A stretch of DNA of 64,000 nucleotides from Rosistilla oblonga. GTDB taxonomy: Bacteria > Planctomycetota > Planctomycetia > Pirellulales > Pirellulaceae. Where the stretch lies: the NCBI RefSeq assembly GCF_007751715.1, contig NZ_CP036292.1, forward strand, positions 3,849,339 through 3,913,338, in the 5' to 3' direction. This document shows positions 1-64,000 of this stretch, one piece after another; position 1 is the first letter of the stretch; every line of letters starts with the position of its first letter. Both the position numbers and the translations under genes were made by a program. The notes below the pieces were generated by a model. That model had not been told where the DNA came from. It saw only the letters and a list, made by a program, of their open reading frames with translations, and made no database searches.

Positions 1-81
1 TCGATCCAGCACGACTTGAAATCAACGGCTTGCCTGCAAGACCACGATCGGTCGAGTTTCTCTAGCACTATCAAACCAGCA

Positions 82-723
82 ATGGATCACGAACAAACGA
101 CGCTCGATGTTCAAAGGTATCTGGACGAACTTGGGAACTTGGATGGAAGTGCACCGGCGGAACCGATCATTCGAGCATTGATCGATCGCTCGGTCGGGCG
201 TTTGCAAATGTTGTGCGAAGCGTTGTTGGTTCGCAGCTATCCGCGATTGATGCAGCCTCCGTTGAATCTACAGTCCGAAGAGATGCTGAGCGCGGTGGTC
301 GATCGATTGATCAAAGCGATGCAGCAGGTCCGCCCGGCGACCGTACGGCAGTTTTTTGGACTGGCAAATCAACACATGCGCTGGGAACTCAACGATCTTG
401 CCCGCCGACTCGACAAACATCCAGCCGATCACGAGCTGAATGCGGGATTGGCGATGGCACCCGAACCAAGCGCGTCTCAGCTGACTCCCAACGCGGTGCG
501 AATGCTCGATGCAATCGACAATCTTCCCGATGACGAGCGCGAGGTGTTTGGGCTGGTCCGTATCCAAGGCATGACACATACCGAGGCGGCGGATCTATTG
601 GACGTTTCACCAAAGACGATTCAACGACGTTTGAACCGGTGTATGATTCTGCTGACCGCGTCACTGGGAGACCTGAATCCCGACACCCCACCAGCAACCG
701 AAGTCGGACCAGCTGGGGATTAG
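82..723 (+). CDS. ECF-type RNA polymerase sigma factor (sigma-70 family). The ORF is open from 16, and the first in-frame ATG with a plausible N-terminus is at 82.
   Basis: The translation has sigma region 2-like and region 4 helix-turn-helix features ('DDEREVFGLVRIQGMTHTEAADLLDVSPKTIQRRLNRCMILL'). At about 215-235 aa it has ECF size. It lies 13 nt upstream of a Ser/Thr kinase gene, the classic Planctomycete ECF-STK arrangement. Confidence 0.7.
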   Translation: MDHEQTTLDVQRYLDELGNLDGSAPAEPIIRALIDRSVGRLQMLCEALLVRSYPRLMQPPLNLQSEEMLSAVVDRLIKAMQQVRPATVRQFFGLANQHMRWELNDLARRLDKHPADHELNAGLAMAPEPSASQLTPNAVRMLDAIDNLPDDEREVFGLVRIQGMTHTEAADLLDVSPKTIQRRLNRCMILLTASLGDLNPDTPPATEVGPAGD

Positions 724-735
724 CATTGCTTTAGC

Positions 736-3156
736 ATGCTGCCACAGCGGCGCCGCAATGCGGAAGATGGTGTAATGAATTACGAAGCTCAATTGGAAGT
801 CTTGCTCGAGGAAATTCTTGAGTCGCATCGTTCGATCGAGGATGTGTGCGCCGAACATCCAGCCCTGGCCAACGACCTGCGTCGCCGATTCCACGAGCTG
901 CGGAATGTCGAAGCCCAGATCGATCTGTTGTTTCCAAGTCCAGCCAGTCCCGGGTCGATGCCGCACGTCGCGTCGGCTGTCCTAAACGCCGACCTGCCCA
1001 CAATCCCCGGCTATGAGGTGCAAACGATCCTTGGCCACGGCGGAATGGGAGTGGTCTATCGCGCCCGTCAGGTCAATCTGAATCGAGACGTTGCGATCAA
1101 AATGTTGTTGGCCGGACCGTACGCCAGCCAGGTTGAACGGTTGCGGTTTGCCCGCGAAGCGGAGGCGATCGCGCGTTTACAACATCCGCAAATCGTACAA
1201 ATCTACGACGTTGGCGAGGTCTCTGGCCGCCCGTTCTACGCGATGGAGTTGGTGGAAGGGGGAACACTCGCGCAACAGCTCGCCGACAAACCGGTCTCGG
1301 TGCGCGACGCTGCGGAGACGCTTGCGTTGCTGTCGCGAGCCGTGCAATCGGCGCACGAGTGCGGGATCGTGCACCGCGACCTGAAACCCGCCAACATCTT
1401 GCTGGACGAAAACGCGACGCCCAAGATCAGCGATTTCGGACTCGCACGGCAAGTCGATTTCGACGCCGGGTTAACACTCACCGGCGCCCGCATGGGGACG
1501 CCCAGCTACATGGCGCCCGAACAGGTAATCGGTGGCGAGATCGGACCGGCTGTCGACATCTATGCGTTGGGGACGTTGCTGTACCAGATGCTCACCGGTC
1601 GGCCGCCGTTTCGCGGTGAATCGGTGATCGAAACCGAACAGCGTTTGATTTCCGAAACGCCGCAATCTCCGTCGGAGCTTAATTCCAGCGTCCCCCGCGA
1701 TCTAGAAACGATCTGCCTGAAGTGTCTCGAAAAAGAGCCTTATCAACGGTACGCAACCGCAGCCGAACTGGCTGATGATCTGCAACGCTTTTTGAGGTAT
1801 GAACCGATCGCTGCGCGGCCGATCGGTCGCGCGGTTCGTTTGGGACGCTGGGTGCGTCGCAGTCCAACAACCGCCGCGTTGATCGTGACGGCGTTAGCTC
1901 TGTTAGGCATGTCCGCGATCTACGGTACGCGTGAACTCGCCCTGGCGGCAAACCGACAGACCGAAAAGGCTCGTCTGACCGCGCGGTTGGAATCGGGACT
2001 CAAGCTCGAACGGGAGGGGCGGTATTCCGAAACGCGAGCCCTATTGGGAAAGTTGGGGGACGGCGGCCATCAAGACCTTCGCCAGCGGATCGATCGCGCG
2101 GTGGCAAACCTAGATAGTGTCGAAGAACTTGTCGCGCTGCGACTACATCGCGTCTCGGTGAACGACGGACGCTATGACGCGCAATCCAATCGAGCTCATG
2201 CCGACGCCCGCTACGAAATACTGTTCGATCGATTGGATATCGGGAATCCCGACCAACCGCCGGCCGACGTCGCCGCCCGAATCAAAACTTCGGACTTTCG
2301 CGACGCGTTGGTCGCCGCACTGGACAACTGGGCCGTCTGTGCAGATGCCCCGACGCGGCGGTGTTGGTTGCTGGAGGTCGCTTGTCTGGCAGATCACGAT
2401 CCAACGGGGCTCCGCGATCGGATTCGCAGCCCGGACACATGGCTTGATCAAGCCGCGCTCTCGGAACTCTCCCAAGCTGCGTTGAATGCCGGAGTATCGA
2501 TTCAGCTGCTGCGAGCGATCGGAGACCGGATGGCCGAAGCGGGAATGGAACCGATCGCATTTCGCAAGCAGATACAACGAATCCACACCGACGATTTTTT
2601 GGCTAACTTTACACTCGCCGATGAACTTCGCGACCAGGATCCCGCCGACGCCGTCCGCTACTACCAAGCGGCTCTCGCAATTCGTCCCCAAGCCGCCCTG
2701 GCTCACAACAACATGGGATTGGCACTCGAGCAACTTGGACGCAAGGAGGAAGCGCAGGCGTACTTCGAGTCCGCTCTGCAGATCGATCCAACCTTCGTCA
2801 TGGCGATCTACAATGTCGGACGATGCGACGCCGATGCGGGGAACTTTGCAGAGGCGATCGCCCAGTTCCAAGCAGCCTTGCGGATCGATCCGAACCTCCC
2901 AGTTGCTCATTACCAATTGGGATTAGCCAATGCCGCTCGTGGAGATCATCCCGAGGCGATCGGAGCTTTTCGCAGCGCGATCGAATTGGATCCGCAGCAC
3001 GCAGCCGCTTACGGTGCGATGGGCGAATCGCTGTTGCAGATCAAACGGGTTGAAGAAGCGGAGTGTGCGCTGCGGAAGTGCCTGGAACGGATACCATTAA
3101 ACGATCCGCAGCGGCCGCGGTTTGATCAGCTACTGGAGCAATGCAGCCAACGCTGA
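736..3156 (+). CDS. Ser/Thr protein kinase with a transmembrane segment and C-terminal TPR repeats. An alternative start is at 775.
   Basis: Hanks kinase motifs are present: 'GHGGMGVVYRARQ', 'VAIKML', 'HRDLKPANILLD', 'DFGLAR', 'GTPSYMAPE'. A hydrophobic helix 'TTAALIVTALALLGMSAIYG' follows. TPR-like repeats follow that ('YYQAALAIRPQAALAHNNMGLALEQLGRKEEAQAYFESALQIDP...'). Confidence 0.85.
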   Translation: MLPQRRRNAEDGVMNYEAQLEVLLEEILESHRSIEDVCAEHPALANDLRRRFHELRNVEAQIDLLFPSPASPGSMPHVASAVLNADLPTIPGYEVQTILGHGGMGVVYRARQVNLNRDVAIKMLLAGPYASQVERLRFAREAEAIARLQHPQIVQIYDVGEVSGRPFYAMELVEGGTLAQQLADKPVSVRDAAETLALLSRAVQSAHECGIVHRDLKPANILLDENATPKISDFGLARQVDFDAGLTLTGARMGTPSYMAPEQVIGGEIGPAVDIYALGTLLYQMLTGRPPFRGESVIETEQRLISETPQSPSELNSSVPRDLETICLKCLEKEPYQRYATAAELADDLQRFLRYEPIAARPIGRAVRLGRWVRRSPTTAALIVTALALLGMSAIYGTRELALAANRQTEKARLTARLESGLKLEREGRYSETRALLGKLGDGGHQDLRQRIDRAVANLDSVEELVALRLHRVSVNDGRYDAQSNRAHADARYEILFDRLDIGNPDQPPADVAARIKTSDFRDALVAALDNWAVCADAPTRRCWLLEVACLADHDPTGLRDRIRSPDTWLDQAALSELSQAALNAGVSIQLLRAIGDRMAEAGMEPIAFRKQIQRIHTDDFLANFTLADELRDQDPADAVRYYQAALAIRPQAALAHNNMGLALEQLGRKEEAQAYFESALQIDPTFVMAIYNVGRCDADAGNFAEAIAQFQAALRIDPNLPVAHYQLGLANAARGDHPEAIGAFRSAIELDPQHAAAYGAMGESLLQIKRVEEAECALRKCLERIPLNDPQRPRFDQLLEQCSQR

Positions 3157-3202
3157 TCTCAAGTGGCGACCGCGTGGGGCGCCCGCCGGCTATGGCGGGC
3201 GT

Positions 3203-3934
3203 TTACGCGAGGTCGAACAGCATGATCTCGGCGTCGCTGGTCGCATCGATCCGCAACAGCGATTCGTTTTCGATCGCGGCTCCCGTTCCCGTTTCGAGAT
3301 GGTTGGAGTTAAGAGCGACCGAACCACGCAACACTTGCAACCAGGCGTATCGGCCTGCATCGATCGCAAAATCGAGTGTCGCTCCGCTTTCCAGCTTCGA
3401 AAGATACAGCAGCGCGTCCTGTTGGATCGACAGCGATCCGTCGCGTCCATCGGGCGATGCGACCACGCGAAGCGAGTTCTTCATCTCTCCGTCATCAAAC
3501 CGCCGGCGTTCGCTGCTGGGCCTGACATCGCGAACTTTAGGGAGCAGCCAGACCTGGTAAAAGTGCGCCGATTGATTTTCCGAAGGGTTGATTTCGCTGT
3601 GCGAGATCCCAGTCCCCGCGCTGATCCGCTGCAGTTCCCCGGCCTGCACGACTTCGCCCTCCTCCATCCAATCCTTCAATTCAAGCGTCCCGTCGAGGAC
3701 GTAAGAAACGATTTCCATGTTGGCGTGCGCATGGCGTCCGAAGCCATGCCCGGCGGCAACGCAGTCCTCGTTCATCGCTCGCAGGGCGCGAAATCCCATG
3801 TGAGCCTGGTCGTGATAGGATGCAAAGGAAAACGTGTGGTACGACTTCAGACGGCCTAAATCAGCGCGGCCACGTTCATTCGACTTACGAAGTGTGATCA
3901 TCGTTTCCGGTCTATATAGAATAGGTGTCGTCAT
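3203..3934 (-). CDS. Pirin-family cupin protein. The ORF extends to 4153, but the start is most likely MTTPILY at 3934 or MITLRK at 3901.
   Basis: The bicupin has the pirin N-terminus 'LRKSNERGRADLGRLKSYHTFSFASYHDQAHMGFRALRAMNED' and the metal-binding motif 'GFGRHAHANMEIVSYVLDGTLEL' (His-x-His...Glu). Confidence 0.8.
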   Translation of the reverse strand: MTTPILYRPETMITLRKSNERGRADLGRLKSYHTFSFASYHDQAHMGFRALRAMNEDCVAAGHGFGRHAHANMEIVSYVLDGTLELKDWMEEGEVVQAGELQRISAGTGISHSEINPSENQSAHFYQVWLLPKVRDVRPSSERRRFDDGEMKNSLRVVASPDGRDGSLSIQQDALLYLSKLESGATLDFAIDAGRYAWLQVLRGSVALNSNHLETGTGAAIENESLLRIDATSDAEIMLFDLA

Positions 3935-4320
3935 TTCGACGCAATCCGTGATTTCGCTGACCGCCGTTAATGCATTGCTTAACGGCAATCGCGTCCTCCG
4001 GGCATGTCGTCGCAGCGTGCAGCAAACGTCGTCGGGCGACCTAGTGCGAACGAATCGCGAGGGAGTCTTGCCCGACAGAGTTGCCGTAGCAAACGCAAAC
4101 CGCCACTTATGATGCCACCTATATAAGCGTTGGGGGTGGACATGGGGGGCCACGAAAATTTGACGCTTTCACGCCCAGCCCAATTAAACCCAGGCATCCA
4201 CGTCCTTGAATTCCCTTAGGTTTTGTGCGATCCTGCGCGAGCTGCGGCGGCTGGCGAAGGTTCGAGGAAATATCAGAAAACTCCTGGCCGCTGCGATTTT
4301 CAAAAACGCAAAGGCCGCAA

Positions 4321-4926
4321 ATGCAACGTTTCGCCCCAAATCCGCTCCCACAAATATTTGTTGCTCGTCACGGCGAAACGGAGTGGTCGCGGAACCGCCA
4401 ACACACCGGGCTAACCGACATCGATCTTACCGATCGCGGCGTCCACGATGCTCAACGGCTCGGTCGGCGATTGGAGAATCTCAACCCCGACGCGGTCTTC
4501 ACCAGCCCTCTGCGGCGTGCCTCGGCCACCTGTAGATTTGCGGGGTACTCGGAGATGGCTGTCGTCGATCCCGATCTCGTCGAATGGGACTACGGCCAGT
4601 ACGAAGGGAAGACGACCCGCGAGATTCAGCAGCAACGCCCTGGCTGGAGCCTCTTTTCAGACGGTTGCCCTGCGGGGGAGACGCTTGCCGAGGTGGCCGA
4701 TCGCGCCCGCCGAGTGATCCAACGGATCCGCGCGATCGATGGCAATGTCCTGATCTTTTCTCACGGTCACATGCTGAACGTCTTGGCCGCCTGTTGGATC
4801 GAGCTGGAGCCTCGGTTTGGCGAACGCTTTTTTCTCGATCCTGCGACGGTCAGCATTCTCGGTTATCACCACGACCGCGACGATCCAGTGATCCGGATGT
4901 GGAACAGCGGCGGTAATGAAGAATGA
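4321..4926 (+). CDS. Histidine phosphatase family protein (phosphoglycerate mutase-like, branch 1)
   Basis: 'IFVARHGETEWSRNRQHTGLTDIDLTDRG' contains the catalytic RHG motif. The second His is in 'LIFSHGHMLNVLAA'. Confidence 0.8.
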   Translation: MQRFAPNPLPQIFVARHGETEWSRNRQHTGLTDIDLTDRGVHDAQRLGRRLENLNPDAVFTSPLRRASATCRFAGYSEMAVVDPDLVEWDYGQYEGKTTREIQQQRPGWSLFSDGCPAGETLAEVADRARRVIQRIRAIDGNVLIFSHGHMLNVLAACWIELEPRFGERFFLDPATVSILGYHHDRDDPVIRMWNSGGNEE

Positions 4927-4981
4927 ACCAGCCCGCGAATCGGCCGCGACGTCAGCCTGAGAGAACAGATTGACCAGGTGG

Positions 4982-5009
4982 ATCGACTTTGCCGCGGTTT
5001 GGTGAATCG
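4982..5009. terminator. Hairpin with possible bidirectional intrinsic-terminator function, between convergent genes
   Basis: Inverted repeat cgcggtttt-(9 nt)-aaaaccgcg, followed by a T/A-rich run 'gattttatcttaaaaaagg'. It sits between the stop of the + strand phosphatase (4926) and the stop of the - strand gene (5044). Confidence 0.5.
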
Positions 5010-5043
5010 AAAACCGCGAAGATTTTATCTTAAAAAAGGCTGC

Positions 5044-6015
5044 CTAATCCGTCGCTGGCCCGTCTTGAGTTACCATCACCTTTTCTAGAATCAGCCGAGA
5101 GGATTTCAGCATCGCCAACTTTGCTCCAGGCGGTGGTTTGATACCATTTTTGGTCGCTCCTTCCTCCATGTCTCTGTCCCAAAACAAGTGCGTGTATCCC
5201 AGGTCTTTACCCGTCATATCGTAAAACGAAACGGTGACTTTCCCAGCGGTTTGGGAGTAGCCTTTCCCCTTGCAATGGAAAGAATACCTGGCCTGATCGT
5301 CCACTGCGAAAAATGAACTTCCGCCGCTCGTTCCACATTTCAAAACGGTTGTCCCATCGGACCGAACGTACAGCCGCCCCTCCGAACCTGGATCCCATCC
5401 GCTGAGATTGAACTTGCCGTAGCGGAAATCGGGATTCCCATTCTCCGTCCCCTCCGACGTCTCTCGCTCCAGAACGATCTCATCGATCCAGACCTTCCGT
5501 CCCCGCGGCAACAGTTTCAGTTGCAGTGTTTCAGCCTCGGGTGGTGCATAAAAGACGGAGACGAACTCGTGCAATTGCCCCGAGATGATCGAGATAGGAT
5601 CGGCCCGCATCCGAATTCTTCCGTACAGTAGAAAGGTCGTCTCTTCCCCATCCTTGTCGAAGAACGTCAATTGGCAGGCCGCGAAACTCTTGCCGCCATT
5701 CTTGGCAAGGATCTCGGGCAATCGGTCGTTGGTTTCGACGGTGTCGGAATCGTCGACGGCTGCTCGAATTATGAGCTTGTATTTTTGTAACGGTTGCACG
5801 CCGATCGGCTTCAACGCTTGAGCGACCACATCGCTATCGACGACGAGACAGCGTTGGTTATCAAACACCGGCTCTACTGCCAGTTCATCGACCGAGGCGA
5901 CGAAGTGTTGGAGATCGTCGTCGTTATCAAAGGGAATACTCAGTAGAGTTTGCGCGTTTGCCGTTGCGGCTCCCGACAACAAACAGAGTCCGGCGAGTTG
6001 TAGAATCGATTTCAT
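5044..6015 (-). CDS. Hypothetical secreted protein (N-terminal signal peptide). The ORF is open to 6042.
   Basis: 'MKSILQLAGLCLLSGAATANAQ' is a clear Sec signal peptide. No recognisable catalytic motif was found. It lies directly downstream of, and co-directional with, the large putative glycoside hydrolase. Confidence 0.6.
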   Translation of the reverse strand: MKSILQLAGLCLLSGAATANAQTLLSIPFDNDDDLQHFVASVDELAVEPVFDNQRCLVVDSDVVAQALKPIGVQPLQKYKLIIRAAVDDSDTVETNDRLPEILAKNGGKSFAACQLTFFDKDGEETTFLLYGRIRMRADPISIISGQLHEFVSVFYAPPEAETLQLKLLPRGRKVWIDEIVLERETSEGTENGNPDFRYGKFNLSGWDPGSEGRLYVRSDGTTVLKCGTSGGSSFFAVDDQARYSFHCKGKGYSQTAGKVTVSFYDMTGKDLGYTHLFWDRDMEEGATKNGIKPPPGAKLAMLKSSRLILEKVMVTQDGPATD

Positions 6016-6136
6016 GGGAGCGAACTTCAGATGTAGATTCAAAATGAAGGCGTGAACTCAACAGCGACACGGGCGTCGAACAAAAGGAAAACTAAACCGT
6101 ACGTGTGACGCGACGAACGCCGGTCGGGGGGAACTG

Positions 6137-9100
6137 CTAATCAAACTGCAACGGACTGCGTAACAGTTTGTGCTGGGTGAATATACCGCGACCGTCGTAA
6201 GTGCTTTCCTCGCGTTTGTCACTCTGCGGATGGACGACCCTGCTGAACTTGCCATCGATATCGATGCTGTCCCGATCCGCGCCGATATCTTTCAATGGAA
6301 CCGCCAGCAGCACCGACCAACCTCCATCACCTCGATCGTGCTGAGTCCGAACCTTGTTGTTCCAGGCCCCCTCCGCCGTGTTCCAGTTCTTCAATAAGTA
6401 GGTTCCACGATCCTCGCCGACTGCGAAATAGTAGGTGTCGGTCCCGGACCGAAGTACAATTTCGACGCGGTCCCCCTGCGGGAAAGCATCCGAGGGTTGC
6501 GAGGCAACCGTCGCCGGATCGTCATTCGTAAAAGCATCGATCTTGAAATACAGATGATCCTTGTCCCGCATCGACGCAACCGTCGTTGGGTACTGCGTCG
6601 GGGTATCCTCAGCGAGTGGCACTGCGTTAGCGATTCGCTTGAACCCGCTGATCTCATGAGCCTTGTACCAGTGTGGCGAATCGTATTGGCTCCATTGCTC
6701 GGTCGATTCGGGAACCAACGGAACCGGCAGACGATTGAGCCCGGCAGCATAGTGGTCAAACATTTCAAGCACCCGCGCGACCAACTTTTGCGTTTTTGGA
6801 TCGGTAGCAAGCTCTTGGGCTTCCAACAACGCAGCCCGCGCACGCTTCTCAACGCCGGGATCGACGATGAACTTCTGGAACAGCTCCGCAGCCGGCGTGT
6901 GACAATTTACCGTCGTGGGATTGCTGGAATCGTGCCATGAATCGTTGATGATCTGGTAGAACTGCCGCATCGGTTCGGACGCTTCGCGGTAGGTGCGAGT
7001 GATGTATTCATCGCGTAGCGCCGCCGGATCCAAAGTCGGATCCCATTGCAGTTTTGCGATCGCCCATTTCTCGCAACCGTCGACGTCCCAGCTACTCGTG
7101 TCGGTTGAATCGACAGCAAACCCTTCGCAATGTGCATGGATGCCGCCCATCTCAGCCAGCGCCTTGTAATCGGGGCCGGCGGTGTCGGCCAGCGCGTTAA
7201 ATCCTGCAGCGTAGTAGTAGCCAAAAAATCCAAACCGGACATCTTGCTCTTCGCTCCACTGTCGCATCCGTCTGCCCCAAACAGCGCCCGGTTCGGAGGG
7301 CTGTTCCAAAATGGGATACCGTTCGTTTTTCGTCGGGTATGCAGCGAAGTGAGGAACGATCGCTGGATGCAGTTTCACCTCGGGTGGCTCGCCGGCAAAA
7401 ATGTAGGCGTGCGTATGCAGTTCCAGGTCGGGATAATCCTTGACCAACTCTTCCGCCATCCGATTCAGCATCATGTAATTGCGAGTCGAAAAGAAGAGCG
7501 GATCTTTGATACTGCTTGTCGCTTTGGGAGCCAATTCGCTGCCATCGGCTAGAGGAATCGGCTGCATGCAATCGGGACAACTACAGACCTCCCAGTTATC
7601 TCCCACTCGCGAGATAAGAAACTCGAGCTTTCGGCCCGGGACGCTTTCCAGCATTTCTCGCGCGGCGTCGGCCATGACCTTGGGAACGTCCCGATGCGTG
7701 TAACAGGGCTGCCGCCACATGTTGCGCAGGCGGTTCCCGTTGACCAGCGGGTACAGCGTTTCGTCCTCCAGCTTCAGCCCCATGAAACTCCAAATGTAGC
7801 CGCCTCCTGCGCCGATCGTTGCCCCCGACAACCAATTCAGATACTGGAACCCTTTCCCCAATTTCATCGGCGAGTTGCCGCCATTTCGGCCGATCCAATC
7901 GTGACTGATCACAGGGTTCCGATCGCCGCCGGGGAATGATATCTGCCGCACCTTAAACGCGGGTCGGGAGATTAGATCAGTCTGCGAGAATTCGATTTCG
8001 GGTACATGTGAATAAACCGCGACGAAATCCGGATGCGGCCGCGGCCAGATGATGTCGGTGTTTTTCTCCAATAGAGCATGAACGCCAAACAACGTCCCGC
8101 GCGGATGGCTTCCAAATACATGGATCCTGTTTCCGTTGCGGCGGATGGCATATCCATCCGATCCGGCCAGATAGTCGATGTCGTTTTGATATTCTTGTGC
8201 CCACTTGGCCCCAAGCAAAAACTTGGTGTTGTCGCGTTGGGAGGGCTGCGCGAGCAGGACCAGCCGTTTGCCGGTAATCTCCCGGATCCAATGACACAGC
8301 TCGTGAGCCGCCCGCAGCTCGCGTGGATCGGCTTGGCTGTCGAGCACAACTTCGCCAGGGTACAGCGGAAGATCCGTCTCGTCCGCGACAGCGTCGGCAT
8401 CAACAGGTCGCAGCCCCACACCCGTAATCGTTTTTGTCCGGTAGGCAGGGATGTGGTCAAAGCTGGTCTGATATAACAACCGAAGATACGCAGCCTGTTC
8501 GGGAGTCTTCAGTTCGCGGTGGCGGTTGTAAGGAGCCGGCGTCAGCAGATGCATATCGGAATCGTAAGCCAACACGTAGTTTGGCATCGCCGAACCGGCG
8601 TCGAAGCGATAGTCCGCTCCGCCAACCACCGGAATGCGATCGGTCAACGCATACCCGTTGTGCTCAATCTTCAACGCGGTCTTGCCGTCGACTTCGACAA
8701 AATGAGTGTTGAGAGTTTCCGACCAACCGGAATAGTTCCCGGGGCCTTCGCGAAAATCTCCGTTCACAAACAAGCTATCCACCGTCACCGCCTGCAGTTG
8801 CACGTCGCTGGCTTGTGGCAGTTTCCCTTCGCCGCGAACCGCAAGCTTAACCGTTGTGGCATTCGGTACCGTGCGAAAGACATGAACGTAGTGGCTTTGC
8901 TCTGGCGTGATCTGCTGCCACGCATCGTGATGACTGCCCGCGTGCGGTACGTCCCCCTGTTCATCGATCGTGTCGAGTAACCAAGTAGCCGATTCCCCAT
9001 CGACCTCCGCGTCGAACTGCAAGCGATAGCAAGTGTTCGGCTCGACCGCCAAACTTGCAACGATGGTTTCATCCGCCGCCGCTATGTTCGCCAACAGGCA

Positions 9101-9138
9101 ACCAAATAGAGCAGCGAGGAAGGGAGTGCGTTTACGCA
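6137..9138 (-). CDS. Large secreted putative glycoside hydrolase, DUF4838/GH20-N-like, with N- and C-terminal beta-sandwich (carbohydrate-binding-like) domains. The ORF is open to 9274.
   Basis: The signal peptide is 'MRKRTPFLAALFGCLLANIAAA'. The central region ('GSHPRGTLFGVHALLEKNTDIIWPRPHPDFVAVYS...FKVRQISFPGGD') is reminiscent of DUF4838/hexosaminidase-like TIM-barrel proteins. The C-terminal segment 'DRVEIVLRSGTDTYYFAVGEDRGTYLL' is CBM9-like. This assignment comes from memory only and was not searched. Confidence 0.5.
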
Positions 9139-9561
9139 TGATCAAATCCGTGGTGAGACTGCGTTTGTTCGGGAGTGACGCAGTTTTTTGGCGGGGTCTA
9201 TTCTTTCTGACTTCCATTGGCTGAAGGCGACATGGCGTAGATACCGCCGACCCAAGTCGACCGTCCGCCAGCATCGGCAGTTCCAGCGAAAGCCATCAGC
9301 TATCAAACTCGTTTCAGCAAAGGCGAACGTATTCCATTTGCAAACCACGAGAGAAGCGAGAAGGCTAATCGAACGCACCGGTGATAGCAAGTCGTAGCGG
9401 ACCGCTGGCCCACGTTAGCGCAGGGCGAAGAGAGCGTTCTTCACCACAACGCGATCGACGTCGCCGCTTCCAACACAGGGTCAAGTCGCATCGATACGGC
9501 TCCGGTCAAGCCATCCGGCACCAGAACTTGTCGCCTTAGTTTTGTTATCCCCGGGCGCGAA

Positions 9562-10032
9562 TTACTTTCGTCGCGGGATTGCAAGCGTCACGCTGTAGTC
9601 GTCCGAACCGTTGGGCGAGTCGCAGACGTACAGATCGAAACCGTCGGGCGTATGTTCCAGTGCGATCACGTCGCGACCTTTTCGCTTGACGATCCATGCC
9701 TTGGAAAGATCCAAACGAGCTCCGAAATCACGCCACGGCGCCGGTGTTCGATCCAATTTCGTCCAAGGTTCACCGTCGAAGAGAACACGACTCGGGGGCT
9801 GCCAACTTTTGTGTTCGTAACGCACGACACGGCGAGTGAACCTGATCCGCCCACTGCCGTCAAAACGCCCCGAAATTCGCAACAGCTTTGGTTGCGCACC
9901 AAGAGCCGCGTCGAATGCTGTGGTCTTGTCGCTTCCATTTGCAGAAGTGCCAACGTCGTCAAGCGATTGTCCGCCGTAGCTCCACCCAGTGGCAACAATT
10001 ACACATAACGTGATCTGCAGAAACGTCTTCAT
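9562..10032 (-). CDS. Hypothetical small secreted protein
   Basis: Signal peptide 'MKTFLQITLCVIVATGWSYGG'. The ORF reads cleanly for 157 aa after the signal peptide. Confidence 0.5.
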   Translation of the reverse strand: MKTFLQITLCVIVATGWSYGGQSLDDVGTSANGSDKTTAFDAALGAQPKLLRISGRFDGSGRIRFTRRVVRYEHKSWQPPSRVLFDGEPWTKLDRTPAPWRDFGARLDLSKAWIVKRKGRDVIALEHTPDGFDLYVCDSPNGSDDYSVTLAIPRRK

Positions 10033-10287
10033 TCTAGCTACCTTTGGATTCGACAAAACGAGAGCGTGCATCCTCGTCCGCTCCCGATTCCGCAGATTGG
10101 GCGGACGAAAGCACTCATCGAAGGCTAGCGGAAACCTAACGCCAAATCAACTTTTGTCTTCCGTCCGGCGAGACGATTACTCCGACTCAAGCCAACACGT
10201 CGCCCCAGCGTTCAGGTCGCCCGACGGCTCACCAACAAGCCAATCGCTCACCGTGGCTGCAGCGATGAAACGATCCAAGGCGACCGG

Positions 10288-11064
10288 CTATGGCACAGCC
10301 CGGCCCGGCGGCATCTGCTGCTCTAGTCTCAAGTCCTCATCTTGGACAAGCCAATTCAACATCCTCTGATACGACATGGCGTTTTGGAAGATTCCTCCGT
10401 GATCCGCTCCCGCCCAAACGGTTTCAACCACGTCGACTTTGAACCGCTTCGCCGAGCTGACCGTCTCCTGTTGTTCTTTCCGCATGTAGTCTTCTTCGCC
10501 AACGAACACCCAGACTTGAGTTTTCGGATAGTGACGCAAAGACCACGGATGGCAAAGACCGGCAATTACCACGGATTTCGAAAACAGGTCCTGCTCGTAT
10601 GAAGGCAGTTCCCACGCGCCGGATCCTCCCATGCTAAAACCGATCACCGAACGTCGATTCTCGTCGATCCGAAATTCTTTGCCGACTTCACGAGCGACCT
10701 CGCCCAACTGCATCGAGTCCCAATTCGTGTAGCGATCACCGTACTGCGACGGCGGGCAGATCGGAGCAACCACCACTGCAGGCAGGCCAAGCAGTCCACG
10801 AATCGACGCCTTCAGTTCTTCGGGGGTTGGATTGCCGCCGCCGTGAAGAAACAAAATCAACGGCCAGCGACGACTCTTGTCCGTTTGGTACGCGTCGGGA
10901 AGATTGATAAGACAGCGGTACTGTAGCGTTTCCGAATAAGTCCGCTCCACAACCCGTTCCTGTAACTCCGCTGCATCGACGCGGACCTGACCGCTGGAAA
11001 CCAGGACGTGAAATGCGATCGTAAACGCCGCAACGAAGCCCATTGCCGAACTGTGTCTTTGCAT
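10288..11064 (-). CDS. Alpha/beta-hydrolase, phospholipase/carboxylesterase or dienelactone-hydrolase-like
   Basis: The nucleophile elbow 'GFSMGG' is GxSxG. 'LILFLHGGG' is an oxyanion-region-like motif. Size and order of motifs fit the esterase fold, and there is an N-terminal signal/anchor sequence. Confidence 0.7.
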   Translation of the reverse strand: MQRHSSAMGFVAAFTIAFHVLVSSGQVRVDAAELQERVVERTYSETLQYRCLINLPDAYQTDKSRRWPLILFLHGGGNPTPEELKASIRGLLGLPAVVVAPICPPSQYGDRYTNWDSMQLGEVAREVGKEFRIDENRRSVIGFSMGGSGAWELPSYEQDLFSKSVVIAGLCHPWSLRHYPKTQVWVFVGEEDYMRKEQQETVSSAKRFKVDVVETVWAGADHGGIFQNAMSYQRMLNWLVQDEDLRLEQQMPPGRAVP

Positions 11065-11252
11065 TGAATGGCTTTACAATCAGGAGGTTCTAAGCTGCAA
11101 CTTTCGGTAGCAGAAAGTTGCGATATTGTTGGGAACAGGCCTTCGTCGAGCATGTTTCGCCCGTCGACGCAAACCGCTTCCTGCACCACAGCGACCGAAA
11201 GCTTGCGATGGAGCAACCTGTGGATCGCATCGCGAGGCAGTATCGTGGCGAG

Positions 11253-13106
11253 CTATTTCGCCAACATCAGCAGCCCCAGATTGTTGATATCAGCGTCGTA
11301 CGAAGTTCGAACACCTAACACAAAATCGCCAGTACAGCCGAGCTGAATGTCATCGCCCGATGATTCGCCAGCGTACCACGGCGATTCATATCGATCGCTT
11401 GGGTTTAGTCTCGAACCGTCGGGTTCGATCCGCATGAAGACGAGCTTCATTCCGCTGATCCGTTTCTTACCGTACGCTTGGATCCCCGCAAGGGCATAGC
11501 CATCTCGCGCCATCACGGAGAATTCTTCGCCAATGGTCGGCAGCCCCGCCACGGCAGACCTCTCCACAGCGTTCGACTTCGGGTCGCGAAAGACAAGCTC
11601 TACGGTCTTTACGATATTGTCATCCTTGAACTGTGAAACACGTAAGTTGACTCCGACCACAGGCCATCGTTGCGGATGCACAAGTTCCTGATGCTGGTAG
11701 CGTTTGGCGCCAATCATCCTGGTGGTGATCCATCGAGGATCTGTTGGAATTTCGATCGGCAGCGTTTCCTCCGCCTTCACCTCCTGTTCGATGACAGGAT
11801 CGATCGCTTTGCTACCGCTGAGAAAGTCTGTCGGATAGATCGCGACCGACACTGCGACAACTAACATCGCGATACCGGCAGCCGGTATCCCCCAAGACCA
11901 ATTAGGACCTCGTTGCACCGAATTTGAAGAAAGTGGGTCGCGGGCAAAATCGCGTGTGGTTAGTTCGAAGTTCTCCGCTATGTAGTCTCGCAACGCACGA
12001 CCAAATTGATCCGCATCGCAGAACCGATCTTCTGGCGCGTTGGAGATCGCTTTTCTTACGATCGAATGGAGTTGAGGATCCTTGGAGAGCGTTGTCGCAG
12101 CGGCCTGATTCAATGTCGCCACCAGAGATCGATAAGGCTTCCGCGGTTGCGACGCTATCGTCTGTGAAAGGCTATCATCGAGCAGATAAAGAATCATCGC
12201 TCCGATCGCATAAACATCGCTCCGAGCATCAACCGCGTCGGAACGCCCCGTCGCCTGCTCAGGAGGCATGAAGGCATAGGTTCCAACGACGCCGCCATGC
12301 GTCAATTCCTCCTCCGATTCAACTTGTTGTTTAGCGAGGCCAAAATCGACGACAAAAGCCGTATCGGACTTATCGATCAAAATATTCGACGGCTTCAGGT
12401 CGCGATGGACCACTCCCGCCGCATGAGCAGCACCGACGGCGTCGAGCACCTGAAGCAATTGGTTCAAGATCACCGACCGGGCAGGCTTTGTTTTACGAAC
12501 GTATCGGTTCCAAGATAGCCCATCGACGAATTCCATCGAGTAGAAATACTGGCCATTGGCCAACCCGCTGTCGTAGATCCTGGCGATATGTGGATGGGAC
12601 AGCTTCGCTGCCAGTTGGACCTCGCGTTTGAATCGACGTTGCGCGTCGGGGTCGTCCATCATCCGTGAGTTAATCATCTTGACCGCAACCTTTCGATTCG
12701 TCGAGAGCTGGTGCGCGCTCCAGACCGTCCCCATTCCGCCACGGCCGAGGAAGCCTTGCAAATGGTATCCGCCGACCAGCGGATAGACATCGATAGTGAT
12801 CGATGCGGTGCTTGAATCGACGACCTTCGTCTCCGATTCAAAAGTGTGCTCCCGCTTCGTGATCAGACTCGGCTCTTCTCCCTTATCCTCAACGATCGTC
12901 AGCTCGTACGGCCCGCTGACACTGACTTGCCCGGGGCGTACTTCCATGACGATCGATTCGTCCAGAAGTACTACACAGCCCTTCTCTATGAACTCGGCGC
13001 GAAGTGGCATCGAGGCTGCAAACTTGCTGTTCTTTCGAGCGAGTAGGGTTGCTGTCACGATGGCTTCAATGCGGTTGTCGCTGTGGTCGGCCGGGTGAGG
13101 CGACAC
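11253..13106 (-). CDS. Receptor-type Ser/Thr protein kinase: N-terminal region, kinase domain, single transmembrane helix, extracytoplasmic domain of unknown fold
   Basis: Kinase motifs 'GFLGRGGMGTVWSAHQ', 'VAVKMI', 'HRDLKPSNILID', 'DFGLAK'. The TM helix is 'IPAAGIAMLVVAVSVAIYP'. About 190 aa follow it with no recognisable motif. Confidence 0.85.
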   Translation of the reverse strand: MSPHPADHSDNRIEAIVTATLLARKNSKFAASMPLRAEFIEKGCVVLLDESIVMEVRPGQVSVSGPYELTIVEDKGEEPSLITKREHTFESETKVVDSSTASITIDVYPLVGGYHLQGFLGRGGMGTVWSAHQLSTNRKVAVKMINSRMMDDPDAQRRFKREVQLAAKLSHPHIARIYDSGLANGQYFYSMEFVDGLSWNRYVRKTKPARSVILNQLLQVLDAVGAAHAAGVVHRDLKPSNILIDKSDTAFVVDFGLAKQQVESEEELTHGGVVGTYAFMPPEQATGRSDAVDARSDVYAIGAMILYLLDDSLSQTIASQPRKPYRSLVATLNQAAATTLSKDPQLHSIVRKAISNAPEDRFCDADQFGRALRDYIAENFELTTRDFARDPLSSNSVQRGPNWSWGIPAAGIAMLVVAVSVAIYPTDFLSGSKAIDPVIEQEVKAEETLPIEIPTDPRWITTRMIGAKRYQHQELVHPQRWPVVGVNLRVSQFKDDNIVKTVELVFRDPKSNAVERSAVAGLPTIGEEFSVMARDGYALAGIQAYGKKRISGMKLVFMRIEPDGSRLNPSDRYESPWYAGESSGDDIQLGCTGDFVLGVRTSYDADINNLGLLMLAK

Positions 13107-13361
13107 GAGGGATGATGTCGCTTCGTAAGACTAACAAACCCGTCGGGACAAAGCGAGCATTTTTGCAGACACCTCGATTTGCGTGGTAGACAATCTCTCC
13201 GGCGGGCGATTTTTCCGTTTTTCACAACGGTTAATGGCATGCCGACGCCGCTTGCATTACGTTCGTTGCACACCACCGCCGACAGCTTAGCCTGCACGCC
13301 AAACCATCGCTAATCGTCGCATCATCTCCAACAACGCATTCTGCCGTACCGCGAGCCAATT
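13107..13361. promoter_or_regulatory. Divergent intergenic region expected to carry promoters for the receptor kinase (-) and the GT-sulfotransferase fusion gene (+)
   Basis: This is a 255-nt gap between two divergently oriented start codons. No specific promoter motif is asserted. Confidence 0.3.
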
Positions 13362-15698
13362 ATGAACGAGCCATTGTTTAGCTATCGTCAGATGGCGGCT
13401 GACACCATTCTTCAGCACGTCGATGCTCCCATCGACGACGCGTCCGAGGACGGGATTGTGATTTGTGCTGGAGGCCCAACCTATTTCGTTCAGGCCTACG
13501 TGCTCCTGCGTCTGCTTCGTCATCTCGGCTGCCAGTTGCCAATTGAACTGTGGTACCGCGGCCCAGCAGAAATGCCACCACAGATGCAACAACTGGTGGA
13601 ACCACTCGATATTAGACTCGTCGATGCGATGGAGATCTGTCGCCGCAATGGCGTAGAAGAGCTTCAGGGCTGGGCGATCAAACCCTTTGCAATGCTGCAC
13701 AGTCGGTTTCGCCGCATGCTGTATTTGGATAGCGACAACGTTCCTGTGGATGATCCCACCTATCTATTTGACGCCCCCGAATTTCGCAACTTTGGTTCGC
13801 TCTTTTGGACCGATCGCCATCGCGGCGGCGAAACACCTTATGGCACGATCCATCCGGATGCGTGGAGCGCGTTTAATGTGCCGCTTGCAAATGAACCTGA
13901 GTTCGAATCGGGGCAGGTCCTCGTCGATCGAAAAATCGTCCAACGCGAACTCGCTTTGACTCTGCACTTTAACCAACAAGCAGAGTTTTATTATCAGTTC
14001 GTATATGGCGACAAAGACACTTTCCGATTCGCCTGGAATCGATTGGGGCGAAAGTACGCAACGGTCCCTTTCGGACCTAGCAGTCCGCCAAACAACGGAG
14101 TCTTGTACCAGCACGACCCCGACGGCCGAATCATCTTTCAGCATCGGGCCCGCGCGAAGTGGGATCTTCATCAAAAGAACCGAGTCGTCCCGGGGTTTCG
14201 TCACGGCCCGCTGTGCGTTTCGATTTTGCATGAACTGCGACGCAGTTGGGCCGATGTCATCGCGGAGTGGAAAGACGGAAGTTCGGCGATCGAACGTGAA
14301 CACGCCGTGCGACTGATCGACCGCACCGACTTAAAATGCTCTGCAAGCCCGACACAAGAAGCCGAAATTCGGTTTCGAAGTAACGGAACGATCGAAAGCA
14401 AACTGCAGATGTTACCCCGTTACTGGCAGCTAGCCGAACAGCCCAGTGGAACCGTCACGCTGAACTTGATCGGCGGTGACGCGGCCCCCATTCGATTGCG
14501 ATGGTCGGGCAGCTACTGGACCGGCGTTCGGGTCAGTGGTGAACGGCATCGCGTCGTGATCTACTCAGGGTCGAAGCCAAGCACCAAATCGCTCACGCTC
14601 GCCTATCCAATTCACCGTCACGCGTCCGTGAGAAGCTCCTACGATCTCTCGCCGGCTCCCGAGTTCCGGTCGTTCGATCCGTATCCTAGTTCAAACGAAA
14701 CGCATCCCGCGGCGTTCACGTATCAGTCCGAGGACGCTTATCCAAGCTCCCGCCGGGCGTTACTGTCGACGCCTTATCCCAATTCGCCGCTCGCAGAACG
14801 GAAACGGGACTCACCGGTCGCTGCACGTAGATCGGATGCAGCGGAATCCAACGCGTATCCAGAGCAAACGCGTCTGCGTTTGAACGTCGATCCAGACTCA
14901 GACGAAGCGTACCAACGCCAGACTCCATGGCGGGTGCGACTGGAGGGCGGCGAGCTCTATGAACCGTATGCCGGCGATTCGATCTACCAAGCAACTTCAG
15001 ATCACAGTTACGCTTCACGGTCCGCACCTCGAGCTGGCAGAAAAAAGCAACGTCAAGTTGCACGCGCTGTCAAGATTTATGGGCTGCCACGGACGTGCAC
15101 CAACTTAGCCGCGGTGTTGCTGCGAAAGAACTTTGATGTTGCGGTCTACGCAAACGAGTTGGGATGGAAGCACGGTCCCAATCTAATGTGGTGCGGCGAC
15201 AAGGTAAAAGGGGAAAGGCTCGTCTACGTGTTGTGTACACGCCATCCCTATGCCTGGCTCGTGTCGGCATACCGCTTTGAAATCGGAAGCGGCTTCCAGC
15301 ACCGTTCGTTCAGCGATTTTGTCCTTGGAACAAGCCAAGTCTATCCAAATCAAAACCCTGTGGACGTGTACAACGTTCTGAATCGCATTTGGCTTCGCAT
15401 GGCTGGTTCACGCCATCGGATCTACCATTTGCGTTCCGAATCGCTGCAGCAGTGCCAAAGAGGTGCGATGCAGCAAATTGGAAAAACACTCCACCACGCA
15501 TCCGCCGGCGGTGACTTTCGATCGGTTCGAGAACGCATCGGGCCGGATGAAACGGTTCGCCAACAGGACTTCGATCCTTCTTGGTACCGCCGCAAACAGT
15601 ACCTGGAATTTTTTGACGATCGATTATTACGCGATGTCAACGCGCGATTGGACACCGACCTGGTCGGTGATTTAGGGTATCAACTGTCAACCGTTTAG
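13362..15698 (+). CDS. Fusion protein: N-terminal GT-A glycosyltransferase (mannosyltransferase-like, DXD), a low-complexity Tyr/Pro/Ser linker, and a C-terminal sulfotransferase domain
   Basis: The N-terminal half 'ICAGGPTYFVQAYVLLRLLRHLGCQLPIELWYRG...MLYLDSDNVPVDDPTYLFD' is a nucleotide-sugar transferase-like fold with a DxD motif. The C-terminal half 'KIYGLPRTCTNLAAVLL' matches a sulfotransferase 5'-PSB loop. 'VLCTRHPYAWLVSAYRF' matches the 3'-PB region. Confidence 0.65.
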   Translation: MNEPLFSYRQMAADTILQHVDAPIDDASEDGIVICAGGPTYFVQAYVLLRLLRHLGCQLPIELWYRGPAEMPPQMQQLVEPLDIRLVDAMEICRRNGVEELQGWAIKPFAMLHSRFRRMLYLDSDNVPVDDPTYLFDAPEFRNFGSLFWTDRHRGGETPYGTIHPDAWSAFNVPLANEPEFESGQVLVDRKIVQRELALTLHFNQQAEFYYQFVYGDKDTFRFAWNRLGRKYATVPFGPSSPPNNGVLYQHDPDGRIIFQHRARAKWDLHQKNRVVPGFRHGPLCVSILHELRRSWADVIAEWKDGSSAIEREHAVRLIDRTDLKCSASPTQEAEIRFRSNGTIESKLQMLPRYWQLAEQPSGTVTLNLIGGDAAPIRLRWSGSYWTGVRVSGERHRVVIYSGSKPSTKSLTLAYPIHRHASVRSSYDLSPAPEFRSFDPYPSSNETHPAAFTYQSEDAYPSSRRALLSTPYPNSPLAERKRDSPVAARRSDAAESNAYPEQTRLRLNVDPDSDEAYQRQTPWRVRLEGGELYEPYAGDSIYQATSDHSYASRSAPRAGRKKQRQVARAVKIYGLPRTCTNLAAVLLRKNFDVAVYANELGWKHGPNLMWCGDKVKGERLVYVLCTRHPYAWLVSAYRFEIGSGFQHRSFSDFVLGTSQVYPNQNPVDVYNVLNRIWLRMAGSRHRIYHLRSESLQQCQRGAMQQIGKTLHHASAGGDFRSVRERIGPDETVRQQDFDPSWYRRKQYLEFFDDRLLRDVNARLDTDLVGDLGYQLSTV

Positions 15699-15849
15699 GA
15701 TCGGCAGCGACAGAGGCGCTGTGTTGCGGAGAGCAACAAACCGATTGAAACTGTGCCAACCGCATCACCGCGAATTCGCTCCTGCAACGGTCGTCGACTT
15801 TGCCCACCGAGACCGCGATCGATTAAACCGTCGCCTGTCAGACGAGGCT

Positions 15850-16137
15850 TCACCGTCGCGCCGGGATACCGACACGATCGGGATCGCCAAAGACGATCTG
15901 CCGAACTGGGTGATGAAACCCTTGGCTATGTCTGGATTGCTCGAACATCCGGACCGTATTTCCGTAGATATGCAAAGGGCGTCCCGGTCGGTGTTGGATC
16001 GGCATCGCCTTGATGTGGCTGCGGTACGCACCCGTCGGCAGGATGACGGGGCTCCAACCGGTTGGTGATCCAGCGTGAAGCGCAGGCAGTGAGGCGAATA
16101 GGGTCAACAGGAATACGAATAATCGCGTCTGGCTCAT
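15850..16137 (-). CDS. Possible small secreted protein (speculative) in an otherwise non-coding gap
   Basis: Its N-terminus 'MSQTRLFVFLLTLFASLPALHAGSP' looks like a signal peptide. No further support was found. Confidence 0.25.
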   Translation of the reverse strand: MSQTRLFVFLLTLFASLPALHAGSPTGWSPVILPTGAYRSHIKAMPIQHRPGRPLHIYGNTVRMFEQSRHSQGFHHPVRQIVFGDPDRVGIPARR

Positions 16138-16953
16138 CGTTGCTTGATAATCGAGATGTGGTTACTAGGAGTTTTAAGTCGGTTACTATTCGGTCGAGTC
16201 GCAAATCGCGTGCCACCAGAGCAGACGATTGATGCGACTTAACTGTCGTCCAAATCGGTTGCCGCCGAGTCCTCTGCAGCGTTCCGGCTCGGGAGGGGTC
16301 GCCGCCTGCAACGCCCGCGATGCATTGACGGTTCCCGAACAATATTGGGACACAATTGGGTCGCGCGAGCTCGAATCGTCCCAAATTTTCTCAGGCATTT
16401 GGAGAAACTACGTCCAAACAGCCGCATAGTCCTCCCTTCACGCACCGCCATTCCAACTCGGGACCAGCGTCGAGTGTTCGTTCACATGACTGAAACGACA
16501 ATACTGTTCACGGCTAAAAAACACTAACGTTCGAGATCATTAAATTCAGAATCAGGTAGCACAACCTGTCCGCAAGCTCACGCCTTGGCCGATCCTTGCA
16601 AGTCCATCGCAAACTCTCGACACAGACGCTGTTGGGCCAATCCTTACTCCCAACCTCTCTTGCCGCCAATAATCACGCCCGGGCTCGAAGCAGAGCGTCT
16701 TGCCTAGCCCCGCCAAAGCGGAGCGCTGGCCCAAACCAAACTTCGAATCAGAAAACTGAATCGCCTTGCCGCTTGCGCCTTCAAGGCGGTTTGGCGGATC
16801 AAAAACAGGCGGTAGAATGTTCGTTCGAGATTCCGCTGCGGAGGTCGCATGGCGCGGACGGCTCGATCGTCGAACCGATATTGTGGTGGCTCGCATTCCC
16901 TGGAACAGCGGCCGGCTCGATGCGCGACTGACGAAGCGATTCCCCCCAAAAAA

Positions 16954-18603
16954 ATGAAGAACGAAAGCATGACAAGCCCGAATCCAACATTGACCGCCAG
17001 CCCCGCCTGGAATGCGCTGCAATCGCACCACGCCGAAATCCGTGACACGCATCTGCGTTCGCTGTTTCAAGAAGACGGCGATCGCGGACAACGGATGACC
17101 GCCGAAGCGCTTGGCATCTACCTCGATTATTCGAAGAATCGCGTCACCGACCAGACGCTTCAATTGCTGCTGCAGCTTGCCGAACAATCGGGGCTCCGCG
17201 AACGCATCGACGCAATGTTTCGAGGCGATAAGATCAACGCCACCGAGCAGCGAGCGGTTTTGCACGTAGCGCTGCGGGCAGCGAAAGGCGAATCGATCGT
17301 CGTCGATGGCGAGGATGTCGTCCCCGCAGTGCACGCTGTGCTCGACAAGATGGCGGCGTTTTGCGATCGCGTTCGCAGCGGGCAGTGGAAGGGGCACACC
17401 GGCAAATCGATTCGCACGATCGTGAACATCGGCATCGGCGGTTCGGACCTCGGCCCCGTGATGGCCTACGAAGCCTTGCGGCACTACAGCCAACGCGATC
17501 TGCAATTCCGCTTCGTTTCGAACATCGACGGTACGGATCTGGCCGAAGCGCTGCAAGATCTCGATCCTTCCGAAACGCTGTTCATCGTTGCATCGAAGAC
17601 TTTCACGACGCAGGAAACGCTGACCAACGCCCACTCCGCGCGGCAATGGTGTCTGGAGGGACTCGGCGACGAAGCGGCGATCGCTAAACACTTTGTCGCT
17701 GTTTCGACCAACGCAGAACAAGTTGCAGCGTTTGGAATCGATACGGCAAACATGTTCGGATTTTGGGACTGGGTCGGCGGTCGCTATTCCTTCGACTCGG
17801 CGATCGGCTTGTCGTTGATGTTGTCGATTGGTCCCGACCAATTCCGCCAGATGTTGGCGGGCATGCACGCGATGGACACGCACTTCAAGACTGCACCGTT
17901 CGAGCAGAACCTGCCCGTTCTGCTGGCGCTCTTGGGCATCTGGTACAACAACTTCTTCGATGCTCAATCGGTTGCGATCCTGCCATACGATCACTACCTC
18001 GGCAAGTTGACAGCTTATCTGCAGCAACTGGATATGGAGAGTAACGGCAAGCAGGTCGATCTCGAAGGCAATCAGGTCGATTACCAGACCGGTCCGATCA
18101 TTTGGGGAGCTCCGGGAACCAACGGCCAACACGCCTTCTACCAGCTGATTCATCAGGGGACCAAAATGATCCCCTGCGACTTCATCGGATTCTGCGAGAC
18201 TCTCAACCCATTGGGCAATCATCACGACCTATTGATGGCCAACTTCTTCGCTCAAACCGAAGCGTTGGCGATGGGCAAGACCGAAGCGGAGGTCCGCGCC
18301 GACGGCGTCGATGACCACCAGGTGCCTCACCGAATCTTCGAGGGCAATCATCCGACCAACACGATCTTGATCGATCGCTTAACACCCGAATCGTTCGGCA
18401 AGTTGATCGCGATGTACGAGCACAAGGTGTTTGTGCAAGGAGCACTCTGGAACATCAACTCGTTCGATCAATGGGGCGTCGAGTTGGGGAAGGTACTGGC
18501 GAAAAAGATCGTGCCCGAATTGGATTCCGACGATTCGCAACCGCTGCAACACGACAGCTCGACCAACACGCTGATCAAGCGTTATCGCAGCGGTAAGAAT
18601 TAG
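16954..18603 (+). CDS. pgi: Glucose-6-phosphate isomerase. An alternative start is at 16969 (MTSPN).
   Basis: PGI signatures are present throughout: '[21 protein letters not shown]', '[19 protein letters not shown]', 'MESNGK', '[25 protein letters not shown]'. Confidence 0.95.
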
Positions 18604-18689
18604 GTTTCCGTATCTCCCATTGCGACTGCGGTGCGGCGATCTCCTCGCACGCGCCGAACTGCTCACGGAATCTAACAATAGTCGACGTC

Positions 18690-18953
18690 TCACCAATGTG
18701 GGACGTCGACGCGGTTGACGATTGTCGCGCCGAGTGGCCGCACCGTCTCCTGAACAATCTGCTTCAGATGGTACGAAATCACACGGCCATCGATCACCAA
18801 GCTGCCGTCGAGCGCTTGGTGAATCCTGATCGAGCGATTACCGCCGCGAAGGTGTGGGTTGTCCGATAACAGCAAGTAAGCGTCTTCGATCGTCTGCGAC
18901 CGCATCGCCCCGGAACCCGGCTGCTCCCAAGTCCCTGGAGTTCCATTTTGCAT
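18690..18953 (-). CDS. Small hypothetical protein, possibly BON-domain-like
   Basis: 'LSDNPHLRGGNRSIRIHQALDGSLVIDGRVISYHLKQIVQETVRPLGATIVNRVDV' has the alternating hydrophobic pattern of BON/OsmY domains. The evidence is weak. Confidence 0.35.
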   Translation of the reverse strand: MQNGTPGTWEQPGSGAMRSQTIEDAYLLLSDNPHLRGGNRSIRIHQALDGSLVIDGRVISYHLKQIVQETVRPLGATIVNRVDVPHW

Positions 18954-19455
18954 GCGACTAAGCCACCTTCTGGGGAGAGAGAAGCATCTGGCACAGGCTC
19001 GCCAATTTCCGCTCAGCTTCGGCTTTGCGCTGATCGCGTTCCTGGGCGTTCCAGTTCGATGCAATTCGTTCGCGAGCTGAATCGACAAGACTTGAAAACT
19101 GTGGACGTTGTTTCCGGGGTGCTGTCAGGGTCGTCATCGTTGTGCCTCTCCATCGCATAAGGTGTTGTCGGTTGACTATCACCCGTAAAGCACATGCCGT
19201 GCCAGCAGACGAAATATAGCGATCGCCCTCGAATTAATGGCAATTATTGGCCTCCGCTGGTCATTTAGCAGTCGGTCTGCGACCAATGATTGCGCGATCA
19301 CCGTCCAGATCGGTCGGCCGCCCTCGTTCGGCGGTTTAATCGCAATCGCTAGAAGGTTAGCCAGCCGGAGCGGCTTCCAGCGGGAGAAAGGCCAAGCTCA
19401 GTAATGGCCAGCTGAATCGAGCCCCGCAGCAGAGTCGCCGCGGCACCGCCGAGAC

Positions 19456-20412
19456 CTATTCCATTTCGCGCGACTTGCGTTGCGCTCGCTGTTTGTCGCG
19501 GAACCGCTTTTTCCGCTGAGCATCTTTCGCTTTGGTCGCTTCCGCTTTGGCAGCGATCGCGGCAGCGGTTTTAACTTTCTCTTCTTCCATCGTCTCGGGC
19601 GTTTCGAGCGTCAGCAGCCCCAGTCCTCCCGAGCGAACCTCGGTCACCAGGATCCGCGACGCGCGATCGATATCGACGAGATTCATCTTGCCGAGACAGC
19701 CTCGCTTGCGACCGATCGCTTCAATGATCTCCAGCTCCGTCGTCGGAATCGATTCCAAATTGTACCGCTCCGCCAACCGATCGGGATAATGAGCTCCTAA
19801 GAAACCGGCGGCGAAGAAGCCGACTTCGGCATAATCCATCGCCGTCTCTTTAACCGAGCCGAGCAGAGCCAACCGAAAACCGCTGTTCACATTGTGGACG
19901 TTTGGCCACAACATTCCCGGCGTGTCCAAGAGAGCAAAGCCATCGCCGATCGTGACCCGTTGTTGATGCTTGGTGACGGCCGGCGTGTTGCCAGTCTTGG
20001 CGATCTTCCGTCCCGCAAGAAAGTTGATGATCGTCGATTTACCGACGTTCGGAATCCCCACGATCATCGCGTTGATCTTCTGTCCCCGGCGGTGCGGCAA
20101 CATCCGGATCGCGATCTGCTTCAACTTGCGGATCGTCGGCACATCGTCGGTGGTAACCGCGTGAGCTCGAACTCCCACCGTCTGTTCGAAGTGCGACAAC
20201 CAAGTCTCGGTCATCGCTTCGTCGGCGAGATCGCTTTTCGCCAACACCTTCAGACACGGCTTGTCGCCTCGAAGTTCGGCCAACAACGGATTTTCACTCG
20301 AATAGGGAATCCGCGCATCGAGCACCTCGATCACCAGGTCCACTTTCGGAAGGATCGCCTGCATTTCAAGCCGCGCTTGATGCATGTGACCGGGGAACCA
20401 CTGAATGGGCAT
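19456..20412 (-). CDS. rbgA: Ribosome biogenesis GTPase A (YlqF/RbgA family) with a Lys/Ala-rich C-terminal tail
   Basis: 'MPIQWFPGHMHQARLEMQAILPKVDLVIEVLDARIPYSS' is the circularly permuted GTPase N-terminus. G1 is 'GIPNVGKSTIIN'. G3 is 'LLDTPGMLWP'. Confidence 0.9.
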   Translation of the reverse strand: MPIQWFPGHMHQARLEMQAILPKVDLVIEVLDARIPYSSENPLLAELRGDKPCLKVLAKSDLADEAMTETWLSHFEQTVGVRAHAVTTDDVPTIRKLKQIAIRMLPHRRGQKINAMIVGIPNVGKSTIINFLAGRKIAKTGNTPAVTKHQQRVTIGDGFALLDTPGMLWPNVHNVNSGFRLALLGSVKETAMDYAEVGFFAAGFLGAHYPDRLAERYNLESIPTTELEIIEAIGRKRGCLGKMNLVDIDRASRILVTEVRSGGLGLLTLETPETMEEEKVKTAAAIAAKAEATKAKDAQRKKRFRDKQRAQRKSREME

Positions 20413-20558
20413 GATTGAGTATCGGCAGCTTTAGGGAACGATGGGAGACAGGAATGCTGCAGCGCTCGACGCGACAAAGTGCGATCGGGCGCGTGCGGCG
20501 GATCCGTTCTCTAGTGTTGCCCGCCGGGCGATTTGTGCAAACCCCTGTTTGCCGACAG

Positions 20559-21542
20559 CTAGCGGATTTGGTAGCCCGGAACCGCCGTTTGAATGCTCCA
20601 TAAACTGCCACCAGCGGTTACGAACAGCGTCTTACCGTCTTCGCCGCCAAAGCCACAGTTGGTTGTTTCATCGCGTGGGATCGCCACGAAATCGATCAGC
20701 TTTCCCGCCGCCGAAAAAACATAGATCCCAGCGGTGGGCGGATCGGCAGTCTCCTGCGGCAGATGCGGCTTGTTCAATCCCGCAGCGACATATAAACGTC
20801 CCAGCTGGTCCAATTTCATGCCGTCGGGACCACGCGTCGTCTTCCAATCGTGGATCAACGTCTGACTGGCTAGATCGGGCATCCCGTCGCCATCGAGCGC
20901 GAACCGCCACAACTTACGAGCGCCGCCGAGCGAGTTATTGTTGTCGGCGACAAACAGATACTTGTCGTCGGGAGTCACGATCAAACCGTTGGGGCGATCG
21001 ACCTCGTGCCCGATGATCCTGACAACGCTGCCATCGGGATCGATCCGGTAGACCCCTTCGATCTCTCGCCCGTCGCGATCGCGGAGCTCCATTCCACTTC
21101 GCTTTCCGTATTGCGGGTCGGTGAAATAAATCCGGTTCTTCGAATCGATCGTCAGGTCGTTCGGCTGGTTGTAACGCTGCCCCTCGTACGATTTGGTCAA
21201 CACCGTCGCGGTACCATCGGGATCGATCCGCGTGATCTGTCGGCGGACATTATCGCAAACGACCAATCGCCCGCGACGATCGAACAACAGCCCGTTGGTC
21301 CCCGCACCTTCGCGATAGATCAACGTCTTGCCCGACAGATCGCGGCGGTTGATGTTCCCTTCCCCACTGGTCAACAGTCCCAGCTTCGGATGCCAGACTG
21401 GCCCCTCCCCCGCACCATGCTCTTGCAGCATCTTCGGCTCGCTAAGGAAGACAGCTTCCTCTGCAGCAACGTCGGTGACTGAAGCGATCAACAACAGACT
21501 CGCCAGCGCGAGCAAACGGTGGAGTCGATGAACTGTCAGCAC
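20559..21542 (-). CDS. SMP-30/gluconolactonase/LRE-like secreted beta-propeller protein
   Basis: The signal peptide is 'MLTVHRLHRLLALASLLLIASV'. Repeated propeller blades are present, e.g. 'NGLLFDRRGRLVVCDNVRRQITRIDPDGT', 'PNDLTIDSKNRIYFTDP', 'PNGLIVTPDDKYLFVADN'. Confidence 0.8.
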   Translation of the reverse strand: MLTVHRLHRLLALASLLLIASVTDVAAEEAVFLSEPKMLQEHGAGEGPVWHPKLGLLTSGEGNINRRDLSGKTLIYREGAGTNGLLFDRRGRLVVCDNVRRQITRIDPDGTATVLTKSYEGQRYNQPNDLTIDSKNRIYFTDPQYGKRSGMELRDRDGREIEGVYRIDPDGSVVRIIGHEVDRPNGLIVTPDDKYLFVADNNNSLGGARKLWRFALDGDGMPDLASQTLIHDWKTTRGPDGMKLDQLGRLYVAAGLNKPHLPQETADPPTAGIYVFSAAGKLIDFVAIPRDETTNCGFGGEDGKTLFVTAGGSLWSIQTAVPGYQIR

Positions 21543-21586
21543 GTGATTCGCATTCCAGGGGCAGAAGGTTGGTTACACGAGTCGCT

Positions 21587-21838
21587 CTAATTCGCTGGGC
21601 CTAAAACGGCGCGAATTTTCATCCCATCGTCGCTGATCGCAAACGCTTTTTCTTCATCCTGTTCGACCACCTGCAGAACATGTTCGCGGGTGATCGATTT
21701 GCCTGCAGCGTTGGCGTTCTGGACCAGTTTATCGATCTCCACCCAACCGTAGGGTTCCAACTGGATACCGATGGCCTCGGGATGGTGTCGAAGAACGAAG
21801 GTGAGATATTTGCAGATTTTGGTAAGTCGTTTATTCAT
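21587..21838 (-). pseudogene. kptA: Truncated RNA 2'-phosphotransferase (Tpt1/KptA) N-terminal fragment
   Basis: 'LTKICKYLTFVLRHHPEAIGIQLEPYGWVEIDKLV' matches the conserved Tpt1 N-terminal winged-helix region. The ORF stops after 83 aa, just before the start of the downstream gluconolactonase gene. The catalytic C-terminal half is absent. Confidence 0.5.
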
Positions 21839-21908
21839 CCCGGCAGTGTAACCAAACGAGAGGATTTGAAGCAGGCCCTGCTAGTGTTCCGCCGCGGCGA
21901 AGCGCCGT

Positions 21909-23324
21909 TTAGCACAGCTTGCCGATCGCGTGGACCTCGAAACCGATTTCGGTCAGGTTGCGATGTTGCAACAGATTCCGGCCATCGAACAAAAACGCGG
22001 GCTTCTGCATCGCTCCGTAGACCTTCTGGAAATCGAGCTCTTTGAACTCGTCCCATTCGGTCAGCAGCGCGACGCCGTGAGCTCCCTCGGCCGCAGCCAG
22101 AGCGCTGTCGGCGACCGTGACGTTTTCGTCGATCAGCTTTTCAAAATCGCCGCCATAGCGAGCCGGATCGTTTTGCATCACGTAAGCCAATTCGGTTTTG
22201 ATCTGTTCGATGCCGACCTTCGGATCGTAGATCGTCAACTGAGCTCGCTCTTCCAACAGGTCGCGACAAACGTAGATCGCGGCGCTCTCGCGGGTATCGT
22301 TGGTATCTTTCTTAAACGCAAATCCCCAGACCGCGATCCGCTTGTTGCTGACGGTGTTGAACATCGTCTTGACGATCCGCCGCGTGAACCGCTGCTTTTG
22401 GTAGTCGTTCATCTGCACGACCTGCTCCCAATACGCAGCGACTTCGGGCAAGCCAAAGTGTTCGCACAGATAGACCAAGTTCAAGATGTCCTTTTGGAAG
22501 CAGGAGCCGCCAAAGCCGACGGAGGCTTTCAAGAACTTGGGACCGATCCGCGAATCGGTTCCGATCGCCGAAGCGACCTCGTCGACATCGGCTTCAGTCG
22601 CTTCGCACAGCGCGCTGATCGCGTTGATGCTGCTGACGCGCTGAGCCAGGAAGGCGTTGGCGGTCAGTTTCGACAGCTCGCTGCTCCACAGATTCGTCGT
22701 CAAAATCTGTTCCCGCGGAACCCAGCGACCGTAGACATCGACAAGGGTTTGAACCGCGTCGCGCGATTCGCCACCGATCAAGACGCGGTCGGGAGCCAAC
22801 AGATCTTCAACAGCCGTTCCCTCGGCGAGGAACTCGGGATTGCTGAGCACATCAAACGAAACGCCCGGCCGCGCCGATGAAGCGAGAATTCGCTTGACCG
22901 CCTCGGCGGTTCGCACTGGCAGCGTCGACTTTTCGACGATGATCTTATGACCGCTATCGGAATGCTCGGCGATCATTCGTGCACAGCGTTCGACAAACTC
23001 CAGGTTCGCAGCCCGTCCCGCCCCGATACCGTAGGTCTTCGTCGGCGTGTTGACGCTGATAAAGATCATCTTAGCGTCGCGGATGCTGTCGGCGACGTTG
23101 GTCGAGAAAAACAGATTGCGGCCCCGCGCCTCTTCGACCACCTCTTGCAGACCGGGTTCGTAGATCGGCAGCTTGTCGCTGTTCCAAGCATCGATCCGAG
23201 CCTGGTTGATGTCGACAACAGTCACGCGGATGTCCGGGCATTGTTTGGCGATCATCGCCATCGTAGGACCACCGACGTACCCAGCGCCGATGCAACAAAT
23301 ACTCAGTTTTTCAGCCGCACTCAT
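21909..23324 (-). CDS. ugd: UDP-glucose 6-dehydrogenase
   Basis: The Rossmann motif is '[18 protein letters not shown]'. The catalytic Cys region is '[19 protein letters not shown]'. A C-terminal UDP-binding domain is present. Length is 471 aa. Confidence 0.92.
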
Positions 23325-23981
23325 GAGGAAATCCCAACTCGTTAACGCAATGTGTTTTGAAAAAGGTTTGGTGTCCGATGGTTCGCTCGCAGCCCTCGCC
23401 CCGCAAAGGCTCGCCGCGGTTGCTATCGCCGACCGGGTAGCGTGAACGCGTTATATGTTATTTGATCACTTCTCGCGATCCACCGCTTTCCTACGTGAAG
23501 CCGTTGCAGCCGATCGGGCTGCACGGCTTGATCCGTTTGTACCCCACCAACATTTAGCGCAAGCTGCCCCGACGCCGCTGAAGCCTTCGCCAGCCGATGG
23601 CGCTGAAAACTGCTACCGCAGCGGGCTGATGCTGCCCGATTTCGCGGCAAACATCGCACAACATTAGGGTTGCCAATCGGAACTGCACAGAAATTGCGTG
23701 CATCCACCCGACGTCTATTACGCGACATTTCTCGAGGTTTCGGGAAACATTCCGCAGAAGCACTCTTCGAGCCTGTGGAAACGTTGTTTGAAACAAGACG
23801 GATGGCATGTCATTTGCGACGCGATCGAAAGCGAGAACGCCCCCCCAGCTGTCTTACAAATTTCCAAGATCTTCGTGGACAGCCTGTTGCGAAAGCGATA
23901 GATTGGGTTAACAGCTCGCCCCCCACCTTGCCAGCCTTTGTGGTTTTCCGTCACCACTCCCACCTCAAGCTGCGACAAAAT

Positions 23982-26225
23982 ATGACACACCGCGATCTCG
24001 ATCGTTTGCGACGAACCGTCACACGATGCTGTTTCGCCCTGCTCGCTCCGCTGGTTCTGTTCGGGAACGTTCATGCTGTTGAGTCCGAACCGACAGTCAG
24101 CTTCATCAACGATGTCGTCCCCGTGTTGACCAAGTCGGGCTGCAACACCGGCGTCTGCCACGCGAAAGCTGGCGGCGGGCAGAACGGTTTCCAGTTGTCG
24201 CTGTTCGGTTTTGAGCCGCAGGAAGATTACGACCACCTGGTGCTCGAAGGCCGCGGTCGTCGCCTGTTCCCGACCGATCCCGAACGCAGTCTGTTGCTAG
24301 TCAAAGCTGTCGGAGAGGTTCCCCACGGCGGCGGTGTTCGCTTGGACCCAAAATCCGAAGGCTACGCCACGTTGCGGCGCTGGATCGCTCAAGGAGCTCC
24401 AAATTCAACCGGTGCCGAACCGACGCTCACGTCGATCGAAGTCCTGCCGGGGCACGAAACGGTCGCCGCCGGATCGCAGCAACAACTCAAATCGATAGCC
24501 CACTATTCCGACGGCAGCAGCCGCGACGTGACGGAACTGGCCGTCTACGAATGCAACGATCGCGCGATGGCCGAAGTCAGCGAGACCGGGTTGGTGCGGA
24601 CCGAATCAATACCAGGCAAAGTTGCCGTGATGGTTCGCTACCAAGGTCAGGTCGCTGTCTTTAACGGCTCGATCCCGCTTGGGGCTCCAGTTCCCCAGCT
24701 GCCCGAATCGCGTAACTTCATCGACGACTTCGTCTTCGGCAATCTGAAGACGCTCGGCATTCCGCCATCTCCGGTTTGCGACGACGCCACGTTTATCCGC
24801 CGCGTCTCGTTGGATATCGCCGGTCGCTTGCCAACCGACGAGGAATCGCGAGCCTTCCTGGCAAACGAAGCTGCCGACAAACGCGATCAACTGATCGACG
24901 ATCTGCTGCAGAGTCCCGACTACGCCGACTACTTCGCGAACAAATGGACCTCGCTGCTGAAGAACCGCCGCGACGGTGCCAGCGATATCACTTCGAACTT
25001 CGCATTCCACGCCTGGATTCGCGACAGCCTGCTGGCCAACACGCCCTACGATCAACTCGCTCGCGAACTGCTGGCGGCAACCGGTACGATTATCGCCAAC
25101 CCACCGGTCGCTTGGTACAAGCGAGTCAAACAACCCCAGGAACAGATCGAGGACGTCGCCCAGTTGTTCCTTGGCGTTCGGATGCAATGCGCCCAGTGCC
25201 ATCACCATCCGTTTGAACGCTGGAGCCAAGACGACTATTACGGCTTGGCCGCCTTCTTCAGCCAAGTCGGCCGCAAACCGACCGACACCCGCGGCGAGGA
25301 TCTGATCTTCCATAAGCGAGGCATCGCCGGATCGAAGAACATCAAAACCGGAATGACAGTTCGCCCCGCCGCTTTGGGCGACGACGTTGGCGAGATCCCC
25401 GCCGACGAGGACCCACGGTTACGCTTGGCGAATTGGATGAGTCGCCCCGAGAATCCGTTTTTCGCCAAAGCGTTGGTCAATCGCTACTGGAAGCACTTCT
25501 TCGCCCGCGGCTTGATCGAACCTGAAGACGACATTCGCGACACGAACCCGCCGACCAATCCGGAGCTGTTGGCCGCGCTGGAAGAGAATTTCCTCAGCAG
25601 CGGATTCGACCTGAAACAACTGGTTCGCACGATCACGCAATCCAACGCGTATCAACTGTCCGCGACGCCGAACGAACACAATCTCGCCGATCGCCAAAAC
25701 TACTCCCGCTTCTACCCGCGGCGGATGCAAGCCGAAGTGATGCTCGATTCGATCGACCAATTCACCGGCGCGACGACTTCGTTTGCCAATCTCCCCGCCG
25801 GGACCCGCGCGATCGCATTGCCTGACAATAGCTACAACCGGGCCTCGCCGTTCCTGAAGGTCTTCGGTCGTCCCGAGAGTAGCAGCGTTTGCGAGTGCGA
25901 ACGCGTTCAATCAGCTTCGCTGGCGCAGAGTCTGCATCTGTTAAACGCTGCCGACATCAAAGGCAAGCTCGCGACCGCCAACGGCCGCGCCGACCGGTTG
26001 TCCAAAGCGGACGCTTCCGATACGGAAAAGATCACCGAACTCTATCTCGCTGCCTTCGCTCGCCCGCCCCGCGAGGAAGAGCTTCAAATCGCACTTGACT
26101 ATCTAGCCCAACCGTCGGTCGACGCCGACGGCAAGCCAATCGACGCCAAGGTCGCCGCCCGGAACAATTACCAAGATCTGGTTTGGGCATTGATCAACAC
26201 CAAAGAATTTTTGTTCAACCACTAA
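23982..26225 (+). CDS. Planctomycete cytochrome-c-like (PSCyt1) / Big_2 / DUF1549 / DUF1553 domain protein. The ORF is open from 23670.
   Basis: The signal peptide 'MTHRDLDRLRRTVTRCCFALLAPLVLFGNVHA' is followed by 'LTKSGCNTGVCHAKAGGGQNGFQLSLFG' (PSCyt). A Big_2-like segment follows. The DUF1549 motif is 'VSLDIAGRLPTDEESRAFL', and the DUF1553 region includes 'QCAQCHHHPFERW'. Confidence 0.85.
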   Translation: MTHRDLDRLRRTVTRCCFALLAPLVLFGNVHAVESEPTVSFINDVVPVLTKSGCNTGVCHAKAGGGQNGFQLSLFGFEPQEDYDHLVLEGRGRRLFPTDPERSLLLVKAVGEVPHGGGVRLDPKSEGYATLRRWIAQGAPNSTGAEPTLTSIEVLPGHETVAAGSQQQLKSIAHYSDGSSRDVTELAVYECNDRAMAEVSETGLVRTESIPGKVAVMVRYQGQVAVFNGSIPLGAPVPQLPESRNFIDDFVFGNLKTLGIPPSPVCDDATFIRRVSLDIAGRLPTDEESRAFLANEAADKRDQLIDDLLQSPDYADYFANKWTSLLKNRRDGASDITSNFAFHAWIRDSLLANTPYDQLARELLAATGTIIANPPVAWYKRVKQPQEQIEDVAQLFLGVRMQCAQCHHHPFERWSQDDYYGLAAFFSQVGRKPTDTRGEDLIFHKRGIAGSKNIKTGMTVRPAALGDDVGEIPADEDPRLRLANWMSRPENPFFAKALVNRYWKHFFARGLIEPEDDIRDTNPPTNPELLAALEENFLSSGFDLKQLVRTITQSNAYQLSATPNEHNLADRQNYSRFYPRRMQAEVMLDSIDQFTGATTSFANLPAGTRAIALPDNSYNRASPFLKVFGRPESSSVCECERVQSASLAQSLHLLNAADIKGKLATANGRADRLSKADASDTEKITELYLAAFARPPREEELQIALDYLAQPSVDADGKPIDAKVAARNNYQDLVWALINTKEFLFNH

Positions 26226-26238
26226 ACGGAAGCACAAA

Positions 26239-28485
26239 ATGCTGAAGAAATTTGCGATCGCCTCGGCATTGATCGCCGTCGTCACCTCGACCTCGATGGC
26301 CCAATCGGTCTGTCTGCCCGCGCCGCGTCTGTTGACCACGATGCCGATGGGGGGCCAAGTTGGCAGCGAGTTCGATGTTGCGATCACCGGCCAAACGATC
26401 GAGAACACCGATCAATTGTTGTTCTCCAGCCCGAAGATCACCGCGACACCCAAGCTGGACGCGTCTGGCAAACCGGTCGCCAATCAGTTTGTCGTTTCGA
26501 TTGCCGCCGATTGCCCTCCGGGAATCCATACAGCGAGGGTGATGTCCCGTTTGGGAATCTCGTCAGCTCGCGTCTTCACCGTCAGTGATCTCCCCGAAGT
26601 CACGCAGACCAAACCGAGTGCATCGGTCGAAACAGCGATGCCGATCGAAATCAACAGCATCTGCAACGCAACTCTTCCCGTCCGTGCAGCGAACCACTAT
26701 TCGTTCTCCGCGAAGAAGGGTCAGCGATTAGTCGTCGATTGCGCGGCCCCGGGGATCGATTCGAAAATGAATCCCGTTCTAATCTTGGCCGACGCCCAGG
26801 GACGCGACATGTTAGTCGAACGACGTGGCGGTGCCCTGGATTACACCGTCCCAGCCGATGGCGACTACATGGTCAAAGTCCATGACCTGACCTTCAAGGG
26901 AGGAGCGGAATGCTTCTACCGACTGGCGGTTCAAGAAGTCCCCGCCGACGCGCCACTTGCACGCCTGCCCAGCACTCGCGGCGTCGGCAGTTTTTCCTGG
27001 CCGCCAACTGGACTGGCCGCCGAAGCGTCAGCATCGGAGACCGAACCAAACAACGATCGCGAAACGGTTCAAGCGATCACGCTGCCGTGCGACATCGCGG
27101 GCAGTTTCTTCCCCGCGGCCGATGTCGATGCCTTCGAATTCACCGCCCAAAAGGGAGAGGACTGGTGGGTCGAAGTCGCTTCGGAACGACTCGGTCGCCC
27201 CACCGATGCTTCGATCATCGTTCAACAGGTGATCGGCGAAGGAGCCGATGAAAAGCTAGTCGATCTGGTCGAACTGTCCGATATCGCCAGTCCGATCAAA
27301 CGCTCCAGCAACGCCTACGCCTACGACGGCCCGCCCTACAATGCCGGTTCGACCGACATCCTTGGCAAGATGGAGATCAAAGAGGACGGAAAGTATCGTC
27401 TGCAGATCACCGATCTGTTTGGCGGAACGCGAAACGATCCCAACAACGTCTATCGATTGGTCATCCGGCAAGCGGAGCCCGATTTCGCTGTCGTCGCTTG
27501 GCCACTGCACATGGTCCTGCGGAACGGTGACCGCAACGCACTCTCCAAACCGCTAGCGCTCCGCGGTGGATCGACCGTCGCGTTGGAAGTGGTCGCCGTG
27601 CGACGCGACGGCTTCAACGGTGAGATCGAATTGACTCTGGAAAATCTCCCCGACGGTGTCACCACCGCCGGCCTGAAGATTCCCGCTGGCAAGGCGCGTG
27701 GTCTGATGCTGGTCACCGCGCATCAAGACGCGCCACGTGGCCTTACGATGGCGAAGTTCACCGCGACGGCAACCATAGGCGACAAACCGGTTACGCATCC
27801 GTGCCACGTCGCATCGGTCGCGTGGCCTGTGACTAACGCCTGGTCGGAAATCCCCGCTCCACGATTGTTAGCCGATATCCCCGTCTCGGTTGGCGGATCG
27901 GAGTTTGCCGCAATCACGATCGCTCCGACCGAAGAAAAGGTTTGGGAAGCCAAGGCGGGTGAAACGCTGACGATTCCGCTGCAACACGTCCGCCGTGGTG
28001 AATTCTCCGGCACGCTGTTGGGCCTGCGAACGATGGGCGCCGGATTTGAAGGCGTCCCCAAATTCGACCTCAAGCTGAACGAAGACGCCTCCGAAGCAGT
28101 CCTCGATCTGGCCAAGTTGAAGACGCCGCCTGGCGATTACACGATCGCATTCTACGGCAGCGCGGTTGCCAAGCACCGCGACAATCCCGATCGATTGGTC
28201 GCCGCTGAAACCGCCCACGCGCAGGCACAACAAACCGTTAACGACCTAACGGCCGAGGTGACGCGTCTAGCCAACGAAACCGCAACCGCTTCCGCCGCCC
28301 AAAAGGCCGAATCGCAAAAGCTTGCCGATGCGGTGGCGGAGCAAAAGAAAGCTGCCGAAGCAGCCTTGGCCGCCGCAGCAGCGGAGCTTGCGAAAGCAAA
28401 GAAGTCGACGCAGCCAAAAGATATCGCCGATATCGTCATCTCTCAACCGATCTCGATCCGTGTTAGCCCAGGTGAATCCAAATGA
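26239..28485 (+). CDS. Secreted protein with two pre-peptidase C-terminal (PPC)-like beta domains and a C-terminal Ala/Glu/Lys coiled coil. It is the middle gene of a conserved Planctomycete triad.
   Basis: The signal peptide is 'MLKKFAIASALIAVVTSTSMAQ'. PPC-like motifs are 'ETEPNNDRETVQAITLPCDIAGSFFPAADVDAFEFTAQKGEDWWVEV' and 'INSICNATLPVRAANHYSFSAKKGQRLVVD'. The coiled coil is 'AQQTVNDLTAEVTRLANETATASAAQKAESQKLADAVAEQKKAAEAALAAAAAELAKAKK'. Confidence 0.7.
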   Translation: MLKKFAIASALIAVVTSTSMAQSVCLPAPRLLTTMPMGGQVGSEFDVAITGQTIENTDQLLFSSPKITATPKLDASGKPVANQFVVSIAADCPPGIHTARVMSRLGISSARVFTVSDLPEVTQTKPSASVETAMPIEINSICNATLPVRAANHYSFSAKKGQRLVVDCAAPGIDSKMNPVLILADAQGRDMLVERRGGALDYTVPADGDYMVKVHDLTFKGGAECFYRLAVQEVPADAPLARLPSTRGVGSFSWPPTGLAAEASASETEPNNDRETVQAITLPCDIAGSFFPAADVDAFEFTAQKGEDWWVEVASERLGRPTDASIIVQQVIGEGADEKLVDLVELSDIASPIKRSSNAYAYDGPPYNAGSTDILGKMEIKEDGKYRLQITDLFGGTRNDPNNVYRLVIRQAEPDFAVVAWPLHMVLRNGDRNALSKPLALRGGSTVALEVVAVRRDGFNGEIELTLENLPDGVTTAGLKIPAGKARGLMLVTAHQDAPRGLTMAKFTATATIGDKPVTHPCHVASVAWPVTNAWSEIPAPRLLADIPVSVGGSEFAAITIAPTEEKVWEAKAGETLTIPLQHVRRGEFSGTLLGLRTMGAGFEGVPKFDLKLNEDASEAVLDLAKLKTPPGDYTIAFYGSAVAKHRDNPDRLVAAETAHAQAQQTVNDLTAEVTRLANETATASAAQKAESQKLADAVAEQKKAAEAALAAAAAELAKAKKSTQPKDIADIVISQPISIRVSPGESK

Positions 28486-29936
28486 GCAACCCGAAAACAA
28501 AGCCCTCCGAAATGCATTGCAGTGGCCCACGGAACTTTGGCCCCGGCAGCCGCCGCAGTTTCATGCGGTTGGGACTCGCGGGATTCGCCAGCATGAGCCT
28601 GCCCGGAATCATGCGACTGCAAGCGGCCAGCCCGCTGCCCACGCAAACCGCTGACGGCAAAGCGCGAAAAAAGACCGCGGTGATCATGGTCTGGCAGCCA
28701 GGCGGCAACTCGCACATCGACACTTACGATCCCAAGCCGTTGTCGGGCAGCGAATATCGCGGCCCGTTTAACACGATCCCGACCAAAGTTCCCGGGATGC
28801 GGTTCACCGAACTGCTGCCTCGCCAAGCAGCGATCGCCGACAAGTTCACCGTCTTGCGCAGCATGTACCAAGGGGCTGGCGGCCATCCCGCCGGTTCGAT
28901 GCAACTGCTGTCGGGCGATTCGGACACACGCGACAAACCGAAACCGCGGTTGCCCGATTGGATGTCGGTCGCCAATTACCTGCGATCCAAAGAGGGCCCG
29001 CGGACCAATCCGCTGCCCGCGTACGTCGGCGTTAATCCGCCACTCCAATACAACGGACCGGCATACCTGGGCGATGCCTACTCACCTTTTTCGGTCACCG
29101 GCGATCCAAACTCGCCCAAGTTCGTGGTCCCTAACATCGGCCTAACCGACGCCAACCAAGTCGCGCGGCTGGGACGACGAACAACGTTGCGGCAGCAACT
29201 GGATACGCTGGAACGATCGTTCGATCATTTTGGCGAGATGGAAGCGTTGGACGAATTCGAAACCCAGGCGATGACGCTGCTGACCAATCCCAAAACGAAA
29301 GACGCTTTCGATCTCACGCAAGAGGACGATCGCACGCGGGATCGCTACGGCCGCAACGCCTGGGGGCAACAACTGCTGCTCGCTCGCCGTTTAGTCGAAG
29401 CGGGCGTGGAGGTTTTGACGAGCAGTCTCCGCGGACCTCTGTGCGGTCGCGTCAATAACTGGGATGACCACGCGGTCAACCACCATATCTTTGATGCTCT
29501 GCGTTTCCGCGCCGACGCGTACGATCAAGCGGTCACGGCACTGATCGAAGACATCTACGAGCGTGGGCTGGACGAGCGCGTGATGGTCGTTGTCACCGGC
29601 GAATTCGGCCGGACTCCCAAGATCTCGCATCAACCGAGCACCGGTGCCGGAAACGCAAGCGCTCCGTCGGGAACGAAGCAGCCCGGCCGCGACCACTGGC
29701 CGCGCGCCTTCTCCAATATCTGGGCCGGCGGCGGAATCGAAACAGGTCGTTTTATCGGTGCGACCGATAAACGTGGCGAAGATGTTGTCGAGCGGCGTTG
29801 TGGCCCCGGCGACTTTTTGGCAACGATCTACCATCATCTGGGAATCGATTCCAAGAGCGTCTTCATCGAAGACTTTAATGGCCGACCGACACCGATCGTC
29901 GACCATGGTGCTCCGATTCCCGAACTGATGGGATAG
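28482..29936 (+). CDS. DUF1501 domain protein (sulfatase/alkaline-phosphatase-like fold) with a Tat signal
   Basis: The twin-arginine signal is 'SRRSFMRLGLAGFASMSLPGIMRLQAA'. Its start overlaps the upstream stop in an ATGA arrangement. The layout matches the other two DUF1501 genes in this window. Confidence 0.85.
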   Translation: MSNPKTKPSEMHCSGPRNFGPGSRRSFMRLGLAGFASMSLPGIMRLQAASPLPTQTADGKARKKTAVIMVWQPGGNSHIDTYDPKPLSGSEYRGPFNTIPTKVPGMRFTELLPRQAAIADKFTVLRSMYQGAGGHPAGSMQLLSGDSDTRDKPKPRLPDWMSVANYLRSKEGPRTNPLPAYVGVNPPLQYNGPAYLGDAYSPFSVTGDPNSPKFVVPNIGLTDANQVARLGRRTTLRQQLDTLERSFDHFGEMEALDEFETQAMTLLTNPKTKDAFDLTQEDDRTRDRYGRNAWGQQLLLARRLVEAGVEVLTSSLRGPLCGRVNNWDDHAVNHHIFDALRFRADAYDQAVTALIEDIYERGLDERVMVVVTGEFGRTPKISHQPSTGAGNASAPSGTKQPGRDHWPRAFSNIWAGGGIETGRFIGATDKRGEDVVERRCGPGDFLATIYHHLGIDSKSVFIEDFNGRPTPIVDHGAPIPELMG

Positions 29937-29967
29937 TTCAATCCGGCCAATTCGAAACACGATCATG

Positions 29968-30000
29968 CCCCAGGATGTTCTGCGTCCTGGGGCTCTTTCA
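29968..30000 (+). terminator. Putative intrinsic terminator after the DUF1501 gene
   Basis: GC-rich stem ccccagga-(9 nt)-tcctgggg, followed by 'ctctttcattg'. Confidence 0.5.
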
Positions 30001-30274
30001 TTGAATAGGCTAGCGAATCCTGGGGTTTAATGGTCTATGTGATTGGCGTTCAACAGCCGTCCGCTTTCGTTCCCACTTGCCATCCGGACGCTTTCCTCCA
30101 CGCCAATCGAGACCGAAGCGTACACTCCGCTTTACTTGGCTCAATAAAATTTTTTCCATTCTCGCGCCCGCTCCGTTACAACTTCAAGCCTGTTAACCGG
30201 CGGCAGTTTCACCTGTTCCGATCGATTTTGCGATCTATGTTTCCAGGTGCCCCTGCCAGATTTGTGCTGAAGGA

Positions 30275-30937
30275 GTGCTCGCCTTGTGGATTTATTTTGA
30301 ACGTGCAGCGGAGATTATCGCCGCCCAACCGGTGCTACCCGCATCGATTTTGTTGGCTTTCCTTGTCGCCTACTCGATCGTTTCCCTGTTTGGGCTGATC
30401 GATCTCGACATGGACGCCCCCGATTTCGATTTCGACGCCGATTTCGATTTGGGTTCGGCCGGCGGTTTTGGAATGCTCACGTTTCGATGGTTGAATCTAG
30501 CCCAGATTCCAATTGTAATCTGGGGAGGGCTCTTTACACTACTTTGGTGGATCACGTCAGCCGTGTTGTGGGTGACGTGGGATGCTTCCGATTACCAAGC
30601 GAATTGGTGGACCGGCGGGCTGCTGTCAGCTCGTTCGGCCGTAATCGGCGTGGTGCTGACCAAGTTTACGACCGAACCGATGAAGAAGTGGTTCGTGACC
30701 GCGCGATACAACGCGGAGATGTTGCTTGGTCAAGTCTGCCAAATTTGCACCGGCCAAGCCGACACCGACTTTGGCCAGGCTCGATTTAAAACGGACGCGG
30801 CGCCGTTGTTGTTAAACGTTCGCACCGACGGGGTAACTTTGAAAAAGGGTGACCTCGCCACAATTATCGACTTTGATCAAGAACGCCGGATATACACGGT
30901 AACCGCTATCGACGACGAGGTTCAAGCAGATGAGTAG
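30275..30937 (+). CDS. NfeD/YqiJ-like membrane protein, the usual partner of SPFH/flotillin proteins
   Basis: Several N-terminal TM helices are present ('VLPASILLAFLVAYSIVSLFGLI', 'IPIVIWGGLFTLLWWITSAVLWV', 'GGLLSARSAVIGVVL'). The C-terminal soluble beta domain is 'NVRTDGVTLKKGDLATIIDFDQERRIYTV'. The stop overlaps the flotillin start by 8 nt. Confidence 0.7.
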   Translation: MLALWIYFERAAEIIAAQPVLPASILLAFLVAYSIVSLFGLIDLDMDAPDFDFDADFDLGSAGGFGMLTFRWLNLAQIPIVIWGGLFTLLWWITSAVLWVTWDASDYQANWWTGGLLSARSAVIGVVLTKFTTEPMKKWFVTARYNAEMLLGQVCQICTGQADTDFGQARFKTDAAPLLLNVRTDGVTLKKGDLATIIDFDQERRIYTVTAIDDEVQADE

Positions 30938-33071
30938 CGTTTTGGTTTTGGGTCAGTTCTCTGACCATTGGTTTATCAACGGCATCGCGATCCTTGCGGT
31001 CGCGATCATCGGATTGCTCTTTCTGCTGGCCAGTTTCGCCGCGATGGCGAACCAGTTCTACCGCAAGGTCGGCCCCGACGAGGCGATCGTTCGAAGCGGT
31101 TGGGGCAAAATTCGAGTCGCCACCGGCAACGGTATCTTTGTCGTTCCAGTGATCCATCAATACGAGAAGATGGACCTGACCTTGAAGAGCTTCGAAATCG
31201 CCCGCGAAGGTTCCGAGGGTTTGATCTGCCAAGACAACATCCGCGCAGACATCAAAGTTGCCTTCTTCATCCGCGTCGACAAGAGCGAAGAAGAGATCCG
31301 CGAAGTCGCGCAATCGATCGGCGCCAAACGCTGCAGCCAGATCGATACGCTGCGTGAACTGTTCGACGCCAAGTTCAGTGAAGCTCTAAAAACCGTCGGC
31401 AAGCAGTTTGACTTCGTCGACCTGTACGACAAACGCGATAACTTCAAGGATCAGATCCTGAAAGTCATCGGTACCGATTTGAACGGCTACCGACTGGACG
31501 ATGCGGCGATCGACTTCTTGGAACAGACGCCGCTGGAATTGCTGAACCCCAACAACATTCTCGATGCCGAGGGTATCAAGAAAATTACCGAATTGACCTC
31601 GAAAGAAAAGGTCAAAGAGAACGCCTTCACGCGTGAAAAAGAGAAGACGCTGAAGCAACAGGACGTCGAGGCGGAAGAGACGATTCTGCAGCTGGAAAAG
31701 CAACGCATCGAAGCTAACGAAAAGCAACAACGCGAAGTCACCGAGATCTCCGCTCGCGAACGCGCCGCGGCCAAGAAGGTTCAAGAAGAACAACGGCTGG
31801 AGTCCGAACGAGCTCGGATCACGACCGAAGAGGAACTGGGCGTCGCCAACGAAAACAAGGAACGCCAGGTCTTGGTCGCATTGCGTGCCAAGGAACGCAC
31901 CGACGGGATCGAACAGGAACGCGTCCTGAAGGATCGCGAATTGGAAGCGACCGAGCGTGAACGCGTCGTCGGCATCGCTCAAGTCGAAAAAGAGAAGGCG
32001 ATCGAAGTCGAGAAGCGGAACATCCAAGAGGTCATCCGCGAACGCGTGGCCGTCGAACGAGCCGTCGTCGAAGAACAGGAAAAGATCAAGGACACCGAAG
32101 AGTTTGCGGCGGCGGACCGGCTGAAAAAGGTTCAGATCACCGCGGCGTCGATGACCGCCGAAGAATCGTTGATCAAAGAAACCAAGGCGGCCGAAGCGGC
32201 CAAGATGGCGGCCGAACTGTTGGCCGACAAGATCCGCATCGAAGCCGAAGCGTCTCGCGACCGTTCGGAAAAAGAAATGCAAGCGGCCAAGATGACGGCC
32301 GAAGCCGATGCAGCGAAAGCCGCAGCCAGCGGATTGGCTGAAGCCAAGGTGCAAGAAGCCCGCGCCGCATCGATGGAAAAAGAAGGCACCGCCGAAGCGG
32401 TCATCATCGAAAAGAAAGCTGTCGCCGAAGCGAAGGGTATCGAAGCCCGTGCGACTGCGATCGAGAAGGAAGGCTTGGCCGAAGCCAACGTCATGCAACA
32501 GAAGTACAGCAGCGAAGCGACCGGTATCACCGAGAAGGCCGAAGCGATGAAACTGCTGGACGGTGTCGGCAAAGAACACGAAGAGTTCAAGCTCAAACTG
32601 GACAAGGACAAGCAGGTCGAGATCGCGGCGATCGACGCACAACGCGGCATCGCCGAATCGCAAGCCGGTGTGGTTGGCGAAGCACTCAAAGCCGCTCGCA
32701 TCGACATCGTCGGTGGCGATGGCGAGTTCTTCGACCAGATCACTTCGGCGGTCAAGGGTGGCAAGGCGATCGATCGCTTTGTCTACAACAGCCGCGTAGC
32801 GACCGACGTCAAACAGACCTTCTTCAACGGCGACCCCGATTATTTTCGGGACAACCTGATGGACCTGGTCAACAAGTTCAACCTCAGCACCGACGACATC
32901 AAGGATCTTTCGATCGCCGCCTTGATCGCCAAGCTGATGGGACTGGCCAATACCGATGAAACCCGCAACCAACTGGGCAGCCTGTTAGGGATGGCCAGCA
33001 CCGCTGGGATCACCGAACGCAAGGTCGGTAAACTGGAAGCGAAGCCGTTGCAGAACGGGGCGAAGAGCTAA
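30930..33071 (+). CDS. Flotillin-family SPFH/Band-7 protein (YqiK/FloT-like) with a very long Glu/Ala/Lys-rich coiled coil
   Basis: The N-terminal membrane anchor is 'INGIAILAVAIIGLLFLLASFAAMA'. The SPFH core is 'VRSGWGKIRVATGNGIFVVPVIHQYEKMDLTLKSFEIAREGSEGLICQDNIRADIKVAFFIRV'. About 350 aa of EA-repeat coiled coil follow it, as is typical of flotillins. Confidence 0.85.
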   Translation: MSSVLVLGQFSDHWFINGIAILAVAIIGLLFLLASFAAMANQFYRKVGPDEAIVRSGWGKIRVATGNGIFVVPVIHQYEKMDLTLKSFEIAREGSEGLICQDNIRADIKVAFFIRVDKSEEEIREVAQSIGAKRCSQIDTLRELFDAKFSEALKTVGKQFDFVDLYDKRDNFKDQILKVIGTDLNGYRLDDAAIDFLEQTPLELLNPNNILDAEGIKKITELTSKEKVKENAFTREKEKTLKQQDVEAEETILQLEKQRIEANEKQQREVTEISARERAAAKKVQEEQRLESERARITTEEELGVANENKERQVLVALRAKERTDGIEQERVLKDRELEATERERVVGIAQVEKEKAIEVEKRNIQEVIRERVAVERAVVEEQEKIKDTEEFAAADRLKKVQITAASMTAEESLIKETKAAEAAKMAAELLADKIRIEAEASRDRSEKEMQAAKMTAEADAAKAAASGLAEAKVQEARAASMEKEGTAEAVIIEKKAVAEAKGIEARATAIEKEGLAEANVMQQKYSSEATGITEKAEAMKLLDGVGKEHEEFKLKLDKDKQVEIAAIDAQRGIAESQAGVVGEALKAARIDIVGGDGEFFDQITSAVKGGKAIDRFVYNSRVATDVKQTFFNGDPDYFRDNLMDLVNKFNLSTDDIKDLSIAALIAKLMGLANTDETRNQLGSLLGMASTAGITERKVGKLEAKPLQNGAKS

Positions 33072-33088
33072 CCAGCTGACAGCCCGAT

Positions 33089-33127
33089 CGCCCCGAGGGA
33101 TTCCCTGGGGGCGGTCGTCATTTTTTG
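33089..33127 (+). terminator. Possible leaky intrinsic terminator between flotillin and the giant ATPase gene
   Basis: Imperfect hairpin gccccgaggga/tccctgggggc, followed by 'gtcgtcattttttg'. Confidence 0.35.
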
Positions 33128-33307
33128 CACCATGCTTCCACGCCGTTGCATCGACGTTTTCTGCCCAGCCGACGGAGCATCGCCTCCGCTCGCGCTGGCA
33201 AACGCGTTTGCTGACAGCCCAACAAACGTTGGCCGCCGCGGCTCTCAGTCAATCGAACACCGCCGCCCCATCGGGACGCCGCACCGCACGGGGATGAACG
33301 AACACCT

Positions 33308-36300
33308 ATGAGCGAAACAAAACTTGCTGCCGGAACGTACGAGATCCTCCGCAACCGGATGCGCGATGCGGCTGGTGATCTCCGTTCGCGGTTGGACCAG
33401 CTCAACGCCGACCGCTCCGAAGTCTTCGGCAACATCGACACGGTCCTGCTGGCGACCGAGCGAATCACCACTGAACACAACTGTGTGCCGCGCGATCTGT
33501 TGCCCGTCGGCAAGCATTTCCTGTTTGGATACAACGTCCAATTTGGTCTGAAGACCGAAACCCATCTGAACGACGTCTTCGCCGTCTATCGTTTCGAAGA
33601 CCACCAGTTCCACGAAGAGTCGCTCGAATTGATCGGCGACGAACGTTTCGAACGCGACTTCCACGAGATCTATCGCTACTACAAAGGAGCGGCGTTCGCG
33701 AAGTTCTTTCAGACCGGCCCGTTCGTCCACATGGTCTTTCGCGTCGGCAAAAATCCGTCCGATATCAAGACATTCAAATGGCGGATCCAAGCCAATCAAC
33801 TGCAATACATCGATAACCGCAGCGATCACGAGGTCCGATACCCGCCGCAGCACGAATTCCTTTGGAAGCGGACGACGCGCGATCAACACGTCGCTGGCGT
33901 GCATCCCCATATCTCGATCGAAGACCAAGTCTTTGTCGAAACCGTTGGCGGCGACCTTACGATCAAAGTCGAAAACAGTACGCAAAGCGGCCGCGGAATC
34001 TACGCCGAACCTGTCGATAACGCCGACCAAACACTCGACGATGCGGAAACCTATTACGCATTGTTGGGCAATCTGATCCTACTGAAGATCCTCCCCTATC
34101 AAGAGCGCAACTACCGCTATCTGCTGTACAACGCCAAGATCCAAAAAGCGATGCGGTTGGATGCGATCGAGCACTCCTGCGTCCTGTTGCCCGACGATCA
34201 CGGGATCATCTTCCCCGACGGCTATTACCTGCAGACCGGCGAATACAAGATCTTCGACCACGGCCTGACCGATCTGATCTATGAGAAGACGATCGCCGCC
34301 CCCAACGGCGAAGACTTCATCTATCTGTTCTACAATCGCGCCAGCGGTGCCTATGTTCAACTGCGTTACAACCTGATCCGGCAACAAGTCGAAACGCCAT
34401 TGGTTTGCCATGGCCAAGCGTTTTTCCACGCCGGCGAAATGGTTTGCTTCAAAGGACAAGACGACCAACCGCAGAAGCACCACGCGCTGCAGATCTGGCA
34501 AACGCCCTTTGTCGGATCCGACTTCGTCCCCGACAGCAACACCGATTCGCTGCTCTACAAGATCGGCAACAAAGAACTTGTCCGCGGGATGGCCGAATGC
34601 CATGAGATCCTGCAGCTGGTCGAGAAAGACGATTCCTACGAGGGTCTGTACGTCGATCTCGTCAAAAAGACTTCCGACATCCTCGACAGCTACTTTTGGT
34701 TAGACAAAGCCGAAACGCATCACCCCGATCAACCGCTGCGAGCGATCGGCGAGGCATCGAAGAGTGCTGTCGAAGAGTTTGAAAAAGTAGTCCGCCTGCG
34801 CCGCGAAACCGAAGCGGCAACCGTCGTCGTCGAAGAAGCGGTCACCGAGTTGCTCAAGGCGATCGACCGATCGCGTTTCGAAGCCGTCGATGCCTTTGTC
34901 ACGCGACTCGCCGAACTGCGGACGCAGCGTGGCCACGCGATTGGGCTCCGCGAATTGCGGTACGTCGACGAAGAACGTATCGAGAAACTGGAATCGCAAA
35001 TCGGCGAACAAGCCGATCGGCTGAGCCGCCGCTGTGTCGAATTCATGTTGTCCGACGGGGCGTTGGAACCGTACGAGGCGCGGGTCGAAAAAGCGGCTGC
35101 GTCCGTCCAAAGCATCGAAAAGGTGACCGACGCAAAGCGGCTGGAAAAGGATATCGACGAAGCCGGCAGCCAATTGGAACTGCTGACCGAAACCGTCAGT
35201 AACCTGCAGATCGAAGATACGACGAAGCGGACCGAGATCATCGATGGAATCAGCGACGTCTTCGCTTCGCTGAACCGAGTGCGTAGCGCTCTGAAGGCTC
35301 GCATGGGCGATCTGGTCCGGACCGAGGGACGCGCCGAGTTTGCATCGCAGTTGAAACTGTTGGATCAAACCGTCAACGGTTACCTCGACGTCTGCGATTC
35401 GCCTGAAAAGTGCGACAACTACCTGACCAAGGTGATGGTCCAACTGGAGGAACTCGAAGGGCGATTCGCCGAATTCGATGAGTTTGTTGGCCAGTTGGCG
35501 GAGAAACGCGAAGAGCTTTACAACGCGTTTGAATCGCGGAAAGTTCAGCTTGTCGAAGCCCGAAACCGCCGTGCCGAAGCGCTCGGTTCAGCTGCCGATC
35601 GGATCCTGAAAGGGATCGCATCGCGGATGAAATCGTTCGACACTGTCGACACGATCCATGCCTATTTCGCCGCCGACCTGATGGTGGAAAAGGTCCGAGG
35701 CATCGTCAACCAGCTGACGGAATTGGACGATACCGTCCGCATCGAAGACATTCAAAGCCGACTGAAGAGCGTCCGCGAAGATGCGATCCGGCAATTGAAG
35801 GATCGCCAGGAACTGTTCGTCGACGGCGGCACCGGGATCAAATTGGGCAAGCATCAATTCGGCGTCAACACCCAGACGTTGGATCTGACGACGGTGATGC
35901 GGAACGATCAACTGAATCTCCACCTGACGGGGACTCAGTTTTTTGAACCGCTGTCGCATCCCGATCTCGATGACGTCCACGACTTGATGAATCAGGAAGT
36001 GGTCAGCGAAAACCGCGATGTCTACCGCGGCGAGTACTTGGCCTATGCACTCTACAATGAACTGTCGCAGCCGGCGCGGCGAAAGCACGTTGCGAAAGAT
36101 TCCGAAACATCGCAGGACGACGACGCGGCAGAGGAAGCCGCCGAATCGAACCGCGACGACGATACCGCGCCGCACATGGACAAGCGGACTTTCGAAAGAC
36201 TATCCGAAGCCGAACAGATTCGTTGGGTGCAACAGCAGATGTCGGGGCGTTACTCCGAAGGCTACGCCAAGGGTGTTCACGACCACGACGCGGCGAAGCT

Positions 36301-38671
36301 GTTAGCCGCCTTGCTGAAGATCGACCGCACGATCGGTCTCGCCAAACATCGCCCCGACGTCCGAGCGGCGGCTTGGTATTGGTGGTCGCATCTGTTGATC
36401 GGCGGCACGCGGAAGATGTACACCGGCTGGATCGGGGGCTTTCAAAAATTGGCCCAGGCGTTCCCACAAGCCCAGCCGGCCGTCGAGTTCCGCGCCCGTT
36501 TGACCGCGGAAATCGCTGACGATCCGACGTTCGCTGACCTCTTTGCCGATGTCCGGCCCGAGGAAGCTGCCGCCTACCTATTCGATCAATTGGTCGACCC
36601 CAGCGATCTCCCAGTCGTTAGCCGTCGCGCGGCGCGGTTGTATGAGGATTTTTGCGAACACGTTGTCGGGGAAGAGCGGCAGAGTTTGGTCGCCGCGGGC
36701 CTAAAAGACAACGCCAAACAGCCAGCCGAGTCGATGGTCTTGGCTCGCAACTGGTCTGCAGCATTTTTGGCAATGCATGACGATCACGACGGACTCGATT
36801 CGAACGATCTCTATCGCGACGAACTGGCGCGGCTGCTGATCGACGGTGCTCCCGATCCGGCTCAGATCTCCGACGCGCACGTCGCGGTCGAACTGACGAA
36901 CCTCGCTGGCGCCCATCGCCGCATCAACAAGGGGCAGATGACGCTCCGCTATCACGACATCTTCCAACGCTTGGGACACTTCACGCGTGAGACCGTTCCG
37001 CGTTTCCAACGTTTGCACGACACGAAGCAGCGTCTGGTCGACGAGGCTCGCGACGCGATGAAGCTGGAAGAGTTCCGGCCGCGGGTCCTAACCAGCTTTG
37101 TTCGCAACCGCTTGTTGGACGAAGTCTATCTGCCGATGATCGGCGACAACCTGGCGAAACAGATCGGCGTGGCGGGCGAAGGGAAGCGGACCGATCGGAT
37201 GGGCCTGCTGCTGCTGATCAGTCCTCCCGGTTACGGCAAGACGACCCTGATGGAATACATCGCCAATCGGCTGGGGATCATCTTTATGAAGATCAACGGC
37301 CCGGCGATCGGTCATGGCGTGACCTCCTTGGATCCCTCGGAAGCTCCCAACGCCGCGGCTCGCGAAGAGATCGAGCGGCTGAATCTGGCGCTCGAAATGG
37401 GAGACAACGTGATGCTATATCTGGACGATATCCAGCACACGCATCCCGAACTACTGCAGAAGTTCATCTCGTTGTGCGATGCGACGCGAAAGATCGAAGG
37501 CGTTTGGAAGGGCAAGACGCGGACCTACGATTTCCGCGGCCGACGCGTTGCCGTGGTGATGGCCGGAAACCCGTACACCGAAAGTGGCGATCGCTTCCAG
37601 ATCCCGGACATGCTCAGCAATCGCGCCGATGTCTACAACCTCGGCGAGATCATCGGCGATTCGGCTGAAGCGTTCGAGATGAGTTATCTGGAGAACTGTC
37701 TGACCAGCAACACCGCCCTGCAACCGCTGGCCAGCGCGAGCCCTCGCGACGCCCGAACGTTGATCCGCGCGGCAACGCTTGGTTCGATGGAAGGGATCGA
37801 TCTGGAGAGCAACCTGTCGATGGATCAGGTTCGCGAGATGTACAGCGTGCTGCGGAAACTGATCAAGGTTCGCGACGTCGTGCTGCGAGTCAACCGCCAA
37901 TACATTCGGTCGGCCGCCCAGGCGGACGCCTACCGCACCGAACCGCCATTCAAATTGCAGGGAAGTTACCGCAACATGAACCGTATCGCCGAAAAGGTGG
38001 TCGCGGTGATGAACGACCAAGAACTGCAATCGCTGATCGTCGGCAACTACGAACAGGATTCGCAAACGCTGACGACCGACAACGAATCGAACGTTCTGAA
38101 GTTCAAAGAGTTGATGGGAATCCTGACTCCCGAAGAAGCGGAGCGTTGGGAAGCGATCAAGTATGCGTTTTCCGAAAGCGTCCGTTTCCAGGGGCTCGAC
38201 AGTGGCGATCAAGTCGGCCAATTGATGAAACAGTTGGGCGGATTGCGCGACGGATTGGAATCGATTCGCCGCGTGATGGTTCAAGCCGTTGCCGGCAACG
38301 ACAACTCGCAAACCGATCGGCTGCACGATGAACTGGCTTCGTTGCGCAATGGGATGCTGGCCGTTGGGCAACAGTTGAGCGAGACGCTCGGCAGCACCTC
38401 GACCCAGCTGACGACCCTCGCTCAACAAAACTCGTCCGGCCCACCGCCTCAAAAAGTAATGGTCCAGCACAAAGTGCCGCGCGTGATGTTGGATGTCGTC
38501 AAAACGCAGTTCCAATTGATGCAGCAATGGATTCCATTGTTAACCGCCGTGGGAACCAAAGGCCCCGAATACGATAACATCGCCAAAGCTGTCGACGCGT
38601 GTCTAAAAGACTACCAACGTCTGCAAGAAGATCTCACGTCGGCGGCGAAGCCGGGGAAAGCGAAGAAATAA
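33308..38671 (+). CDS. Giant (1787 aa) soluble multidomain protein with a dynein/MoxR (AAA_5)-like AAA+ ATPase module near the C-terminus. The overall family is unknown.
   Basis: The ORF is continuous over 5.4 kb on the same strand as NfeD and flotillin. Walker A is 'LLISPPGYGKTTLMEY' (nt ~37222-37260). The Walker B-like motif is 'VMLYLDDIQH' (nt ~37411-37440). The AAA_5-like sensor segment is 'VAVVMAGNPYTESGDRFQIPDMLSNRADVY'. There is no signal peptide or TM helix. There is an acidic insert 'SETSQDDDAAEEAAESNRDDDTAP' and extensive predicted coiled coil. Confidence 0.7.
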   Translation: MSETKLAAGTYEILRNRMRDAAGDLRSRLDQLNADRSEVFGNIDTVLLATERITTEHNCVPRDLLPVGKHFLFGYNVQFGLKTETHLNDVFAVYRFEDHQFHEESLELIGDERFERDFHEIYRYYKGAAFAKFFQTGPFVHMVFRVGKNPSDIKTFKWRIQANQLQYIDNRSDHEVRYPPQHEFLWKRTTRDQHVAGVHPHISIEDQVFVETVGGDLTIKVENSTQSGRGIYAEPVDNADQTLDDAETYYALLGNLILLKILPYQERNYRYLLYNAKIQKAMRLDAIEHSCVLLPDDHGIIFPDGYYLQTGEYKIFDHGLTDLIYEKTIAAPNGEDFIYLFYNRASGAYVQLRYNLIRQQVETPLVCHGQAFFHAGEMVCFKGQDDQPQKHHALQIWQTPFVGSDFVPDSNTDSLLYKIGNKELVRGMAECHEILQLVEKDDSYEGLYVDLVKKTSDILDSYFWLDKAETHHPDQPLRAIGEASKSAVEEFEKVVRLRRETEAATVVVEEAVTELLKAIDRSRFEAVDAFVTRLAELRTQRGHAIGLRELRYVDEERIEKLESQIGEQADRLSRRCVEFMLSDGALEPYEARVEKAAASVQSIEKVTDAKRLEKDIDEAGSQLELLTETVSNLQIEDTTKRTEIIDGISDVFASLNRVRSALKARMGDLVRTEGRAEFASQLKLLDQTVNGYLDVCDSPEKCDNYLTKVMVQLEELEGRFAEFDEFVGQLAEKREELYNAFESRKVQLVEARNRRAEALGSAADRILKGIASRMKSFDTVDTIHAYFAADLMVEKVRGIVNQLTELDDTVRIEDIQSRLKSVREDAIRQLKDRQELFVDGGTGIKLGKHQFGVNTQTLDLTTVMRNDQLNLHLTGTQFFEPLSHPDLDDVHDLMNQEVVSENRDVYRGEYLAYALYNELSQPARRKHVAKDSETSQDDDAAEEAAESNRDDDTAPHMDKRTFERLSEAEQIRWVQQQMSGRYSEGYAKGVHDHDAAKLLAALLKIDRTIGLAKHRPDVRAAAWYWWSHLLIGGTRKMYTGWIGGFQKLAQAFPQAQPAVEFRARLTAEIADDPTFADLFADVRPEEAAAYLFDQLVDPSDLPVVSRRAARLYEDFCEHVVGEERQSLVAAGLKDNAKQPAESMVLARNWSAAFLAMHDDHDGLDSNDLYRDELARLLIDGAPDPAQISDAHVAVELTNLAGAHRRINKGQMTLRYHDIFQRLGHFTRETVPRFQRLHDTKQRLVDEARDAMKLEEFRPRVLTSFVRNRLLDEVYLPMIGDNLAKQIGVAGEGKRTDRMGLLLLISPPGYGKTTLMEYIANRLGIIFMKINGPAIGHGVTSLDPSEAPNAAAREEIERLNLALEMGDNVMLYLDDIQHTHPELLQKFISLCDATRKIEGVWKGKTRTYDFRGRRVAVVMAGNPYTESGDRFQIPDMLSNRADVYNLGEIIGDSAEAFEMSYLENCLTSNTALQPLASASPRDARTLIRAATLGSMEGIDLESNLSMDQVREMYSVLRKLIKVRDVVLRVNRQYIRSAAQADAYRTEPPFKLQGSYRNMNRIAEKVVAVMNDQELQSLIVGNYEQDSQTLTTDNESNVLKFKELMGILTPEEAERWEAIKYAFSESVRFQGLDSGDQVGQLMKQLGGLRDGLESIRRVMVQAVAGNDNSQTDRLHDELASLRNGMLAVGQQLSETLGSTSTQLTTLAQQNSSGPPPQKVMVQHKVPRVMLDVVKTQFQLMQQWIPLLTAVGTKGPEYDNIAKAVDACLKDYQRLQEDLTSAAKPGKAKK

Positions 38672-38982
38672 CGTACCGGTCCACTTTGCGTGTTCCGTCT
38701 TGGCGTACTGATACCAGCGCGCGAACCACTTTAGCGTTTGGCGATTATGGCGAGGCGAGCAACGCCCAACAAACCCGAATGCCGCGTTGGCGACAGAACG
38801 GACGGCCTGACCGCAATGGATAGACAAAACAAGTGGTTGGGAAGATTCAGTTGAGCCAAACGGCGTCTGCGGAGACAACAAACCTTCCGCAACCCTTTTC
38901 CTATTCCACGCTCGATTGCTGCTCCGCCTATTGGTTCGTCGTGGTGCACGGAGCATCGTCGTCCCTGGGCGGAGCGCTTCGC

Positions 38983-40347
38983 TCACTCAAGCAATGCTTG
39001 CGCGGCCTCTGGCGGTGCTGGCGGATAGACTTCGCCGGGATCGGGCAGTTGGAACTGACCGCTCAGCCATGGAATCGCGAGGTATCCCTTGAAGTAGTGA
39101 TGCGCGGCATGCACGTTGGCGTAGTCCAGCCATTCGGTTGAACTCAGGCCCTCGGGGATCGTTTCGCCATCACGTCGATTCGCCGGATCATCGTATTGCG
39201 GGTAGTAGTGGATCGAAACGTTATCCGCTGCTCCGGCGATCTGATACGCCTTGCGCACGAGGTTCAATGAATGGGTCGGTCCGCCTTCGGTCACGATCAG
39301 TGGACGCGGCGCGATGGCGGCGACCAAGTCGGGATAGTCGAACCACTGCCACAGTCCCGGAACGGAGTGGCCTAACCAGTTCGCGCCGGGCCTGATCCCA
39401 CGGTGGTTCGGCTTGGTACTGGCTTTTGCCCGTTCCCTCGTGGCGGCGAGGTAATCGTTCCACACGACGCCTTGGATCTGCGGGTCGAGCACGGCCAGCG
39501 CCAGCAGAGCCTCCGTTCCGAGTGAATGGCCACTTACGGCAATGCGTTCGGCGTCGACGTTCGGCTGCTCGCGCACCCACTCCAAAATCTGTAGCTTTTG
39601 GAACACAGAGAGGGCGATAAAGCTGCGTCCCATGTCGATCAGGTAGCGGGAGATTGTATTGCGATCGTCCATCGTGGTGCCTCGATAACGGGCCAGGTCG
39701 GACAGTTCTCCGGTCCCTGGATGATCGACCGCCACTGCGACAAAACCAGCTCGGGCATATTGCACCGCCTGCTGGTTACGCTGCGCGTGAAGCCAGCCAT
39801 CATGATTGCGGTCATCGGGCTTGAATGCCGGCCCCAGCGGCGGCTCGCCGGCCAGATTCTCTTTGGTCCCCGATGAACCGGGGATGCACATGATCGCCGG
39901 TGCCGGATTTGCGGGTGTCGCGCTATTGGGGACCAGTACGAGGAAGGGAACGACGCTGCCCGGTTCGGGATAGAGTTCCCATTTCTGCAGCACATACCCT
40001 TCCCGTTTTCGAATCCAAAGCCTGCGTGGTTCGGGCTGAGCGACCGGTTCCGGGAAATTCATCAACTCCAGCAACTTGGCCCGCACCTGCAACTGCCACT
40101 GCGCGAATTCATCCGATGTGAACTCCGGGTCGAATGCCAGTTTCGGTTGCGAGTTCCGTAACAGATACTGCTGGAATCCCCGTGTACTCAAATGACGCCC
40201 GTCAGCGCGTCCGCTCCGTATTACGCTCTCTTTCTCGACGTCCAACTTCTGCCCCAACGCGGGCATAACCAGTGCAAACATCCACACAGCGGTGGCAACG
40301 GGACGAGAGATGGCGATCCTTCGCCTAGTCAGGTGGGTCCTAGTCAT
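38983..40347 (-). CDS. Secreted alpha/beta-hydrolase (esterase/peptidase S9/CocE-like)
   Basis: The signal peptide is 'RRRIAISRPVATAVWMFALVMPALGQ'. The nucleophile elbow is 'VSGHSLGTEALLA' (GxSxG). Length is 454 aa. Confidence 0.7.
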   Translation of the reverse strand: MTRTHLTRRRIAISRPVATAVWMFALVMPALGQKLDVEKESVIRSGRADGRHLSTRGFQQYLLRNSQPKLAFDPEFTSDEFAQWQLQVRAKLLELMNFPEPVAQPEPRRLWIRKREGYVLQKWELYPEPGSVVPFLVLVPNSATPANPAPAIMCIPGSSGTKENLAGEPPLGPAFKPDDRNHDGWLHAQRNQQAVQYARAGFVAVAVDHPGTGELSDLARYRGTTMDDRNTISRYLIDMGRSFIALSVFQKLQILEWVREQPNVDAERIAVSGHSLGTEALLALAVLDPQIQGVVWNDYLAATRERAKASTKPNHRGIRPGANWLGHSVPGLWQWFDYPDLVAAIAPRPLIVTEGGPTHSLNLVRKAYQIAGAADNVSIHYYPQYDDPANRRDGETIPEGLSSTEWLDYANVHAAHHYFKGYLAIPWLSGQFQLPDPGEVYPPAPPEAAQALLE

Positions 40348-40696
40348 GATATCTCCAGGAGTCGATCAGGTGGGTGACAATCTCATCCGCAACGAAGACT
40401 CGACGGCCTACGTACGGATGATTGTCTCTAATTTGAGGGGCAGCCTCAGATCTGGTATCGATGTGTTTGCCAGAACACGCAATTCCAGAATTCGAGAGCT
40501 GATATGGGCGAATGTACCAGATATTTGAAGCGTGAAGGAAACCCCAAATGGATTGCAGACCGTTCTGTGCTCCCTGCCGGGGACTGCGTTTGATTGCGAT
40601 ATTGCAACCGATGGTGTTCGCTCCGCTCAAACCACCGGCTATCTTCTAGGATTCCGTCGGGATCAGAATTGGGAGCTTGCGGTTTCTCTTTCATTG

Positions 40697-41941
40697 TCAG
40701 CGACGCTCTTTCGCGGTCGCTTCCACTTCTTCCATCACTCGAAGCAGATTCTCACCAAGGATCCCCTGAATCTGTTCCTCGGTGTAACCGCGATCGAGCA
40801 GTCCCTGCGTAATCGCAGGGTACGTGCTTACGTCTTCGAGTCCAACGGGAACCATGCTGATCCCATCGAAATCGGAACCGATCCCAACATGTCGCCAGCC
40901 CGTCACTTCGGACAGGTGGTCGATGTGATCCAACACGTCGTCGATATCACCAGGCGGCATGGGGTTCTTGTTTTTCCATACCTTATACAATGCCGAAACC
41001 TCGGCCGGACTGTGATCTTTCGCCACCCCACGACGGTAATCCAACCCCGCGTGATAGACTTTAACCGCTTCGGGAACAACAAACGCGGAAAAGTAGTTGA
41101 CCATCACGACGCCATCCTTTTCAGGAATTCTTTTCAACACGTCGTCCGGAACGTTGCGTGGGGAATCAGCTACGGCGCGAGCTGATGAATGCGAAAAGAT
41201 GACCGGAGCCAGACTGGTATCCAGAACATCATGCATCGTCTGTGGAGAAACGTGCGAAATATCGACCATCATTCCCAACTGGTTCATCCGCCGGACGACT
41301 TCCCTGCCGAATGGACTCAAGCCGTTGGCCTTTGCGGTATCGGTTGCCGAATCGGCCCAGTCGAGACTATCTGAATGAGTGATCGTCATGTAGCGAGCTC
41401 CCAAATCGAACAGATGATTCAGGTTGCTGATTGAATTTTCGATGCAATGGCCTCCCTCCACACCAATCAGCGACGCTATCTTGCCATCACGATAGATGCG
41501 GCGAATATCGGCAACCGTCGTCGCCGATTCGAAATGATCCGGATAGGTTGCCACCATTTTCTTCACCAGCTCGATCTGTTCGATGGTTGTCAAAAGAGCA
41601 ACGCCGTCGTAGCCGAGCCTCACCGGCACCCAAACCGACCAAAACTGCGCCCCGACACCGCCTGCTTTCAGTCGCGGGATATCGGTGTGCAATTCTGGCT
41701 GCGACTTTGCGATGTCGAGGATTTCGAAGGCACGATTGCTATCGGTCCGGATCTTCCAAGGCAGATCGTTGTGACCATCGATGACAATACTCTTGGCATG
41801 GATTTCTTTCGCCTTATCCGTGATCTGCATCGCAGCGTTTTCGACGGGATCGTCCGCGTTGAGCACAGTCACTAACACTATCCCAACGACAGGAACAACC
41901 ATTGTCGCAAAGCATCGACAGCAGAATTTCATCGCGTACAT
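40697..41941 (-). CDS. Membrane dipeptidase (peptidase family M19, renal-dipeptidase-like)
   Basis: The metal-ligand motif is 'HAKSIVIDGHNDLPWKIR' (HxD). Other M19 regions are 'DISHVSPQTMHDVLDTSLAPVIFSHSSARAV' and 'VGIGSDFDG'. There is an N-terminal signal/anchor. Confidence 0.88.
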   Translation of the reverse strand: MYAMKFCCRCFATMVVPVVGIVLVTVLNADDPVENAAMQITDKAKEIHAKSIVIDGHNDLPWKIRTDSNRAFEILDIAKSQPELHTDIPRLKAGGVGAQFWSVWVPVRLGYDGVALLTTIEQIELVKKMVATYPDHFESATTVADIRRIYRDGKIASLIGVEGGHCIENSISNLNHLFDLGARYMTITHSDSLDWADSATDTAKANGLSPFGREVVRRMNQLGMMVDISHVSPQTMHDVLDTSLAPVIFSHSSARAVADSPRNVPDDVLKRIPEKDGVVMVNYFSAFVVPEAVKVYHAGLDYRRGVAKDHSPAEVSALYKVWKNKNPMPPGDIDDVLDHIDHLSEVTGWRHVGIGSDFDGISMVPVGLEDVSTYPAITQGLLDRGYTEEQIQGILGENLLRVMEEVEATAKERR

Positions 41942-42168
41942 CCGTCGGTCACATAAGTATCAAAAAGACGAAGGTGCAAGAGCTCGCGGTCAGGAATCGT
42001 TTGTGCGACGCCACCAGGGATCGCTCACTAAGATCCCGCGCAACGAGCCAGCTGATCGGACAGGACTTGCTCAATGCAGTGGATTCGACATGCGAGTTTC
42101 GTCACGTTGGAGAAGCAGTCCATTTCATTTGCAGTCGGTCGAATCTCGACTGGCGGGCGTCTTGATAG

Positions 42169-43098
42169 TCATTCGCCCCGCGACTCTGCGGCAATGTCTT
42201 TCCAAATCCAACGGTACAAGTTGCGTGCGTCGACATACCGGGCATCGCTACTGCTCGATCCGAGCACGACCATGACGAGTCGCTTCTCGTTTCGCTCCGC
42301 ATAGGAAACCAAACACGCCCCCGCGGCGGTTGTGGTTCCCGTTTTCACTCCCAAATAGCCTTCCTGAGCTAACAATCGGTTTGTGTTTGTCCAGCTGACC
42401 GTGCGATCTTCACCTTCGGGAGTGTTGACGATCGTCGAATGGTTCCGCGTGGCAACGGTGTCTCGGAACCTCTCGTACTTCATCGCTTCGCAGGTCAGTT
42501 TGACCATATCGGCGGCCGTTGTCAGATGCGTTTCATGGGTAAGCCCATGAGGGTTTACGTAGCTTGTCCGTTCCATCCCAAGTTGTTTTGCCGTCTCACA
42601 CATCGTCCGGATGAATGCGTCGTAGCCGTTTTCGTCCTCCGTGGCCAATCTGGGCCCAAAGTGTTCTGCAATCGCAACGGAGGCGTCGTTGCCCGACGGA
42701 AGCATCAAACCATAGAGCAACTCTTTCACCGGCAGACTCTCCCCTGCATTCAACCTGCAGGACGAACCAACCGTCTTATCGGCTCTCTCCGAGAAGGTGA
42801 TGTTTTCTTCCCAGACGTCAGGCGACTCCTCGGCGAGCTTCAATACAACCAGAGCTGTCATGATCTTGGTGATGCTCGCTGGGTTCCGCTGTTCATCCTC
42901 GTTGCCGCCGGCCAAAATTTCTCCTGTGTGCCCGTCGGCTATGACCCACGCTTTACAAGTGACAAACGGCGGACCGATCAGCGGATCCGCCGGCTTTTTC
43001 GGACGCTCCACTTCCGGACCAGTCGCATGCGCCGCACCGCCGCTGATAAATAGAGCCGACATGATGAAGGCTAACAATGTGGAATACGTGGATGCCAT
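42169..43098 (-). CDS. D-alanyl-D-alanine carboxypeptidase (peptidase S11, low-molecular-weight PBP)
   Basis: The SxxK motif is 'PASITKIMTALVVL'. The SxN motif is 'LPSGNDASVAIAEH'. The KTG motif is 'LGVKTGTTTAAG'. The signal peptide is 'MASTYSTLLAFIMSALFISGGAAHA'. Confidence 0.88.
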   Translation of the reverse strand: MASTYSTLLAFIMSALFISGGAAHATGPEVERPKKPADPLIGPPFVTCKAWVIADGHTGEILAGGNEDEQRNPASITKIMTALVVLKLAEESPDVWEENITFSERADKTVGSSCRLNAGESLPVKELLYGLMLPSGNDASVAIAEHFGPRLATEDENGYDAFIRTMCETAKQLGMERTSYVNPHGLTHETHLTTAADMVKLTCEAMKYERFRDTVATRNHSTIVNTPEGEDRTVSWTNTNRLLAQEGYLGVKTGTTTAAGACLVSYAERNEKRLVMVVLGSSSSDARYVDARNLYRWIWKDIAAESRGE

Positions 43099-43350
43099 TT
43101 GTCTCTTTAAACTCCTATCGAATAACCAACAGGACTTGGCTATTTGAAACGTTCTTTGTCTAGTGGAGGCTATCGTCTTGAGATGTTTTACCAGAAACTT
43201 AGTCGCTGTTGGCTAACACCGGTTCCGTTTGGGATCGCCTACATCTCTGCGTCCTTCGACTCCAACGTTTGCAGCCATCGTTCTGCAGCCCTAAATCGTC
43301 GAGCCGTTCCAATCCGGCGGATAGATTTCCTGGGACCGCCGCAACATCGA

Positions 43351-44424
43351 TTAGTCAGCAAAATGGGCCTCCCAGATAGCGATACCACTGTTTCCTTTTG
43401 AATCCGCCCACGCGCGGCTCATCGAAGTCGTATTGAATTCGAGCGAGAGGTTTCCATCGTGGTCGACGGCGATGACTCCTCCATCCCCCGGCTTAAGCAC
43501 GTCGTTAATACACGCCAGAGTTGCTTCGGATAGCGATTGATTCGCGAACCGCATCCGCCAGTTAATTTGTGCCGCGATTCCATGGCGAATGTATTCTTCC
43601 CCACTTCCAGTCGCACTGATAGCGCATCCGCGGTTGTCGGCGTAGGTACCGGCTCCGATGATCGGCGAATCTCCAACACGGCCGACCATCTTGCCAGTCA
43701 GCCCGCCGGTGCTTGTCCCCGCCGCCAGATTTCCATGCATATCAAGCGCGACGCAGCCAACGGTCCCACGAGAGATCTCCTGGTCGGTGCGGTCGCCGGT
43801 CTGGTTCGCTTCCGGCGGTATAGGATAGCTGGGATTCTCCAATTCCTTCCTGCCGGTGGCTTTCAACTTCTTCTGCAGTTGTTGCCATCGCGTCGCATCG
43901 TAAAAGTAATCCGGCGTGACGGTTTCGATGTTGTGTAATTTGGCCAACCGTTCGGCACCTTCTGAGACCAGCAAGACATGCGGCGTCTTCTCCATGACTA
44001 ACCTTGCTGCTTGGATAGGATTGCGAATCGTTTCCACTGCCGCCACTGCACCACAGGACAGATCAATGCCATCCATGATCGAGGCATCCAGCTGGTGAAA
44101 GCCTTCCGCATTGAAGACCGCTCCTTTTCCCGCGTTGAAGCAAACCGCGTCTTCCAGCACCATCACCGTCCGTTCAACCGCATCGAGAGCCGTACCGCCT
44201 GATCGCAGAACAGCTTCTCCCGCTTCGAGTGCTTTGCGGAGCGACGTTTTGTACTCTTGAAGACGTTCGGCGGAGATATCCTTGGACACCGAACCCGCGC
44301 CAGCGTGCAATGCGATCGCCCATCGCGGCTTCTCCGCCGACAACGTCCCGCACGCCAGGAAGACAGCCAGAAAACCGATCGCATTGATGCACAGCGACAA
44401 GCACGTCGGAACGGTTCGTTTCAT
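43351..44424 (-). CDS. Isoaspartyl peptidase / L-asparaginase (Ntn-hydrolase, Asparaginase_2 family), secreted
   Basis: 'WAIALHAGAGS' and the autocleavage site 'GTVGCVALDMHGNLAAGTSTGGLTGKMVGRVGDSPIIGAGTYA' are present. The signal peptide is 'MKRTVPTCLSLCINAIGFLAVFLACGTLSA'. Confidence 0.88.
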   Translation of the reverse strand: MKRTVPTCLSLCINAIGFLAVFLACGTLSAEKPRWAIALHAGAGSVSKDISAERLQEYKTSLRKALEAGEAVLRSGGTALDAVERTVMVLEDAVCFNAGKGAVFNAEGFHQLDASIMDGIDLSCGAVAAVETIRNPIQAARLVMEKTPHVLLVSEGAERLAKLHNIETVTPDYFYDATRWQQLQKKLKATGRKELENPSYPIPPEANQTGDRTDQEISRGTVGCVALDMHGNLAAGTSTGGLTGKMVGRVGDSPIIGAGTYADNRGCAISATGSGEEYIRHGIAAQINWRMRFANQSLSEATLACINDVLKPGDGGVIAVDHDGNLSLEFNTTSMSRAWADSKGNSGIAIWEAHFAD

Positions 44425-44640
44425 GACTCTACCCGCACGAGAGAAAGACTATCCAAGGGGAATTCGACAACAAACGTCCTTCCACCAATCTAGTTTGCCC
44501 AGCCGATGCTGCATAATGACATATTGCGCAAAACAAATGGACCAATGCGCACGCAGATTGCCACGACAAAGAATCACGTTGCCTCAAGTCGCCAGCCTGA
44601 AGTGATTCGATTTTCGATTATACCCGCACCACGGCCACTA

Positions 44641-44668
44641 CAATTGCGAAACGAGTGCTTCGCAATTG
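44641..44668. promoter_or_regulatory. Perfect 10-bp inverted repeat in the divergent intergenic region upstream of the DadA-like gene
   Basis: The sequence is caattgcgaa-acgagtgc-ttcgcaattg. It sits in a 675-nt gap between the divergently oriented asparaginase-like and DadA-like genes. Confidence 0.35.
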
Positions 44669-45099
44669 TCGAGTCATCATTCGACAGCAGTTTCAGTCGA
44701 AGCTCGCGGACAGCTGACTGCAGAACGTCATTCGGGCGATTGCCCACGACGATCACACCGCCCACTGCTCATCGATGATCTGACCACGTAAGCCCAATGG
44801 ACCATGGCGTTCTTCGCTTCAGAGGAATTGGGATGCGGGCGTGGCGATATTGCATGATCAAGCGATGGTCGAAATAGATCATCGCGCCCCAATCTGGCTT
44901 CCCCGGTGGACTGCGAGTTAGCAGAGGCCTGCGCAAACTAATGCGGGATTCGTTCCCCCGAGCTAGGCGTTGGTCTCCGAGGCAAATTTGCGGATTCGAC
45001 CGCTGGAAATCCGCGGCGTCGTATTGTCACTATCGATCGCAGCAAGCACAATCAATCGCCATGGATACTTCCCGCCTTTGCATAAGATTAAGTTGAGCG

Positions 45100-46419
45100 A
45101 TGGTTGCTGATTCGAACTCGGAAGAACAACGTCTCGATTCTGCCCCCCAAAACGGCGACTCTGTGCGATCGGGGCAAAAGCCGATTGTGGTTGTCGGCGG
45201 CGGTGTCGTTGGATCGGCGTGTGCGTATTATCTTGCCAGTGCAGGAAGCCCGGTGGTCGTAATCGATCAAGGAACCTTCGGCAGCGCGTGTTCCCACGGC
45301 AACTGCGGTTATGTCTCGCCGAGCCACATCCTTCCGCTCTGCAGCCCCGGCGCGGTCGTTTCGTCGCTGAAGACGCTGTTCTCGAAGAACTCGCCATTCA
45401 AGATTCGGGCTCGAATCGATACGAAGATGTGGTGGTGGTTCCTCAAGTTTGCCATGCGTTGCAATCAGGCCAATATGATCCAAGCAGGGCATGCACGGCA
45501 CGCGATGCTCAGCTCGTCACGGAAGTTGTATCAGTCGATGATCGACGACGGGCGACTCGGTGATTGCGAGTGGGAATCGATTGGTTTGATGTTTGTTCAC
45601 AGCGACCGCAAACACTTCGAGTCATTTGAGGCGACGAACCAGTTGCTGATCGACGAGTTTGGAGAGAGCTTCGAGCGACTCGATCAAGCCGAACTTCTGC
45701 GACGCGAGCCTGCGTTGAAAGACTTCGCCTGCGGCGCGTGGATGTATGACGGAGATGCCCATCTACGTCCCCACCTATTGATGAAATCATGGCGAAGTCT
45801 GCTGGAAGCAAAGCAGGTGGAGATTCGCGAGAACTGCGAGTTCTACGATCTCGAATCGTCCGGATCCAATACATATGCGATCCAAACAAGCCAAGGTCGA
45901 ATCGAAGCCGAGCAGGTGATCTTCGCCACCGGAGCGTGGTCGCGAATGATTCAACAGAAGCTGAAAGCTCGCATTCCAGTGGAGCCGGGCAAAGGTTATT
46001 CGATCACGATGCAGCGCCCCCAAATCTGCCCGAAGTACCCAATGTTGTTCGAGGATCATCGCGTGGGAATCACGCCGACCGCGACCGCCTTGCGAATCGG
46101 TTCGACGATGGAATTCGCCGGCTTCGATGCATCGCTGCGTGAAGACCGTCTGCAACTGCTGACCGATGCGGCCGAGCTCTATCTGCACGATCCCATTCGC
46201 GATCCAGTCGTCGAACGATGGACCGGCTGGCGTCCGATGAGCTGCGATGAGATTCCGATGGTCGGCCGCGTTCCTCGCTACGGGAACGTCTGGTTGGCGG
46301 CGGGGCACGGCATGCTTGGTCTCTCGATGGCGACGGCGACCGGCAAACTGATCTCCGAAATGATCACAGGCCAAACACCTCATATCGATCCCCATCCGTA
46401 CCGTCTCAATCGCTTCTAA
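45100..46419 (+). CDS. FAD-dependent oxidoreductase, D-amino-acid dehydrogenase (DadA)-like
   Basis: The dinucleotide-binding motif is 'KPIVVVGGGVVGSACAYYLASAGSPVVVID'. 'GSACSHGNCGYVSP' is DAO-family-like. The C-terminal motif is 'WTGWRPMSCDEIPMVG'. Confidence 0.8.
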   Translation: MVADSNSEEQRLDSAPQNGDSVRSGQKPIVVVGGGVVGSACAYYLASAGSPVVVIDQGTFGSACSHGNCGYVSPSHILPLCSPGAVVSSLKTLFSKNSPFKIRARIDTKMWWWFLKFAMRCNQANMIQAGHARHAMLSSSRKLYQSMIDDGRLGDCEWESIGLMFVHSDRKHFESFEATNQLLIDEFGESFERLDQAELLRREPALKDFACGAWMYDGDAHLRPHLLMKSWRSLLEAKQVEIRENCEFYDLESSGSNTYAIQTSQGRIEAEQVIFATGAWSRMIQQKLKARIPVEPGKGYSITMQRPQICPKYPMLFEDHRVGITPTATALRIGSTMEFAGFDASLREDRLQLLTDAAELYLHDPIRDPVVERWTGWRPMSCDEIPMVGRVPRYGNVWLAAGHGMLGLSMATATGKLISEMITGQTPHIDPHPYRLNRF

Positions 46420-46524
46420 ACCGGTCGGATGCAGAAACTGGTTTGCCGGGTAGCAAGCCAGTACGGAACGATGAGTGTGGGCTGCGTCTAAATGATTGTC
46501 AGCCGTATCGCTTCGCCAACGCGA

Positions 46525-47955
46525 TCAACTGCGGAGGATCGCGGGAATGACGTGTCCATGCACATCGGTCAATCGCCGCTGGATGCCGTTGTGATAAAAC
46601 GACAACTTGGTGTGATCGATGCCGAGCAGATGGAGTGCTGTCGCGTGAAGGTCGTAGCAGTAGGTCGGCTTTTCGATCGCCTTAAAACCAAGTTCGTCGG
46701 TCGCGCCATATCCGACGCCCCCTTTGACTCCGCCTCCCGCCAGCCACGCGGTGAACGCGCCGGCGTTATGATCCCGCCCCGCGGCTGCGGCTCCCTGCGC
46801 GGCCGGTTGCCGGCCAAATTCCGTCGTGCAGATCACTAGCGTTTCGTCCAACAGACCGCTTCGTTTCAGATCGGCAAGCAACGCCGAAGCTCCTGTGTCG
46901 AGAACACGCCCCCAATGTCCGTGGTCCCGTACGACATCCTCGTGCGAATCCCAGTTGGGGCGAATCTTTTTGGCCGTTGTGTTTTCCGCACCACAATACA
47001 GTTGAACGAATCGGACGCCACGTTCCACTAATCGGCGAGCCAACAGACACTGGCGTCCGAAGTCACCGGTCGTCTCATCGTTCATGCCGTACATTTCTTG
47101 CGTCGCCGCGGATTCTCGCGACAGATCGGACAACTCAGGGGCACTCAATTGAAGCCGCGCCGCCAGTTCATAGGCGGACATGCGTGCCTCAAGATCGGTA
47201 TCGCCCTGACGCTGGGCAAGATGTTCGCGGTTGAGCGTCTGTAGAAAATCGAGCCCCGCCTGATCCGAAGCTCGATCGACTTCGGCAAGATCCTTTGGCG
47301 GAAACAGATCGTTGATCGGTTGCTGTCCGGAACGCGAATCCAACGTCGTCGCTTGGTGGACCGCCGGCAGAAAGCCAGCGCCCCAGTTGATGATCCCGCC
47401 GGGCGGCAAGCCCTTCGGGTCGGGCAGCACGACAAACGCGGGCAGATCTTCGCTTTCGCTTCCCAGCCCGTAAGTCACCCACGATCCCATGCTAGGAAAT
47501 CCAGGCAGCGTGAACCCGGTGTTCATCATGAAACAGGCGGGCCCGTGCAACGCGGTCTTGCTTTGCATCGAATAGATGAACGCCAGATCGTCAACCTGTT
47601 TCGCGAGCTTGGGAAACAAATCGGAGACCCACAGTCCCGATTCGCCATGCTGCTTGAAGTCCCAAAAACTCGCCTGGCAATTGCCTGGCTTCGAAGCAAA
47701 AAACTGCAGCTTGCCATCGGGATCAAACGGTTTCCCCGAACGCTTTTCCAACTCGGGCTTGTAATCGAACGTATCGACCTGACTCATCCCGCCGGGACAA
47801 AAGATTTGGATCACCGCTTTGGCGCGGGCCGGATGGTCAAGCCGCTTCGTTCCCGAAGCGACCGCGTCCTGCTGGTGGAACATCGACTGCAACGCAAGCC
47901 AGCCGAGTCCGCCGCCAGCGGTTTGCAATACCTGACGTCGATTGAATGTTTGCAC
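46525..47955 (-). CDS. DUF1501 domain protein with a Tat signal
   Basis: The N-terminus is 'MQTFNRRQVLQTAGGGLGWLALQSMF'. Conserved DUF1501 blocks are 'ICTTEFGRQPAAQG' and 'GRDHNAGAFTAWLAGGGVKGG'. Confidence 0.85.
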   Translation of the reverse strand: MQTFNRRQVLQTAGGGLGWLALQSMFHQQDAVASGTKRLDHPARAKAVIQIFCPGGMSQVDTFDYKPELEKRSGKPFDPDGKLQFFASKPGNCQASFWDFKQHGESGLWVSDLFPKLAKQVDDLAFIYSMQSKTALHGPACFMMNTGFTLPGFPSMGSWVTYGLGSESEDLPAFVVLPDPKGLPPGGIINWGAGFLPAVHQATTLDSRSGQQPINDLFPPKDLAEVDRASDQAGLDFLQTLNREHLAQRQGDTDLEARMSAYELAARLQLSAPELSDLSRESAATQEMYGMNDETTGDFGRQCLLARRLVERGVRFVQLYCGAENTTAKKIRPNWDSHEDVVRDHGHWGRVLDTGASALLADLKRSGLLDETLVICTTEFGRQPAAQGAAAAGRDHNAGAFTAWLAGGGVKGGVGYGATDELGFKAIEKPTYCYDLHATALHLLGIDHTKLSFYHNGIQRRLTDVHGHVIPAILRS

Positions 47956-47973
47956 GGTGTTTCTCGAATCCTG

Positions 47974-50900
47974 TTAGTCCAAATTGACAAATTCGTTCGC
48001 GTTCAACAACGCACGACACAAATGCAGCAAGCCAAACTGTTGGACCAATTCACGCGCTCCCTGCAGCTCTTTCATCGACGGCGAACGGACGAGCACCAAC
48101 TGAAAGGCAAGTTCGATTTGGTTGTCGACCTGATCGGATTCGGCCGCGATCCGATCGGCCAAGTAGCGAGATTGCCGCAACATAAAATCGTTGTTGAACA
48201 TCGCCAGAGATTGAAGCGCCGTCGTTGTGACATTGCGTTTGGGAGTGAAGTTGGCCGGATCGGGACAGTCCAACGCGGTCATGAACGACGAAGGCGTTGT
48301 CCGGACGGTGAAGCGATAGACGCTGCGACGCCACAATTCGGGAGAGTCCGCCGTCTTGTAGGTATAGATCGGCGCATACGCTTCCTGGTAATCGAAGTCA
48401 CGAAAACCGGGACCGTACATCTCAGCATTCAACTTGCCGCTGATGGCCAATACCGAATCCCGCACCGCTTCGGCTTCCAACCGCCGTCCATTCATACGCC
48501 ACAATAATTTGTTATCGACATCGATTACGGTGGGATCCTTTTCACCGGACGGGATCACTCCGTCGCGTCGGTGGCTCACCTGTTGATAGGTTTGCGAAGT
48601 CACGATCAGCCGGTGGATCGCTTTGAGCGACCACTTCTGCCGAACCAACTCGGTCGCCAACCAGTCCAACAACTCCGGATGCGTCGGCAACGAACCACCG
48701 AATCCAAAGTCGCTGGGCGTATCGACGATACCCGAACCGAAGTGCCAGTGCCACAATCGATTGACGATCACCCGCGCGGTCAGTGGGTTTTGGGGATCGA
48801 CGATCCAGTCGGCGATGGCCAAGCGTCGTTCCTTATCACTTGTCGCGGCATCGCCAAACTCCAGCGGTTCCTTCGACCAACTCAAACCGCCCGGCGAAAC
48901 CGCTTCTCCCGGCGCCTCGGGATCGCCGCGCGACAGGACGTGCACGGCAGGTGGATTTTGCGACGCGACACCGAAGAAGACCGGCGGAGCGACAAGCGAC
49001 TTCAGTTCGGATTCCAGGTCGCCAACTTGAGAACGTAGTTTTTCGATTTGCTGTCGCTTTTGATCCGCAATCTCCGTCGTCGCGACCGACCGGATACGCG
49101 GATCGCCAAAACTCACCTGATCGTGCCCATATCCATTCCCGCCGTCGGTCGAGATCAAAGTCAGGAAACGTGTCTTCGCCGGGATCGCCCGCGAAACGTG
49201 AACGACGTCGTTGCGGCCTATTCGCTTGCGGAGAATCAATTCGCCGTCGAACAGGATGTGGAACTCAGCACTCGGTTCGACGGTTCGCCCGCCGTATCCG
49301 ACGGTGGTTGAGAACTCAAAGGCATCAGTCTTCGAAACGTCGGGATTCCCCGCAGCCAACGCATCGCGCATCGCATCCAAATCGAACGTGATCCCAGCGT
49401 TCGCATGCAGCCCGATCATCGAATGCCCGTCGGCGTTGTAGTCGGTGCTTCCCAACTTGCTTGAAAACTGGCTGGTCACCGGGCCATTGCGAATCGCATC
49501 CCACGCATTGCCGCTGTTGTTCGGTAGCTCCGACACAAACACGCCCGTCGAACTGATTTGCGTTTTCGACGACGCCGGAATGAAGACGCCGTCGACAAAT
49601 GGGGTGTCGCTGGCGGAGAAGTGCCCCGACCGCACGTCGCTCAAACTGCTGACCGACGACTCTTGCACCAAGCCCGTCCGCGGATCGATCCCTCGGCCCT
49701 TTTTACCGCTTCCATATCCATTGCCACCGCCAACGATATCGGCCAGATCAACGCCCTGTCCCTGCAGTTGTGCGTTCTCGCTTTGCAGGTCCGCGATCGA
49801 CTTCTCCAGTCGCGCCTTGTTCGATTCATAGTCGGACTGGGCGGCATGACTGACAACGCGATCCTTTCGCGAGAGCCCCGCGAAAACAGCGGTCAGTTGG
49901 TAATATTCCCGTTGCGTGATCGGGTCGAGCTTATGATCGTGACAACGCGCGCAATTCACCGTCATCGCCATCGTCGATGTCATCACTTGAGTGACCATGT
50001 CGTCCAGATCGAGTGCTCGGGCGGCCCGCCGTAAGATGGGACTCTTCGCCTCGACTTGGCCTACATAATCCCAGGGTCCCGCCGCGAGGAAGCCGGTCGC
50101 GATCACCGAATCGGGATCGTCGGGAGCGATCAGATCGCCCGCGATTTGTTCCCGCAGAAACCGATCGTAAGGCTTGTCATCATTAAACGCTCGAATGACG
50201 TAGTCGCGGTATCTCCACGCATTGTCTCGCAGCTTGTCCCGCTCGAACCCATGCGTGTCGGCGTAGTGCGCAATGTCCAACCAATGCCTTGCCCAGCGTT
50301 CGCCAAAGTGATCCGACTCCAACAATTGGTCGACAAGCTTTTCATACACTTTCGGATCGGGATCCGCCACAAACGCCGCGACCGCTTCGGGTGTGGGAGG
50401 CAAGCCGATCAGATCGTAATAGAGCCGGCGAATTAGGGTCCGACGATCGGCTAGCGGCGACGGCGAAAGCTGTTCTTGCTTCAACCGTTGTTGAATGAAT
50501 CGATCGATGGGATGCGTCGACCCTCCGGGCAAAACATCCGGTAGCGGCACGTCGGCCACTTGCTGAAGCGACCACCAAGAAGCGTCCGCTTTCGGCTTCG
50601 GCTGAACTTCAAAACCTTCGGGCCACTTCGCTCCTTCAGCGATCCACTGCCGAATCGTGGCAACCTGTTCTTCGCTTAGCGGACTACCCTCCTCCGGCAT
50701 CGAAGGCCTCTCGCCCACATCGGCAGTGACCGTGTCGATCAGATGGCTGTTCTGCGGCTCGCCCGGAACGACAAACTCTAAGCTCAAAAGATCTTTGCCA
50801 AACGAAAGCGACAGCTCGCCACTCTTCCGCGTTTCGTTGTGACAGTGAACGCAATGCTGCTGAAGAATCGGCGCGATCTGAGTAACGAAATCGACAGGAG

Positions 50901-51015
50901 CCGCAACGAGGCCACTGGTCCAAAACGAAAGCCAGAAAACCGTTAGGCAAAAGGCTGGCCGAAGTCTCGCGGCGCCTGGCAGTTGAACGGAGGCATGCAT
51001 TTCATTCACAACCAT
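47974..51015 (-). CDS. PSCyt / DUF1549 / DUF1553 domain protein (partner of the adjacent DUF1501 gene)
   Basis: The signal peptide is 'LRPAFCLTVFWLSFWTSGLVAAP'. The PSCyt motif is 'HCVHCHNETRKSGELSLSFG'. The DUF1549 motif is '[23 protein letters not shown]'. The DUF1553 motif is 'NCARCHDHKLDPITQREYY'. Confidence 0.85.
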   Translation of the reverse strand: MVVNEMHASVQLPGAARLRPAFCLTVFWLSFWTSGLVAAPVDFVTQIAPILQQHCVHCHNETRKSGELSLSFGKDLLSLEFVVPGEPQNSHLIDTVTADVGERPSMPEEGSPLSEEQVATIRQWIAEGAKWPEGFEVQPKPKADASWWSLQQVADVPLPDVLPGGSTHPIDRFIQQRLKQEQLSPSPLADRRTLIRRLYYDLIGLPPTPEAVAAFVADPDPKVYEKLVDQLLESDHFGERWARHWLDIAHYADTHGFERDKLRDNAWRYRDYVIRAFNDDKPYDRFLREQIAGDLIAPDDPDSVIATGFLAAGPWDYVGQVEAKSPILRRAARALDLDDMVTQVMTSTMAMTVNCARCHDHKLDPITQREYYQLTAVFAGLSRKDRVVSHAAQSDYESNKARLEKSIADLQSENAQLQGQGVDLADIVGGGNGYGSGKKGRGIDPRTGLVQESSVSSLSDVRSGHFSASDTPFVDGVFIPASSKTQISSTGVFVSELPNNSGNAWDAIRNGPVTSQFSSKLGSTDYNADGHSMIGLHANAGITFDLDAMRDALAAGNPDVSKTDAFEFSTTVGYGGRTVEPSAEFHILFDGELILRKRIGRNDVVHVSRAIPAKTRFLTLISTDGGNGYGHDQVSFGDPRIRSVATTEIADQKRQQIEKLRSQVGDLESELKSLVAPPVFFGVASQNPPAVHVLSRGDPEAPGEAVSPGGLSWSKEPLEFGDAATSDKERRLAIADWIVDPQNPLTARVIVNRLWHWHFGSGIVDTPSDFGFGGSLPTHPELLDWLATELVRQKWSLKAIHRLIVTSQTYQQVSHRRDGVIPSGEKDPTVIDVDNKLLWRMNGRRLEAEAVRDSVLAISGKLNAEMYGPGFRDFDYQEAYAPIYTYKTADSPELWRRSVYRFTVRTTPSSFMTALDCPDPANFTPKRNVTTTALQSLAMFNNDFMLRQSRYLADRIAAESDQVDNQIELAFQLVLVRSPSMKELQGARELVQQFGLLHLCRALLNANEFVNLD

Positions 51016-51036
51016 GGAGTAGCAAATCGTATTGGA

Positions 51037-52440
<1,404 letters not shown>

Positions 52441-52520
52441 CGATTGGGATTCACAAAAAGGGAGGCGTTTAGGAGAGCTTCAGTCAACGGAGTTCAGGGA
52501 ATTACAGTCACTGCAAAACG

Positions 52521-55500
52521 TCACTCTTTGGTCATCGTTTCGTCGAGACTCAGAAGCACGCGGGAAACCAAAGTCCAAGCAGCCAGCTGGTCAACGTCGT
52601 CCGAAGCCGCTTCGGGCGATTGAACAATCTTAGCAGCATCGACTTCATCGCTCGCAATCCGCTGCCGCTGCTTGTCCAACAAGCTTTGCAATGTTTGCAA
52701 TTCGTCGGTTGTCGGCTGCCGCGCGACACAGGTTCGGAAAGCAAACCGCAACCGGCTCGTATCGTCGGCCTGCTCCGATTCGACAATTCGCTTCGCCAAT
52801 CCGATCGCGCACTCCATCGACAGCGGTTCGTTCAACAACGTCAACGCTTGCAGCGGCGTGTTCGACCGATTCCGCCGAACGCACGAAACGTTCCCCGGAT
52901 CGGCGTCGAAGGCGTCGAGCATCGGATAGGGGACGCTACGGAACCGGAATGTATAAAGTCCACGGCGATAGCGATCTACGCCCGTCGCTTCGTTCCAAGT
53001 CTTGGGGCCATAACTGGCGGGAGGCTCGAACAACAGACCAGGAGCGGGCGGGTAAACCGACGGCCCACCGAGCTGAGTGTTCAGCAATCCGCTAGCCGAC
53101 AGCGCAATGTCGCGGACGATCTCTGCATCGACGCGGAACCGCGGCCCGCGAGCGAGCAGACGGTTGTACGGATCGTCTTCATAGGAACTCGATTTTGTAT
53201 CGACCACGCCGGACGAGCCCACGTTCGACGATTGACGGTAAGTAGCCGAGGAGACGATCAACCGGTGAATCGACTTCAGTTGCCAATCGTTCTCCATCAA
53301 CTCAACAGCCAACCAGTCCAGCAGTTCGCGATGCGATGGCGGGGCGCTTTGCAAACCGAAGTCGTCGCTTGTCTCGACGAGTCCGATTCCAAAGTAAGCT
53401 TGCCAGATTCGATTCACGATCGAACGGGCGGTCGTCGGGGATCGCTTGTCGACCAACCAACGGGCAAACGTCATTCGAGTTGCGGGAGCCGATGGATCCA
53501 GTGGGTGTAGAAACTCCGGCACGCCAGGTTCCACGGCCTGCTTGGGGCTAAGAAAGTCGCCTCGATCGAGGATCGATGTCTTCCGCTTGGCAAGCCGCTC
53601 CTCCAACACCAATTGGTTCGTTCCTTCGGGGTAGCTCTTCCACAACGCTTCGATCTTTGCGTTAGCATCGGCCCAGTCGGCGACTGTCGTTCGCCAGTAG
53701 CTGAACGCAACCGCCAGTTGTTCCGGTGTGTCGAGCTTTACCGGATCGGACAGTATCTCGCGGACCGCATGGGGTACGGGATCAGCGACCGGCGCCGCGT
53801 CGGTCGTCAACGAAAACCGATAGCGTCCCATCAGACAATTGTGGTTGTCATCGCTGTTCCAACCGCCATGCCGCATCTCGGGCTGGATCGTCAGCACGGT
53901 TCCTTGCGGAAACCCAACCGGTTGCTCGAAGACAAAGACCGCCTTCCGTGGTTGGTTCCGTCGACCGGGGTCGAGATCGGTGCTCCACGCCGTTTTCTTA
54001 TCCCCATCGATGGCATACGCGATCGGCCCGGTGACACGTTTGTCGCCACCTTTGGCCCTGATATTGATCAGGTAATCCGGTTGCGGTGCTTCCGCCGGAT
54101 TGACGTCGGCGGTCGCGGAAACGATCTTCACCTTGGTCCGCTTCTCGGGCTGATCCAACGGAGCGACATAGACTGTCATCTCCGTCAGCGCTGCCGTCCC
54201 GCGAACCGAACGCCCCGGACCACGTCGCGGCAATTGAGGATGCGTCAGCAATTCGACTCGGATCGCGCTGATCTTTTCCGCGGTGGTCGTCATCCCAAAT
54301 TGAGGTGCCGAGTTGGCCGGTGCGTAACTCTCGCTGACGATCGACGAATCGTCGAGCACGCGAAACTTCTGTCCTTCGTACGGGATGTCGCTAGGCGTAA
54401 GGACTTGCCAATCGCCAACCGATTTTTGCGAATCGGCAGCCCACACTTGCAGTTGCTCCCGCCAATCGGGCATCGATGCTTTCAGCTCCGACTCGATCGC
54501 TGCGATCTCCGCCTCGATCGAATCGATCCGCTGCTGCTCGTCAGGTGTGTAGACGGGGATGATCGCGTCGTAGGTGTTGTTCAAAAAGGCAAACATCCGG
54601 TAGTAGCCTTCGTGCGTCAACGGATCGTATTTATGCGTGTGGCATTGGGCACATTGAGTCGTCAGCCCCAAGATGCTCTTGCCGATCGCATCCATCCGGT
54701 CGAACATCCCTTCCATCCGGAATTGCTCCGGGTCGGCGCCCCCCTCTTCGTTGACCATCGAGTTCCGCAGAAAACCGGTGGCGACAAGATTCGCTTGCGT
54801 CGCATCGGGCATCAGATCCCCCGCGATCTGTTGCACGATGAAATCGTCGTAGGGCATATTCCGATTCAACGCGTCGACGACCCAATCGCGATAGAACCAC
54901 ATTTGACGCGGGGCGTCTTTTTCGTAGCCGTTCGAATCGGCGTAACGGGCCGCGTCCAACCAGATCCTTCCCCAACGTTCACCAAAATGAGGCGAGTTAA
55001 GGAGCCGCTCGATCTGCGTTTCAAAGGCACCGGGCGATCGATCGGCCACAAACGCATCGACCTCCGAGATCGTCGGTGGCAAGCCGATCAAATCGAGACT
55101 CAACCGACGCAACCACGTCACACGGTCCGCTTCGGGAGAAGGCAGAATTCCTTCTTTCTTCAGTCGCTGCAAAACAAACGCGTCGATCGGATTGCGGATC
55201 CAATTGCGAATCGCTTCAGAACTCGTGGCTTGCGTGTCGGCAGACGCGTCCGTTGTGAAAGGCTTTGCCGAATCGACGGCGAAGGGTACCGCGGGGCGTG
55301 TCGGCGGAACAAAAGCCCAGTGCTGTTCGTATCGGGCCCCCTCAGCGATCCAATTTTGCAGCAACTCGATTTCCTGATCCGTCAACGGTTTGCCGGTACC
55401 CGCCGGCGGCATCTGCAGGTCGGGATCGTCCGAAAGGATCCGCGCTACCAATTCGCTCTCCTCCGGTTTGCCGGGGACGATCGTCGACGAATCAGCTGGC

Positions 55501-55718
55501 GGCGCGATGTCCAACCGCAGATCGGCTTCGCGATGTTCGGGATCGGGACCGTGACAGGCAAAACATTTATCGGCCAGGATCGGACGGATATCGCGTCCGA
55601 AATCGATAGCCTGTTCCGTTCCGCCAGCGGACAACAAACTCGAGCAACATGCGACAAGCAGCGTGAGATAACGGAGCACGGGTTTACCTGATGGGAGGCG
55701 AGCGTTTAGTGATCGCAT
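52521..55718 (-). CDS. PSCyt / DUF1549 / DUF1553 domain protein
   Basis: The PSCyt motif is '[19 protein letters not shown]'. The DUF1549 motif is '[23 protein letters not shown]'. The DUF1553 motif is '[19 protein letters not shown]'. A signal peptide is present. Confidence 0.85.
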
Positions 55719-55965
55719 TAAGCGCGAACATCAATGCTGAAAGGTGGTAGGAAGCTGAAAGGTTGGGCTGACTGTAGAGTTCCTATTCCAACTAGTTGCC
55801 GGAGGTCCGAACCCGCGTGGGGCGTTCCGGTAAGCCCTCCCCGAAAAACTCGCTGAAGGCTCGTTTATCGACCCTCCCACGGCAAGCCGTGGGAGGGTGA
55901 AGTGCGTCGACAGGCACAACCACACCAGCATACACGATTGGAACCACAGTGTCGCCGAATCGCGC

Positions 55966-57921
55966 TCAGCGAACCATCGCTTGGATCCGCAGATATTCGC
56001 CGTACGACCAGGCTTGGAATGGGCAGCCGCGCGGGGTGTGAGGCGGTTCGGCGTCGGCGACTTCGCTGATATGCCCCTGCCCCGCCTGTTGCAAATGTTC
56101 CTGCAACGGTTGCAAGAACCTTTGCTTTGCCTGCGATTTGGCGGCTGCCGAGCCACCGTGGACTTTCAACCATGCTTCGACAAACGGGCCCATCAACCAC
56201 GGCCAGACCGTCCCTTGATGATACGCAGCATCGCGAGTTCGCAGGTCGCCTTGATATCGCGGCTTGTAATCGGGATGACCGGGGGCGAGCGATCTCAGGC
56301 CGATGGGAGTGAGCAAGCGAGCTTCGACCGCTTCGACCACGCGGCGGCACTTTTCGTTGTCCAACAGCGCGATCGGAAGCCCGCCGGCGGCAAAGATCTG
56401 GTTGGGACGAAACGCCGCGTCGACGCTTCCCGATACGTGGTCGAGATCGACAATATCGTGAAGGTACCCGTCGGCTTCGTTCCAGAACTTTTCAGTAAAC
56501 GATGCTTGGGCGATTTCCAGCTGCGCACGCCGATCGCGGTCGTAACGGCTTGCAAAGGCGAGGGCGTTGATCCAAAGGGCTTGGATTTCGACCGGCTTGC
56601 CGATCCGCGGGGTGACGACCCAGTCGCCGACTTTGGCATCCATCCAAGTCAGCTGCACGCCCGGCTCTCCCGCCGCGATCAAACCATCGTCGTCCATTCG
56701 GATGCCGTAGCGTGTCCCTGCGGTATATCCATCCAAGATCGCATCGATGGCGGCCAACATACGGGTCGTCTCTTCATGCGGAAGCCCTCGATTTTCGCGG
56801 CGGTGAGCGTCGAAGCTCTCTTTAACCGCCACGATGTACCACATCGAAGCATCGCCTGCGTTGTATTCGGGCGTGTCGCCGCGATCGGGAAACCGGTTGG
56901 GGAGCATCCCTTGCGAAACGGTCTCGGACCACAACAACAAGATCCGATGGGCGATCGCGAGCCGAGCGGGCGACGTCAAACAGAGACCTCGGAGGGCGAT
57001 GAACGTATCGCGTCCCCAGTCGCCGAACCACGGATAACCGGCGATCACCGAAGCCCCTTCGCCACGCTTGACGATGTAAGAACGAACGGTCTCCACTTCC
57101 GGCCCCGATTGTTCGCGGCGGTGACGTTCCTTCTGCGCGATCGCTGCGAAACAGTCCTCCGCCGAAAGGCCCTCGTTTTCCGAAAGCTTACTCATCGGCT
57201 GATCGGCCGACAGTAAAAGGTAAGCGTCTTGCGGATTCAAGTCCCAATGGAACTCACCCGGTGTGGCAAGGTCTTCCAAGTCGTCGAGGCCACGCTCCCG
57301 TTCGGCTGAATAAAGGAAGCCGTAGTACCAATCGGGCGCTTCGACAAACCGAGCGTTCGCTTGGGCGTGGATCGATGGCAAGTCGAGATAGGGTTGCCAT
57401 GAGAGCGAACCGGCCGCGCGATACGTCGTCGAATCGAAATCAGGATTTGCGCGATGTAACGCGTGGAAATCGCGTCCCGAGAGGAAAGGACGCACGCGTA
57501 GTGCAAGTCCACGTCGCGGTCCCTCCACTCGCCAACGCATGGCTACGCCAGGCAGCCCCTCGGGAACGAACAGCTCTTGGACGATCGTGACCGCCTCGTT
57601 GATCTCAAATCGCCACGTCGGCCACGGATCGATCGAAAACGATTCCAGCCGTTTGCCACCGTCGGGCGAACGGACATCGCCGCGATAGTACTGCGTCGAG
57701 ATCGGATACTCCCCGTCGGGCGTTTCCACCACGACGTCGATACCGTTGACAAGCACCACGCGCTCGGCAGGCGGCTTTTCCGCGACTAACAGCAACGCGT
57801 GGTAGCGACGCGTCCGTTGACCGCAGACCGTTCCGGAAGCGAAGCCGCCGAGCCCATCGGTCTCGAGCCATTCGGAGAGATCGCGGTCGTCATCAACTGT
57901 CATCACAGCACCGCCATTCAA
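55966..57921 (-). CDS. Glycogen debranching enzyme family protein (amylo-alpha-1,6-glucosidase, GDE_N_bis + GDE_C). An alternative start is at 57903.
   Basis: The N-terminal domain is 'WLETDGLGGFASGTVCGQRTRRYHALLL'. The C-terminal (alpha/alpha)6 barrel has the motifs 'AGYPWFGDWGRDTFIALRGL', 'WMDAKVGDWVVTPRIGKPVEIQALW' and 'QGTVWPWLMGPF'. Confidence 0.85.
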   Translation of the reverse strand: MNGGAVMTVDDDRDLSEWLETDGLGGFASGTVCGQRTRRYHALLLVAEKPPAERVVLVNGIDVVVETPDGEYPISTQYYRGDVRSPDGGKRLESFSIDPWPTWRFEINEAVTIVQELFVPEGLPGVAMRWRVEGPRRGLALRVRPFLSGRDFHALHRANPDFDSTTYRAAGSLSWQPYLDLPSIHAQANARFVEAPDWYYGFLYSAERERGLDDLEDLATPGEFHWDLNPQDAYLLLSADQPMSKLSENEGLSAEDCFAAIAQKERHRREQSGPEVETVRSYIVKRGEGASVIAGYPWFGDWGRDTFIALRGLCLTSPARLAIAHRILLLWSETVSQGMLPNRFPDRGDTPEYNAGDASMWYIVAVKESFDAHRRENRGLPHEETTRMLAAIDAILDGYTAGTRYGIRMDDDGLIAAGEPGVQLTWMDAKVGDWVVTPRIGKPVEIQALWINALAFASRYDRDRRAQLEIAQASFTEKFWNEADGYLHDIVDLDHVSGSVDAAFRPNQIFAAGGLPIALLDNEKCRRVVEAVEARLLTPIGLRSLAPGHPDYKPRYQGDLRTRDAAYHQGTVWPWLMGPFVEAWLKVHGGSAAAKSQAKQRFLQPLQEHLQQAGQGHISEVADAEPPHTPRGCPFQAWSYGEYLRIQAMVR

Positions 57922-58053
57922 AAGGAGCCGGGTATGCAGAGCCGGATAGGAATGGTCACACTACAAGAATCCCACTCCACTTTTCCGCTGCAAATACGCA
58001 ATCACCTGCGGGCTCGCCAGCAGACCTTACCTTCGCAATCGATCTGATCCGAA

Positions 58054-59148
58054 CTACTTCGCCGTGGCTGAGAGGTCTTCGATCTGCTCATCGCCCCGCA
58101 TCGAGATCGTTTGTACTTCTGCTGCGTCGAGATCAACTTTTGTGATGTCGACCATTCGAATCTGGCTGTTCTCCAACGTGCGGAAATAGAACCGACCGTT
58201 TTTCAGATCGGCGACGCTGGTCCAAAGCGTGCGGTCAAAGACACGATGCCCGCCTTCGACACCCGCGGCGGCACCGACTGGAATATCGAACGCGTTCAAA
58301 ATATGAAAGGCTTGCAATACACCCGCCTTGGCATCAGCGGACTGCAGAGCGGTCTGCGAATAGGCGACGGCGCGAACGAACCGCGATGGCGGCGTAAAGT
58401 CGCCGGGCAGCCCCAGCATGCCGCTCCCCTGTCCGAGGCTGGCGATCTGTTTTCCAGCGAGATCGATATTCGATTTATTCTCGGGGGAAAGTGTCATGTA
58501 GTTACTGAGATTCGTAACGTGCCAATCGAACGCGGGCGAATTGGTGATCACGCCAAACGGGTTTTGGTGAACCTTCAGTTCCCCATCGACATGCTCCAGC
58601 ACAAAACAGTTGCCAGCGGCGTCGGAGACGATGAAGTGCGCCGGAGGTACGATTCCCATCTCCTTTTGCACCGCGTCGCCGACGAGAACTTTACCGGCCG
58701 CCGCGACGGCTTCGTTCGCGTTTGCGCAGGTTCCCAGCAGATAGGTACCGAATTCCCAAGGGGCCAACGATTTCTCGAAGTCCTGTTTTTCGACCGTTTG
58801 GTACTTCGCAAAACCTGGGAAATAGAAGAGCCCGACGTGCAGCCCCTTCTCATTGATTCCATCGATGATGTAAGGGAGATCGACCGCATTGGCACCGATC
58901 GTTCCATATTTCGTGGTCCAACGCAGACCGGGCTGATTCCCAGGCGCCGTTCCGACGTATTCCTTGCCGCGTGGAACGACGATCACGTTCGACTTCAGAT
59001 CGGTAGCAAACTCCAAAGTCCGGGCGAAGATCACGGAACCATCCTTTGGAGAAAGCGTGATCCCCGTGCAGGCGGGAGCGGGTGAAGCCGAGAGGATGGA
59101 TAACGCGACAAGCGCGCAGCAAGCAGTGATGTTCCAGAAAGACTTCAA
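58054..59148 (-). CDS. Choloylglycine hydrolase / penicillin V acylase family Ntn-hydrolase (linear amide C-N hydrolase), secreted
   Basis: The signal peptide ends '...SILSASPAPACTGITLSPKDGSVIFARTLEF'. A Cys immediately followed by T-G-I matches the N-terminal nucleophile Cys of CGH/PVA enzymes. Confidence 0.75.
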   Translation of the reverse strand: MKSFWNITACCALVALSILSASPAPACTGITLSPKDGSVIFARTLEFATDLKSNVIVVPRGKEYVGTAPGNQPGLRWTTKYGTIGANAVDLPYIIDGINEKGLHVGLFYFPGFAKYQTVEKQDFEKSLAPWEFGTYLLGTCANANEAVAAAGKVLVGDAVQKEMGIVPPAHFIVSDAAGNCFVLEHVDGELKVHQNPFGVITNSPAFDWHVTNLSNYMTLSPENKSNIDLAGKQIASLGQGSGMLGLPGDFTPPSRFVRAVAYSQTALQSADAKAGVLQAFHILNAFDIPVGAAAGVEGGHRVFDRTLWTSVADLKNGRFYFRTLENSQIRMVDITKVDLDAAEVQTISMRGDEQIEDLSATAK

Positions 59149-59380
59149 GCGGACGACTCCTAAGCTTTGAGTTTGGTGTTGGGCTGGTTGCTTCCGAGAT
59201 GGAAGCCTTCGACATTGTCAGGAGCGCGTCGGCATACGGACGCTACTCCCAGTCAATCTACCTTACCAATCCGCCGGTGGCGGACTTCAACACACGTCGT
59301 CCTCGAAGTCGCCCAGGCATAGCTACCTGGCCGACTTCGCAAGTGTTTGCTCCCACGTAACCGAGGCAGCGGCGCGTCGA

Positions 59381-60652
59381 TCAATCTTCGACGCAGGTTT
59401 CCAGGAAGCGAGCGAGCTTGTAGAAGTCGCTGTCGCCTTCGATAAATCGCACCTTGGTAACCAGAGTCTTAGGATCGACCAAGTTATCAAATGGGACGAA
59501 GTGAAGGTCGAGTTGTCCGGAGACCGAAACCATCACGCCATTGAGTTTTTCTTCTTTCAATGCACGGTAAGCACCAACACCAAGCTGCGATCCGAGCATC
59601 ACGTCAAATGCGTGAGGGGGAGCACAACGGCATTCGTAACCGAGTTGCAGACCGTTGACTTTGCGGGTCTTACCGGTCCGTTCTTCGTAACGGCGGGTCA
59701 GCAGGCCAGAAATCATCGCACCGAGATTGATCTGCGAGATCGCGATGTGGCCGTGTTCGTCGCGATCGATACCCTCGAGATTTTTGCTCGGCAGGAATTC
59801 AGCCAGCCCCTCGGCGATCACGATCACTCCATACTCGCGGCCCTGACGTTCGCGAGCCAACATCATATCGACCATGCGATCGATGACCCGGTCGATTTCC
59901 ATCACCGGCCGTGTTTCGCCAGTTTCCGCGTTGATAACTTCTTCGCCACGCAGACTGCCTGCGATGTCTTCGACGCTCAGCACCATACTGGCTTCGCCGG
60001 CGATTGCTGCACCGTATGCCAACCAGCCAGCACTGCGGCCCATCGCTTCGCAGATAAAGTAGGCGCGGCCCGCGGACGCGTCGTAGTTGAGGTTGCGAAT
60101 CTCTTCGGCCAAGGTTTCGACAGCGGTGAAATAGCCGAAAGTGAAGTCGATTCCCATGTAATCGTTGTCGATCGTCTTAGGCAGGTGAACGACAGGAAAC
60201 TTCTTGGCGTCTTCTGGCAGCCGATCCTGGAACATCTTGATCTTATTGGCGGTCTTCAGCGTGTCGTCGCCTCCGATGGAGATCAACGCATCGACCCCCA
60301 TGGAAACCAAGCCTTCGTAAACGCGGCGTAGCGGAGCCGAGAGTTCGGCGTCATCGAGATGCTCTGGACTCGAAACGTGTTTGCCGGGGTTGGTCCGCGC
60401 TGTACCGATCATGATCCCCCGGCTGGTTCGCGCGTGCGCGAGCATCTCGTGGGTGAACTTGATGTAGTCGACGCCTTCACGCATCGGTCCGGAAGCTGTG
60501 TATTCAGCTAAGCGGCTGTAACCATGCTTGATCCCATAAACCTCGATACCTTCCTTCATAAACGACGAGGCAGCGGTTGCGATCACGGAATTGGCAGCAG
60601 GTGCGGGACCGCCAGCAAACAAGATGGCGACGCGTTTAATTTCTTGAGTCAT
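59381..60652 (-). CDS. pfp: Pyrophosphate-dependent 6-phosphofructokinase. The ORF is open to 60766.
   Basis: 'KRVAILFAGGPAPAANSVI', 'LISIGGDDTLKTANKI', 'VVHLPKTIDNDYMGIDFTFGYFTAVE' and 'MGRSAGWLAYGAAIAGEA' are present. This type of PFK is common in Planctomycetes. Confidence 0.88.
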   Translation of the reverse strand: MTQEIKRVAILFAGGPAPAANSVIATAASSFMKEGIEVYGIKHGYSRLAEYTASGPMREGVDYIKFTHEMLAHARTSRGIMIGTARTNPGKHVSSPEHLDDAELSAPLRRVYEGLVSMGVDALISIGGDDTLKTANKIKMFQDRLPEDAKKFPVVHLPKTIDNDYMGIDFTFGYFTAVETLAEEIRNLNYDASAGRAYFICEAMGRSAGWLAYGAAIAGEASMVLSVEDIAGSLRGEEVINAETGETRPVMEIDRVIDRMVDMMLARERQGREYGVIVIAEGLAEFLPSKNLEGIDRDEHGHIAISQINLGAMISGLLTRRYEERTGKTRKVNGLQLGYECRCAPPHAFDVMLGSQLGVGAYRALKEEKLNGVMVSVSGQLDLHFVPFDNLVDPKTLVTKVRFIEGDSDFYKLARFLETCVED

Positions 60653-61194
60653 TGAAAGGATGCCTGAATCGGTTCGATGGGTGAATTGAGGATTAGAAAA
60701 GGGCAACGGGTTCGCTGGCAGACCAGCTGGAGGGCTAGATTCTAAGGCGCACAGCCAAATCAGCAACGCCCGTTCCGCTGATGACCAACGACAACGCCGT
60801 TCCGTAGTTTGGGGGAACTACGACGCGGCGACGCTGCAACGGTGGGGAAGCCCTTGCGAGGGCTATCCGAGAGATAGACTAACTACCCACTACGGCGACC
60901 GAGGCTGTCACCACCGGAAGGGGCCGTCCTGCAGGCCGTTTCGGGGGAGTCCTAATTGTCTTGTAAAGGTCAATATTCGCACGAACGAACCAGAAAATCG
61001 ATACAGATAGCCTGGCCAACGCAGGAGTCGCCGCTAATCAACTTCTCCTACCAAATTTTAAGTCAAGGACTTGGGTATATGTACACCAGCCGTATAAGAT
61101 GGCTGCACGGACCTCGTCAAGCTTGGCTCCGTACTCTCATCTGCAGGTCGGAACCGACCACTGCCCACCAATTCACGCTAAACGGCTGCGAATA

Positions 61195-63771
61195 ATGAAT
61201 CAAATGGATCCATCAATGAACCCGCTGGGCGGGCATCACGAAGTGCCGACGTTTGATTACGTTGGGATGCTCTGGCGTCGGAAGTGGTTGCTAACATTTG
61301 GTGCTCTTCTAGGCGTCGGACTCGGGTATTTGTGGTACACCAAGCAGGCACCTGTCTATCAATCGACTGCCGAAGTTCAGATCACAACTCCCAACGCAGC
61401 AAATAGCCTGCCGATGGAGGGAATCGAGTACCAAGCGTTCAACAATCCGCTGGCTGATGAAATCCGCGTCATCCGCAGCGAGCTGGTATTGCGAGATGCG
61501 GCTGAAATGGGCGAGTTGAGCAAGACGAAGACGTTCGCCGGAATGTCGAACGACCAGATCGCTTCGGTGCTATCGAGCAGCCGCGAACTGATTCTCGCCC
61601 CGATCAATGACAATATGTCCGGGAACGTAATCACGGTTTCCTTCTCCTGCAACGATCCCAACGAAACACAACGCGTGGTGCAATCTGTCGTCGATGCCTA
61701 CGCGAAATATCTACAGAGCATGCATCGTAACGTCGGCGAAGAGACGCTGACCTACATCGACGAGGCACGCGGTGATGTCCTCAAACGACTGCAAGAGTTG
61801 GAACGCGAATACGACAAGTTCAAGCAGACCACATTACTCGTAAACCGCGGTGGTACTCGGACCAGCGTTCACCGCGAAAATGCGGACAAGTTGTTGGCAG
61901 AAAAGCAGAAGCTGAGCATGGAGCGGACGACTCTGTTCGGTCAACACCAAGCTATCAGTCAAGCAGTGGAAGCCAAACAAGAACCCGAAGCCATTCTGGC
62001 GATGCTGAAACAGGCATTGGGTGAATCATTGCTTCCTGAAGAGGAACAAGAGGACGGAGCCGAACTGTTTACGGCGAGGCGAACCGACAAACTTGCTCGT
62101 CCTGTTCAGAAACGTTCCGAGATGATGCGCCAAGACCAGCTGTTCCCGTTAAAGCTGAAGGAACAGGAGCTGATGGGATCGTTTGCACCTTCGCATCCGG
62201 CAGTCGCTTCGCTACGAATCAAGATCCGTGGTGTCGAGCAATTGATCGCGGAAGTCGAAGCGAGCGAACGAAGGCTCGAAATCGAGATGCAAAAAGAACT
62301 CGACGAACTGCAAGCTGAGGCGGAACGTGAGGCGGCGCTGCGAGCTGGAACCGAAGACACGCCCGAAGACGAATTGTTGGCTCTCCAGCGTCAGGTAAAC
62401 GTTCGCCTTGTCGCATTGGACCAAGGCCTGAAATCGCTCGACCAACAACTCGCAGCGATCAGCGACGCATACAACAGCGAACGCGAACAAGCTCGCATCG
62501 AAGAGGGCGCCGAGATCAAGGCTGCTGGTTTTGAACGGGACATCAGTCGCCAACGCGAACTTTACGAACGGATCGTCGCCCGCTTCGATGAACTGAACAT
62601 CGTGTCGGAAATCGATGGTCGCCGCGTCTCCGAATTGAACTCTCCGAAAAAGGGCTGGCAGGTTGCGCCGACGCTGTCTCGTAATCTCGCGATGGGATGC
62701 TTCTTAGGACTACTAGGAGCCGGCGGGATCGGATACCTATTAGAATGGTCCGACAAATCGTATCACAGTCCCGACGAGATCGCCGAACACCTGCGTATGC
62801 CAGTGATCGGACATATCCCTGCGGTTCGCCCCGACATGGAGAAGGTCAAGGCGATGAAGTCTCAACTGGACCCCAGTCTGTGCACCTACTTTCAGCCGCG
62901 CAGCACGTTCTGCGAAGCTTATCGCGCGATCCGCACCGCTCTTTACTTCAGCAATCAGAAGCGAGATGGCGTTAACAAGGTGATCCAAGTGACCAGTGCC
63001 GTTCCATCAGACGGTAAGTCGACGATCACCGCGAACCTCGCCGTTGCAACCGCTCAGGCTGGCAAGAACGTTCTGCTGATCGACTGCGACTTCCGCCGTC
63101 CCCGCGTTCACCAGCTGTTTAAACTGGAATCGAAACGTGGTGTGGCGTGGATGGTGCAGAACATGCCCAATGATCCTCGCCAATCGGCTGCCGATTTGGT
63201 CGGTGAAGCGATTCAGGAAACCGAGATCCCCAATCTCTCCGTGATGCCTTGTGGCGAGCGGCCAGCCAATCCGGCGGAACTGCTTTCGTCGCCCAAATTC
63301 GATCAAATGCTGACGCTGTTGAAAGAGAAGTTCGATCTGATTTTGATCGACTCGCCGCCGATGCTTGCTGTTACGGATCCGAGCAACATTGCCGGCCGCG
63401 TTGACGGAGTGATCCTGGTGATTCGAATTCGCAAGGTGATCCGCCCGATGGCCGTCCGCGCTTCGCGAATGCTCGAAACGCTGGGAGCAAACGTGTTGGG
63501 CGTGGTCGTCAATGGTGTCGGCAGTCGCGAGGCTTATGGTTACGGATCGAAGTACTATCGCTCGCGCACCAATTACTACACCGGCGACCACTATCGCTCC
63601 GGCTATGGCTATTCCTACGGCAACAGCTACGGCACCGGCGACAATTACGAGTACAGCAACTATTACGAGGATACGACCGACGACACGCCGATCGTCGACT
63701 CGACAGCTAACCTCGGTGGCAACGATTCCGCGGGGCATGCATCCGCGGCGGGCAGCGGTCGCTCGGTGTAG
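61195..63771 (+). CDS. Polysaccharide co-polymerase / tyrosine autokinase (Wzc/GumC-like, PCP-2a) with an extended Tyr/Gly/Ser-rich C-terminal tail. The ORF is open from 61099.
   Basis: The N-terminal TM is 'LLTFGALLGVGLGYLWY'. The Wzz motif is 'VYQSTAEVQIT'. A long periplasmic coiled coil follows. The second TM is 'LAMGCFLGLLGAGGIGYLL'. Walker A is 'VIQVTSAVPSDGKSTITANLA'. Walker B is 'DLILIDSPPMLAVTD'. The tail is 'YGYGSKYYRSRTNYYTGDHYRSGYGYSYGNSYGTGDNYEYSNYYEDT'. Confidence 0.85.
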   Translation: MNQMDPSMNPLGGHHEVPTFDYVGMLWRRKWLLTFGALLGVGLGYLWYTKQAPVYQSTAEVQITTPNAANSLPMEGIEYQAFNNPLADEIRVIRSELVLRDAAEMGELSKTKTFAGMSNDQIASVLSSSRELILAPINDNMSGNVITVSFSCNDPNETQRVVQSVVDAYAKYLQSMHRNVGEETLTYIDEARGDVLKRLQELEREYDKFKQTTLLVNRGGTRTSVHRENADKLLAEKQKLSMERTTLFGQHQAISQAVEAKQEPEAILAMLKQALGESLLPEEEQEDGAELFTARRTDKLARPVQKRSEMMRQDQLFPLKLKEQELMGSFAPSHPAVASLRIKIRGVEQLIAEVEASERRLEIEMQKELDELQAEAEREAALRAGTEDTPEDELLALQRQVNVRLVALDQGLKSLDQQLAAISDAYNSEREQARIEEGAEIKAAGFERDISRQRELYERIVARFDELNIVSEIDGRRVSELNSPKKGWQVAPTLSRNLAMGCFLGLLGAGGIGYLLEWSDKSYHSPDEIAEHLRMPVIGHIPAVRPDMEKVKAMKSQLDPSLCTYFQPRSTFCEAYRAIRTALYFSNQKRDGVNKVIQVTSAVPSDGKSTITANLAVATAQAGKNVLLIDCDFRRPRVHQLFKLESKRGVAWMVQNMPNDPRQSAADLVGEAIQETEIPNLSVMPCGERPANPAELLSSPKFDQMLTLLKEKFDLILIDSPPMLAVTDPSNIAGRVDGVILVIRIRKVIRPMAVRASRMLETLGANVLGVVVNGVGSREAYGYGSKYYRSRTNYYTGDHYRSGYGYSYGNSYGTGDNYEYSNYYEDTTDDTPIVDSTANLGGNDSAGHASAAGSGRSV

Positions 63772-63909
63772 CGACCCGCGTCGGGAAACGGCAAAACGGT
63801 TGTGTCATTGCACAACCGCACGCGGTACAATAGCCCTAGCCTTCCCATGTGACGATGGTGACGGGCTGACTACGAATCGCCGATTCCCCCTCCTGCCCCG
63901 CGTGTTGCC

Positions 63910-64000
63910 GTGAAGAACTCACCTGCTTTGCGAGCGTATTCTCTCCTGCCGACGCTCCTTCTCCTCAGCATCATCAGCGTTCCCAGCAATGCTGCCGACG
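63910..64000 (+). CDS. 5' end of a gene encoding a secreted protein. It is partial, has a GTG start, and possibly encodes a polysaccharide-export component.
   Basis: 'VKNSPALRAYSLLPTLLLLSIISVPSNAAD' looks like a signal peptide. It lies immediately downstream of the Wzc-like gene. The ORF is cut off by the window end. Confidence 0.3.
   Translation, partial: MKNSPALRAYSLLPTLLLLSIISVPSNAAD

Follow-up and report, generated by a model that had tools for sequence, protein, structure and literature searches.

A yqiJ-yqiK-type operon with a giant AAA+ protein as conserved third partner in Rosistilla oblonga and other bacteria

Analysis of a 64,000-nt stretch of the Rosistilla oblonga genome (contig NZ_CP036292.1; the window) revealed three consecutive genes on the plus strand at 30275-38671, encoding in order a YqiJ/NfeD-like protein, a flotillin-like SPFH protein and a giant protein with an AAA+ module (Table 1). 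These three genes are one conserved unit. With moderate confidence we read it as a membrane-stress module, in which a yqiJ-yqiK-type operon has a conserved third partner and the AAA+ protein would remodel flotillin (and PspA) assemblies.

An ORF check recovered the three co-directional genes of the original prediction at their predicted coordinates, and profile and sequence matches bore out the identities given to them. The SPFH gene starts within the end of the YqiJ-like gene, with the predicted 8 nt common to both (30930-30937), and the gap between the SPFH and giant genes was counted as 236 nt rather than 237 nt. A terminator-like hairpin behind the upstream DUF1501 gene delimits the unit at its 5' end; 281 nt without genes separate it from the YqiJ-like gene. 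The genes around the trio are those of ordinary metabolism together with planctomycete PSCyt/DUF1501 genes. A stable hairpin followed by a T-run, previously placed at 33089-33127, was also found between the flotillin and giant genes, with slightly shifted limits and with no match to an Rfam family. As a candidate partial terminator, this element would lower the ratio of AAA+ protein to scaffold. Because a strong hairpin, a T-run and 236 nt lie between the two genes, the giant gene of the window may have its own transcription, apart from the flotillin gene. Of 33 other loci where the SPFH-to-giant gap is short, only 7 carried a comparable hairpin; the element is not conserved as part of the module.

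Table 1. Features of the three-gene unit and its upstream flank, by position in the window
Feature	Start	End	Strand	Details
Terminator-like hairpin after upstream DUF1501 gene	29967	29993	+	12 pairs, 8 G-C; hairpin scan
YqiJ/NfeD-like inner-membrane protein	30275	30937	+	GTG start; 220 aa
Flotillin/YqiK-like SPFH protein	30930	33071	+	ATG start; 713 aa
SPFH/Band_7 domain of flotillin-like protein (aa 46-188)	31065	31493	+	Band_7 match
Stable hairpin (33085-33117) and T6 run (33121-33126), 3 nt apart	33085	33126	+	dG -30.5 kcal/mol; z = -3.3
Giant soluble protein (database name 'DNA repair ATPase')	33308	38671	+	ATG start; 1787 aa
Beta-propeller of giant protein (aa 46-398), core of DUF3686	33443	34501	+	AlphaFold model; pLDDT mostly 85-93
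Helical stalk of giant protein (aa 415-836)	34550	35815	+	Model; helices up to 58 residues; contains DUF7902
All-helical domain of giant protein (about aa 960-1180)	36185	36847	+	Model
AAA+ module of giant protein (about aa 1299-1490)	37202	37777	+	Motifs
C-terminal helical region of giant protein (about aa 1505-1787)	37820	38668	+	Alignment and model

Linkage was assessed at 71 assessable loci taken from 80 genomes and spanning Planctomycetota, Bacteroidota, Verrucomicrobiota, Kiritimatiellota, Desulfobacterota and Clostridia. An SPFH homologue lay immediately upstream of the giant gene and on the same strand at 65 of these loci, and a YqiJ-like gene preceded the SPFH gene at 53 loci. The SPFH homologue was likewise directly upstream of the giant gene in the trio at all seven further loci (7/7). 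Extra replicons with the trio came from Pseudomonas (plasmid pQBR103), Vibrio, Streptomyces, Deinococcus and Hymenobacter; the trio was present too in Acidobacteriota and Sumerlaeota, and the assessable and extra loci together cover at least 11 phyla. The SPFH-to-giant gap had a median of 129 nt and was 150 nt or less in 35 of 65 loci. Because the trio was kept in both sets of loci, the adjacency is not fortuitous, and this check of co-localisation elsewhere upheld the single unit that had been proposed. No adjacent SPFH gene was found at six loci (L013, L014, L017, L022, L028 and L045), so the giant ATPase is not strictly dependent on SPFH adjacency.

A hydropathy scan of the 220-aa protein picked out two clear hydrophobic segments (about aa 17-46 and 75-100); another, weaker one at about 112-133 fell under the scan threshold and was read off the sequence. 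An acidic D-x-D repeat loop lies behind the first segment, and the C-terminus carries an NfeD-type soluble domain. The window protein scored 17.5 bits against Pfam YqiJ_N, below the cutoff of 23. Among 26 orthologues, Pfam searches matched YqiJ_N in nine (best 3.6e-8) and NfeD in two, and hhalign aligned a profile of the 26 with almost all of E. coli YqiJ (probability 96.8%, E = 2.3e-10). The same scan found one hydrophobic segment in the 713-aa protein, an N-terminal membrane anchor at aa 12-44. Past its SPFH domain this protein continues in a long Glu/Ala/Lys-rich helical region and then a conserved C-terminal part. The full-length query gave no sequence match in Pfam, NCBIfam or PDB; with aa 1-257 as the query Band_7 was matched (E = 3.6e-14), and flotillin-1 was the best PDB sequence match of the SPFH protein (E = 0.02). 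Database names of its homologues are flotillin/YqiK, and its 445-aa alignment with E. coli YqiK shows 31% identity (E = 6e-49, 168 bits). The window flotillin exceeds YqiK in length by 160 aa and has C-terminal segments that are conserved in giant-linked SPFH proteins and absent from YqiK. Across phyla, giant-linked SPFH proteins match one another at 287-710 bits, whereas the window protein and YqiK reach 168 bits; from their sequences, the giant-linked proteins look like a separate flotillin subfamily.

The giant protein comprises, from N- to C-terminus, a helix, a beta-propeller, a helical stalk, a small beta domain, an acidic linker, a helical domain, a MoxR-like AAA+ module and a C-terminal helical region. 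The hydropathy scan found no hydrophobic segments, so the protein is soluble, as had been predicted. About 1300 aa had been considered unplaceable; Pfam DUF3686 covers 440 aa of the protein (aa 24-463, E = 1.4e-191), modelled largely as the propeller, and Pfam DUF7902 was found at aa 585-666, inside the stalk. Foldseek matched the propeller to proteins with 6-7 blades (CyRPA, paraoxonase, clathrin terminal domain; E about 1e-5) with low TM-scores, and IFT-A subunits also appear among the generic fold-level matches to the N-terminal model. Long helices account for about 420 residues of the model. The all-helical domain, which had no Pfam or PDB match, comes after an acidic linker (about aa 925-952) modelled with low confidence. 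The first part of the C-terminal helical region is conserved, for example YRTEPPFKLQGSYRNMN, and the last ~150 aa are variable and of low confidence in the model.

Within the AAA+ module, Walker A reads SPPGYGKTT (aa 1305-1313) and Walker B DDIQH (aa 1373-1377; LDDIQH, aa 1372-1377), and Walker B is separated from sensor 1 by a beta-hairpin. An alignment of 37 diverse relatives showed no variation in Walker A, the DD of Walker B, N1421 or R1439. Both motifs named in the original prediction were thus present; its description of Walker B as degenerate did not hold, since the DD pair does not vary within the family and is therefore a fixed variant rather than a sign of decay. The nearest folds were the MoxR-type NorQ and CbbQ, plus midasin. 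The giant protein differs from midasin in carrying just one AAA+ module, and from MoxR-type remodellers in having DD where their Walker B has DE, and in the roughly 1300 residues (propeller, stalk, helical domain) before the module and the helical C-terminal region after it. MoxR-type ATPases usually partner VWA/MIDAS proteins; in contrast to NorQ-NorD, CbbQ-CbbO and RavA-ViaA, no conserved VWA/MIDAS partner was present among the recurrent neighbours of the giant gene. The aromatic pore-loop motif is absent from the strand 2-helix 2 loop of the module, and most motors have Glu in Walker B where the giant protein has Asp. On these sequence features, a slow switch would be as plausible as a processive motor.

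Unbiased clustering of every flanking ORF at the loci returned only three other recurrent neighbours, namely PspA_IM30 (19 loci), CesT_Tir_1 (17) and a divergent HTH+S24 regulator (17). PspA is thus co-encoded in about a quarter of loci, and this recurrent linkage lends support to a role in membrane stress or in membrane repair, the latter suggested originally. In Bacteroidota and on pQBR103 a CesT/Tir-like gene and PspA lie ahead of the trio, and the pQBR103 gene string also contains YjfI and a glutathionylspermidine-synthase-family gene. No PspA or CesT/Tir homologue was identified in the window. The prediction had regarded the system as undescribed; the neighbourhood was in fact already reported by Ravi et al. 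(2024, mSystems 9:e00847-23, PMC11237479) as CesT/Tir-PspA-YqiJ/YuaF-band-7/flotillin-(beta-propeller + coiled coil + AAA+), with Dokdonia donghaensis ANH61663.1 as an example, together with "abbreviated" operons that have no PspA. Their computational coverage (a short passage of text and a single table row) proposes a chaperone-like or membrane-dynamics role. The core three proteins, their order and orientation and the domain description of the large protein are the same in the window, which is the PspA-less, abbreviated form of this computationally known kind of neighbourhood, without the CesT/Tir-PspA pair and the regulator. Our Flavobacteriia and Hymenobacter loci show the whole arrangement of that paper, with the divergent HTH+protease regulator as well.

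A YqiJ-like membrane protein followed by a membrane-anchored flotillin, with the genes tightly coupled, is also the arrangement of E. coli yqiJ-yqiK and B. subtilis yuaF-floT, which pair an SPFH2/flotillin protein with an NfeD2 partner (Hinderhofer et al. 2009, PMC2636767); a third gene is lacking in E. coli K-12 yqiJK, whereas the window operon has the giant gene. HflK/C-FtsH, cited in PMC13086221, offers a precedent for an SPFH scaffold working with an AAA+ machine, and like mitochondrial prohibitin with the m-AAA protease it joins an inner-membrane SPFH scaffold to such a machine. FtsH is a membrane-anchored classical AAA protein with an M41 protease, whereas the giant protein is soluble and MoxR-like with no protease domain, and the window SPFH protein is of the flotillin rather than the HflK/C type. 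PspA/Vipp1 belongs to the ESCRT-III superfamily. The proposed logic, a cytoplasmic AAA+ protein recycling a membrane-bound polymer, would by analogy resemble Vps4/ESCRT-III; the giant protein differs from Vps4 in having no MIT domain, an AAA+ module outside the classical clade, and flotillin rather than PspA as its constant partner.

The trio linkage applies equally if the flotillin/YqiJ scaffold holds damaged or unassembled membrane proteins and the giant protein is an unfoldase or extractase acting on these clients and not on the scaffold, as a protease-less HflK/C-FtsH analogue. FtsH protease is a known partner of SPFH proteins, and PMC11222466 and PMC13086221 describe Staphylococcus aureus FloA with NfeD stabilizing unfolded proteins without ATP, a holding activity to which an ATPase partner would add turnover. 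We regard this reading as unlikely but worth serious weight, given that the giant protein lacks a protease domain and its gene a conserved protease neighbour, that its sequence has no aromatic pore-loop motif and that its AAA+ fold is nearest to MoxR-type remodellers rather than classical unfoldases. The invariant DD Walker B and the long helices would also suit a structural tether, in the main a long scaffold of propeller and stalk that joins flotillin patches to another cellular structure, with the AAA+ module as a slow nucleotide switch rather than a motor. Initiator-type switch ATPases such as DnaA have a DD Walker B too, and the clathrin and IFT-A matches point the same way. These propeller matches are generic, however, none of the catalytic residues varies and NorQ and CbbQ are active remodellers, which makes a tether improbable.

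An anti-phage or anti-invader trio, with the giant NTPase as infection sensor and the SPFH/NfeD pair as the part that disturbs the membrane, would be consistent with the copies on large plasmids, with mobile or defence-like genes near some loci (DMP19-like, DUF559, Uma2, STAND NTPase), with the LexA/S24-type regulator in Bacteroidota, and with a phospholipase D gene ~8 kb downstream on pQBR103 (PLD occurs in some operons of Ravi et al., PMC11237479). The earlier suggestion of defence nevertheless gained no support from PADLOC, where the one match was a weak coiled-coil match to LmuB in the stalk region, or from 50,697 phage records, which held zero homologues. The giant gene occurs in many Pirellulaceae genera at 61-66% identity and so looks stable and vertically inherited rather than patchy defence cargo; its recurrent extra neighbours are Psp components only, and the window surroundings are of an everyday kind. 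We consider defence quite improbable. Very improbable indeed is a DNA-repair ATPase whose place beside the flotillin genes means nothing functionally, a reading drawn from the name on Pfam DUF3686 and NCBI/UniRef records, for which the literature search found no backing paper. The adjacency is kept in 11 phyla, no repair genes recur among the neighbours, and the protein lacks an SMC/SbcC-type ABC head, a nuclease and any DNA-binding domain; sequence matches to RuvB span the P-loop region only, as generic AAA+ similarity, and Foldseek matches to RuvB had low TM-scores.

Under the preferred membrane-stress reading, the flotillin and YqiJ-like proteins would assemble into a large oligomeric scaffold at the inner membrane, on its cytoplasmic side, and the beta-propeller and/or helical stalk would recruit the giant protein by physical interaction, possibly through the flotillin C-terminal segments. 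In the window, the hairpin and T-run would probably keep the ATPase sub-stoichiometric. A putative AAA+ ring with ATPase activity would remodel, disassemble or recycle the scaffold as its substrate, and might also act on PspA polymers where PspA is co-encoded, or on scaffold-held clients. The literature search found no experimental work on any member of the giant-protein family; to the account of Ravi et al. the present analysis adds linkage statistics, a structural model and an AAA+ clade assignment. The physiological role of the module would be envelope-stress protection or membrane repair.

The three genes of the trio form a bounded unit in the window, since a 12-pair hairpin (29967-29993) closes the operon upstream and the next gene downstream (38983-40347) lies on the opposite strand. 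All three open reading frames (ORFs) were located exactly where the original prediction had placed them (see table). Hydropathy analysis revealed two clear and one weak membrane segments in the YqiJ/NfeD-like protein, a single N-terminal anchor (aa 12-44) in the flotillin-like protein and no hydrophobic segment in the giant protein. The giant protein is 100% identical to a Rosistilla oblonga record, and the flanking genes in the window belong to typical planctomycete families (PSCyt2/PSD1, DUF1501). The co-directional operon upstream (23670-29993), which encodes an 851-aa PSCyt2/PSD1 protein, a 748-aa protein that matches PPC (pre-peptidase C-terminal) weakly and below threshold and a 484-aa DUF1501 protein, is a set of this typical kind and unrelated to the trio. 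A 122-aa ORF (30030-30398) overlapping the start of the YqiJ-like gene matched no family and was taken as spurious. A hairpin followed by T6 was identified between the flotillin and giant genes (33085-33126; dG about -30 kcal/mol, z = -3.3). A similar element was found in only 7/33 other loci; it is therefore a local feature, and its role as a conserved attenuator was rejected in general. No Rfam family was found in the trio locus.

Genes of the trio (nucleotide positions in the window) and predicted architecture of the giant protein (residues of the AlphaFold model)
Feature	Position	Strand	Remarks
YqiJ/NfeD-like gene	30275-30937	+	220 aa
Flotillin/SPFH gene	30930-33071	+	713 aa; 8-nt overlap with YqiJ-like gene
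Giant gene	33308-38671	+	1787 aa; 236-nt gap after flotillin gene
N-terminal helix	aa 3-40		AlphaFold model
Beta-propeller	aa 46-398		AlphaFold model
Helical stalk	aa 415-836		AlphaFold model; helices up to 58 residues
Small beta domain	about aa 843-881		AlphaFold model
Acidic linker	about aa 925-952		AlphaFold model; low confidence
All-helical domain	about aa 960-1180		AlphaFold model
AAA+ module	about aa 1299-1490		AlphaFold model; hairpin between Walker B and sensor 1
Helical C-terminal region	after AAA+ module		AlphaFold model

Searches with the full-length 713-aa protein returned no match in Pfam, NCBIfam or PDB sequences, and the Pfam Flot model also gave no match. This result, which had pointed away from an SPFH protein, is a filter artefact of a long Glu/Ala/Lys-rich helical region; it was overturned by a scan of the N-terminal 257 residues, which revealed a Band_7/SPFH match (aa 1-257, E = 3.6e-14). 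The protein was 31% identical to the E. coli flotillin-like protein YqiK over 445 aa (E = 6e-49), its close homologues carry the names flotillin or YqiK, and its best PDB sequence match was a weak one to flotillin-1 (E = 0.02). The 220-aa protein of the window fell under the Pfam cutoff by itself. An alignment of 26 YqiJ-like orthologues matched E. coli YqiJ end to end (aa 3-195; hhalign probability 96.8%, E = 2.3e-10), with YqiJ_N matched in 9/26 members and NfeD in 2/26. From the YqiK identity and the YqiJ profile match, the first two genes are, as judged by sequence, a yqiJ-yqiK-type pair; the anchored SPFH protein, its likeness to YqiK and its coupled YqiJ-type partner are all features of YqiJK-type NfeD/flotillin (SPFH2) operons. 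In E. coli K-12, yqiJK lacks a third gene, whereas the window trio includes the giant gene.

Comparison of the flotillins linked to giant genes provided evidence that they form a distinct long subfamily at the level of sequence. Across phyla they scored 287-710 bits against each other, compared with 168 bits for the window flotillin versus YqiK, and they possess conserved C-terminal segments without a YqiK counterpart (window aa about 547-582 and 620-650). No Pfam match was obtained for the full-length flotillins of the window or of the homologous loci L087 (5451-7796) and L088 (5598-7700), in our own scans and in precomputed tables. Automated annotation would thus often miss these SPFH genes, and Pfam-based neighbourhood tools would under-count their linkage to giant genes. 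Roseiconus lacunae (P0183/P0184) and R. nitratireducens (P0220/P0228) each had two closely related long-form flotillin entries on a single contig; these may be paralogues or stem from alternative start calls. In every YqiJ-like protein of the module, the orthologue alignment also revealed that the first membrane segment is followed by an acidic loop of D-x-D-x-D repeats (in the window DLDMDAPDFDFDADFDL, 30395-30460, aa 41-62). The loop varies in length and might bind cations or polyamines. The operon on the megaplasmid pQBR103 includes a glutathionylspermidine-synthase-family gene besides its acidic-loop YqiJ-like gene.

To define the conservation of the linkage, the giant-protein family was collected at E ≤ 1e-30, yielding 439 clusters at 50% identity, with the full-length members listed mostly 1500-2000 aa long. 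A one-genome-per-species scan gave 578 confirmed loci, and the best 80 of these were analyzed; nine were truncated at the giant gene start or no more than about 260 nt from it, leaving 71 assessable. Among these best 80 of 578, an SPFH homologue was positioned directly upstream on the same strand in 65/71 assessable loci, a YqiJ-like gene preceded the SPFH gene in 53 loci, and the median gap between the SPFH and giant genes was 129 nt. The six exceptions to SPFH adjacency were L013, L014, L017, L022, L028 and L045, three of which had <1.5 kb of upstream sequence. The genes upstream at such SPFH-less loci (L022 4339-6984, L045 5921-6508, L017 818-1258) include those for a STAND-type NTPase accompanied by a TPR protein, for a Uma2 endonuclease-like protein and for a DUF559 protein, which suggests that mobile or defence-type DNA has rearranged these loci locally. 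Small variable genes, between one and three per locus, separated the SPFH and giant genes at 23 loci, most of them from Bacteroidota and Verrucomicrobiota. Examples (L018 8615-9701, L062 7624-9741, L036 9223-9906, L032 766-1470) include DMP19-like, DUF3997 and DUF3592 genes and some without a family; the interval looks like an insertion hot spot within a conserved operon.

The analyzed loci were from Planctomycetota, Bacteroidota, Verrucomicrobiota, Kiritimatiellota, Desulfobacterota and Clostridia. The trio was verified in seven further loci, namely pQBR103 (Pseudomonas fluorescens), Vibrio campbellii, Streptomyces, Deinococcus, Hymenobacter, Sulfidibacter (Acidobacteriota) and a Sumerlaeota genome, extending its range to at least 11 phyla. 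The SPFH adjacency in 65/71 assessable loci and in 7/7 further loci bears out the proposal that the three genes are a real conserved unit. The identity matrices of the SPFH and giant proteins were correlated (Pearson r = 0.78, 54 loci), a value given no weight as evidence of partnership because it is expected of any co-inherited pair and was obtained without a control gene.

Unbiased clustering of every flanking ORF at the 80 loci revealed only three other families that recur, each encoded upstream of the YqiJ-like gene: PspA/IM30 (19 loci), a CesT/Tir-like protein (17 loci) and a divergent HTH+S24 regulator (17 loci). The same layout of CesT/Tir, PspA and HTH+S24 regulator was observed on an independently annotated Hymenobacter plasmid. 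On pQBR103, a 425-kb environmental megaplasmid of P. fluorescens SBW25, the trio ends a 12-gene string (L081, 84437-97641) in the order YjfI, PspA, rhomboid, DUF2491, DUF350, DUF1190, glutathionylspermidine synthase and YqiJ-like/SPFH/giant; some 8 kb further downstream is a gene of the phospholipase D family. PspA has been associated with band-7 and NfeD proteins (Popp et al. 2022).

A neighbourhood in which an AAA+ protein with an N-terminal beta-propeller and coiled coil follows a band-7/flotillin gene was described by Ravi et al. (2024), and the window matches it. Their full form carries a CesT/Tir-PspA pair in the operon, whereas a search of the whole 64-kb window (E ≤ 1) detected no PspA, CesT_Tir or HTH-S24 homologue; the window thus matches the abbreviated form, which lacks PspA. 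Ravi et al. (2024) describe the operons without PspA as more widely distributed, and their table example, Dokdonia donghaensis, has the same gene order as our Flavobacteriia loci. The original prediction was therefore right about the trio and its conservation, while its description of the system as undescribed was superseded by this publication. No experimental paper on the giant protein was found in the literature, including searches for DUF3686, PF12458 and flotillin with 'DNA repair ATPase'. The system is a known comparative-genomics observation that is functionally uncharacterized, and the window holds a planctomycete member of its abbreviated form. New here are the quantified linkage, the range of at least 11 phyla, the domain map with confidence values, the MoxR-like assignment, the invariant DD of the Walker B motif, the evidence for a distinct long flotillin subfamily and the local character of the hairpin with T6.

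Pfam analysis of the giant protein revealed DUF3686 (aa 24-463, E = 1.4e-191), DUF7902 (aa 585-666) and weak AAA, AAA_5 and RuvB_N matches in the ATPase region. A five-segment scan added no new Pfam family for aa 680-1290 or 1490-1787; ATG17-like, Exo70 and DHC_N1 matches were below cutoff, in helical regions, and were dismissed. PDB sequence and profile matches were restricted to the P-loop region and not specific. Two AlphaFold models were built from 36-sequence alignments (mean pLDDT 84 and 77). Foldseek matches to clathrin and IFT-A were not accepted as indicating a coat-like protein, the N-terminal model having given generic propellers alone. One family member (P0449) comes from the source 'eukprot' and shares 58% identity with the giant protein of the window; most likely it is a bacterial sequence that contaminates a eukaryotic data set. 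Pfam states that DUF3686 occurs in eukaryotes, and this record may rest on such cases.

Alignment of 37 diverse relatives identified an invariant Walker A (SPPGYGKT), an invariant D1373-D1374 pair in the Walker B motif DDIQH (window 37424-37438, aa 1373-1377), and invariant N1421 and R1439. The unusual DD pair, previously read as a degenerate Walker B, is thus a fixed family trait. The module has Walker A and B, sensor 1 and arginine finger, and its modelled fold is closest to MoxR (AAA_5) members. A hairpin is predicted before sensor 1 and a conserved 18-residue loop follows strand 2, which are candidates for the helix-2 and pre-sensor-2 inserts that mark the MoxR clade. Foldseek ranks RuvB and MCM similarly. 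On these models we class the AAA+ module as MoxR-like. MoxR-type ATPases were also compared for a VWA/MIDAS partner; no such recurrent family was present among the neighbours of the 80 loci, and none was found in the window flanks.

The trio comprises three conserved, co-oriented genes that encode a membrane scaffold pair and a soluble ATPase whose catalytic residues are intact, and it has been repeatedly recruited into Psp operons. We lean towards a reading in which the giant AAA+ protein would dock on the flotillin scaffold and spend ATP remodelling or recycling it during envelope stress, and would likewise remodel or recycle PspA where this is co-encoded. A more specific version, in which it would be a dedicated ATP-driven assembly/disassembly factor of a long-form flotillin cage (a "Vps4/NSF for flotillin"), docking on the C-terminal segments absent from YqiK and cooperating with ESCRT-III-like PspA in membrane repair, is tentative and rather doubtful. 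Client extraction, with the trio as a protease-less analogue of HflK/C-FtsH, is an unlikely though serious alternative; in HflK/C-FtsH the AAA+ protein is membrane-anchored and carries an M41 protease, whereas the giant protein has neither hydrophobic segment nor protease domain. We regard a slow switch or structural tether as improbable; DDIQH is similar to 'DDIQ', the DnaA-type Walker B found in switch-like initiator ATPases, despite the MoxR-like fold.

A defence system is slightly less probable still. The giant protein had one match in PADLOC-DB 2.0, to LmuB (E = 8e-6), which covered nothing but helical stalk (aa 489-786); no defence-system match was obtained there for the YqiJ-like or flotillin-like protein, and no homologue was found in the phage collection. 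True DNA repair, as implied by 'DNA repair ATPase', the name under which thousands of database entries appear, is very improbable. In SbcC, SMC and RecN a split ABC head flanks the coiled coil, whereas the giant protein has a single AAA+ module near its C-terminus. It gave no SMC_N, AAA_23 or SbcC match, no SMC/SbcC head, nuclease or DNA-binding domain was found in it, no nuclease recurred among its neighbours, and no paper supporting the name was found; the name is without support in this analysis.

The idea itself is not new, and the publication of the neighbourhood in 2024 limits the novelty of the window. The trio offers a concrete experimental handle, with three genes, clear catalytic residues for mutation, and family members on replicons of P. 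fluorescens SBW25 (pQBR103), Proteus mirabilis and V. campbellii and in Hymenobacter. What YqiK, FloT and other bacterial flotillins do is still a matter of debate, and the general view of them is as passive scaffolds that work without ATP. If the reading as a dedicated flotillin assembly/disassembly factor is true, the giant protein would be the first known energy-consuming partner of bacterial flotillin scaffolds, in at least 11 phyla; proof that the ATPase drives flotillin dynamics would make the trio considerably more significant. That a giant AAA+ protein stays beside one flotillin subfamily in at least 11 phyla, and repeatedly joins PspA operons, suggests that scaffold dynamics or membrane repair includes a step that depends on energy.
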